Origin: Laetmonice hystrix
Taxonomy: Eukaryota
Length of the DNA: 64,000 nucleotides
Direction: 5' to 3'
NCBI GenBank assembly: GCA_965235115.1
Contig: OZ249436.1
Coordinates: 10,232,001 to 10,296,000, forward strand
Below the pieces are notes generated by a model that had not been told where the DNA came from, did not search any database, and saw only the letters and a program-made list of their open reading frames with translations. The translations under genes and the position numbers were made by a program. Within the stretch, counting starts at the first letter, position 1. Each line of letters starts with the position of its first letter. Of this stretch, positions 1 to 64,000 are shown piece after piece.

Positions 1-1960
1 TTTAGTATTAATGTTGTCTTTCTTGATGAATTTGTCTTTGTTCAACTGTTTTGATATTGATTCTGCAGCACCTGGCTGCTGTGCATTTTCCAACCACATT
101 CAGCATAAGGTTGTGGCATTACTGATGCCTTTATGGGTTATATCTTGTTTAAACGTCGTTATTCGTGTTGTGCTTTGTCTGAACTGTCCTATTCACACCC
201 TGCAGATTTTGCTGCACGAGTCTTCTCGTTTTTGTTTTTTTCTTGTGTTTTTTTTTACTCTGTCACTATCTTTGAATTTCATTTTCGAAATGGACAGTGA
301 CATTGGCTCCATGTGATGGGAACTAAACACCTTCGCTTTTCCATGTTTCGCCAAAGTATTATCGAAGATCAGTTTTTGAAGTCACTCCTTCATACTTAAC
401 TAACTTAACTAAACTGAACCTAACTTATACATAACTTCAACAACATGACAACTACAAAGCAAGAAACGTCAAACATAGACAAAAAACATTAGACAATATT
501 TCAAACAGAGACACAATCAACTTTCAAATAAAACATGTATATAAAAACAATGAAATAATCAACCTCAACCCACTCCATCAACATCCACAGCCCCTAATCT
601 GCTGCAGTAGGCCTACTTGAAAGCAAACCAACATACCTTGCTCAAGGAATGCAATATTACATGGCGTTTCAAATTCATTCGAACATAAGCAGGATAAACA
701 TTAACCCCAACAAACATCTTATTCAAACATTAAAGCATTCAAAACATCGGAAACATAAATAGAATCAGGGAAATAAATGAAATCAAATGCACACAAATAC
801 GTAATCAAACCCCAGTGTGTGAAAATATCAAACCAGCATAAACATGCCTAATACATGTGCGACTCGTATACAAGAACACCGTATCATACATTTGACCGTT
901 TGCCTCGAGTAGCATTCTCCTGAGCATTGTTCATCGTTTGTGGAACATTCAAAACATCGAAAAAATCAATAGAATCAGGGAAATACATAAAATCAATCGC
1001 CCCACCAAAATCATCAAAACAATCGCCCATCAGCGTGTGAAAATATCAACCTAGTGGCGACTCAAATGTAAGTGTTATAGATGACCGTTTGCCAGGAGTA
1101 TCATTCTCCTGAGCATTTTTTATAGTTTGTGTGCATGTATATCGCTTTTTACGAATCCACACTTAACTCCATGATTCGATAGGGTACCATATTCACCAGT
1201 TTAGTATTAATGTTGTCTTTCTTGATGAATTTGTCTTTGTTCAACTGTTTTGATATTCATTCTGCAGCACCTGGCTGCTGTGCATTATACCAACCACATT
1301 CAGCATAAGGTTGTGGCATGACTGATGCCTTTATAGGTTTATATCTTGTTTAAACGTCGTTATTCGTGTTGTGCTTTGTCTGAACTGTCATATTCACACC
1401 CTGCTCTCTCATTCAGATTTTGCTGCACGAGTCTTCTCGTTTGTTTGTTTTTTCTTGTTTTTTTTCTCGAAATTACTTAACTAAACTGAACCTAACTTAT
1501 ACATAACTTCAACAACATGAAAACTACAAAGCAAGAATCGTCAAACAAAAGACAAAACACATTAGACAATATTTCAAACATAGACACAATCAACTTTCAA
1601 ATAAAACATGTATATAAAAACAATGAAATAATCAACCTCAACCCACTCCATCAACATCCACAGCCCCTAATCTGCTGCAGTAGGCCTACTTGAAAGCAAA
1701 CCAACATACATGTACCTTGCTCAAGGAATGCAATATTACATGGCGTTTCAAATTCATTCGAACATAAGCAGCATAAACATTAACCCCAACAAACATCTTA
1801 TTCAAACATTAAAGCATTCAAAACATCGGAAACATAAATAGAATCGGGGAAATAAATGAAATTAAATGCACACAAATACGTAATCAAACAAGTACACCGT
1901 ATCATACATATGACCGTTTGCCTCGAGTAGCATTCTCCTGAGCATTGTTCATCGTTTGTG
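1..1960. repeat. Large direct (tandem) duplication: ~1-960 repeated at ~1201-1960, with further partial copies at ~2006-2175 and ~3592-3680
   Basis: tttagtattaatgttgtctttcttgatgaatttgtc... starts at both 1 and 1201. Near-identity continues through ...gagcattgttcatcgtttgtggaac (~945 vs ~1964), with indels. The ttttgatatt(c)attctgcagc(a)cctgg motif recurs at ~2066 and ~3646. Confidence 0.9.
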
Positions 1961-2523
1961 GAACTCCAGAGTATGGCTACACCTTTTTTACAAATCCACG
2001 GTCAGTTTAGTATTGATGTCTTTCTTGGTCATTTTCTTTTTGTGTTTGACTCTACATTTTGTTGTTTTGATATTCATTCTGCAGCCCCTGGCAGCTGTGC
2101 ATTGTACCAACCACATTCAGTGCAAGTCTGTGGCATGCCGTTATAGGTTATATCTTGTTTAAACGTCGTTATTTGTTTCACGTTTAACCGATACATCAGT
2201 ACTTTCAAGTCATTTTATTAAACCAATTTGTCATGTGGCGATTTTTGCCGATTTCATAAACTATAAAGAAACACAAGAGATCAAAGAATTGACATTTTAT
2301 TAATTGAGACTTATACTTATCTTAAACCAAACTTAACCTAACTTATATGCTTAACTTAAACTAAACCATGGACCTGAACACAATCAACCTTCAACATATG
2401 AAAATACTACATCCAAAAACAGTGAAAGAATCAACTCAACGATGCAAGTATCATGCATAGGTCAAACTGCAACCCACTTTACTTGAAAGCAAACACTCAT
2501 CTCTTTGAATAATCGTGACCTCA

Positions 2524-3050
2524 AGGGCAGCAGGCAGGAAGGTAAGCACTAAGGTGAACAGCAGACATTCAAGCAAGAGGGTATACCGACGGGCAGGCAA
2601 ACTGAAAGACAGGCCAGCAGGCAGACAGACACACAGATTACCGATCAGGAAGACAGACAGGTAGTAAGGCAGACAGACAGGCAGGAAGGAACGATCGCAG
2701 ACAGGCAGGCAGGCAGTCAAGCAGGCGGTAAGGCAGGCAGGCAGGCGGCCAGGTAGTGAAAGCAGGCACGCAGGAAAGCAGGGGATTGGCCAGGCAGGAC
2801 GGCACGCAGATTGGCACACCTAGGCACACCGCTCCACACACCCACCCACCCACCCAAAACCCCACATTACCACATGTCCACCAGAGTACCCAGCGGACCA
2901 CCCCCCCCAACCAGACAACCCGCCCAACCGGCCACCCATCTGACCACACACCTACCCTGAAACCCATCAATCCACCCGACAAACCCGAAAACCGACCCGA
3001 AAAGCAACCCATCCGACCGTCCGAGCAACCGACCAACCATTTAACTCACC
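2524..3050. repeat. Degenerate (GGCA/GACA)n followed by (CCCA/CCAA/CCGA)n low-complexity tract; similar tract at ~5435-5720
   Basis: Runs such as acaggcaggcaggcagtcaagcaggc and cccacccacccaccc. These explain the spurious ACL/PT-rich ORFs in the track. Confidence 0.85.
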
Positions 3051-4224
3051 AGCATCCATCTTTTCTACACCTCCTACTGAATGGACAACCGGCATCTTAT
3101 AACCTGAAAAAAACATGAACTCAAAACAACCATCAATATGTGGAAATATATACAAAATCGTATGCATTTGATCAAGGTACCATACATAACATAAGAGCAA
3201 GCACACAGAACGTTTTAAACCTCATTAAAACTCATCTATCAGGATATCAACACATGTCTAATACAGTCATACAAGTATCAAACAAGGTATTGAAACTAAA
3301 ACAACAATAAACTAAGCATGTGAAAATATCAACTCAACATGGTCATACACAGTAACTGATGCAAGTATCATACAAGATTATTAAACTTAAAAATTATATC
3401 ATAACATCAAAACAAGCAATAATAAACATACAACGAAATAAAATCAATTGGCCTATATAAGAAACGACATGCAATTTGTTAGACCGGTTTAATACTTATC
3501 ACCCTTTCAACAGTCATGTTTGGAACAAAATCTCATTCTTTTGTGACAATATATTATTTGTGGAAGATACTTCTTTTCCTACCCCAAGTCAGTTTAGTAT
3601 TTATGTTGTCTTTCTTTTGGCGTTTGACTCTTTACATTTTGTTGTTTTGATATTTATTCTGCAGCACCTGGCTGCTGTGCTGTACCGTATATTTCACACC
3701 CAATATACTATTATTTTTGCTCGATTGTACCAATTCTTCATCGGTTATTTCTTGTGTCACCTGTGTCATTCCTTTGCCTGTTGTAAGACCTTTGTGGCAA
3801 TTCCTGGATTTTCATCATGCTTTTGTTAATCTCATAACCTCTGTTGGAATCAAGATATCAAACAATAGACATTTTGATTATAAAAAGAGCAACTTAAAAA
3901 GTTAGGAACTTAACGTAACAACCAAACAAAGACCTTAGTGATAAGTCAAAACTGATACATTGTTTTAAACACGGCCCCGAACAATGGTAAGCATGTGAAA
4001 ATATCACATACAAAATCAATGAAAATCAATATTACATACAAAATCAATGAAAATCGATAATAAACCTATTGGTTATGTACTATCATACATGGGCCAAACC
4101 TCGACCCACTCAACATTCATACAAACCCTAAATCTGTTGCAGTGTTTTAAGGCAACCCCACACAAAAGGAACATAAAGACAAACACATACTCTTTCAAAC
4201 ATTTGAACCTGTAGGTTATTCTTC

Positions 4225-4830
4225 ACGTTGGCACCCTAGGTTTGTGTTAAACCTTAGCATGTTGACATACTTGATTTGTGCCTTTTTATTGTTATACTGA
4301 TGCACCAGTTTTTGTCAGTGATTTCATGCTTAAACCTAAGCATGTTGGCACCCTTGATTTGTGTCTTTATTGTTATACTCATTCACCAGTTTTTTCAGCG
4401 ATCTCATGTTTAACCCAGAGTCATGTCGACACCCTTGGTTTGTGTCGTTAATATTATAGTGATGTACCAGTTTTTGTCAGCGATTTCTGTTTTAACATGA
4501 GCACGTTGCACACTTGGTTTGTATTTTTATACTCATTCTCCAGTTTTTTCAGCGATTTCATGTTTAAACCTGAGTCATGGTGACCCCTTGGTTTGTATCG
4601 TTAATATTATAGTGATGTACCAGTTTTTGTCAGCGATTTCTGTTTTAACATGAGCGCGTTGCACCCGTGGTTTGTATGTTTATACTCATTCTCTGGGTTT
4701 CTTTTAGCGATTTCATGTTTAAACCTGAGTCATGGTGACACCCTTGGTTTGTGTCCTTATATTGTTATACTGATGTACCGGTTTTTGTCAGCGATTTTGT
4801 GTTTAAACCCAAGCACGTTGGCACCCTTGA
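4225..4830. repeat. Tandem repeat, ~60-bp subunit (~125-bp higher-order dimer), about 9-10 subunits
   Basis: Recurring ...caccc(t)tggtttgt...tatactgatgtaccagtttttgtcagcgatttc... units. Confidence 0.85.
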
Positions 4831-6774
4831 AATCCTTGAAGAGGCCAAAGAACCTTATTTTTACACGTTCAAAGAGTCCTACACTAACACATTCAGACTT
4901 ACATTCAAAACTTAAAAACAAATCACAAGCTATACAATATACTATGATCACGTGAATCATCATCATCAAAATAAGAAAAGATTAAATCAACAGGTGCCCT
5001 GTTTCAGTGGCAGTGTATGAAAGCCAAAGAACACCTTATGTTTGCACTGTTCATGGTCATAAAACATGAGGAACTTAAATTTAAAAACAACTTAAAATAA
5101 ATCTTAACAATCTAGCCCTTAAGATGCCCTTTACATTTTGTAAAAAATCAAACCTTAGTATTGGATCTCACGGTTACTTTCTCAGGATTAAGAAGGCTAG
5201 AATTTGCCTGAAAAAAAGCAAGCATACAAAAGATTATACTATCAGATAATATCCATTTGTTATCTGAATAATGGATATTATGATCAACATGACCAATCTG
5301 AAGAATACAGGTTAATAAGCCATAGGCCAACCGATGGCACCAAACACGTGCCTTCATGCATTACCAAGTCATGATTGTGTAGGCCTACATGTGTACTACT
5401 GCTTCAACCATCATCAAACCAAACCTTAAACAAGGGAAGCAGACAGATAAGTGGGAAGACAGGAAGTTAAGCAGGCAGCCATCTGGGAAGGTAGAGCAGC
5501 CGTAGGGCAGGGACATGGCCAGGCAGACAAGCATGCAGGTTTGCAGGGATTGGCCTCACGCAACCACACACTCAGCCACCCACCCACCGACCCGAACTTA
5601 CCACCAGCCAGCCCACCAACTGACCGCCTGCCACCTGACGTGTGTCCACCCTCCGACCCAACCACCCATCTGATCACCGGCCTAGTTACCTGAAAACCAA
5701 CAGGAAAGCCAGCCCATCTAACTACCTATGAATATTTATAATCTAGGCCCTAATAATGCCCCAACAATGAAATTAGGCCTATATATAGATCATCAAGTCA
5801 AAAATGTGAATTTACGTACCTTTTCTGCAGATTATGCAGGTTTTAGGGCGTGCTTTCCAACTTGTCAGCCTTTAGCCATCATCTAGTTGCATAATGACTA
5901 CCTCAAGGAAGCTCGGGTTATGAATTTGGGGAGATAAATATTCAAAATATGAAATGAAACCTGAAGGGAACAGTTTCAGCAACAATGATCTTGTCATATT
6001 GAGGTCAACAGTTTTTACGGCGAGAAAACATTAAAATATGAAATGAAACCTGAAGGGAACAGTTTTTATGGCAGCAAGTAACTGACAAACTTTGTCTCAT
6101 CGAGGTCCGAATGGAATACGAACCTGAGAGGCCAAGGAGCTCAGGGGCCTGGCTCACTTGGTCACTGCAATTGTTTTGTCAGAAATGTTCACGAAAAGGC
6201 ATAGAAGCTGAAGGTGAACTAATGTCATAGTCAAGCTACCTACTTCCCTGGCCACCGGATCTGGCGTCTAAACAACACACGATTACCCACTGGTGACATC
6301 TATAAGCATCTTTGGCACAGGATGCCGGCTGTCGGAGCGAGGAGGAACCCTTGCCGAACAGTCCCGTACATTGCCCCTCCTCTCTGGGACACACTGCCCC
6401 CCTAGTCTGTATGGCCAATGAACAGTTTTAACTGTATGAACAGTGACTGCCCGATTCTAACAACTTTTACCAGCAGCATGTGAGGACAGACTACGAAAGG
6501 TGGCGGGTTAGGACAAACACCGTCAGATTCCACTGCAGTAGATTGAAGCCTGCTGACCACCCAACACCGACTGTGATGCAACAAGTTACAACGCGACAGT
6601 TACCCAGACAGCGGCCAGTGTGAACATTCTGACTTGGCAATAAGGTATAGTTTAACAATTGTTTATACATCACAGTACAGTGACGTCAACCTAGCGTTTG
6701 GACAACTTACCGCCCAATCTACCCACCATCTATCAACCAACCAGCTAAGTAATTAAACAACCAACCAATCATTT

Positions 6775-7760
6775 TCCCTTTTTCGTGACAGGTTCCAGGT
6801 AGATGGGACAACTGGAAACAAGAAAGGTTGGATGGTTAATAAAATGATTTAAAATGATACACACGTAAATCATTTGTCAAAAAACGAGGCCTAGGCCCAT
6901 TTGTTGATAGGGGCCTGCATTCCTGAAAATTACTGAGCACTGATGTGAGAATTACTCGGATGATTTGACAATTACTGTAGTAAGGAGTAGCTTGTTCATA
7001 ATAGCTCTTCAAACTTTCAATCATACCCGAATGTGTGCACCTGATCGATCAGAAACTCACCTTCATTTTGCAGTGGCCCAAGCTTGAATGAAACCAGCAG
7101 TGTAGGCCTACGCTATCTGGAAATAAATAAATGCATAAAATAATAAAAAAAAGTGAATAAAAAATAAATAAAAAATTAAAAACAATAAAGTATAAGAAAA
7201 AATAAAAAAAAACAACCACATCATCCAAACAGCCTATTATGTAGTCATAATTTGCACATAATAGTGGTCCTATCTTAAATAGCCTTTGTAGGTGTGGGAA
7301 ACATGGTTTATCAATTGACTTCATTCATTCCTTCTGACAGACATTGATGTGTATAATTAGTCCATACCTTTGCTCATCTCTGTGGATAATCGTATAATAG
7401 ATGCCCTCAGCGGCAGCAGGCAGGCATGAAGGCAGTTAGTTGCCCTCTTTCGTGACGGGTTCCAGGTAGATGGACAACTGAAAACAAAAGCGTTGGGATG
7501 GTCTATAAAATGATTTACTGAGACGATTCGAAAATTACTGAAATAAGGAATAGCCAGGTTCGCAAAAGCTCTTCAAGGACACAAACTTCCAATAATACAC
7601 AAATGTGTGCACCTGATCGATCAGAAACTCACCTTCATTATGCAGGAAACCAGTAGTGTAGGCCTACGCTGTATGGAAATAAATAAATGCATTTACAACG
7701 TAAATAAAAAAGAGTGGATAAAAATATGAAATTTTTTTTTAAATGAAAAATACGAAAAAA
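6775..7760. repeat. Diverged direct duplication (~6775-7240 vs ~7445-7760)
   Basis: ttcgtgac(a/g)ggttccaggtagatgg... and gtgtgcacctgatcgatcagaaactcaccttcatt...gtgtaggcctacgct occur in both copies. Confidence 0.8.
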
Positions 7761-10700
7761 TAAATTAAAAAAATAAATCAAATAAATCCGTCACAAAACC
7801 GTCATGTACAATCTGTCCCTAAAATAAAATAATTTCTTTCATTTAAACCAAACGGCATTTGAGATTGGACCTTACATTTTATAAGGCATGTCCCAGCCTT
7901 GCAGTGACCTGGCCGAATGTCTTTCTAAAGATAATTTCGGCCTACCTACCTCCGATTTCAAGGCCTATTTGGTTCTTCCTTGCAACAGTTGAGGTACGGT
8001 CAAGCACTTTTTTGTTCAGGTGAAGTGCAATTAGTTTCAGTGACGGAAGCCTACGACTATGAATGCCAGGTAGCAACTGACTACTGCGACTCAACCCCGG
8101 TCGAACTGGCCGAGTTTCCCGCGACGCATGCGCAAGGTGTCCCCGTCGCTGTGATGAGAGTAGAAATGTAAAAGTAAATGTAAAACTTCTATCGCCTTAC
8201 AGCGAGGCTACGGAATATAATCAATCATCATCGAAATAAGAAAACATAGGCCTATAATCAACAGGTTCGCTGTCTCTGGGGCAATGTATGAGGATGATCC
8301 ATGGATACATGCATGCAGTATAAATACCACAACATCCAACCAGCCTATAACTGGTTGGTTGGATGTTATAGGCCAACTTCCTACCTCGACATATAACTTC
8401 AGTGTAGCCTACGTAAAAAAATTTAGGTCTGCTTACCTCTGATGGCCTGTGTAGTTGTCCGTGGCTACCAATGCAAGTGAGGTTTTGCCAAGCAGTCGAG
8501 TTCTTTTGTTCAGTTTGAGTTGAATTGGTTTCAATGACGGAAAGCTGTGCTCCTATGACCTCTCTCTATGAATGCCAGGTAGTCGACTGGCGACTGGCAC
8601 GCCGGCCCAAACTGGTTCGCATTTTCCCGCCACGCATGCGCATCGGTCAGATTTAATTAATATTCATGTATTTCATTTGCCTCGTCCGTAGGGGCGGTGG
8701 ATTTCATGCTTCACTGAACTGTTGGAAATGCACACATGCGAACTCGGGTCGTCCTATATCAACAATGAACGGTGATCCACTGTAAATGGCCGGTCATAGA
8801 AAATGCAAAACGTTGACCGAAATATTATATGTCCTTATATATTTCATATATTTCATTCATTCACTTAATATGTTCGTCCTATTCAGAGCGAGAACATTTA
8901 CCACTGCGGATGGTTCAAACAGTATGGTTTGAATATCAGTCCCATTGTCGATGTGTAAAGATATGTTTCGGCCAGTCGTTCGTATCACATACTCCCTTGA
9001 GTGGCTCATGTCACCACTCCACCGCACTGCCCACCTCCCAACTCACCCCCACCCACCCAAGTACACGTGTACAGTCTACTGACCGGTCATTGTTTTTGCA
9101 TACATATCCACTGGCCCTATCGCCTGGTGTTCCTCTTTGCCTGCCGCCATCTGTAATCCACGTATACGTAGTCGGAGTGGGGGGGGGGGGGGGGGGGGTC
9201 TGGATGGTAAGTAAAGGAGGCACCAAGTCTGTTATGTCATTCACTGGGCCCGCTTCCGTGTACACAATTCACAGTGACACACGTACCTTTGCTTTGGCCA
9301 GCACAGTTGTTCGGTATAAGTGAGGTAATACATGTATTGGGGGTGCTGGAAGAGTGCTGTTCACCTTAATATCAGACATTCAGCCTTGTAGAAAATGTCT
9401 CACGTACACGATGGCTCAAAAAATATTCCTGACTCCCGTATAGCGCACAATAGAGGCCGACAAGCGTGGGCGCCAGAGAATATTCAGAGTTAGGGGGCAA
9501 CTCCAGATCTGATACCAGCTAGGGGGCAAAGGCTTTCACAGCTACAATTAGATCAAATTCGATGCTTCACATAGATATTATGATTTACAGATGTACATTC
9601 ATCGATTACAAAGGACATATCACTCCGACCTATTATCCTTGAAAGTTGTCTTTCCAATATGTCAAAAATTAAAATATCCATGTCTGTGTTGGTCTGTCTC
9701 ACATCTACACTTCTACTGCGAAAAGGTTTATAATGCCAAGAGACGCATCATTGAAGAGTTATATAATAATTACTGACGAGATATCAAAGGTCGTTATTTG
9801 TTATAAAAGAGACATGTGGAAGTTCAAAGTTCATTTATAGGCCTACCCAATGAACAATCTATATAATAATAGGTAGGGTAAAAGTTCCTGCAACTTGGGC
9901 TATCTTCTTTTCTGTGCCAAAGTGTACGTAAGTGTACGTCTGCTACATTATTCTCCCATGTGAAATGGCTATTTTATTTTTATTGCAATTTTCACTTTCA
10001 TGTCGTTTTTTTTGCTCATTTGTTCCCCGACATCGGTGTTTCGGCCGCCATTTTGTCGGTTGCTATAAAGGACGCCAGTTGGTAAACATTCCAAATTGGA
10101 GTCAATGGAGCGTGTCCTATAACTGAGTGACCAGTGTCCAGGGCCATTGGCCTGCGCGAAATTTACACGCGCTGTGCAAAAGCAAATGGGGGTGGACATG
10201 AAAACTGCGTGGCCCGTGATCCCGCCACTATTGTTATGGAGTCCTTGGGTACTGACTGATCATTTCGGAGCATTTTACCCTTCATTTAGGCGAACAATAG
10301 TGCTCAACGTGCAAACCCCCTGGACCACCCCCGAAACCCTAATGGGGCTGGCTTGGAGACGTGAAGGAGCTATGAAATAGGATGTGACATTATTCTGTTC
10401 GGCATTTGATATGAAATGAAACTATACATCTACATATTTGATCATGTCCTGGCGTCAAGTTTGATGTCTTGAAAATAATAACGTTTGTGTGAAAAGGGAC
10501 CAGAATCTCCGTGGAATCATGCAGTGCTCAAGCTCCAGCCCACACCACTGATACCTGACGTCATGGTATTCTTTAGGGGGGGCAGTCTGGGATTAGAACC
10601 CCCCCCTTCTCCGCCCCGCCTATATCCGCCCCCATCCAGACACAGACACGCATCCCGACACACACACCCACACGTACGCACATACAGTAACGCCTTCTTT

Positions 10701-13700
10701 TAGGGAGGTGGCGGTGACGTATTTGGTTTGGGTAATTATGGGTGTAGGCCCTTGCTACAGTGGAAATAGAGGCCATCTATAAACATACACACATGTATAC
10801 ATGTATAGACATTCACAACACCTAGACGCCAACATGCCAGATGCCTAGGGCACATACACATCATGTTAAAGAGGAAGAGCAGTCGATGTTCGTATTTCTA
10901 AAGGCCCGTTTGTCACGAGAGATTCATGGCGTAAGGCAACCATAAAAAGTTCGAAGCGGAATCCCGGATCATTAGCTGAAGGTTCGACCGGCACTTAACC
11001 AAAGAGCTTGTCTGAGTTGGAATCCATGTAAACTTCAATAACATTGCATGCTGGAGTACTATCCTCGAGAGGAGATGCTTACCTCTTTAAGCACTGTGAT
11101 TGGCAATGAACAAAAGGCCTTACACGCCAAATAACAAAAAAAACTATTTTTAAAAACTCGCGAATGAAACACGTAGGCCGATGGGGCCGCGTCCATAAAT
11201 TACGCAACGCTCAGGGGGGAGGGAGGAGGGGTGTATGTTCATCTGTTCTATTGGGGATCTAATTTATCCATTCATTGTACTTTATAGGCCTACCACGGTT
11301 CGTTTATATGTGAATCCGGGTGAATGCATTCCCAAAGCATTCCCATAACATGTATTAATGGAAGTATAGGACCCATGCATTGTTTTCCGCTCGGAATGAC
11401 CATTTGAAGAGATTCCACGGACTGGAGAAAAGCGCACCGACCATCGCCCACTGCGTTTCGTTTCCATTTTCGACATGAAAACATTTTTACGGCAAAGTAC
11501 ATTGTGGTTATTGATAAGGTAAGACTAGCTCCGTTGATGCGGCATATTCTACGCCCAAAGTCGTTCTCTACATTGATTCGGGATGAGCTGGAAGTCAATA
11601 ACCAAGGCAAGCGAATACTAATGCATTTCGACGTTCATGTCGCGTTCCGTCGCCATTTACCGTGGCTGCGCAGACATGGCGACATTCCCGAAAACTGCGA
11701 GTCCTATAACACTGGACACAGAGGGGCTCTAATGGCGCCCGACTGCCCTCCAAGGAATCCCAAAAGGGGGATTATCCTTGGTCTTGGTGTTCATCTGGAA
11801 GAATTACCAACGCAGGAACGTCGAAACACATGGGCGGTATCGTTAATCTGGAACGCATGGCTACAGTTTTAGGGCTATGGGATAGAGGCAGGCCTATTCC
11901 CGATGGAGGGCTATAGATATCTAAAACACCCTATCATCTTTACAATTTCATCAACAAATCGCATGGATCGGCTATATACCGACGGTCGTATATGCTTATT
12001 GACTGCAAGGAAAAAAGCAATATGTATCTAGGCCTCAGTGCTGGGGATTTCAAGTGGAGATCTCCTGAACGTGACACATGGAGACATACATTAGGGACCT
12101 ATAGGCCTTATGCATGCCCTTTTCTCTGCGAGAGTTTTTCCTCAGGAACCACGGGGGTATGCATCTTCTTTCACCGCCCTCTTGAACTCCATTCCTCTAT
12201 CATGGTATAGGCAATCGCGTAGCTACGAGGGGGGGGGGGGGAAGACCCCCCCCCCCCTTCGGAAGTGGGAAGGTTTGCGGAAACCTCTCAGGAAAATCTG
12301 CAATATAATACCATGGTCTGGGAAAACGAAGCCTAATCGCATATTGCCTTAATTTACTAGGTTTTACTGTAATGCAATTGTTTCCCGGATCTATTAGAAC
12401 TACATGTATTAGGTGATTCTTTGTGTGCGGGTTTTTTTTTCATTTTAGAATTAAAGGCGGACTATAAAAGGAGCCAATAGGGAGCTCCGATATACATGTG
12501 CTGTTGACTCTCATGTCGTACACAGCAGACTTGGCTTGCCAGACAGTATTGCCACCTGTGAGCGTTTAAAGGAAATTGTCTTCAATGAAAATTGTCAGGG
12601 ATAGATCTATGTTTAAACATGTATGAGGAACACGTCCCTCCATTGAATGTATCTTCAGAGCTTATAGAAAATCAGATTTGGGGTAATTTGTGAATCAAAA
12701 CAAACCCTGTTTTGCCGTTAGAATTTGGATTTGATTGACAGCGGGTCAGCTTATCAGTGGTGTATCTCATGTGGTGGTGTTATCTTGGTGACCTAGTTGC
12801 TAGGATACCAGTCAGACAAAGAAATAGTCGAAATCTGCTAAAAAGCGGACGAATCCATTCATTTCTTTTTATCCCAAAAATATATATCTTAATTTCCACG
12901 TTAACTTGGGGTTGATTTATCTATTTCAGGGTAATCAGGGTCTGCCTTGAATGAGAAATCCGAGAGGGTTCCGATCGAGTTCTCACACCTCAGCCCTACA
13001 TGGTTCCGTTATGCCATTCACACCACCTGGGCACTGACTGTGGCGCCATCTGGCGTCATAATTTTCATTTCCGCTCTCCTACGATAAGAAGCCTACATGT
13101 AAGGCCTGGGGCGCGGGAACAGGGGCCGCTCGGGCCACGACCTTTAGTAAAACCTGCCCCTGGAAACAAAATCAAAGATCTTATAATAATAGCTGGAAAA
13201 ATTCCATCCAGATATCTTAAAGACTGCCTGCGATATATTAAAGACATTTGGTGTTACAACAAATAAGATACGATAATGGGTAGGGGAGATCGGATCCCCA
13301 TTTCTACTCCTAGAGGAGGCAAACAAGAATCTAGGACCGAGGTGACTAAAATCCTTCGGTCCTGCCCATGCTGGTATACTCAGCTCGGACTATAGGTCCT
13401 ATTTAATGAAAAAGTGACCGCCGAGCGGAATTCAATACGCAGCACGTGTAAATCTATTTACACTCTTTTATTCCCTTAACCACAGTCTAAGGAACCAAAT
13501 ATCACACTACATGATTCCAAGTTTGTAAGTATATCTAATACCTTTTCCATTAATCACATTAATCATAATCATGTACCTTAGGCCATGAATAACAATGTTC
13601 GTTATGTTTTTATATATCATACATACCAGGAAGCCAAAGCATTATTACATTTGACAGGCCAATTTCATTCCAGGGCAAGGGACAAATTCAGTTTTCAATG

Positions 13701-16700
13701 CATTCACAATACGCAGAAATTATATACCCTAAAACAACTTTCTAAATGAAGTTCTAGCACCGATGGAATACAGGTATTTACACTACATGTATAATGTTCA
13801 ACATATGGAAGTAAAAAAACTATATCAAAAACCAATACTTCCACATGTTGACAATGTGCGTTTACTGCATCTGGACAAAAAGAAATCAAGGAAAATCAAG
13901 TCAATTGTCGGGCGTACTGGTTTATATATAACCTGAGAAATCCATCGTGTATCGCTTCCCTCTCACGATAAGGAAACAACCTCTTACGTAATAATAGAGA
14001 AAACACACAAAAAGCATTCAAATTAACTTGACAAGGGCCGGGATTATGTAAGTGCATTATGACAGCAACTCCATGGATGCAGACTAGTATGTGAACGGTT
14101 TGGAACTTTCCGACTGGAGTAATTTTATTTGGGTTTACTGACATAATCACCGCGCACCAGGTCATCTGGCGTCTTTTCACCAGCCCACCCACCTGGGAAG
14201 TCCTACCATTGCTTACTGGAATAGTGCTTCATGAACCTTAGTCCTATAAGCCTAAATTGTTTTTAAACATAACCCATAGTATCTGGTAAAGCTACAGGAA
14301 ATGTCTCCGATCCGCCGTGGCTGAGAACTTTTCTAAATACGCGAGAGCTTTGCTCTGAAAGAATCATTTTTCTAATATACAATCTCCGTGAATTTTCTGA
14401 GGGCGAGGCTAGTATTTAGCTTAACATTAGAGTCTTAACATTAGATCTCTTGACTTTTGTTAAGACTACTTGCTAGAATAAAGAAATAAAAGAATTACTT
14501 TTTGAAATTCGTATCCATCAGCAAATCCAACCGCTAACAAAAGTTCTTTATTTCCCCCAAATACTGATAAACATCCCACTTCAAACATCACCGACACGGG
14601 AATTGGCTTTCCATGTTGCTTGTTTTACCGGGAATTGCTTTTCGACGTAGCTCGACTTCACAGGATTTTTTATCACTTCTCCCAAAACTGCTTGGGCCAC
14701 CCTCTACAAAATAAATTCCAACAACATTAAACCATCTTCTATTCGACAACAAGTCGAAATATGCAACTTTTCATTCACGGAGTGGGTGATAGCAGTCAAA
14801 AAACAATAATAACAAATAAAAGCAGGTACTTACTCAGACACATAACTTAGCAAGTCTTACCTGATATGTCGGAAATATTATTCTACTTTTCTTTCTGGGA
14901 TACCTAACACCACAGGTCAAAATGAGGCTGCTTAGAGATTATAAAAAAGGATTAAAACCATGTTCGACAAAACCTTACGTTAAAATACTTGGAGACCATA
15001 ACTTGTACTTGCCCTACATTTAAGCAATGACTTTCAACAAAATACACAGATATACATGTATTTTCACTAACACTTTATCTTATCATCGGACCTAGCCATA
15101 AAACTTAAAAAGTTTCAGAAGAGACTTTAAAAAAACGAAGAAAGAGTTGTGGCCTTAGTTTTCACATCAATCAAAAGTGATTTTATCATAAGTTTCTTTC
15201 TCTCGGAAATAGAATATAAAAATGCTCAACCTATCATATTTTGTATTGCCTTTATCCCGCCACACAATTGTACATCATTTAAAAGCATTCTGTTCACTTT
15301 ATAACTTTACTTGAACATAATAATCTGATGTGTAATATTGCATGAGACGGTTCCAGGCCACAAGCTAATAATAAAGGTACGGTATTACAAAAAGCTGTAG
15401 GAGAGAGGGTTACAGTAATATCATGCTTTAGGAAACACAGCGGTTATCAGATTGGTAGTCACACTCCTCTGAAGCGAGAACACTAGTTATATACTGCCTG
15501 GGGTGTCAAACTAAACTATTGACACCTAAATTATTGGGCGACAGGCAGGGGTAACTTATGACGGTGAATCTAAAATGATAAATAGATACAACAAGGATGA
15601 AAACGATTTGTCCAGGGAAAAAAATGATTTGATCCTTTTCAGTCATGAAAAGGCAACCCCTAAGGCACCAAATAAAACCTCATTAAGACTTGTAATAATC
15701 ATATATTTATCTTGCACTGTTACAGACCAATACTAACACAAGTTTCTGATGAAAGGCAGAATGCCGATTGGGCACCCCTGGATCATGAAAAAAAGGTGCG
15801 TGATACCCACCAAAACCCCGCCCTCTAACCACCTACCGTGTGCCATAATTCTATTACAAAATTGTTCAAACAGCTACAATCTTCGCAATAATAAATATAA
15901 TCTAAAACACGATTAACATGAGTCCCTGAATTAGAAACAACAGTCTGAATACCATAAAGATAAATCTGCCCGCAATTATTACAGATCAGACAGGTGACCA
16001 GAATAATGACTCCCGGATAAAACGCATAGGTGTGATGTTCTGCTGGAATACACGGTCAACAGAGCCGACACATAGCTCTACAACCGCGGTCAAGATGATT
16101 GATATTGTCAACCTTTGCCCCTCCCTCCGGAAAAACTGAGAACCCCCTTTATATTTCCCAGGAAATTAGGCCTCCGGCGCTCGCCCAGGCCCGGTACCCC
16201 CCAGCAACACCCGGTGCCCGGTGCCCCCCGCCCCCCCCCCCCCCTCCCCGGCAACGACCCCTCTGGATCCGCCCGTCCAACTGCTTCTGTCACTCCTTGT
16301 TGGGAAAAGGCACCATGATTTCTTGTTTCCGATATATCCGAGTTACACTTAACCATTATTACTGTAGTATCGAAAAAACATGGAATAAATCACAACCAAC
16401 AGGAGGATCAGTACTGGAATTCATGCATGATTTTTTTTTCTTGCAATCACGAATTTGACAGCACTAAACAGTTTCAAAAAGTCTGTGCATAATCCGCACA
16501 CTGGTCAAATACTGTTTCTTACGGTACCTCAAGCTTCTTACGGTACCTCAAGAGCTACGTCTCAAGTTATCACCAGGATTTCCAATTTCATTAAAACACC
16601 CACTAACTCATAACAAGTGCTCAGCATAGATTACCTGTTGGTAAAAGAGCTCCAACAAAGGTACCTCGTAAGGGGAGAAATATACGGAATCCGTTACACT

Positions 16701-18392
16701 TTCAGAACAGCTGCCAAAACTAATATCAAAAGCGATATACTATAAAGTGGCGCAAGCTGCTCACCCATCATACCAACTCACAAACACATGAGTTCTCAAA
16801 CACCAAGTAATATCAACAAGTACATTTTACAATAGACGTGTGTGATACCTTATACAGAGCGGTAATTACAATTCATTACAATAAGAGAAAAATCAACAAT
16901 GTAACACCTTCTGGTCCTGATATAATTAGCTCCCATTTATAAAGATATTTACCGTTGCTAGTGATGGTAGAATTCCCACGTGTTTCCTAGTTAAACAGGT
17001 CATTGTAGGCCTCTTGAGATCAAACGCCAAAAGGAATGAAATACACAATGTATATAAAAGATATACCCTCGCTAACTGAATATCTGTCGTTCAAAGGATG
17101 TTTCATTATGACCATGCTGAGCATGATCATTAAAAATTGTCACTCATATACTTACAGAACAAAATTTCAATTTATTTCTGGAATAAATAGAAGGAAAACT
17201 TTGGCATCACCTCCTAATACATGGCAAGATAAAGCAATCGAAGTTTTTCCTTCATTTTGATTTCCAAATGTGGGGCCGACTTTCGATTTCCTCGACTGAT
17301 AGCAAGACCTTTGATAATATTTTCATTATAGGTCTTTAAGAGGAGTGTTGTTCAGACTGCTCCACTACCCGGTAGTGTTAACCACAGTACAATGCAAGGC
17401 TGGGAACAGTTTCTTACAACTCATGATACATGGGTAAGCCAAGAGGTTTCAAGGTGACCCTGTTCTGGTTCCCATAGTGAATTGGAAAGCCGAGAGAAAG
17501 CCAGGGTTCAAATTTCACTAGGACACCCCTTTCCACCCGTTTATATGCCTTTAATGGTGGCATTGTACAGTGTCTAATTAATTAGGTCCCACTCTCTCTG
17601 GAAGGTGATTTTTCATTTATATTATACCGGGTACTTCCATTAGACTTGCCTACAGCATGTACCTGAAAACTCAAGCACCAGGCATACACTATTTGCAGAA
17701 CATAGACATAGCAAGGTGAAAACTCTCGAAGACCTCATATTATAGGAAGGGATTAAAGGGGACCTCATCTACTCAACAAACAGTAGAAGGTAACATTAAC
17801 TCACATTTCTTAGTTCTATGCAACTGTTTCCACAGCAACCTTACTTGGTCAGTACCATGCAGGTAACCTGGAGCCATGTAAACATGCATCCATGGCAACA
17901 GGACCGTCAATCCTCGTCTACCACCAATCTCATTATACCTCACACCCCCATGCCCACAATTTTATTGATCTATACCCAGATACATGTATATACAAATCTC
18001 TAATAATCCAGGTAAAACTTCAATCAACAGGATTCTGTCAACTGACGGAAAAGCTCACACCTAGATTAATACCCAATCAAGCACACCCCAGCACACACAA
18101 TTAAGGAACATTATTATGCACAGACTTGCTTACTCCATTAATTTGCATCAACAACCTCTCAAAGCTCTTCCCAATGAGATTTTGTTTCATCCTAAATATC
18201 CTCAAAACACTGGATCTGCTGAACGAATTTCGTTCGAAACATACTACCTGATCCTTTGTTTCGATTAGCACACCAAATCCCATGCTGGACACATGTTGGG
18301 ATCAAGCAAAGGTATACACAAGCATTGACTGTGGAAAAGACTTTGCAGCAGTCAAGGGAATCAGGCAGGATGCAAAGAATGAAGGGAAATCT

Positions 18393-21300
18393 TTACATGT
18401 TGCCACTACTTGTCGCCACATATTTTTCATAAACCAGCTTTGCTGAAACAACATCTTCAAGGGCCATTCCTGAAATAAATCACACAGAAAATAATCAGAA
18501 CAATCCAAATATTTGCGAGTGGACAACTTTCATATTCACAAATGAGGTACTTTAACTGGAAATAAAGTTTTCTTTAATGACATGGTCCCAACCAAAGGAC
18601 TGTGATTTATGAAAGCACCATGGCAAATAATAAAAATTCTAGAAGGGCATCAATAAGGTATGCATTAACAAACCATCACTTGACAAGTCACAATCGTAAA
18701 TGAATTTAAGCACGGATGAAAGAAATCTGATAACTCCATTTGAATGTTTGACAGCCTGGCCCCGGGCTCAGCCGGGTGTCTGCAAGCAGTGATCAGGGAA
18801 GGCACCCACGGCAAGGGGAGAAAGGGCATGGCAACACAATGCCGCCATAATCTAAGGGCATCACAGCAAAAGTTAGGGGCATGGTATGTGGCAGCATGCC
18901 ACCTTAAAATTTGACCCCTGTCAAGGAACTGCTACCTTTGAAAGACACCAGAATTCTTCTGTTATTGAACCAAGCAGGTGTACATACAGAATTTCAAGGA
19001 CTACTACTGCAACCTCAAAAGCATAATAAGGACTGAAGTGCAAACATATCCTTTACTGAAATTATTATTGGTACCGGGTACTTTAATTTTAATAAAATTG
19101 TTCTGAGAATAGGTTTGTGTTCAATACAGAACAGTGAATTCTTTTTAAATATTTCCGACATGGCAGTCCATGCAGGATATGAGCCACAAGCTGAGTGGGT
19201 AATCCTGGTTAAATATGGTTAATAACAAAAAATAAATAAAGAAAACAAGACTTTAAAAACTTGACCTACCTACGGACTTGAAAATTGTAGTCTTTTGCCA
19301 CAGAGCCTCTTTACGGCCAATTATAACTTCTCCAATCTCACCAAACACTTCAGCCTGAAATTTTTGAACGCAGATACAGAAATTCATAACCACTGCAGCA
19401 GGAAGATTCCAGTACGTGGGCAATAAAACGTCACATGGTTTTGTTAAAGCAAGAGTAGGAAGTAAGTAGGTTTATTTTATGGAAGTACATGTGTCTATGC
19501 TTAACTTAAATAACCTGCCAACCCTTGGATAAAATACACTTTCCAGAATCCATAGACATTAGCTGCAGCTCTCGCAGCACTCTTGTCAGTGTACCTTAGC
19601 CAACAGGATATCTCCAGATTCCTTATCACAGCCCTCCCTGCTGTCCACATAGACAACTCCTGAACGCATCAAAGCTGGATCTATCTCATGCCAGTCTGCT
19701 CGACATGCGCCGACAGCTGAAATGAGGAGCAGTAAGGTACATTACATTTCTATCCCAGGCTCGTAGCCAGAGGGTATCAGGGCATCAGATTTTTTTTTGG
19801 GGGGGGGGGGCAAGTTAGATAGGGCTAGTTATTTTCAAAGCTTTGTCCAGAATTTATGGGGCTTGGATAGATCTGCCACTGGGTAAATACTGAATGTGTT
19901 CTGTTTGCCATAAGACACACCCAAAAAGGTTCTGGTTACACGTTTGTATCCCAATATACATACGTGCCACAATAATGAAATGTGTTCAGGTCCTGCCATT
20001 TGTATTTAGGACATTGATGAATTTTTGGCAATTAAAATTTTCATACATGAGAAACACATTCAGAGTTAATATAAAGTGATTCAGTATAATTCTCCTTAAT
20101 GTTATTATTAATACAATTTGGCCAAACGTACCTGGGTAAACAGGCTTAACACTGAGATTTTACTCAAGTAATAAGTGGTGTCGCAAGGAATATTGCTATT
20201 TGTCTGGGTAACACTTCAACTGCACATTGTACATGACTCAGGTCTAGATCCAAAGATAACTAGATATGTCAAATAATCATACCATTAATATGTGCCCCTT
20301 CCTTCACCCATTCCTTCTGTAGAACAGGTGTAGTTGAGAAAGTAACGGTACAGATGATGTCTGCATCATGAACACACTCCTCCGCTGTGGCACAGGCGCG
20401 GCCTCCAATCTCCTGAGCAAACTTCTGTGCACTACAACGAGTGCGGCTCCATACACGCACCTTATCAATACACAAAACATTTTATTTGCAAAAAATTCAT
20501 GAATGTCCTAAATACAATACAACAATTTCAATTTACCAAGACATGTTCTTATCATAACATATACATCTACTTCAGTGAATATGAATAAAAGCAAAATCAC
20601 GGTAGTAAGAATCTTAAATACCTCATCAAATTTGTGCAGAAGACTGAGAACTTTAAAGTGGCTCCTTGCTTGAACTCCTGCTCCAAGAATGGCCAGTGTC
20701 TTGGAGTTTGGATTGGCTAAGTGCTGAAAAATCAGCAATAGTAACATAAATACAGAATTATGTGTGCAGTTACAAAAGCTATACCACAAACCATTAAGTT
20801 ATTTATTAAAGCAAACTTGTCCATTTGCTTGCATGGGGATTACCTTTGTAGCTACTGCTGATGCAGCTGCAGTGCGCGAAGCAGTAAGTGAGTCTCCATC
20901 TATGATCTGAAAAAAGAAAAGACTGCATGCCCTTAACCATTCGTATAAAATACTCTTATTTTATTAATTGCATATAATTCTTGTATTGTAAAGGCAAAAG
21001 TATAAATTTGTGACAATTTATAGGTGGATACATTTTCCTAAGATAAAAAAAATTGTTGACAGTCTGAGTCAATATTGTTAACCCATCCTTTCATCTTAGA
21101 CCACCAATGTGAATAAGATCGCTAACAAATATTGATATATCATGACTAGATTTAGGAAAATTTAACAAAATCCAGTATCAATAAAACTTTGTCACATTCC
21201 CATGTGCCTTTAAATCAGTCACGGCCATTTGCAAAATGTAAAATATGTGGTCTATACTTTTTGTAATACTTACTGCCTGAAGATTTCCATTCTCTGGATT

Positions 21301-23429
21301 GAAGAGCAGAACCTGACCTTGGTGGGTTGAAAATTCTTTGTTTTCTGGGTACACAGCAACAATTTTCGTGGCAAGAGCATTGTCGTGCTGGCTGTACCCT
21401 GGCATAACCAAGAGCAATCTGAATGGTACAAGTATTTTTTTTTAATCATAATTATAAGGTCAAACCTGTAATTAAGCTATTCACAAAATAACATGATAAC
21501 ATGTAAACCTTCTTGGTATCATTGAAAAGGGAGTTTCAAGCTTCAGTTGAACTCATTTGTGTTGGCATACACCTTTTTCTCATTTTATTTGGAAGGGGAA
21601 GAAGAGAGGAAAGATCAAGAGAGAAGTTCTGATATGTGATTACGAGAGCGGAGGTCAAAAAATGTTTGATTTAGATACACGTATAAGAACTTCTCGATTA
21701 AGATGTCTTAAACGTTATTTCTATGGAGTTCACCATGACTGGAAAATAGTTTTCAATAAACTCTTCTCCAATTATGGTGGTATAAACATTGTTATGTACT
21801 GCAACTGCGGGAAAGACTTTTTGAAACGGTTACCACTATATCACCAAGAGGTGTTGAATGTATGGCAAAAATCGGGGTATAAAGGCACGATGTTGATATG
21901 GAATAATAAGAATATTAAAATCAAAGGCCATACAGTTTTTAATAAACATATGTTTCAGTGTGGAATATGGTATCCACAAGATCTATTCCAAGATGGAAAA
22001 CCAATTCCCTTCGATGTTTGGGAGGGACGAGGTTTGAATACAAAACACTTCATGTTATGGAGAGGTATTGTACACGCCATTTTGAGTAAGAAAGAAGTTT
22101 TGTTAGGTGCAAATGAACCTGCCCCGCTGAGTCTGACGGCAAAGGTTGACGGCATCGAAACTTTATATCCTTTAGAATACACTCGGTCCAAAGAAATATA
22201 CAAAATTATTATACAAGACGTACTTTGCACTGAGTCAGCCGGAAAGAAAAAGCACAACGCCGAATTTGATATTGAAAGTGTATCCTGGAGGAAGATTTAC
22301 ACATTATACAGTAATCTTTGGAGAAGCAAGAAAATACAGGAATTCCAGTATAAAGTTTTACACAATATTGTTAGTCTGAACCCACTCTTACTCAAAATGG
22401 GCGTAAAAGATACTGATAAATGTAGCTTCTGTAATGCAGAGAAAGAAACCCTGTATCATTTGCTCTTCAGGTGTAAAATAGTGAAGATGTTTTGGACTAA
22501 GGTGGAAGCCTGGGCTAGTAGCTTTGTAAATACGGTTAAGTTCTCCGAAGAACATGTGTTATTCGGGGTGCTCTCAGAGGGTGCAGAAGTGACTATGTGC
22601 AATAGTATTTTCCTCTTGGGAAAATACTATATCTATAAATGCAAACTAACGAGTAATATTCCGAATTTAAATGGTTTCAAGGGAAGATTAAAAGAAGAGT
22701 TAATTATCGAAAGAGAGGTAGCAAAGAGTCTGAACCAAATCGAGAATTTCCTTCAAAAGTGGGGAGCATTATACCAAGCACTATAGCCCCATAGCCTAAT
22801 TGTAACACCTATATATATTATGTTTACAACTTAAATACAATCTTGTGCAATGATTAGTCCAAGTATCAGGTCTGTGTCCATGTAATTGTCTATGTAATTG
22901 TCTTATTTAACTGTCTTATGTATCATATGTTTATGTGTCATAGAGTACGTGTATAGTCAATGTCATATATTATTTGTGAAAAATAAAAATATTTAAAAAA
23001 AAAAAAAAAAAAAAAACCTTTTTCTCATTGACTGTGTGTGTCCAGGGCAAAATGTTCAGATCTATCAACGTACTCGCGGTGGGCCGAGGCTCACTGATAT
23101 GGATCTATTGGTCTATGTTATAATGCAGGGACGAACAACACGTTATAGCTATAGTATTACTCATCTGGCCATGCCATACGAATGCCGAATACCTGTCACA
23201 GTATCAACAACCAAAACAAAACTGAAACGAGCATGAGAAGCCCAACTTGGACGAATTCTTACCCTTTATGTGGGGTCACATCAATGACTGAGCGAACTGG
23301 CTGCACAACTCCGCCATCTACGCCTTGCGAGAAGTTTCCGAAAGCGTTTTCTAAAGCTGTCAACAGTTCTTCTCGATCAAGGAGCTTCTCAACTTCTGCT
23401 GCTGATATAAACTTGGGGCACACAGACAT
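18393..23429 (-). CDS. CRYM: Ketimine reductase mu-crystallin (ornithine cyclodeaminase/mu-crystallin family), 8 coding exons, 312 aa
   Basis: Exons (minus): 23263-23429, 21274-21418, 20844-20906, 20622-20723, 20283-20460, 19595-19716, 19270-19354, 18393-18469. All junctions are GT-AG with consistent phases; total 939 nt. Peptides GGVVQPVRSV, VMPGYS...LATKIV, DGDSLTASRTAAASAVATK, LAILGAGVQARSH (Rossmann fold), GAHINAVGACRADWHE, VYVDSREG..KESGD and KTTIFKSVGMALEDVVSAKLVY match vertebrate CRYM. Confidence 0.96.
21585..23016 (+). mobile_element. 5'-truncated non-LTR retrotransposon (L1/Tx1-like), C-terminal ORF2 fragment with zf-RVT-type Cys/His domain; inserted antisense in CRYM intron 1
   Basis: Stop-free ~400-codon frame to 22786 (FIWKGK...GG; FQYKVLH...CSFC..EKETLYHLLFRC...FW; LGKYYIYKCK). 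AATAAA at 22982, poly(A) at 22995-23016. 14-bp TSD acctttttctcatt at 21571-21584 and 23016-23029. Confidence 0.93.
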
Positions 23430-23741
23430 TTTGACAGGCACGTGATGGGAAGATCTTCACTGAAGGAGGGACAAATCAATCACACTGAAAGGGAGCAGTT
23501 ATTATGCTAACTGTAGATTCCCTACTACAATGAGTCAAATAATTTATGAAATGATATATCGTTCTTTTAATCTGAATTCAAACTTTATAGTGGTCAGATC
23601 TTTTCTAATTGAACTAGTAAGAGTACAACGAGGTTTATAATGTCAAGTGGCGCTGGTCGTACCAGAGAGTGGTCGTGCCACATGAAATAATGTAGATCTA
23701 CTCCCTAAAAATGATCGATCCCTACATCGCAAATCTCAACG
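23430..23741. promoter_or_regulatory. Putative bidirectional promoter/5'UTR region shared by CRYM and NUP85
   Basis: Divergent start codons at 23429 (minus) and 23742 (plus) with only 312 bp between them. No specific element was identified. Confidence 0.65.
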
Positions 23742-26700
23742 ATGGCTTCGGAGCGGGAAGAAGTGCGAACTACGGTAGCTAACAATTCTTGCTGTCTGAC
23801 ATATATTCTTTATGAAGCTATATAAGCATAGTTTTTCATTGTGATAAAACATTCTAATTCTTATGATCACTCAATGGATTTTAAAATATAACTCAGACTT
23901 AGTGACTTGCCGGTTTTCGCCTATTATCGCCCGCTTCCACCATAGCCATAGCATAGCCATAACGTTAGGCATGCCGCAGTCCCACGGCAACGTCGGTTAC
24001 ATGTAAACTCGGACCAGGGTGATCTTGGCCCAAAATGGTGAACTCGGCCCAGTGAATTCGGACTGGTATGGTGATCTCGGCCCACTGTGACAAATCAGAC
24101 AAAATTTAGGCCTAGCCTAACGTGTTAGGCCTGCTACATTTTGCACACATTAGACTAGTAGTAGTACCCCACCCTGGCCGCTCGCCAGTCGTTTCGGCCG
24201 CCTGCCAGTTCGGCCGCCCGTATATTGTAGTGACCAGCTTCACCGCAGGTCGTTGCCGCGGTGCTACGGGTCACTCAATCGACCGCCGCTCGAAATCGGC
24301 CGCCGGGCTTTGCACGCGGCACCCCCCGGCTCTGCCGTCGGAGTCGCCCGCGGGACTAAACTATCACTAACCCTAGGCCTAACCTTAACCTTAACTCTTC
24401 TGGTCGGGTACGGCCACCCGTAATTTACGCGCGGCCGACTTCGAGCGGCAGCCGATTTCGATATAGGCCTAGGCCCCTACACCCTAACGTTAACCATACG
24501 GGCGGCCGAACCGGCAGGCGGCCGAAATGGACGCACACCCCCTGGCCCCCACCCACCACCATTCTCGTTTCCGAGGGCAGTTCTTCCGGTCCTGAGTAGC
24601 CTGACGACCGGTGAAAACAAGGGTATCAAGAAGCGTTGCCCCCCGTACCAGTTTAATTATAGCACAGTGTGATGACCAAACCCAAACCAGTAACATCTAT
24701 ATTTAGTTCCGTTGCGTTGCTAGGCTTTTGTATTCACCGGCTCTGACCAGAGAAGATAGCAGCGCCACCTAGAAATGCCCGGATTATCGGAAACGAGAAT
24801 CGCAACCGAGGACTGCGCAGCACTTAGACAGTCGGCAGTGGTTACGGTTACTGGGACTCTGACTCTCCGGCCCAGTGCAGAGTGTCGGCCCGACTCCGCC
24901 AGGCCGTATTCCTAGCGCTCTGATTGGAATGGTAGATCTATATAACTGCTAGATCTATCTTTATCTAGTTACTAAATCGTACACCGAGTGTCCAGACATA
25001 GGACAATGAATGAACATGGTTACTGATGCTGTCAAAGTCCACTATAATTGCCCCTGGGCCAAGATCACCATGAACGGCTCGGGCCAACTTCACCACATCG
25101 GTCCGACATCACTTAGACATGGGCCGAGATCACCGTGGTCCGAGGTCACCATGGGCCGAGTTCACCACTCGCAAACTGTGACTGCTATGACACAAGATCC
25201 TTCGAATACCAGAAATTATAGTAAGAGATGCTTTTCAGCAGTGCTCAGTCAGTATGAAGTATGTCACACTCTAGGCTAGCTCTAGCTAGGCCAGGCCCAG
25301 GGCATGGTGGTAATTTTCTAAATTAATTTAAATTATTACCGACACAAAACAGTATGTCTGGGTTAGGGTTAAGGTTAGGCTTAGGGTTAGTAGTTGGTGT
25401 TAGTTTAGTCCCAGAATTGTTGTTAATTAGGCACTAATTAGATAATGTGCTATTCTGCCGTCAAACATCATCCAATAAGACTCCAGTATTGCAGTCACAT
25501 GACCCATCCATACGCCAGCAGAATAACCACTGCCTAAACTATAACACTACCTGGAGACCAAAAACCTCTATTAGGAGCCTCTCAAGACATTCCGAGTGAT
25601 TTATCCCCACCCTGACCCTTCCCTGTATGGCAATTAGCTCATCTGTAACTCGAGATCCAGTCAGGCCCCTCACACTGCCGCCAAGGCCATGTCAGCTTCA
25701 GAACACAGTGGTAGCACTGAATACATGTACTGTTGTGGTATATTTAATCAACCGATGGACTGATGATAAAAATTTAAGAGTTCACAAATTCCTTTTAGGA
25801 AATAATTCACTATCATAGATTTTTCTTGAAACCAAGAGCATGTGGTATATTTATCTGAACTTTACACAACAGACTATACTTACCAACCAGATAACATGGA
25901 CATGCCTGGACACTGTTATCAGACCTTTGTTCTCAGTCATGGTTAGAGATAACCACACTATCAAAGGAACAAGTCCAAACACACATACCACTGTCATGTA
26001 ATCGAGCTCTTGTGTAATGAAGCATAATCATTACATCTAAGGAAAGATAGAACACCTCCCGCAGTAATGTAAGCACACCATGTCAGCTCCAATCTTTCAT
26101 GACCACATACGTTTCCTTATGCAAACAAATAAGTATCATGCACCCTCCTCCACTACAGAGAGGACCCATTTGTAATCACCTGACTAATGATAAGCATTTT
26201 AGTATATATAGTACAACAATGTAATAGAAAGAGAGAGAGAGATAGACAGAGACGAGAACGCACGACGCGACTGTCTATCGTGACGAATAAAACCTCAGCA
26301 CACAACAAGTCTGTCTTCCCTTCCATGTTCACAACGTAACACTGTTATAGTTGATACATGAGCTAGAGTAATACTACCGGTGCTATCACCGCAAAGTCTC
26401 CCAGATCAGGGTAAAGTTTTTGTTTTCCTTTCAGTACATTCATGATGGTGCTCTGAGAGCTGGCTGTAACGGATCATGGGGTGTTGGAAACCAGATATTT
26501 ATCTTTGCTGGTGGTGATTCAAAACAAGAAGGTACGGTATAGAAATATCTGTATACAGGGGTAGAAAAATTCAATTTTTGGCCACTAGCAAAAATAGAAA
26601 TCTAATACATGTCATAAACCAAATTGCTGTGGATAGAAAACAGTCTTTAGGTTATGTAGAGGTATTCTTATTGTATTGGGCAGAGGCCTCCTTACACATG

Positions 26701-29700
26701 ATTGAGGCATGGGTGCCAAGGATGATCATAAAAGGGAATCCAATCATTATACTTGTAGCATGGATATTCCTATGTACTGGTAATTATTTTCTTATTCCAT
26801 CTGATATTCTCTTTGGTGTGGATTTTTAGTAAAACCTTCTGGTGCTGGAGCAGCTGTAGCTAACATACATGAAGTGAGATGGAATACAGATATGCATGGA
26901 CCTCTGACACGCAAACTTGTAAATGAAACACACAGTAAGCAAATCCTTTCAATAATAAAATCTTTGTAATTTCTATAAAGCAGCAAAGTTGTAACGACTT
27001 AGGAATGTTGCTTTTATAAAGTTAAGTTACATGATAACCATCTGCCTAGAGTATTTTTGGTATATTGGCAGGTCTGCTTTTGCAATCTTTTGACCATAGC
27101 AGGCAAAGAGTTCAATTGAATTTATAGTAAGTTACAGTAGGTAAAGTGCCACTCTAAGATTCATAAAATCCTTTTTTATGTTTTGATGTTAGTCAAATGT
27201 AAATAGGTATATTCCAAGGGTCCACATGTAGTAATGTTGTACACTGGATGAACACATCTATTCCTAATTGTCAGATATTTTCCTGAAGCTACAAAAACAT
27301 ACACCTGAAGTACAAAGCACAGCAAGAAACCCACAGTAAGTATAAAATTGGCAATTTATGAGCAGTCTGTACTAGGATTGCCGTTTTCCTTCATTCAGCG
27401 TTGTGACATCATAAACCTTTTTTTACCATGGTCTGGTGGTGACATACACACACACATAAATATATGTGTGGGTGTAGGGCAATAAACAGCCCAGTACACC
27501 CCCACACACAAATTTGTGTGTGTGCGTGTATTAAATACAAAAACTTCTTGTATTTAATACAAAAACTTCTTGTATTTAATACAAAAACTTCTTGTATTTA
27601 ATACAAAAAGTTTTCGTATATATACCAAAAGTTTCTGTATTAAATACAAAAACTTTTTGTATTTAATACAGAAAGTTTTTGTATTTAATACAGAAAGTTT
27701 TTGTATTTAATACAGAAAGTTTTTGTATTTAATACAGAAAGTTTTTGTATTTAATACAGAAAGTTTTTGTATTTAATACAAAAAGTTTTTGTATTTAATA
27801 CAGAAAGTTTTTGTATTAAATACAGAAAGTTTTTGTATTAAATACAGAAAGTTTTTGTATTTAATACAGAAAGTTTTCGTATATATACAGAAAGTTACTC
27901 TTGCATATCCAATCTGAAGTTCATTGCTTAGGGTGTCGTACTTCAAAGAATCTTTATCGCTATCTAATTGAGTGGAACGAATCAGAACGGAGGGATGGAG
28001 GGAGGCTGGGCGGGGAGGTAACCGACTGACCTAGTATAGACCAGCAGTTACCATGCGTGCACTTGTCTGGCCACAGTATTGGCACCCTCTTCCCGACTCA
28101 CTCGTGACTGACCCAGTCTGCATCCACACTTCTTATGGTCCTGTCATTATCAGAGATCTCCTTCATTATATTCTATATTTTTAAGAAACTTCCTGAAATC
28201 AAAAGCTGGGCATTGTCATAAATCAATAAATATTATGACATGTCATGCTCAGGGTGGGTTTCCACTCTTTTTCCATTTATTTGAGCAATATTATTAACTA
28301 TGACCCAGCAAACAGCACGGACGTGTTGCACTGGTACCAACATGTGTGAAACTCGTTAACTCAACAACGTTGTGTGCTGCAGTTAAATGCGTACAAGGGA
28401 CAGAGATTCAGAATTTAACAGCATCTCTTCCTTAGGGGCAGACCATTTAATAGCTGGGGGGTATGGTTTTTTCGTAAAAAAAAAGTTTGTTCGCCAAGTT
28501 TACCCAAAAAAATAGTTTGCTCTCAAATGTGTGTGAAAAAATAGTTTGCTAAGCAAAGTACTGCATGGTTCAAAGCTGAGTGCAGTACAATCAGATATTC
28601 CTAAGGCTGTGTTAGAGACGTTATATCTAGGAACCGGAGATTTTCTTCAACCTCTGTCATAGGCGCCGGAACCGGGGGGGGGGGGCGCCTGTCCCCCCCC
28701 CCCAGGTCAAAAGCTGGGGGCAAGCATATAGTCCCCCCCCCGAGCTCCAAGGTGGCAGGAGATGGTCAGACCGGCAGAGGGCCTAGATTTTGGTGCCAGA
28801 TGCCAGGAAAACGTGTATTTGGTACTTTAATTTACAATTTTTTCGGGGGGAGGACCCCCAGACCCCCCGCTCGAGACTTCGCGCCTTCGACGCTCTTATC
28901 ACCAGCATTTCTACACTTTGAACTTGGGACCTATGATTTGGTCTCCACCCCCCCCACCATCTTCTGGCGCCTATGTCTGTGGAACAGAAATTAGCGGGAA
29001 AACATAATGGTTGCTGCAGAATTATGTGCTGAAAAAAAGTTTGTCTCTGCCACCTCGGGAAAAAAATTGTTTGCTTTTGATTAGGGATAAAAAGAAATTT
29101 TGTTTTTTGTTGGAAGCAAAAAAAAAAGTTTGATCAGAAGGAAAAACCATACCCTCCCCCAGCCAATAAATGGTCTGCCCCTTATAAGTTCTGGCACCAA
29201 ATTTACCGTGACGGTCCGATCGTGGTGGGTCAGGTTGCAGTGACAGCCTCTGTCTGACCTAGAATTGCCATTTCCGAAATGAACCAGCCGGTTCGTTCCC
29301 ACCAGAAAATTATTCAGTCATTAGTAGTCATTGACTAGTAGTCATTGAAAATATGGTATATTTTCATTCAATTTGTAGCCTACGTCTTAAATTCCCCTTT
29401 CCCTTGGCATACGTACGTACGAAGATCAGTCTAATTAATGTATAGACTATGTTTTCTTGAATGTTTTCTTAGTCAGTTTGTAACCTGCGTGATGATTCAC
29501 ACATCTATTTGGTTTGCTGTGCCTTTGCAACTGTAGATCAACCAAACTTGCTTTTTCTGCAAAGAACAGACTGTTTGCGGGAGAAAATATTATTAGGGCT
29601 ATATAGGGTGCTGATATGGTACCTATACAACGAAGACCTATAGACCCAAAATCGAAGACCCCGCCCTTTTTCATTATATCATCTTGTTATGTCACCAAAC

Positions 29701-32700
29701 CTTGTCGAACTACACCATACTGCTGGTAAATTGAGGAAACAATCAGGGGTTTCGTTTACTAGTTTACCCCCCCCCCCTTAAAACTATAAAAGTTGCCGAG
29801 AGAGGTGTCGGGAGAGGTGTCGGTAGAGGAGCCGGGAGAGGTGTCTCGAGAGGAGCCGGGACGTGCCGGGAGAGGTGCCGGGAGAGGAGCCGCGCGGTGC
29901 CGGGAGAATGCTGGCGGTCAGAGGTTTCCATGGCCTGATCATCAATTATGTCATGTTCACATTGCACTGGCGGATCCAGGATTTCACTAAAGGGGGGGGG
30001 GGCACAGAAAAGTAATTCATGATTGTTCGCATTTCTAATTAAAGCTGAATGCTCTTGAATGAGAGCTTTAGAGGTATAGCCTACATAATAGCTCGGGGTT
30101 TCCCTGAGATACACCGTCAGTGTTAAAATCATTTAAAAATGAGTAGGCTATAGCGTGTATATGCCTAGAATCTATAATGAGTGAAGCTAAAGGGGGGGGG
30201 GGCACGTGCCCCCTGTGCCCCCTCTGGATCCGCCTTTGTAGTTGTCAACATGTATGAGGGAATTACGGTAGATCTTTTTCTGGCCTGTGTATCAGGTTGT
30301 GCCAAAGGTACATGGGCACTGCTAAGGGGCTCCGGGGGCATGCTCCCCTATAACATTTTGAAATCTAAAGTGCATGCATTCTCCTAAAAAAGTCAAATTT
30401 TTTACATTTATTTCACAGCTTCAAAACATCCAGCTCTCAAAACCTTAACTTTTGCATCAAGTATAAAACAAAGTGACAAAGGCGGTAGATTTGTAGCAAT
30501 CAGAATCATTATACATAATAAGCTCATCAGAGCTTTAAAAACAGTGTTATTACCACTATGTGCAGTGTTACCAGAGGTTCACATCACTTTCCCCGATCAT
30601 TAACGGAAAGTGGAGGGCTTCAAACAACGTTTGAAAGTCGTCCCTTTTTTGAAAGCTGCGTGTGTGTCACCGTTTGAAGTGCTCCCTTTTCACGTTGTTT
30701 ACATAGGTGGCCCGATTGAACACACCACTGGGCCATATACATTGAGCCTTGGTACGGCCGATTTCGGCCTCGTCCGACGATCGGCTGAAAAATTTCATCG
30801 GTCGTGTGAAATATTTTCAGTGTATATTAGACCGGGAGCCCAGAAGGTTTATTCATGTAAACGAGGGCAAAAGGTTTGACTTCTGGGATGTATAGATTCA
30901 TTCTTTCATATCTAAGAAATGGATTGCTGCCGGCAAAAAAAGCGGCTTTGACCCCCAAAACACCCAAAAAAAGGGTGCAAAAAAATACATTTATTCATGT
31001 GAACGAGGGCAAAGCTGAAAACAGTTTCAAATCTTTAGTTGGGTCTCACTGATTATAAAATGGCAATTTTAGATGCGGCTACCCCCCCCCCCCGACAGCA
31101 ACCCCCAAGGGGGGGGGGGGTAGAAAATTACATTTATTCATGTGAACGAGGGCAAGGCTGAAACTAGCCTAGAAATGTTCTTTGAGTGTCTCTGAATATC
31201 AAATGACCAATGACAGCAATTTTGAGAGCGGCTTTACCCCCGACAGCAACGTTCAAAGACCCCCCCCCCCCCAGCCACTAGGAGTTGGACGAAAAATAAC
31301 ATTTATTTATGTGAACGAGGGCAAGGCTGAAACTAGTCTAGAAATGTTCTTTGAGTGTCCCTGAATACAAAATGACCAATGACAGCAATTTTAGATGCGG
31401 CTACCCCCCTGACAGCAACCCCCAAGGGGGGGGGCGGGGGTAAGAAAATTACATATATATATATATTCATGTGAACGAGGGCAAGGATGGAAATAGTCTA
31501 GAAATGTTTGTTGGGTGTGTTTGAATACAAAATGACCAATGACAGCAATTTTAGATGCGGCTACCCCCCTGACAGCAACCCTCAAGGGGGGCGGGGGGTA
31601 AGAAAATTACGTATATATATTCATGTGAACGAGGGCAAGGATTGAAATAGTCTAGAAATGTTTGTTGGGTGTGTTTGAATACAAAATCACCAATGACGGC
31701 AATTTTAGATGCGGCTACCCCCCTGACAGCAACCCCCAAGGGGGGCGGGGGGGGGGGTTAAGAAAATTACATATATAAATTACTAAACAAAACTCGCTGT
31801 AGTTTCTTTTGCAATAATTTCCATGTGAATTGATTCCATCCGCGAGCGCGTATTGAAGCACCTGAGTTCAGAAAAATTAAGCTTTTAGTCCGCTAATTAC
31901 GCCGGTAACGGAGCACATCTGTAATTTATAATACATGTTCCAGCACATCCATAGGGCCCCATAGTTAACGTCGCGTCACCCTGAAACGTGTACAAATCAA
32001 ATCAGTCCGTATGGCACTCCTGTGTCATACGGACCACCGTATGGCACCCCTGAACGGCACTGGCAGATGGCATGCGCATAAAATAAAAACCTGTAGGCCT
32101 ATATAAATGAATGAGGTAATGATACAATCAGTGTTCAATCTACCGATGCGGCTTTCCGAGTAAAAAATTTCATTGACAGCAGTTTAACCATGGCTTCCTC
32201 CCTGACAGCAGTGGGGAAGAAGAAGTAACATTATTCAAGTGGGTGGAAAGAAGTGTGGAACTTGAACGTGTAATTTTGGTGGGTGGCTCGAACTCTGTCT
32301 TACTGGGTGGACACCTTCTTTTCACTGCACAAAACCTGCTGAAGCACTGTGAGTGATAGAAATGATATTCTTGTAGTTCACGGGCCCGTCTCACTAAAGG
32401 CTGGTTAATAACCAGATCGTTAAGTTAACAGCAGTGAATGGAAGGCTGCTGGTTACTGTAACCAGCAGACTTCCATTCACTCCTATGTTAACTTAACGAT
32501 CTGGGTTTTTTTAATTTTTTTTATTGAGCATCTTTATACAGGATTACCTACTCGGCTGAGAGCCGTCATGAAAGCGGGGTCCTGCACATGTGATCACATC
32601 ATCCGACATATGTACAACATGTTTTATATTACACGGCGAGGTAGAAGGCAAATGTGAATACAATTCATGGATTAAAATAAGCGTATTGAGATCACAGAAA

Positions 32701-35700
32701 ACTAACACTACATCACATTATATATCACAGAAAAACTAATACTACATCACACCATATATCATGTACTTCACACCAAGTTATTAACCAGCCTTTAGTGAGA
32801 CGGGCCCCAGAGTTGCACCTCCCCGCTCCTCTCCCAGCACCTCCCGACACCTCTCTCGGCACCTCCCGGCTCCTCCTCGGTACCTCTTGCGGCACTTTAC
32901 CCGGCACCTCTCCCGGCACCTCATTTAACATTCGGGACTCCCTCGGGCATATGACGTCACTTCCTGCTATTCGAATATACCCTCGGGTGGAATAGCGGCC
33001 ATGTTTGGCAACCAGATACACCGCCAAATGGAGGTGTGTAGCGAGGCCCTGAGTGAACCGTCATATCCCATCGAGCCAGGAAGTAGTGCATTATTGACAC
33101 CTGCTCCTTCGGCGTTGTATGTGCAAATATAAATTTCTGGTATGAAGGGGAACGTTTGAAGAAGAAAAATGAATCACCCAATTTACCTAAATGGGCGTCA
33201 ATACGGTAATTTATCAAATTCTGGGAAGCAATATGGCCGCATCCATGTACGACACTGGCCCGACACATGGTAGGACTACTTGTAATCATGTTGTAATTTA
33301 AGTTGTATCATGGCATGATACTATTGTAATATTGCCCACTGACTTCGGGGAAAGCATTGTACGCCTATTTTAGTTGCTTCCATGCCTGATGCAGACAAAA
33401 TACTGCAAGCACTGCCATGCTGTCGAGAGTCCCGGCTAAATGTACCCGCGATGCAATGCTCAAAATGGCACCTATTTCACCCGAGGCTACTTTCGAAGAT
33501 ATGGCCGAGGATTCCCGAATGCTCATTTAAGTCACTTCCTAAATGATTTCACGTCACTTGCCTACCTCACTCACGTCACTCGCCCACATCACTCACGTCA
33601 CTACCCCACATCGCTCATGTCATGCCTCCACATCACTCACGTCACTCGCCCACATCACTCACGTCACTCGCCCACATCACTGATCACTCGCCAACATCAC
33701 TCACGTCACCCGCCCACATCACTCACGTCACTCCCCCACATCACTAACGTCACTCGCCCACATCACTCACGTCACTCGCCCACATCACTCACGTTACTCC
33801 CCCACATCACTCACGTCACTACCCACATCACTCACGTCACTCCGCGACATCACTTATCACTCGCCCACATCACTCACGTCACTCGCCCGCATCACTCACG
33901 TCACTCCCCCACATCACTCACGTCACTACCCCACATCACTCATTACTTGCCCAATCACTCACGTCACTACCCCACATCACTTTTGACTCACCCACATCAC
34001 TCAAGTCACTACCCCACATCACTGATTACTTTCCCCATCACTCAAGTCACTACCCCACATCACTGATTACTTGCCCCATCACTCACGTCACTACCCCACA
34101 TCTCTGTCACTCCCCACATCATTTCCCATCACTCGCCCACATCACTCACGTCACTCGCCCACATCACTCACGTCACTCCCCACATCACTGATCACTCCCC
34201 CACATCACTCACGTCACTCCCTCACATCACTCACGTCACTACCCCACATCTCTGTCACTCCCCACATCATTTCCCATCACTCGCCCACATCACTCACGTC
34301 ACTCGCCCACATCACTCACGTCACTCGCCAACATCACTCACGTCAATCCCCACATCACTGATCACTCCCCCACATCACTCACGTCACTCCCTCACATCAC
34401 TCACATCACTACCCCACATCACTTTTGACTCACCCACATCACTCAAGTCACTACCCCACATCACTGATTACTTTCCCCATCACTCAAGTCACTACCCCAC
34501 ATCACTGATTACTTGCCTCATCACTCACGTCACTACCCCACATCTCTGTCACTCCCCACATCATTTCCCACCATCATTTGTACGTGCTGTTTCAGTGTCC
34601 AATTCTAGAAACAGTGTTTAAAAGAGCATGGGGAGGGCTGCCTGCTTGGTGTGTAGTGATAGTATCCTGCCTTGGTTCTAACCCCAGTGGCCACCGCTCC
34701 GTCACCTCCCTGTAACCCGAGTAAGACCAGATGCTGGTCATCTCTGACCAACAAATGACCACATGCTGGGCGTGACCAATACAAAACAACATCGGCCCAC
34801 GGTCCCCCAGGCCCCACGAGTTTCACCTCCCATACTCGTTGCTTCTACCAACGAGTTGCTTCTACTAAGTTCTAGGTCGGATAATGACAGATGATCGCAG
34901 ACTGGTTTACTGTTACACTACACTTTGACTCAGTGCCTCCGGCATTGAGACGAGGCCGCGTGTCAACGAGGACACCAGACACAGGAGGGTGGTGTAGTTG
35001 CAAGGTTCCCAATGAAAGGGGTCACATGAACCGCAAAGGAATTTGATATATGATAAGCAAATGGACAGTTAATGAGATGTTAGTAAGTTGTTAGATTCTT
35101 TGAAGTGTGATACAGCAATTAGATATGCATGAGTAACTTTCTGTATATATACGAAAACTTTCTGTATTAAATACAGAAACTTTCTGTATTAAATACAAAA
35201 ACTTTCTGTATTAAATACAAAAACTTTTTGTATTAAATACATAAACTTTTTGTATTAAATACAGAAACTTTCTGTATTAAATACAAAAAGTTTTTGTATT
35301 AAATACAAAAAGTTTTTGTATTAAATACAAAAAGTTTTTGTATTAAATACAAAAAGTTTTTGTATATATACGAAAACTTTCTGTATTAAATACAAAAAGT
35401 TTTTGTATTAAATACAAAAAGTTTTTGTATATATACGAAAACTTTCTGTATTAAATACAAAAAGTGTTTGTATTAAATACAGAAAGTTTTTGTATTTAAT
35501 ACACGCACACACACAAATTTGTGTGTGGGTGTGTACTGAGCTGTTTATTGCCCTACACCCACGCATATATTTATGTGTGTGTGTATGTCACCACCAGACC
35601 ATGGTATTTTTTAATTTAACTACAATTACATGCATGAATTTCCATGCTTTGTGCCACTTGTTAATTGGAAGATGCAATATTTGATTTGATGAGGAACACA

Positions 35701-38700
35701 TTATTTTGAATAACAGTTGAGCATCAATGGTCTTACCTCTTCAACATCTCGGTTTGGTTTACCTTGTCTAATTCATACTGCATTCTTTCAATATCAGGCT
35801 GGTCAAATTCAGTCGTGAATATAGATCTGTTATAAAAGCCTGCTTGATCGACCTACAGACTGCACTTAGTAAGTTATACAAGCCATTTTATTTAAAACTA
35901 TCCATAGAAAGCTACACAAACCAACCAAGATCCCAGTTATAGCCCTAAAGTTGATGAATATCATCGTTGCCACTGAATAAAAGAGTCCAGGTTACAGGAC
36001 GGAGGGACCCCCTTACCTGAAGAAAAATCTATAGATTTGCCGGTGGGAGGGAGGGCCCATCATTTCACGAGCATGGCTGCACTACCTATACTTGTCTGTA
36101 AAGATGTCAATTTTATGTCTAAACTTTTCTTCTCTTATCTTTTTTCATTTCAGAAAGGAGCCAGAGAGATGAAGAGAAAAAGGAACTTGAAGCCCAGTTA
36201 CAGCTCTTTGATATGGCAGAACTAGTTTGGAGTCTTTCAGAAATTCTGTTCATAGATTCTCAGCCAAGTAAGTTAACTGGTAACAAATTCCAACAACTAC
36301 ATTAGAGATTTTGTGGTGATTAGGACATTTCTTCCTGTGGAGATTTAGAGCCCTGATTTTTTATATGCCCAGGTGGTGTATTTTTCCAACTTATGCATCA
36401 ATAGTGGGTTACACCTGTATTACAATTATTGGATATATACAATATTAATTTCCAGAAATCCCCCATGATGTAAGATTATGGTTTCAGTTTCTCTCTACCT
36501 GTACAGTATATTTCTTAAGGATTTAAAACCAAAGAAACTTTGCATTGGTGAGACTAACAGGATTTCTTATTGTGCATGCAGGTGGTTCAGTATTGGGTCA
36601 ACTGTTGGAATGGTTACGATGGCATTTTGTTGATGGTGAGAGGTTGGCACATGAGGTGATGCAGCACGAGCCTCCCCAAGACCATCCAAATTACTGGGAT
36701 GCAGTAAGTAACATTTGAAGGAACAGAGATTTTGTTCAGAAATATTGGAGTGGTAATGATAACATTACATGTATATCAATTATGATGCTTCAAGAGGTTG
36801 TATTCTTAGGTATGGTTTTGTAGGTTTCTAGATTTCTCTGGAGGCACACCTTCAAAGTACCAAATTGTGGGTAGCTGTAGTCATAAAATTATTGGTAGGA
36901 ATAACAGTGATGTTCTTTTTGTATTTTTCAAGGTGTATAGCTTTGTCCTTCAAGGTCGTGTCGAGGAGGCTCGGAAAATGTTGTCTCGTCATTCATCAAT
37001 AACAAATGATTCCTTCATAACCATGGACACCCTTCTTAGAAAAATGCCCCTCTTTGCAGTAAGTACAAAAAATAACTAATGAGTGTTGCCTTTCAGCAAG
37101 AGAGCATAATTGAAGGGATGCTCTCTGTGTGATATTTACCACACAAATACTTGAAAATAATGAATCCCTTAACAGTAGGCATTATATGGTGTTTAAGGCA
37201 GAGTTTTTAGGCATTGTTGACAGACCGTTTCTTGTACCACAAAGCAATGACATTTGAACAACTTGTGAGAACTTATATTGATGTTTCCCCTCTAGCTCTT
37301 CAATGGTCAGTCTCTGGGTGAGTTTGAATTAAAGTGGCGCCATTGGCAAGAAGAATGTGTCATGCGGCTAGAAAGTGGGGACTTTGCAACAGACAGCCAC
37401 CTTCAAACTATCTGTCGGGTAAGTAAATCTAGATCAATTAAATGATTATTTACTGTATAATCAACTCTGTAATATGGAAATTTGTCCCTTTACATTAGCC
37501 AAGTTGCAGGAATCTTGGTTCATATTGTATTGGTTTTTTTTTTGGGGGGGGGGGGAGTAAACCCAGAGAATTGTAAGAATACAACAGTTGCATGGAATTC
37601 TTTGTTTCAGGTGTTGTGTGGAGAAACCCAGGTGTTGCTTGAACTAAGTGACCTCTGTGAGAGCTGGTATTGCATGCTGGTCACGCGCCTTCTGTACCAT
37701 AATCCGACAGTGAAAAGTACTGACGTACAGTACCACACACAGTTTTGTATTGATGCCTATGGTGGCAACCACTGCCTGCAACCATGGGACAATGTCCTTC
37801 TGGCAGCCCTCGAGTTTAACATTCATCAGGTCATCAGGGAGGCAAGGTACAGTCGGGAGAAAACTTCATTCTAGGGGAGACTTTCTACATGTTGAATTAT
37901 GTATTTTATATACAAATGTAGTTATATAGATTTCTACTCAAAGCAGAGTTGAATAAAACCTTATGTCCGTGGTGTTGTAATGCCTGTGAGGTATTATGAA
38001 ACAAGGTTAAGAGTGCTGCATGTTTTTGTTTTCCAGTACGAGTTGTGGAAACTGGTGGTTTGTTGCTCATCTGGCAGACCTTTTGCATCACTGCAACATA
38101 CTTGATTCGCAGACACTCTTGTAAGTGGAAAATTTTATATCTTGCTTATAGAAATTAAATACTGTGCTGAAAATATGCTGCTACTTTTATGCACCAAAGC
38201 ATGGTAAGGACAAAGGAGCTATAAATTAGAACTGAATTGTATGTAATAAAATCTGATTTACATAAATTAAAGCTCACTCCGTGTTAGGAAAGCTTTTCTG
38301 AAGAAGCTTGTTGAAAAGTACTCTTGCAGAATCAGTTTTTGTAGTTGCTCAAGAAAATCCAAACTTCATTTGATAAACCTCTGACAAGAAAAGAAATTCC
38401 TGGTATTTTGCAGAAATATGAAACTGTATGCAAAAGGGTGAAGCCTGCTTTGATAGCCAGACTTTTCTATTTTCTTTTTAGTTTTGGTTCAAATCTACGT
38501 GAGTTTCTATTACTGGAATATGCAACAAGTTTGATGTCACATCATAGGTAAGAATTCTCACTTTCCTTCTGTGTATGTAGAAGTGATCCTATTGTAATCG
38601 TTCGAAGTTAACCACATTACTTTGTACCGTCAGTAGAGTCTTGCACTGACGTGATACTTTGATTAAATGGATGGAAAAAACAAAGCTTTCCTTGCTGACT

Positions 38701-41270
38701 CCCTTAACACATTTAAACCAATTCTAATACCTACCACCAGTAGTATCAGAACTTTCTGGAGAAGAGGAGGTATTTAAATGGGAGATATATGTAAACAAAG
38801 TTTGAACGTTGCAGAAGAAGTACGCTTTGCTTCCTATCCAGCACTTTTTTACAGCTGTTTTACAACCTCTATGAATGTGTTACTCTTTCAGTCTCTGGCA
38901 GATTGGCATTGACTACCTGGATCACTGCCCACAGTTTGGCAGGTAGGAACTCCTGCTTGTCTATTATTTACAAGACCGTCGCTAGCCAATATCAGATACA
39001 ACAGGTCTTTTACAAGACTGTCCCCCCAACAATATAATGTACATGGTTGGTACATGGACTTTACTTGTTTTTTTATGTCTATGACTGAAAGGTATTCATA
39101 TTTGCAGGCCATACTTGGAACACTTTGTAGAACACCTTCCCTTAGAAACAGAGAAAAAGGCACACAAGGTCCTGCGTCTGTGTGAACATCGAGGCATGAC
39201 TGATCAAGGTAGGCACTTCTATTGATTACTGTGCTGGCAGTCTTAGTATGGGATAATCATGCTATGGACATGTCATGTATCTTCATAGTTTTTAAGAGCA
39301 TTTAGTTAAACCTTTGTTTATCCAATTTCTTAGTTTAAATCTTTACTTACTGCTAATTCTAACGGTTAAGTTAAGTCGTGGGATGACTGTGTCTGCCATA
39401 CTCACTTTTATTTACTTTACCTGCCTGTACAAAACCCACAGCTGCTAATAGAAATATTTTTGCAGTGCGGAGTATCTGTAAAGTTGTGGGGATGAAAGCC
39501 CTTCACAGCGGGAGATTGGGCTCTGCCCTGTCCTGGGCACTTCGGTCTAAGGTAGGCTGCTGATGTGTGCTTGTTTACTCTTGACAATTTTGGTCAAATA
39601 GATATTTATCTATTTACAAAAGTATATATATATAATTTATTTATTCCCATTTCCTTCATTAGCACTAACCTAACTGCCATCTTCAGCTGTTATTCTGTCA
39701 TTCTTTGTTTACCTTTTCTTATAGGATGTTGCTTTTATCACGTTCCTTGCGGAAAGGTAAGTATGAAGAAGATATAAATTTATATAATGTTTTTGAGAGT
39801 TGAATTGCCTTTCTTTGTTTTAATGCAACTGATTTTGTTAATATCATGTATTTTGGTATCTGCCAGGTTCCTGACTGAGTATGGTGAAAGTGGCGACTTC
39901 AGTAACCTAGACCTCATCGATCATCTGGAGTCATCCATGCTACTCAGCTCCAAACTCACATTCTTGGGTTAGTTTATCCTCATGCCATACTTGTAAAATT
40001 ATTGTCCTGATATCGGTCACTATGGACTTGATGTGCGAGGATATTCTCTTAATAATCATTCCAAGATTATGCTTTGTTTTATACTTTCGTCAAGATTAAA
40101 TTGCAAACGTTTGAGTTATGTGTTACAGGGAAGTATCGTGAGTTCCATAGACTCTACGAGGATGGAGACTTTGCTGCTGCAGCATCTCTTTTGTTGTCAC
40201 TCCTCACAGCCAAGTTGGCACCAAAGAAGTAAGTATAGAATTTCTGGGGGGCAGGGGGGCAGCTAATCTACTAATGTTTTAAATGGGATGACACTCACAA
40301 CATGGATAAATACCAAAACAAATGTTTTGTTTTTCAGGTTCTGGCTGACACTACTCACAGATGCCCTCCCATTGTTAGAGGCAGACGAAGTGAGCTCTTG
40401 TTTTCACATTTTTTAGTGTTGCATGTATGTAAAAGGGCCTTTAGAATAAAAGACCACTCAAGGCTTTTCTAAACAAAAGTTCCCATTCTAGGTGATAATA
40501 TATTAACCTGTGAAGTGTTTTTTTCACCTATCCACATTTAAGTATTTCTGACATGACTATTGGCTTTGTCAATATTTAAAGAATTGCAGTTAAAAGCTGG
40601 TTTTGTTTCATAAAAGGTGATCTTCAGTAGCCAGCAAACATACGAATTGATGCACTGTTTAGAGGAGCTAGGACTTGAGGGAAGGTTAGCTGCAAAAAGA
40701 GTCGGCAAAGAAAAACAAAAGATGCAGGTAAGGTTTCTCTTGGAAAGAGTTCTTCTATAAATTGATAATGTTGCTATCTGGAATCCATTCTTCAAGCCAT
40801 GCCTGGTTGTTTACCTGGCATTGCCTTGAACAACCAGTGAAATTCATTGGTACATCGCCCAATGAATTTCATTGGCTCTTCAAGTCCATGCCAGGTCAAC
40901 GATTTTGTCAACAACCAGCCATAAGGCGATCACTTCATAGCAACAACAAACAACTAGAAAGTTGGATTTCATTAGATTTCTCCATTGCTGTGGGTATACA
41001 TGTACATTTATTGATTTATATAGTATAAGACCTTATCTAACCCAACAGCCCATATCTTCAATTTGGAGTCATTGAACTAAGAGATAATCATGAATGGCTT
41101 TAATTTGTTACATTAAATTTAATATAGATTTTCTAATTCTGAAGTTACCAGTGTGATTGTGTTGTGTGTTGCAGACTGAAACTGAGGAAGACAAGTTGGA
41201 ACTACTCAAACTGGCCCTGGCCCGGAATCTGGCCCGAGCCACTGTCAGCAATGGTTCACTGAAAGTATGA
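23742..41270 (+). CDS. NUP85: Nuclear pore complex protein Nup85 (Y-complex), 21 coding exons, 655 aa
   Basis: Exons: 23742-23774, 26435-26531, 26830-26934, 27275-27335, 35798-35868, 36154-36267, 36582-36703, 36933-37058, 37296-37418, 37611-37846, 38037-38120, 38482-38547, 38892-38942, 39108-39208, 39466-39551, 39725-39756, 39867-39967, 40129-40228, 40338-40389, 40617-40727, 41175-41270. GT-AG, phases consistent, 1968 nt. Peptides [109 protein letters not shown] and [10 protein letters not shown] match vertebrate NUP85. The first two exons are the least conserved. Confidence 0.95.
24005..25170. mobile_element. Non-autonomous DNA element with inverted arrays of short subterminal repeats (GGTGAACTCGGCCCA-like) in NUP85 intron 1; unclassified
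   Basis: About 4-5 copies of ggtga(a/t)ct(c/t)ggccca at 24005-24085 and about 6 reverse-complement copies (tgggccgag(a/t)tcacc) at 25055-25167. No TSD was found for this outer element. Confidence 0.6.
24180..24539. mobile_element. Nested MULE-like MITE with 8-bp TSD and internal telomere-like ctaacc repeats
   Basis: Inverted subterminal repeats tttcggccgcctgccagttcggccgcccgtat (~24193-24223) and atacgggcggccgaaccggcaggcggccgaaa (~24496-24527). Flanks ccctggcc at 24172-24179 and 24540-24547. The superfamily is inferred from TSD length only. Confidence 0.55.
25734..26341 (+). mobile_element. Probable solo LTR (Gypsy-like, 608 bp) in NUP85 intron 1
   Basis: TGT...ACA termini and 4-bp TSD ctgt (25730-25733 and 26342-26345). 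Internally a TATA-like tatatata (~26203), a GA-repeat and AATAAA (26286) about 50 bp before the end, in U3-R-U5 order. Confidence 0.6.
27527..27895. repeat. 21-bp tandem array (tgtatttaatacagaaagttt) inside the left TIR, ~17 copies; inverted copy at ~35136-35503
   Basis: Read directly. The unit has a near-palindromic core, gtatt(t/a)aatac. Confidence 0.95.
28435..29181. mobile_element. PIF/Harbinger-type MITE with TTA TSD
   Basis: tta|ggggcagaccattta ... taaatggtctgcccc|tta. Confidence 0.85.
28658..28975. mobile_element. hAT-like MITE with 5-bp TSD nested in the Harbinger MITE
   Basis: tctgt|cataggcgccgga ... ttctggcgcctatg|tctgt. Confidence 0.75.
29965..30238. mobile_element. MITE with GGCGGATCCAG-type TIRs (related end at ~16260-16276)
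   Basis: cactggcggatccagg ... ctggatccgcctttg. No clear TSD. Confidence 0.6.
30848..31775. repeat. Tandem repeat, ~140-170-bp unit, about 6 copies
   Basis: Recurring attcatgtgaacgagggcaa...ctagaaatg...gcaattttagatgcggctaccccc...gacagcaacccccaaggggg. Confidence 0.9.
32382..32807. mobile_element. Harbinger-like MITE with internal hairpin, apparently interrupted by a minus-strand retroposon 3' tail
   Basis: TIR gggcccgtctcactaaaggctggttaataac / gttattaaccagcctttagtgagacgggccc, flanks cac/cag. Internal palindrome at 32414-32502. Poly-T plus tttatt and a stem-loop at 32506-32585. Confidence 0.75.
33548..34570. repeat. 22-bp minisatellite (cacatcactcacgtcactcgcc consensus), ~45 degenerate units
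   Basis: Read directly. It is the source of the spurious His/Thr/Ser-rich ORFs 33440-34066 and 34071-34361. Confidence 0.95.
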
Positions 41271-41792
41271 TCTCATAATGTGTCTACACAAGTCTGACAC
41301 AGACACCCAGAGACCTCAAAGATAATTTCAAATTTGGCAGAAAAGGACACAATGACATTACTCAAAATGGTAACAAGTGCCCCAGTGTTGAGTGCAAAAG
41401 AACAGCAAAACTTAATACATATGTATTATTGCCATGCCTGGAGTATGACTTTGGCAGTAATATTGAACATGCTTTGTAGGAATGTATAACGTAACTGTCA
41501 TTATTGAAATACATGTGTATCTGCATACGACCCAGTAAAGATGTCGGATCCGTCAAGTGCTGATGTATGTTTCGGACATGAATAGCATTGGAATGTAAGG
41601 TTTGAAAAATAACTGAAACTATATACAGATTCTAAAAAATGTTAACCTTTGCGAAATAAAACAAGAATTGGTTGCATATGAATTCTTCTCGTTTTCTTTT
41701 CTCACATCGCAAAGTACCCTTAGTGTTGCATTATCTAGGAAGTTTTACATAATAAATCTCGGATTCCACATTAACTGGACTTTTTGCATTAA

Positions 41793-42084
41793 AACGGTCC
41801 CACGGTCAATAAAAGTCATGGAAAATGAAATTTGGTTTTCCAGGCCTGGAAAAGTCATGGAAAATAGAAAAACGAGGGAGAGTCATGGAATTTAATTTTT
41901 TTTGAACCACATTTCAGTTTTTGCATGTTATGTCTAAGTTCCACGGCAGACTATATAGGGGGAATTCTGGGATTTTAGTGTATTTTGTAATTTTATCCAG
42001 AATTGGTAATGAAATTTTGGAGTTTTGGTCTGGAAAACTCATGGAGAAATGAAATTTCAATATAGCCAAGCTGTGGGAACCCTG
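41793..42084. mobile_element. hAT-like MITE (ggaaaagtcatgg subterminal repeats) between NUP85 and TMEM104
   Basis: acggtcccacgg ... ctgtgggaaccctg, with repeated aaagtcatggaa motifs. Confidence 0.6.
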
Positions 42085-43171
42085 TAAACGGAGTGGATTC
42101 TGATAATGGGATTACCATGGGTGTGTTCAACAGTTGTCATAGTATGGAGTCGTGACAAAAGCATCCCGAAGGAGTCAACCAAAGATTTCTGATGTCCGTT
42201 AAATACACATGTACACGAAAGCACTTGATAGACTTTGCAAAAAGCATTCTGACTAAGCTAGTTGAAGACTTCCACAAGGCCCCACACGGACGGGATTTTC
42301 GTGCAAGGGGCTCCAAATAGCACTTACTTGAATACAATATTTTCCACTTGCATACAATAAGTTCACCTTTTTAAGTCAAGAAATTCTGAGTTCTCTCAAA
42401 TTTGGTTCAGTATAAAACGAATGCAAACCTTTCATGTATATTTCCATAAGGACTTTATTACAACAGATGGCAAGTTTTTTCACCAGAGTATAATAGTTTA
42501 CATGTATTGACATCTTATCTAAACACATTTTACAAAGTCCTGTTTATATCCTCACGTTTTTGTGCCTTGGTATTGTATTGCACTATTTTTACAATGAAAA
42601 TAAATGTTTGGTGTGACCTGAGATAACATTTTAGCTGTAGTCCAGTATCTGGAGATATCTCCGTGCCACCATTGTCTGATAACCAGTGACCCAGAGTCAA
42701 CCCCCAATATAGCAATACACACGTATTCTCTATCAGTCAAACTTTCAATATCTTTACTTTATTTAATCGTGAAGATAGGGAGATTGACCTACTGTAGCTG
42801 ATATAATTTACAGACACAAATCCCGCTCTAACATTTGACGTGAGGTTAGCCCCTGCACTTACTTTCTGATTTTAATCTTACACTTTTTTGCAAGGTTACT
42901 GGCTTACGATCAGAGAGATCTCCCATGACCAATTTCAGACATTGCACTAAGCTTTTTATAACAGTTTTGTAATAATAATAATATATTAAATGGTGCTGTA
43001 ACTGTAAAAATTTACCAAATTTTCTGACGGCTTCAATAGTCTTCTGATATCACAGCACGAAGCCATACCAACTACTCGGAACATCACTTCTTGGTTCCAT
43101 ATGACGTAATAGACAGAAAATGAGAAATAACGTTTGGTCTATTAATACTGGTACTAGGTATTAACGTTCTG

Positions 43172-46100
43172 TTATTGTTTCGTCAAAATGTGATTAACCG
43201 TGACGAAAACCATACAGATTATAGCCCAAGTAGCAACAAACACAACCCAAAATACATGCTTGAACGGAGAGCAGTGTTGGTTCAGTGTCCCGCTACCCAT
43301 ATTGTTGGACACGTCTCGGCGTGCACAGAATACCAGAGCTGCAGGAATAAGGTATTGCACGCCTGCCCCAGCATATGATCCCGTAATGCCCACCAAAATC
43401 TCCACCTGGTTAGTGGCAAAGGCTACCGCAATAGGTGGAACTATAGCCATAACAGGGAAAACTACTCGATGAACAACAACCGAATATTGCTTGTCTTCAC
43501 TGAGACACATAGTCTTAAGGTTGTTTCTTAGTGTAATCCCAATGATTGGAAAATTGGTGCTCAGAGTGAAAACTGGGAATAATGCCAGGAAATACTGAAT
43601 GAAGATAACATTTGTTATTGGGTTTTGGCCTTCACATGAGTTGGGTTGAAAGTTTAACGTGTATAAATCCTGAATATTGGAAAAGCTGAATATTCCTGTG
43701 AAAGACAAGATGCAATAGAAGATCAAAATCAGTACATAATCTCCTGCAAACAGCCCGAACAATTTCGATTTATTCCTGATTGGTGTGGCCAAGGATGGCA
43801 GTGAATGATGGCACATAAATGAATACACACAAACTCCAAATAATGTGGGAACACCTGCAAAGTTTGCAATGACTGGATGTCCCTGGCCTTGACCCTTTGC
43901 AAGCCGGATAACTGCCAAGATGATCATCATGCAGAAGGCTGAAACAAATAGTAGTAGCGCTCATTAAAACAAATCTTCACTAAATTTCTACCAAGTGACT
44001 CAGTCAGGTGACTGTTCATCATTCCTCACGTTACTTTTAAAAACTTATTTTACTGTGACGTTTTAATCAAGGTAGCATCTTTGGGCGGACACGTTGGTCC
44101 TATGCTACATCCTACAAACATGTTACTTTTATGGTAATTGCATACCTGCCAACATTTGGTCGACAGAATCCGGAATCATCCCAAATTGACTTTTGATATT
44201 CTCTCCAAATAACTTATATGGGCCCCCTTTCTTTTATTCATCTCTCTCTTCCTCTCCATTACTGACAGAAAGCACAACTCTGATTTAATAAACTTAGTTT
44301 AGAGATCTAGTTACCGTATATGTCCTATTTGCCGCGCATGCGCGTGTACAGAAGGGGGGTGCGCGGCAAATGAATTATTTTAACGTTAAGGGGGCATTTT
44401 CTTTCCAAATAGGTCCCCAATATGAGTCCCAAATATGAGTTTTCCCAAATTTCCACCCCTGACAAACACATTGGGTTTTAAAAAATGCTGGGGTGCGCGG
44501 CAAATAGGAGGTGCGCGGCAAATAGGACATATACGGTATATGGCAGGGACCATAAACGATCTTTTTGCCAGTGAAACTCTGCCATGAGCGAGAGATTTAA
44601 CATGTATTTGGAGGGAATCTATACTTATTCTGTAAATTTTATGATTCCGTAATATTTAGAGAGTAATGCGGAATGTGGAATACCTCATTCAAATGCGGAA
44701 AGATTCCGCAGAATGCGGAAGGGTTGGCAGGTATGTAATTGAGTAACTGCTTGAGTACATGTCTGACTGAGTTGTGAAACATCATCTATAGACATATGCT
44801 ATAGAGGTTGAAAATAACGATTTCGATGATTCTAAATGTTATCATATGCTCAGAGAAATATCTACCTAGCCATCGCATGAGTGTGGTAAAAAGCTGGAGG
44901 TACTTTGTTTTCTGAACATTGAAGAAGAAAAATGGTGACATCAGTACTGTGAAGATTGCCTGTAAAATAAAAACCACACAAGGATGAGGCTATATTCAAC
45001 AGATCGTTTTCTCAGAGTACATTTTATCATATAGAAGTGATTATTGGGTCTTATGTGGGACGGACCAATTAGCCAACATAAACAAAATCCGATCATAAAT
45101 AACACATGAACAACTGAATGTTTGTTTTATAAAAAAGAATATTCCCTCACCCTCCCCCATTACCAGTCATTTAAAAAGTACCTCAAGACGCAAAACAGTT
45201 TTGTAATTCTGTATTTTCTACAATTTCTACAATTTCTGTCAACTCACCAGGAAGATTCTGTATGCATTGATCCGATTTATACCAGTACCACTCCAGCACG
45301 GGTCGGATTCCGCCAGGCTTGTGTTACTACAGTTATCTTTCAAACCTTTGTACGTACTGAAAAGTTTTTAACATCTTTTTATCAGAGAATGTTTTACAGT
45401 AGTACCGGTATATATAAGCTGAACAATATAAAGCAACTCTATATTGTGTACTCTATTATACAGTCATATTTTGGAATATAGCCCCATCCTGATTTACGAA
45501 GAATTAAGAAAATGAACATGTTTTCTTACTTCTACTTTATTCCACTACACAAAGATATAAAAAGAAATTGGTGTTGCTACTTGGAAAACTACCACCCTGT
45601 TTCAAAATTGTTTAATGACTGAAAAACTTTCTCAAGTTTTGTTTTAGAGAAATCTTTATTTTAGTTTCCAAATTTCCAAAGAGCTAGACTATTATACAAA
45701 AGGTATCACTGGATACTAACCACGCCACATCACGAAGAGACTTGGGTACTGCTGCTGCATATATGGCTAGGTCTCCATACAGGTAGATGACCATGCATAA
45801 GTAGAAGAACACCACACCCGCTGAAGAGAAATAGTCATGTAAAAACTACAAGAAAGTTCTTAATGTTGTGTGAGGTAGCATGCTATCTTACAGTATTGGT
45901 CTGACTGCTATTCTACCAGACTGCTTGTAGGCAATGTTACCGGGTAATCGTTTCCTCTTCGATAACCATCGCCATATAAAGGACCCCAATGTGCTGTCTC
46001 AAAAAGTGGCACATGCCACACTCAGAACTCTTTATATATGTTTATAATTTCTATTGATTAATCAATAATGTAATGTTTAATAACATACCTTTATTGAAAA

Positions 46101-49100
46101 ACATTGAAGCCATCTGGCCCTAAGAAAGAAAGAAAGAAAAATAATAAGAACAGCTTGTGAAATTACCGATTATCTATCGGTGCTTTTACAGCATAATTCT
46201 CTTTACAATAACTTAGAAAGTTTCTTTTAAACAGTACAAAGCCTATTTCTAAAAAAGAAACATAAATACTTATGGTACTTAATGCCATATTCTGGTTTTA
46301 ACCATCATAAACACATCAGTTTATAATGACAAGTTAAATCTTTTTACATCTGAATATTAAATTTGACACTGTTACCGAGTCTATGTAGCCAATATATATT
46401 TCATATATCAGGTAGTTGATATATAATCATCACCATTTCAATCCTCTCTGTTATGGCAAAGTAGTTTGTCCCATTGTCCTCATTGATATTGGCCTGGCTC
46501 ATGCCTGGAAAATTATAATTAATTACTGACCAATTACTGGAAAATTACTCTTTGATTTTTCATACTTACTTGATCTTAAAGAAACAAATACTTGATTACA
46601 TCTTAGAAGCAAAGCATAGAGAGAGCCCATATTATATATACCAGTGGTTTCCTATTTAAAAATGTTTTTCTATGAATATCAAAATATACCCAGTGAAAAA
46701 TTTCAGAAATCTTAAGAATAGGGTGAATGTTTGCACCTTTTATAAACTAACTATGCCTAACCAATCTTTGCTAAACCTGTGAAGAAAGAATTGCATGGTT
46801 ATTACCAGAAGCTTAATTTATTACACTATTCCAAGGTTTCCCCAGGGTAACTCACAGTCTAGGCCTATACGTACTAGTTTAAGTAAGCAAGCAGCTATTT
46901 GTTTTATCATTTAATGTGCCATGATGTGATCACCAAAAACATATACCAAACAACTTGTCCTTATTGGTTTTATCGAGAATTGTATCTTATGTTATGGTAC
47001 ATATGTTATTAATCTGATTTGATCAACTTAAGTTGGTTGAGATTGGGACTTCTGATCTCATCCAGGGTTGACTGTTAAAAATCATCCTGAATTTAAAGGA
47101 ATAGATTTGGAATGAACAAAAATACACTGAAGGTCCTCATCTCGCCCAGCTGAGATTAAAATCCTGATCCTTGCAGTCAGAATTATAATTTCATCTTTAG
47201 AAGTAGATTCAGTAATCTATCAAGTTCTAATCTCGACCATGATATACACCACCTTCGAATGAACCCCAGCCAAAGGTCAGGACATTTACCGGTAAGTACT
47301 TAAAAAAGTATAGCAAACACTTTTTCACACTACCTTTCTATAATCAAGCTTACCTTGACACTTCAGTCCCTGCATTGAGACTGGATTTGTGCTTAATTTA
47401 ACATCTGGAAAAGTGGTCCTTTGCTTATATTTATCAATTTAATTCACAAATTCACCAAAATACCACTCCCAAGGGTTTTCAAATATTAATTCTGGGGTCT
47501 CTATAATGCTCAAGTGTGTGGTATAAAGTTTCATGCTGGCACCTGCTTCAAGATATCTCTAACTCCTACACATCAGTATTATTATAGATCTTGATATTGA
47601 AGAAAGCAAATTTGTATATCTAGGACTGTAAGCATCTGCCTCACCATGAGCAGCACCCAGTAAGGGTTGTCTTTCATCTGACCCCTCCTGGTACTCAGCA
47701 GCTGCGGCACCTACACCAGCAGCACTTCCAGGTGATGTGTGACTCTGGCGAATTTAAATATGCTTTAGAACTTACTGTCAATATCAATCTATATTTCACA
47801 GACAATATCAATAACACAATGTATAATTTACAGTCAATATCAATCACAATATCAATCACACAATCTGCATAGCATACACTTAATACACATCTATAAACAT
47901 TGACCAATTCTTTTAACAACCCATAATAATGCTTTGTTAGTTTTGGCAGATTCAAATTCACATGAAGTCAATTGTTATCCCTAATTTGCAAGGTAACAAT
48001 CATAGCACAATTTACTTTTATCAGCACTTTACAACATGGGGGGGGGGCTTTCCTGTTTGAGGCCAGATTATAAAACTGGATGTAATGCAATGGCATAAAT
48101 TATTGAGGCCAAATATTTACCTTCAAGAACCAAAACTATATTTAGTACGATCTAAAACTAGTGTGACTTGCAGCAATAGAGTGCCCAATTAATGTTCAGG
48201 GGGGTCACAGGTGGATTTTTTGTAGGGTCTTGATTTTTTCTTCTCTCTCTTCTCTAAAGGGTCCTACTGTTGGGGTTATCTCAAGTGTGAAATCATTCCT
48301 ATTTTGATATGCTTACACATACCGGTACTCAAAGAATATCCACAAAACTATAATCTGCGAGTGCCCAGCAAGAAGTACCAAACCAAGGTTACCTTGTACT
48401 GGTTACAATTTTCCCACTTGCGAACTGCATTAGCTGCTGCCATAGCTTCTATCACAAAGGTTACAGTTAGGTAGCTGAAGTAAAATTAAACACACATAGT
48501 ATACATGTATATCTCAAAGATTATTCGAAAACGGAACACCAATCATAATTACACATCACTGGCACAATGCTAAGTAATACATAGATGCATTTTTTTTAAA
48601 CGCATCGAAGAAGTAAGATTTTAATGAGTCAGGAGATTGTTTAAGAGTCATAGAAGAAATTTCCTTCTTTTCCTTTTCACATGTCAACACATGTTTAATG
48701 CAAATCGCAAATATAAACAGTTTTGCCTAAGTAATAATTCTAGCAGTAGTCTCAGTAGAAAGATTTTACATCATACAGAGATCTGTTCAATTTTTTGAAT
48801 GTACTATCTGGTAAATTTATCATACGGTAGTAATATGGTTCACTCACCCCATAAATGCGAGAGCTGTGACTAGTATGAGACTAAGCAGCCAGCCAGCAGA
48901 ATCAAAGGCCTTTGGCATGGTCAGGGCACCAGTCCCCACAATCAAGTTGAACACATAAACCAAGCCAACCTGCAATTTTTTACAGAGATGCATCTTTATT
49001 GAAATTATTACCAGACTGGATGAAAAAAAAAAGTGATTACTTGAGGCTATGAGTATGATGAAGAGTAAAAAATGGCACTACCTAATCTGAGGGAGACTAT

Positions 49101-49279
49101 TACATAGGCTATTGCTGGCTGGCAATAGATCTATTTATAGTAATACTAATAGTACTATTACAGAAGAGTGGCAGTAGCAGCCATTAAAAGATCTTGGCAG
49201 TTCATAGATATGTCATGACATTTAAAAAACTTACACCTGGCGAGTACAAGGACCCGGTATCTGTTAGTTGTCCAGCCAT
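43172..49279 (-). CDS. TMEM104: Transmembrane protein 104 (SLC38-like amino-acid transporter fold), 11 coding exons, ~523 aa
   Basis: Exons (minus): 49235-49279, 48848-48969, 48393-48474, 47645-47744, 47354-47404, 46434-46504, 46089-46119, 45721-45820, 45248-45356, 44866-44959, 43172-43938. Peptides MAGQLTDTGSLYSPGVGLVYVFNLIVGTGALTMPKAF, FVIEAMAAANA, ERIEMGQMASMFFN, YLYGDLAIYAAAVPKSL, FFNVQKTKYLQ, FGVCVYSFMCHHSLPSL and FPVFTLSTNFPII match TMEM104. The two loop exons at 47.3-47.7 kb are less certain. Confidence 0.93.
44141..44735. mobile_element. hAT-like MITE with 6-bp TSD in the last TMEM104 intron
   Basis: taattg|catacctgccaac ... gttggcaggtatg|taattg. Confidence 0.85.
44314..44536. mobile_element. 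Tc1/mariner (pogo/Tigger-like) MITE with TA TSD, nested in the hAT-like MITE
   Basis: ta|ccgtatatgtcctatttgccgcgca ... tgcgcggcaaataggacatatacgg|ta (perfect 25-bp TIR). Confidence 0.9.
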
Positions 49280-50061
49280 CCTGTTGCCGCCCTGATCTAA
49301 GACACAACACTTCTGTTTCGACTATTAGTATTACATTATAATGTTACTTCATCTAGATCTCCACTTATCCTCCCCCTTCCCCTGGGTCCAAGCACCCCGC
49401 ACCGAGTCCCGCTGTTGACAAAATCAATGAACTTTGGCCGGAAATGAACTCTTTAACAGTGGCCGCACAGATCATTGATTATTATTTCTCGCGCGACGTA
49501 AGCGACATTATTTTTCGGTCTCGGCGCCAAAACTGTGAAGTTATCCGGTTTTTTCACGTGGCACTACCATAGAGTCAGAGACTATTGTTGGCCGAACCAC
49601 AGATTATTTTTTACTTTTTTACAGGCCAACAGCCCCTCGAATCAGCAGGTGCCCGGGCGGATTGGGGGGGGGGGGGGTTCCAGCATAAAAAGGCAAATCG
49701 AGCTATAGGCCTATATAATTTAGGGGGTCCGTTGTAAAAAAAAATCACTTTAGTTTTAGTTGTAAAGATTTCTTTGGTTCTTTCTTTCTATCTCCTTCTA
49801 GGCTTAATTGGCTAAATCAGGTGTTGCCACCTCCTCACTTGACAAAATCTTGGATTCGCACCTGACCGACTGTCCAACTGTGACGAAATGCATCAAGCTA
49901 TACAAGCAGGGTGGGCCTTGTTAGAAATATCGCTAAAGGGTCTATCTCATGAAGCGTATCGGCCTACATGGGCCTAATTAATCCATAATCTATGTAACTA
50001 TAATAATTATGCCTATGTATACGTGAAATGTTAATTTTCCACTACAGAATTAGCGCTGACC

Positions 50062-50399
50062 CAGTGGTGAACAGGGGGCAGGGGGCCATGCCCCCCCAAT
50101 ATTAGAGGAGGAGGGGCCATAGTATCACCCCCCCCCCCCCCCCCCCCCCAATTTACTAGGCCTAGGTATTTTAAATTTCCCCTGCATGGACTGACACTGT
50201 TCCCATTTTATGCTTGAAAGAAAAAGTGCCATCTATATAGTGGCCATCTTATTGTTCTCCATCTTTTGCTGGCGAGTCATTTATTTTAACACGTGGTCTA
50301 TGCCTTACCTCCGATAATGGTTGCCCCATAGATCTATACATGCGAGGGCATCAGACTTGCCCCCCCCCCCCCAACTTTGAATAGCTTCCGACACCCCTG
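50062..50399. mobile_element. hAT-like MITE with 5-bp TSD
   Basis: tgacc|cagtggtg...acacccctg|tgacc, with gcccccc subterminal motifs. Confidence 0.65.
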
Positions 50400-51358
50400 T
50401 GACCTGCTCCACATCCACAAAGTGGATCACACGGTTGAGGTTCAGGTCACGGGACCGAAGTTCATTCTGATATACATACAAAGCCCTGGTCTGCTAGCAC
50501 TTTATATCAGGACGGGTGTTACAGTTGCTCGTCAGGATTACGCCAACATCTAATGTGTGGACTTATAGATCTGAAACAACTAAGTCAGCAGAACTAGGCC
50601 TACGTAACCCCCGATAGGATCCTATACAGGGGCTTCACGCTCACACAGTCATCCTGGTTGAGGTGGGTGACTTGTATCTCATCATCATAGGCCTACTCGG
50701 CCTCCTAACCATTAATACGCTTGTCCCCAAAATACAATTATACGTCTCTGAAAAAGATGTTGTACAGGAAAAAATGTTAGTGAACCTAGTTTATGGCCGG
50801 GTAAAAGTTGATAGTGTCCGTTGACTTCAAGTAAAACTGCAATACATGTTGGCATACGTCCATGTTCATCATTCGTGCATGCGTTTAAGGATTAATCAAG
50901 GGCGGCACTGAATATACCACACCATCACACTCTAGTTGATCTGACTACAAGCCATACAGTGACCCCCATACCTTTGGGTGCCAAAGTGGATCGCTACCTG
51001 CGCAGTAGAACCGGTGCAACAGCTGGGCATAAGACCCTTTCGTATATAATATAGGCCCCTATAAGTTATTCAGTAAGATCGGGGCTCTCTTCGAATATTT
51101 GTGGATTGGGGAGGGGGCCTCGGGATGAGTGCTGTTGTAGGCCTATAGGAATAATTTTTAGGGGCCTATAGCCCAGGGTCTTATAACTGTTATATGGTTT
51201 TATACGATATAAGAGTTATATAAAAAGGCCGAAAACAGCCTGTTTTTAGGTCTATGCCTTTTTAGCACACTATATAAATGTAGGACTAACCGTCTCAAAA
51301 CGACGCCAAAGGCCTACATTCACTATCATTGGCGGGCATTTTTAAGGAAGCGCATCTA

Positions 51359-51551
51359 CAGGGACCACGGAAGTTTCGAAAGGGAGGGGGGGGTGTTCAG
51401 GAGTTGGGGGGGGGGGGGACTGCATGGAGGGTTGCAATTGGGGTGGCGGCGAATCGATTGGAATTTTTTATAAAAATGTATTGAATATTTGTATTGGGTA
51501 TCAAAAAAGTAGGGGGAGTCCCCCCCCCCCCCTCCGCTTCCGCCGTCCCTG
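51359..51551. mobile_element. MITE remnant (cagggac...gtccctg termini)
   Basis: cagggaccacggaag ... cttccgccgtccctg. TSD not conserved. Confidence 0.55.
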
Positions 51552-51681
51552 CCTATTTAAATTATGTTATCCAGAATCCCCATGCTTTCTGTTTATTCGT
51601 CAGCTAAGTGTGGCTATTTTCCAGGGATCGACTGTTAATAAAGTCGAGGACCTTCAGGGCCACTGTGCCCTTGCTGATACC

Positions 51682-51810
51682 ATGGTGGAGATAAGCATGG
51701 AGTGGCTGCTCGACCTTCGCCTGCAGATGGCCGCTGTGCTGGCAGTCTTACTGATATACTACGCTGTCCGACGGCAACGACTGCCAGGAAACCGCGAAAA
51801 ACAGCAGTAA
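51682..51810 (+). CDS. Candidate 42-aa single-pass membrane microprotein, or the first coding exon of an unrecognised gene
   Basis: MVEISMEWLLDLRLQMAAVLAVLLIYYAVRRQRLPGNREKQQ*. Start context accATGg, upstream acceptor-like tattttccag (51623/4), hydrophobic helix followed by basic residues, AATAAA at ~51971 and ~52045. No homologue recognised. Confidence 0.4.
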   Translation: MVEISMEWLLDLRLQMAAVLAVLLIYYAVRRQRLPGNREKQQ

Positions 51811-52666
51811 TGTGTACACCCTGCCGTCACGTCTGGTGCAGTGGTGGAAGGGTTCTCACGGACTTCTCAACTTGTGATTCTCACGGAAGATTGGACAGAA
51901 TGCGGAAGAACTATAAAGGCACGCCCTTGTATGTCTATGTTATTCGACGGGCAGGTTCTCGAAAGGCAAAAATAAAACCGGCATCAATGTCACAATGACA
52001 ATGTAAATAGATGATTATTTCACGCACCGCGTATTATGTGCACAAATAAACTTTTTATGAGACAATGTTCGTTTGTTTCTGGTGATGTGACGACAAGAGA
52101 ATTGCAGCCTATTGCCCATTAGATCGAGGCCCTGCATATCGAAATATTGAATGAAAACAGACTTGCAAGATTGTATATGCGACCTTAAATGAGGGCCTAC
52201 ATATTTTGGCCTTAAAAATATAATAAGGTGCTAAGAAATTTTGAGTTCCATACATGTATAGGGGTTTCAATATTTCCATTCTGCAAGGGTCCTAGTTCTA
52301 GAAAGCCGATCGCTCATAACTGGTTGTAAACCAGCCAAAGCCTAGTTTCGATCTATGTTTCGATGTCCCAATTCTTGACAAGAAGACATTCCATGCAATA
52401 AACTGCAACCCCTCCCCTGGAAACTGCGAAAATGTTGCTCGGTACTTCACCGTAAAGGGAAGTGGGGTCGTAAAAAAACGCTTCCTACGCTTGTGAAAGA
52501 TTTATGCTGAAACCAATCCTTACAGTGGAAAGGAACGCAAATTATGATTCCACTAATGTCAGTAGACTTAAGAATATAAATTCAAAATAAAACGCATTGG
52601 CACTGCATATCGTAAAAAAAAACGCTTTCTACGCTTGTGAAAGATTTATGCCGAAACCACTCCTTA

Positions 52667-53211
52667 AGGCCTGAACCCACTAGCGCGTTTTGTCGGTCAG
52701 CCAAAAACGCCGCGATTTCCCGTCGCGGGAAATCGCGGCGGCCCTGATTAGGTAACATGTTCCCACTGAGGCAGAAAAACGCATACCGGTCATCAGTCAC
52801 TCCCCTTCAGGTCTCACGCCCCGCCGCGGTTAATCGCTTCGAATGCTATTTTTGCAACGGCTTTTCCCCCTGTGCGTCGGCCGCGGCGGGGTCAAGCCGC
52901 TTTCACATGCACACGGTTTGCGGCGTGCGGCATGCGGCGTGCGTTTTTGTTAATAATGTAGCCAATGTAAATCGCCGCACACCGCAAACCGGGGGCATGT
53001 GAACGGTATATCTATTTTCAGTTGTTCCATTTCTGCAAAAACGCACGCCGCATGCCGCACGCCGCAAACCGTGTGCATGTGAAAGATTTTTGCCGCATCG
53101 CTCAAATGGAAACCATTCTATGAAATTCAGTTGTACCAATCTCGGCGTTGTGCGTCGCGATTTCCCGCAGCGTGGACCGCAGCGGTAAAACGCGCTAGTA
53201 GGTACAGGCCT
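52667..53211. mobile_element. PIF/Harbinger MITE with TTA TSD, containing a nested palindromic element (52900-53085)
   Basis: tta|aggcctgaacccactagcgcgtttt ... aaaacgcgctagtaggtacaggcct|tta. Inner perfect ~49-bp inverted repeat ctttcacatgcacacggtttgcggcgtgcggcatgcggcgtgcgtttttg. Confidence 0.9.
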
Positions 53212-53781
53212 TTACAGTCGAAAAGGAAAGAAATTTATGATTCCGCTATGTCAGTAGACTTAAGAATATAGATTCAAAATAAAACGCATTGGCACTGCAT
53301 GATATGTATAAAGGGGCCTAACTCAATTGATTATGACGCTAACGGAAAACGCCTAAATTTAGTACTTTTACTAAATGGAGGCTTATCTTTCTTGTCTTAT
53401 ACGCTAAATAAATAATGTTATCCATGACACATGTTGTGGCCTGTAAACTGGGGGTACTTTTTTAAAAAACTCTCAACTCTACTGTGGCGCACGCTTGAGA
53501 TGTCAACAGGTGTCTTTCTTTCTGTAACCTATATACATGGATAGGCCTACATGTGGTAGGATTCGACTGGTTGCACTACAAGGATCTGCCCATGTCATGT
53601 CAATAAAATACTCAACTCATCAAAAATATTTCTATGTAAATAGCCTCAATCACTTGACTTTTATTAAACTTTTATTTTCAAACCCCAAAAGAGCCTTGCA
53701 GAAAATCATAACCATCGTCTAATTGGCCCGATTTCTATAGACTTTTTTTTCTCAATATTATATATACACACTTGTTATAAC

Positions 53782-54038
53782 TAGGTGACCACACAAATTA
53801 CATTTTTAAAATCCCTGCGTTTTCCATGTCTTCCCTGCCCCACAATACATTTTTCCCGTTATCCGATATGGCTGGCAATTATAGTGTTTTCATCAAACAT
53901 GGCGGCCATACTGAATAAGACCGCCATCATTTGATTCAACAACTAGATGCATTTGCTTAATTTTATTTCTGTCTGTCACCCCCCCCCCCCCCCCCCCCGC
54001 GCGTTTTCCCTGTTTCCCCCGTGCTGTGGTCACCGTTA
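53782..54038. mobile_element. hAT-like MITE remnant
   Basis: taggtgaccaca ... tgtggtcaccgtta, with ttttccc(t/c)g subterminal motifs. Confidence 0.5.
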
Positions 54039-57000
54039 TAACCATACACTAAAAAATATCCGTGAAATTACAGAGCTTTCTGCATACAGCTCTTTACTGG
54101 TGTACTTTTGTTTAGCTGATACAGGTCACATAATCATGCATGTCATTTATAAAATTATTCACAATACCTGCATAAGTGGTAAATTACCTGTACAATATAC
54201 ACGCCGCTCGATCCCCAACAGAATACCAATTTATGACAAATCAACTAACTTCCGGATATAGTCCTGAACTGATATAAATTAAACACATTTCTACTTCAAA
54301 ACTGTCAAAACGTCTATGCTACGAACGCTGATCCATCTAACACTAAGTTTTTAAACTTTCCGACCATGACTAAACTTCATGTATCCTACAGTAGAACCAC
54401 GCACATTTTGCATAATGTTAACCTTTATCTATACTCGTTTTACGAGATGAACATTACCTTCTCCATTACACTATACCTCTTTAAAACAGAAAATCTACTT
54501 GGACTGAAGTATGATAAAACCACTAATCGAGATATTTAACCATGTTCTTGCTTCTCCTTTTTTTCTTTCTTGTGGGTGTGGGTCTGGGGGATGTATCGCC
54601 TTAACAAAAGATATCACTTCGAGCGGTAATAATAAAATACTGTAATAGACTATTTTCTTAAGACAATAAGATACATTTTCTACCATTATAGCGGTAATGA
54701 TAAAGATATCCGTGATACAAGGTGGTACATTTTTGGTTTAGTTTACTACTGTTAAATAGCTCTGAATTTGTTGAATCAGTGTAAATGCATGCGTCTCATA
54801 ACACCGAGGTATGCAATTTTCTTATCGAGAAGGCTGATTTAACGTGCAACCATTGAACTTTCCTTATCGATTTTCCATTTTTTACCATAGACTGTGTATT
54901 AGTTTTAGTTTTAGTTCTATCGTGTGTATATGAGTGCTTGCGACCCTGCAGGGAAGTGCAATTTCAAGGAGATACGAAGCCGAATATAGTAACAAATCTT
55001 CTTCATAATTATTGATTGTATTTTATGTGATCTACACATAAATACATTTCTGCTGAACAATACGTATAATAAAAAATAAGAATGCAAGGAGATAAGTTTG
55101 AATCAATAAGATTGTTATAACAATGATTTTACACCTTCCATAGCTTCCTCCTGAAGTTCGGAACTCCTTGGAAGGTATCGTAACTGTGGGTTTACCGAAA
55201 CGTGGGTATTATTCACTGGGACACGCACACACGTGACTTCCCATTCTTCCTGGACCATCGATCCACCATAAAAGTGGTCATGGTTCTCACTCAAGCGCAA
55301 CAGTCGCGGTATCGTTACGTTTTGATTTCTGGCCAGTATTTCTAAAAGAAATTCTTCTCTGCTTTAGTTTAACAAATTCCGCTCGTATTACATCAGTTTA
55401 GTAAAAAGTGATGTGACCAGGAAGCCAGGTGAAGAGGCGGTTCGATATTTGCCTGCTCCAAAAGACACTTGATGATTTGTGCAAACATAGATCGAACAGT
55501 GGGATAACCCGGGACGCCACTTCAAACACGACACTTTGCTAATTAATTGGTGTGAACCATAACGGGGGTATTTTCACGAATCTAGTATATATAACCTTGG
55601 ACCTCACGTCCATGATGTGACTTACATATAAAATGACCAACACCACAAGCCCTGAGACAAACTAGTTTGCTTTTGTTGCACGTTATACATTACATATGAA
55701 GCGCGGACCAAACGAACCCAAGCGACGGCAAATAAGTCATGACGGCACCAGTGCCACAGTTTATAAACGACAAAGAAATCAAATAGGTAGCTAATGAAAC
55801 ACACCCCATAAAACATCTAAGGCGATCAAATAATTTGTATACAGCCATTTAAGGAATTGCCATCATCCCATCATACTCGAATGCATAATGTTATTTACTG
55901 CCCTGTGTTCAGCAGCATTATCTCTTAAATAATCCCGAAATCTCCTATGCTTCAGGACATCAGGAAACGGGCCAGGATTTCTGCGACACCTGTCCCGGCA
56001 TTATAGTATCTGTTGTAACGATATGGCTCAAAGTACACGGCTTCGTATACAAACATCATTTCCAATCTGCAGTGCAGACAAAATAGTCATGTGATGCTTT
56101 GGTCAAACTTCCAACTTTCTGTAAATTTCAAATGATCGAAATCTGTACAGATTTAAACAAATATCTGGCGTCGCCTCCAGGAATAAAGGCGGTAAATCAG
56201 CAGGCAAAAACATAATAAAATACCGGTCAGCAGGAGCAGAGTTGTTGGTAGAATGTCAAGATCTCTGTCAGGACCATCCTGGGGGAGGGGTAGCAGACCA
56301 TACCCCATCTCTCATACCCCCTGCTATCACCTTTATGGTTGGAGCGAGTATGAGATAATTTGAGGGGTTACGCGCTGTCGACAGTATTTTAATTATTTGC
56401 AGGAAGACGTATTTCAAACGTTGTGTCAGTTGAAGCAGGGGCCTCATGGCACAGCTCTGGATCTCAAGCTGACTTTGATTGGCTCAATGTTCACTATGCC
56501 TGGGACAGAATCATAACGTATTATTTCAAGATGGCGCTTGGATATGAAAGCTGATATACGTTTGTGGAACAAAGAATATTAGCATAATGTATAATCTGGT
56601 CCACATCTCTGACGCAAAGCTTCTATCTGTAAATAACATCGACGTGAATGTCGCCACTTACCTCAAATATACTTAGTATATACTACTCAAACAGGCCATC
56701 CGACCATCTCGTTTACGCCTGAGACATATATTTCTTGTTTCCTAAAAAAAGCCTCAAAAGCCCGCTTTAAGACAGGCTTTTTTTTCAGGATACCAAGTTC
56801 ACATATTCAAGCCGTGTTTTCTTTGTAGGTTCATTAGTTTCCCCATTCTATGTGCAACCACGTGACCTATTCAATAACCGAAACTGACTCTTACATATCT
56901 CTTACGGAAATAGCCACAGAATATTATGATCTCATTTGGAGCATACTAGTGCATAAATTGTAATACACAGGCTATCTCATCACTAAAATGCTCTTCCTAG

Positions 57001-57238
57001 ATATTGGAAGACGTGCATCTGTACGTGGACACACTGAACTGACCACCTCTGATCTTGTTGAAGATCAAACTATCTTTCATCCCGTAATGGATTCAGTGTG
57101 TGGCTGACGCTTCAAGTGATGGGTAAGGGAAACAAATGTGCTGCTTGTACCATCGAAACCTGCAGCAGTGATCTCCGAGTTAGTACTTTCTGTTAAGAAC
57201 TAAACAGCAGTGTTATCGGCTGTGTTGGCCGGAGACGT

Positions 57239-60200
57239 TCAGGTGGGGGCTGGTGCATCTGGCTGGTCCTCATTGTCCACCACCAGATCGTCTCCCATAG
57301 TAACGTTGGGTGGTGTCCCGCGCGATGTCTGATCACATTCGATCCACCCTCCATGCGAAATTAGCCGACTTGCCTGACAAATTAAAACCAATATTCAAGC
57401 ATCACAGCATTCATTTAACGAGAGCAGTATTGTTTTTTACATTCTCACATTTTGAAACCAGATTACAAGCCATAACAAAATTATATTTTTTTGTTTGTAT
57501 CTACCTGCAATATTTATGTAATTTCAACAAACTTTAAAACACCACTTGATGGTTTGCATGCCCGCAATTCCTGGGGAATGATTTAATCCGACTGAATCTG
57601 AAAAACAAGTTCATCATAAAGATGAAATTATTACAAGAAAAATAATGCTTACCCTTGTTGTTTGGGGCTGACTTCTTGGAAACCCACACATCTCACAAGT
57701 GGACCTTACAGCTATGTTACTGTAAGTACAATGTGCACATTCCCATGGTTCACCCCCTCGCCTTGCGCTTCCCACTGTCAGAATATATATTAATCATATT
57801 ACTATCTTCATTCACAGCAGGGAATTCACAGTAATAAAAGTAATTTTCCTCCATTGTCTTTTGTTTCAGGAATCCAACTCTAGGAAATCATACTTCCTGT
57901 TCACTCATAGTATCTGGCTTTTCAATGTCATATACAGTGTTTTTACCAGGTTAGAAGTGAAAATCACACTCCTTGGCCGGGGGTTTGGTGGCCCCCAATA
58001 TGGTCCCGGGGCTGTGCAGGGCCCAGGGGGCAAAGCCCCCTAAGCTGAATTTTTAGCTTTTAGAAACCCTTACAAGGGAATTCCTGTTCCTATATCTACA
58101 CTTATCAACCTGAAATCTGTTTATTTTCCCTTCAGCCCGAGTTTCGCTGGCTAATTTCTCTGGGTTTTCACAATGATTTAAACAGAAAATTATTTAATGT
58201 GCCAATAATTACCTCAAAATCCGACAAATTAATACAAAATCAATGCAAAACGATCAGATATCCAACTTTTTCCCACATTTTCATGAAATATCAACTTTTG
58301 TCAGAAAATCTGAACCAGTACAAACACTGCATATGGATGACTGTCAGAGGTGTTTTATGCCTAGAGCAGCGTAGTGGGAAAGCTTTCTTACCCGGTGCTG
58401 TCCACCAGTTGCCAGGGTCAACTAGACGTGCTTGTGACGGCTGTTGAGCGTTGGCTGAGGTCTGCCTCTGGAGCTCTTCGATTCTCTATAACAAAGAATG
58501 AGTTTCTATTATTGGGTGATTTTACTCCTCCAGGACTGAATCCAAGCTAGTGTTAATTTATAAAATTAGGATTCGATGTAAAAAAATATTTGGAAAATAA
58601 TCGGGCAGAAATCTTCAATTTCTGGCATAACAAAAAAAAAGACACTTTCAAAATAGAGTACTATCATACCTGACGTAACTGTTCCCTCAAACGTGTATTT
58701 TCTGTCCTTAAGCGAATATTGTCTTCTTCACACTGTCGGATCTATTCATGAGTAGAAATCCAAAATGTCTGTATTAATTTTTCTAGTGAAGTAAGAGATG
58801 TATTTTATGGGCTTTCTGTTTTTAATGCCAGTATAACCCACTTAGATTTTGTAACAATTACCGGGTATTTACTAATAGATATTCGGCAATATCCATCAGT
58901 GAAAATAAAGTGATAAATTTGCACCAGTAAAATTCCAAAAAGACCTGCAAAGAGAACTTCATAAGAGAAATACAGTATTTGACCCCATAAGCGTAGAGTA
59001 CGCCTTAGAATTTCTTTGGGGGGTGACATGAATTTTTTTCTAAATCATGTTCATCAGCCTTCACCCACACATCTCAATGATTCCAAAAATGGTAGTGTCA
59101 ACTTATTGGGTCCAATACGGTAGGGTTTACATCATTTTCTTACATTACATTTTCATTGGCATTCACCTATTCTGCTGAGAAAATACAGTGTAAAATCATT
59201 TACACCAATTTAACAGCTACTTTCAGGTTGCCAGTTTCATAGGACGACCTGAAACTTGAATAAATCACAATTTGAGCTGATTTACAAAAGATAGCTGGAA
59301 ATCAGAGGCATTCATGTTGTTTGTGGTTCACCCACCTCCTGGAATTCTTGGCGCAGGCAGCTATTCTCTGTTCGTAACAGTTCTGCCTCCTGTTCTCGTC
59401 TCCGAATCTGCAAAACAACAAAGTCTGTGCAGATGAAAAGTCTACCTCAGAATGCTGTACCAGATTCCCATTCCTTTTCCTGCTAGTTTTAAACCTCAGA
59501 GTCAGAGTTTCCCACAGGCTAGGCTGAAAGCTAAGGCTGACTATAATTTTTCTGATTTTGCACAACCAGAACCTTCTTTTTTCGAAAATAAGATAACTGG
59601 AAGAAAATTACTGACATGAGACAAAATCCAATTATTCTGAAAACGTAACATTAAACACAGAATCAAATTTAACTCTACAGTTTAAAGGTGAAACAGCAAA
59701 ATATAAAATTCCTCACCATTTCATTAGACTCTCTAAGGTCTGCCTTAAGGCGCGTTAGTCCACCTTGCAAGGTGTCTCGCTCCACTTGGGCCCTCTCCCG
59801 ATCCTGACGCTCACGGTCAAAATCTTCTTTGTAAATTGTCACCTGATCAGGAATGGAAACAGTAGCCATATATTTGTGTTGAAAATAAACATGACTCAGC
59901 AAAATGGCTCCTTAAACGTACAACATTTCAATATGCTCAGAGTTTGAAGAGGTTGTGGACATTTGATTCAACTGGTTACAATCATGGTTGCCTTGCAGCG
60001 AAACTAATATAATTCCGAAACCTTTCGTAGACCAAGATTATATGGCATTATATCCATGTTTGGTTCATTTCTTTTCAATGTTAGGGACCTTGGATTCCCG
60101 TTTTCATGTGAGTACCAACCCTTCTGTTCTTTCAATTCCAACGCTTAGCTGAAATCAAGTATCTACAACTGTGACTGGTTCTATAACTGAAACGTATGGT

Positions 60201-63200
60201 TTCTGGTCATCAAGGTCATACTTGTAGAGACGACTATCCAGTCCTGACCATCCTCAAAGATTACTATTGTTGAAGGTGACAAAAACGTCTACACACCTGC
60301 TGTCTCAGAATCTGTACTTGGGTTCTCAACTCTTCTGGATCCATTGCTCCCAATGAACTCAGTGATTCCTGTCAGAAATAAAGTGTAAATTTTGACACAG
60401 AAGTAAAAAGTTCCATTATGGTTCATGAGACATACATGGGTAAATAACCATCCATTGGAGGCTTCACTTCCCAAGGTACGATTTTTTCTTCCTCATTTTC
60501 GAGTCGGGAAGGGGGCAAGTTGTCCCACAAAAGGTGCCACACAAGGTATCACTCCCCTTCCCCTAACATGACATACGGGAGTTACTGATTGCTGCCTTAC
60601 TCATTTCATAAGGCAGGCACTATATTAGCAATGTCTTGCGAATGAAGATGTTATTACCGAATCTGACTTTTTTTTACTGCATACACACTGAATAGATGAC
60701 GACCTGTGTTGTAGCGTGTACAGGAAGTTACATCTGCAGGTTTTATAGACTGTCAAAACATATTGCATTAATGGCAATTACCAGAGTGGTAACAATTTGC
60801 CAGAGGCAGAGACAAATTTAACATACAAGTACCTGTTGTCTGGTAGGGCTGGCAGGGGGGAGATCTGTGACTGAGGCAAGCTGTGTCTGCAGGGCCATCA
60901 AGCGGTCAGATAACGTTTCAGCCCGATGTCGCTCAGCCAGCACATTTTCTTCAGCACGCTGGCGCTGAGCTTGTTCCACTTGCAATCTTCTCAGTGCTTC
61001 GTCTTTGCTCTTCTGTTTATTGCACAAAGTCAATCTTATTTACAAATGAGGCCTTTAAAATATATTCTAATAGATGAATATCTTTTGATTCAATGACTCC
61101 AAATTGAAGACATGGGCTCTTCGGTTAGACAAGGCCTTAGACTACGAAATAATCAATAAATGCCTTTAAAACCACAATTTTGCACCGACAACAATCTATG
61201 AGTAAAACTTCATCCTTTCCAGATGAGCACGCTGATTAGAGAGGTGTTTTTTACATTGACACCCCCCCAAACAAAACCGTCTTTCAAGCAAATAATAGGC
61301 AGGGCAATGTAATACATGTTTCACATGAGCCCATGAGCCACATGTTTAGAGACACTACAAATCCAATCGAGATTTGAATGATCCAATACAGATTGAAACG
61401 AGAGATAATCTTTGATTGCTTTAACTTTTGTCCAATTTCTTCCTCCATTTCATTTGTCAAATAGCCACAAAATCTCAGAGAAGAATGCAGTAGGAATATA
61501 TCAGGGAGATGTCTTGCAAATATACTTGCTACGTTTTTGTCGATGAAGATGAAAGTTATAGACAAAGTCAAGTCCTGCTAAAATCACCACCATTAATTTC
61601 ACCTTCACTCCTAAGCAGAGCTGTGCCCTCATCTACAGATTTTTCAGGAGGATTTATCGTGTTTGGTAATTCACTTTTTCACAGGTGTGGTTAATGAGAA
61701 GAATCATGCATCATACCTTTTCTTTCTCTGTTCTATCTTTGGCCAGCAATAGCATTTTATCAATGTCATCTTGCCGTTGCCTTTCGATTTTCTCTTTCTC
61801 AGTGATACGTCTTGTGAAACTATCAACTTCTGACCGCAAGTCTTGTATTTGAGACTCGTAGTTGCTCTTTACTTGCCGCATACGTGTTTCCCACTTCTGG
61901 TTAAGTAACTTCACCTAGGAACAAATAAAGACATTGTTCAATTAGTTCAAAACCCATTGTATTAGTCATATAAACCTGATTCATTCTTGTCATGCCACCT
62001 TTTACACTAAGACTGTAAACATTGTTAATGCCCATTAATATAGCATTATCATGATAATATCAAGGACAGAAGATAAGCATATCTCCAAAATCTGACAATC
62101 AACACTGCTCATACTCTTTATACTCTTATTTATCTACATTACGCATTACTAGATGATGCAAGCAACACAAACTTTGAAAACCACAGGCCCAGAATAGCTA
62201 CAAGTATTGAGTCAGGAAATTCAACATGACCTGGTCACATGATGAATTAGTTGCTCATATTCTCACCTCATGCACTGGGTCATGTTCACGTGGACTCTCA
62301 GTGGTACTGGCTGCTGACTGAGCTTCAGCTGATTTCTACATTAAAACAGTAAAATGTCACAGATATATGTACATGGAACTGCAGGAAGACCTTCTGTTGT
62401 CATAATGAACATTTCTTGAACTAGAACTAGAACCTGTTTGCTGCCCAATACTTCAGATGTTGTTCAAACCTTCCAAGTGAGACAGATAAAACGGCAGGTT
62501 ATCTCAGGTCATATCGGAGGTGTGCATAGGGCTAAAACCTCATTATAAATCACATCCTGTTCCATAAAATAAAACTTTGAGACTTGACAAATCAGGAACT
62601 TGACTAGACTACATTAGCTGATTTTACTACACCGTATCTTTGCTTGTTCTCAGCAACCAAACACTGTAGGCTGATAGCAAGGACATTTTTCTTCTCGGGG
62701 TTAACCTGCTCTCAAGGTTAACTTAGTTAAGCCGATTGCAAGAACGTCAAAATTCTCGGGGTTAAGCCATTCTGGAGGTTAAACTATATTTAACCCTGTT
62801 AAACATGGCTGCTGCGTTGGCCAGGCGTCGTCGCCAAAAGGTTGCAGTGAGAACGAATTGACAATGGGTTATCCCAATATGTGGTTTAACCCATTCTAGG
62901 GCCTGGTTTTTAGTTTGTCATTTTACCAATCTTAAAACTGGAATTTTAAGGCTGACTTGTGTTAATGTTATGGTCTCTCATTGGCTCACTTCATTGGATG
63001 GACCAATCATGTTAAGATTTGAACCTTATTAAGACTCGGTTTCCAAACTAAAAACCAGGGCCAGGGGTTAACCACTACTAAAGTCCTTGCAATCAGTCAT
63101 GTATCTCCCAATATCAAGGGTCATTCTAATAGATATCTCTGCAAAAAGGCCACGATATCTTTTCACCTGCAACAACAGATCACTGTCTATCAACTTTGTT

Positions 63201-64000
63201 GCATAGAAAAAAAAAACATAATAACAAAATAGTCAGAAGTAAAGATTTCTGAACTCATCAAACAAAGAGTCACTTTGGCCAGTGTTATGATTAGGCTATC
63301 ATTAGCCACTGCTAAGTATGGTAACATGAGCACGTTAACATTGACCATTAGGGACCCAGCATGCTAAATCTGTGCTAGTTTTCACTGGCATTTCTTCTGA
63401 ACACGGCCAACTAACTCTCCATACTTTACCTGTTCATCTTGACTGTTCATTAACTTCTTCCTGTGTGATCCTTCAAGTTTTACCTGAACAGACACAACAC
63501 CCATAACCACCATCTCTATATGACTACCCAGATATTGATTTTTTTCCCCCTAAAACTGTGAATGTGGGGAATATTTGTGATGAGTCCCTCCAGTGCCTCC
63601 CTTGACGGGAGTGCCCTGTCAACATACAACTGACCCACTCCTTGTGTTATTGGCTTTTTGTATCTGACGACCACTCCCATCCACATCTATAAAAAGCCTG
63701 AACATGTGAGCAGCTGCAGGGACTGAGAAATACAAATCCCCATCCCACCTCTGGGCTGACTGCCTAATTCCCCCAGCCATTTCAACCCAGGTGTGTCAAA
63801 CCTTGGGCTGTGACAGGTGTCATTATTTACCTGTCCCTGGAATCCTATGACAGAACTCTGACTCACCCTCTGCACATGCACCCAGTCCCTCATGGGGTCA
63901 TCCTTCGTGGAGAGGGTAGAATTCTGCGGAAGGCTTCGAACCAAACGTTCCAGGACAGCATTACGTTTTTGCAAAGCGTCTTTTTCCTCCCTAACATCAT
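57239..64000 (-). CDS. TNIP/ABIN-like (TNFAIP3-interacting protein family) coiled-coil protein with UBAN domain and C-terminal RanBP2/NZF zinc finger; 5' end lies beyond the window
   Basis: Exons (minus): 63867(or 63831)->64000, 63430-63483, 62267-62335, 61717-61914, 60833-61012, 60297-60368, 59717-59842, 59336-59407, 58670-58741, 58392-58485, 57653-57774, 57239-57373 (TGA). LLNQKWETRMRQVKSNYESQIQDLR...RQDDIDKMLLLAK resembles TNIP1. LRQQVTIYKEDFDRERQDRER is the UBAN core. WECAHCTYSNIAVRSTCEMCG is an NZF. Confidence 0.85.
62900..63062. mobile_element. Small MITE nested in a ggttaa-rich inverted-repeat element (~62695-63095)
   Basis: ggcctggtttttagtttg ... caaactaaaaaccagggcc, with outer gattgcaag / cttgcaatc. 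Confidence 0.55.

Follow-up and report, generated by a model that had tools for sequence, protein, structure and literature searches.

To our knowledge, the IS3EU superfamily is known almost only from Repbase entries. Foldback elements, which include FB, Galileo and sea-urchin TU, form the second group with which the locus described here has to be compared. IS3EU has been called poorly characterised (PMC11934779, PMC8232023). In line with the sequence-only reading of this DNA, the printed signature of IS3EU/GingerRoot consists of TA..TA ends and usually 6-bp target-site duplications (PMC10045372). GingerRoot copies are 3.9-12.9 kb long and carry captured DNA, have terminal inverted repeats (TIRs) of 100-150 bp, commonly occur as solo TIRs and, in clubmoss, insert into G+C-rich targets (PMC6839031). 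Fungal IS3EU ends read TAYGG (PMC12730594), and Styx/REP9 of Zymoseptoria, a distant IS3EU member, has TIRs of 36-43 bp and common solo TIRs (PMC8232023, PMC10853768). One paper annotates oyster satellites as IS3EU. Foldback architecture is said to have arisen independently in several superfamilies, and the array repeats of Galileo have been proposed, in work cited there, as extra transposase sites (PMC4079207). For classification, the Repbase rule asks for a match of the terminal 11 bases together with the same duplication length (PMC4455052).

A foldback element in an intron of NUP85

The window, that is, the whole stretch of 64,000 nt of Laetmonice hystrix DNA that was analysed, contains an element of 8,183 bp (27424-35606) that in our judgement is rather probably a non-autonomous cut-and-paste transposon of foldback architecture, inserted into a T6 run of a NUP85 intron by an IS3EU/GingerRoot transposase (Table 1). 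Its inverted arms (27424-27913 and 35118-35606) are 91.4% complementary across 491 columns in a self-comparison of the window, in agreement with the modular arms of about 490 bp first read from the letters. The description of these TIRs as near-perfect holds for the outer 103 bp, where three mismatches (positions 44, 68 and 77) leave 97% identity and an identical terminal run of 43 nt before the first of them, but not for the arrays, in which variant units are ordered differently on the left and on the right. Both nested palindromes that had been named for the outer domain are present, and this domain folds far better than shuffled controls (z -4.3; 0 of 200 shuffles as good). Each arm does carry 17 quasi-palindromic units, in register between the arms; the unit, however, is mostly 22 bp long and not 21 bp, as indicated by a TRF period of 22 and by the spacings, of which only 1 of 16 in the left array and 2 of 16 in the right array are 21 bp. 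The dyad axes of the 22-bp units recur every 22 bp, with a weaker axis in between. The unit pattern has 47 matches in the window, all within the two arms, as opposed to none in 100 shuffles, which together with the 491-column inverted match rules out a chance origin of the arms. Slightly further inwards, both sides share a 14-nt island (27940-27953 and 35093-35106; score 28 versus a maximum of 27 in 300 shuffles).

Table 1. Features of the element and of its surroundings, in window positions
Feature	Position	Strand	Description
NUP85 exon preceding the element	27275..27335	+	AG/GT ends, in frame with its neighbours
Left T6	27418..27423		putative target-site duplication, putative length 6
Left arm, outer domain	27424..27526	+	terminus TACCATGG, followed by a pair of related palindromic modules, flanked by CA/TG and separated by a small GGGC..GCCC hairpin; family end shown for the right arm
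Left arm, array	27527..27896	+	17 units, quasi-palindromic and mostly of 22 bp; consensus TGTATTTAATACAGAAAGTTTT
Left arm, inner domain	27897..27913	+	short
Middle domain (cargo)	27914..35117		7.2 kb, non-coding; nested small elements and minisatellites
Nested MITE	28435..29181		GGGGC..GCCCC ends, TTA duplication; presumably PIF/Harbinger-like
Second small TIR element	28658..28975		inside MITE 28435..29181; 5-bp duplication TCTGT
G+C-rich 12-mer array	29791..29907	+	inverted partner 32815-32922 (70-96% over short stretches)
Nested MITE-like element	29965..30238		duplication looked for, none found
154-bp tandem array	31124..31777		about 4 copies
Nested MITE	32382..32807		GGGCCC ends with perfect TIRs of 31 bp; hairpin inside (32412-32504); flanked by CAC and CAG, exact duplication absent
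C/A-rich 22-bp minisatellite	33549..34563		48 copies; unrelated to the arm unit
Right arm, inner domain	35118..35134	-	
Right arm, array	35135..35503	-	17 units
Right arm, outer domain	35504..35606	-	ends CCATGGTA; multi-copy in sequencing runs
Right T6	35607..35612		putative target-site duplication; arm-free contigs start matching here
NUP85 exon following the element	35798..35868	+	

Between the arms, the cargo of other repeats that had been proposed, of some 7 kb, is non-coding: no Pfam family was found in any of its 12 stop-read-through frames, and its 31 ORFs gave one weak Pfam match under the cut-off and no transposase remnants. Rfam matches were absent from the window. The definition of foldbacks in PMC4079207 describes a non-coding middle domain between long, modular TIRs that contain a tandem array, and the earlier placement of these repeat-array TIRs within that architecture fits it. 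The host gene is NUP85 (Pfam PF07575, with additional matches to solved Nup85 chains), four exons of which join into a single open frame. The host intron (27336-35797; 8,462 nt; GT-AG) consists of the element to 96.7%, close to the 97% given before; its designation as intron 4, however, presupposes one unlocated first exon in addition to the three exons found upstream. Without the element and one T6 the intron would measure 273 nt, and thus resemble, as predicted, the two upstream introns of 298 and 340 nt.

Further copies and an apparent empty allele

Contigs of three public runs from one sample were compared over 1,501 nt around the right end. None of 12 flank differences was found in all three runs, and the sample is probably the window's own individual or carries its haplotype; since a single sample, seemingly with that haplotype, underlies them, the three runs are not independent. 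In these runs 12, 8 and 12 contigs, respectively, pass at 35606 from the arm into flanks that are unrelated (consensus agreement 0.43-0.46), all family ends there finishing in TA, with GTA as a sharp end. At five positions, the summed depth of the outer domain exceeds that of the flank 13- to 218-fold, a rough measure that yields no copy number. The similarity of copies ranges from above 99% to under 90%, and sibling copies retain the outer 22-32 nt and skip 36-81 nt of the outer domain. In foldback families it is array length and the middle domain that are expected to differ between copies. The element is a member of a multi-copy family ending in GTA, and the idea of a non-autonomous TIR family with TAC..GTA ends is supported by the 8-12 other contigs per run and by a cargo free of coding traces. 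The exact terminus patterns had no matches in viral or metagenome contigs, nor did the two-unit array pattern in metagenome contigs.

A separate observation concerns the cargo. Of the element's sampled words, fractions of 0.48, 0.45 and 0.41 are present in the runs, the arms holding 8% of its distinct words and record filtering also affecting the runs. These fractions hint at a cargo of which a large part recurs elsewhere, in the form of collapsed variants if the element is present in the sample and of other copies if it is absent; we do not count them as evidence.

All three runs contain an arm-free contig whose match to the window spans exactly 35607 to 36338 and which has 1,241, 1,152 and 24 further letters, respectively, upstream of 35607, none of them arm. 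Its depth (61, 33 and 63) approximates the sum of the two adjacent haplotype paths (26+33, 15+11 and 39+34). Judged by the start of its match, this contig appears to be the empty allele, and the element is apparently present on one chromosome copy and not on the other; that the whole unit is missing from the other allele is indicated indirectly. No contig within the 1,501 nt crosses the filled right junction, and the next bin holds a flank contig only. In the run designated X2, the predicted start of the arm-free contig (near 26266) adjoins a GA microsatellite, an observation too weak to build on; two X2 contigs also extend five bases into the T-run, which in this one run might hint at T-tract targeting and on which we do not draw either.

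The transposase and the length of the duplication

The element is probably driven by an IS3EU/GingerRoot transposase, its TAC..GTA termini having the TA..TA form of that group. In the mechanism that we propose, a transposase encoded elsewhere would bind both arms of about 490 bp, cut directly outside TAC..GTA, and insert the entire unit of 8,183 bp with its cargo into a run of six Ts in a NUP85 intron of about 270 bp, duplicating the T6 run. This transposase would belong to the integrase-like IS3EU/GingerRoot group, and the 22-bp units may represent multiplied candidate binding sites by which long copies without coding capacity can compete for it. The cargo would have been assembled in an earlier copy, because decay has gone further in several of the nested elements than in the arms.

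Alternatively, the same element with the same 6-bp duplication could have been moved by another transposase, most plausibly of hAT6 or of an unclassified group, which we consider unlikely but not remote. The independent origins reported for foldbacks in several superfamilies leave room for other transposases (PMC4079207), hAT6 families with 6-bp duplications are known from an animal hAT lineage (PMC12730594), and the TACCA of our element matches the fungal TAYGG in 3 of 5 letters, differing after base 3. Against hAT6, TA..TA ends with 6 bp are stated as a rule for IS3EU/GingerRoot (PMC10045372). Our search found no hAT6 terminus in print. The ends of hAT elements usually start with CAG or TAG, and we count this against hAT6 as well. 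Of other foldback types, a Mutator-type element was rejected: its 8-10-bp duplication is absent, and no duplication of 7-20 bp was found under any of three end definitions. Polinton and Ginger2, other groups with 6-bp duplications, were likewise rejected, as their termini are AG.. or TG..CA (PMC6839031) and the ends here are TAC..GTA.

Rather less probably, the ends are TAC..GTA but only 0-5 bp were duplicated, a length that a longer T-run would conceal; this would imply another superfamily. Since the flanks are T-runs, the window by itself allows any duplication of 0-6 bp; every length from 1 to 6 is compatible with TAC..GTA ends and would make the match begin at 35607, and among the 103 A/T runs of length 6-12 that the window has apart from the element, 41 are runs of 7-10. 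The exact TTTTTT duplication claimed earlier is therefore favoured and not fixed by the window. What favours it, against the shorter lengths, is that T6 is the commonest run (62/103) and that the X3 arm-free contig, in one of three runs with contig overlaps of 30 nt, breaks where T6 predicts: if the break marks the split between filled and empty alleles, T6 predicts a leftover of 24 letters, the TA model one of 28 and T7-T12 leftovers of 23 or 25-29; 24 were observed, although this value would also result if a run, whatever its length, had a variant longer by one T. A target-site duplication of 6 bp is thus indicated indirectly.

It is improbable that two independent solo arms or truncated copies face each other by chance, or that a composite took up local DNA once. 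The differing order of variant units in the two arrays would be accommodated, as would the resemblance of the cargo to ordinary DNA rich in repeats; both GingerRoot and Styx often occur as solo TIRs (PMC6839031, PMC8232023, PMC10853768), and paired ends of another copy were not seen in the run contigs over the 1,501 nt around the right end. Such an origin is opposed by 17 units in register per arm and outer domains 97% identical, by the equal T6 runs that flank the pair and the normal-sized leftover intron, by an arm-free allele whose match starts precisely at the boundary, and by the absence of inner termini from the window. Finally, the second reading of the ends offered earlier, a Tc1/mariner-type element with CC..GG ends, is very improbable and was rejected: TA is the only duplication that fits such ends and every family end finishes in TA, but under this model the match of the arm-free allele would start at 35605, whereas it starts at 35607 in 3/3 runs, as the TAC..GTA models predict, and T7-A-T6 was encountered a single time in about 56 kb of flanking sequence, both strands counted.

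Comparison with described systems

In a search that had most subscription papers, Repbase Reports, the Kojima 2019 review and the GingerRoot termini figure (Fig. S7) outside its scope, neither an IS3EU foldback nor an annelid foldback was found. No IS3EU terminus appears in the available parts of PMC5844308, PMC7805219 and bioRxiv 10.1101/2021.09.26.461848, and the text of one GingerRoot supplement has no match to the terminus of our element.

Tentatively, and as a possibility that we would not yet call probable, the locus may represent a recently active IS3EU/GingerRoot family with evolved foldback arms, in which a self-complementary unit of 22 bp, some two helical turns long, serves as a multiplied transposase site and which moves multi-kilobase non-coding cargo between loci. 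If true, this integrase-like superfamily would join those producing foldbacks, and a superfamily of unstudied mechanism would gain a candidate binding site, polymorphic insertions and a probably live partner. With its many copies, sharply defined end and conspicuous repeated motif, and with an insertion that appears to be heterozygous, the family offers a practical route to an active transposase and its binding site; an intron of about 270 bp in a nucleoporin gene would also have grown thirty-fold in one step.

The element resembles IS3EU/GingerRoot in its TA..TA ends, its probable 6-bp duplication, a size within the GingerRoot range, copies that carry other DNA and no DDE transposase, and its occurrence in a marine animal (PMC10045372, PMC6839031). 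It differs in that its arms of about 490 bp contain a 22-bp array, as opposed to GingerRoot TIRs of 100-150 bp, in that it lacks a transposase, and in its T6 target, which contrasts with the G+C-rich bias in clubmoss (PMC6839031). Styx/REP9, at about 8 kb and with 6-bp duplications, solo TIRs and defective copies moved in trans, is similar, but has its much shorter TIRs of 36-43 bp and four genes, including an integrase-type transposase (PMC8232023, PMC10853768). With hAT6 the element shares the probable 6-bp duplication and an animal lineage (PMC12730594), whereas its cargo bears no trace of hAT. In architecture the element is close to Tetris of Drosophila virilis, whose arms likewise consist of three parts, an outer flanking domain, a tandem array and an inner domain, with non-coding DNA between them; Tetris, however, produces 8-10-bp duplications, has units of about 220 bp and is assigned to Mutator (PMC4079207), in contrast to the self-complementary 22-bp units and probable 6-bp duplication found here. 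Foldback arms with non-coding cargo are a design long known, and what would be new is the family itself; the gain is therefore a further family, perhaps even a further superfamily, in which the foldback design occurs.

Arms, host intron and surroundings

The host gene is NUP85, four GT-AG exons of which join without a stop, and the foldback-type transposon at 27424-35606 makes up 96.7% of an 8,462-nt intron. What is left, 273 nt, is similar in length to the upstream introns (298 and 340 nt), which bears out the sequence-only reading of an insertion filling about 97% of an otherwise ordinary intron. Its inverted arms of about 490 bp are likewise confirmed: in self-BLAST, 27424-27913 pairs in inverted orientation with 35118-35606 (91.4% over 491 columns) as the single long match of that kind, and the arm has no further copy within the 64-kb window. 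The outer 103 bp of the two arms carry three mismatches, the initial 43 nt being exact; from arm position 104 each arm has an array of 17 units, then a short inner domain and, slightly deeper inside, a 14-nt island. Termini built of repeat arrays had thus been seen correctly, except that the unit is mostly 22 bp and not 21 (period 22, with one 21-bp variant inside the left array and two inside the right, at differing places). The unit consists of two near-palindromes in alternation, which places a dyad axis every 22 bp and weaker axes in between.

The three arm differences sit at 35563, 27491 and 27500. At 35563 the right arm of the window copy carries a G that hardly any other copy shares, differing from about 99% of family depth in the three public sequencing runs. 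For 27491 and 27500, no common variant is listed there at the corresponding right-arm positions, so that these two changes may be confined to the left arm.

Among the neighbouring genes, that for ornithine cyclodeaminase/mu-crystallin is apparently divergent from NUP85; the best protein matches of the TMEM104-type gene are at 61-67% and come from molluscs, nemerteans and unnamed proteins. The host is, on this showing, probably a spiralian with no near relative among the proteins searched.

Other features of the window
Feature	Position	Strand	Remarks
Dispersed direct repeats (several) and 74-81-bp tandem array	1-3680, 4247-4830		near window start
Ornithine cyclodeaminase/mu-crystallin gene	about 18300-21450	-	Pfam PF02423 on one exon
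LINE ORF2, 3' part	21551-22783	+	411-codon open stretch, zf-RVT match; antisense to adjacent gene
TMEM104-type amino-acid transporter gene	43175-49077	-	convergent with NUP85; one exon about 260 codons
Coiled-coil exons	59678-64000	-	CC2-LZ (NEMO/TNIP-like) match below cut-off
Short inverted pairs, probably MITEs	20000-20517, 24192-24527, 44312-44538, 52900-53085		self-BLAST
Short inverted pair, probably MITE	41005-41091 with 61074-61162		self-BLAST

Ends and the arm-free allele

Two readings of the ends had been offered, CC..GG termini with a TA duplication (Tc1/mariner-like) and TAC..GTA termini with an exact 6-bp T-run duplication. In the window, TA is the sole duplication compatible with the former, every length from 1 to 6 is compatible with the latter, and none of 7-20 bp fits. 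Three runs, all from a single sample of a single study, contain part of the element, and their contigs were aligned over 35480-36980. In all three, one contig begins to match the right flank precisely at 35607 and extends upstream by 1,241, 1,152 and 24 letters, none of it arm. The TA model, which predicts a first match at 35605, is thus contradicted. We infer that the contig represents the empty allele, its upstream letters being known only as non-arm.

Adjacent run contigs share 30 nt. Should the short contig of run X3 start at the split between filled and empty alleles, a leftover of 24 letters is expected for a T6 site, 23 for T7, 25-29 for T8-T12 and, under the TA model, 28. The observed 24 favours T6, as supporting rather than decisive evidence, given that a one-T-longer variant of any run would yield 24 as well; among the candidate runs, T6 is the most frequent (62/103). 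A target-site duplication of 6 bp is quite likely.

The sample is probably not independent of the window individual: none of the 12 flank differences on a single path is present in all three runs, and one bubble path matches the window without a difference. Most simply, the sample would be a heterozygote, with the element on the window haplotype and absent from the other. The filled right junction appears in no run contig aligned to 35480-36980; its contig may have been lost through graph cleaning. The genome is highly heterozygous. Around 36309-36980, some 17 single-base differences and several indels separate the two sample haplotypes within 1.37 kb of flank.

Family and cargo

At least 12, 8 and 12 contigs in the three runs depart from the arm at 35606, their sequences past that point being unrelated (agreement 0.43-0.46); a few others depart 1-5 bases beyond. 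Summed depth over the outer domain is 13-218 times that of the flank, varying by position and run; as this is not a copy number, we state only that the family has tens of ends, perhaps a hundred or more. Aligned run records range from over 99% to below 90% alike, some 72-87-nt matches carrying 7-9 differences, and the family thus has both young and old members. Joints reveal siblings in which the outer 22-32 nt are retained but 36-81 nt of the outer domain are missing; tip and array would then be the parts needed. Separately, at least two contigs in every run depart at 35599, 7 bases short of the tip, and may represent either truncated copies or a related family whose tip differs.

No Pfam family matches the 7.2-kb middle in any frame when stop codons are rendered as X and the 1-kb minisatellite is excluded; its 31 ORFs gave one weak match, below the cut-off. 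Nested within the middle are four or more small TIR elements, of which two have exact duplications (TTA; TCTGT). It further contains a 154-bp array, a minisatellite of 48 copies and two 12-mer arrays inverted relative to each other. Whereas the outer arms agree at 97%, several of the nested inverted pairs agree at 70-85%, and part of the cargo would thus predate the insertion and have arrived with it. A decayed inverted pair (32930-33010 with 33457-33530, 78% over 41 nt) possibly marks the ends of another old element.

Movement and relatives

Non-coding copies of DDE transposons with terminal inverted repeats are mobilised in trans: their paired ends are bound, and the copy is excised and inserted at a staggered cut. 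The array would multiply transposase-binding sites, as proposed likewise for Galileo and Tetris (PMC4079207), and the partner enzyme would come from IS3EU/GingerRoot, the main rival source being hAT6. The signature TAY..RTA attributed earlier to IS3EU appears in print as TA..TA, with usually 6-bp duplications, for complete IS3EU/GingerRoot members (PMC10045372), and as TAYGG..CCRTA for rust fungi (PMC12730594). The element's ends agree with that signature, and its duplication, probably of 6 bp, would agree too; the group is defined by its transposase, of which the window copy bears no coding trace, and we do not file the element under IS3EU. Of the earlier interpretation, a non-coding, multi-copy family of foldback design stands, the TA reading falls, and IS3EU is retained as putative partner. 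A bolder reading, in which IS3EU foldbacks of this family are active and the 22-bp unit is what the transposase binds, is less likely than not.

A literature search, with Repbase (45 IS3EU families in 2022) and Dfam outside its scope, found no IS3EU foldback in print. The annotation IS3EU has been given to two oyster satellites (PMC8268682), and array ends may be ordinary in that group. GingerRoot elements are of similar size and likewise carry captured DNA, but have shorter TIRs (PMC6839031). In its workings the element resembles foldbacks such as Tetris, with three-part arms around a non-coding middle, but it lacks the 8-10-bp duplication that Mutator-type foldbacks make. Its foldback design is already known, and the family would be a new one.
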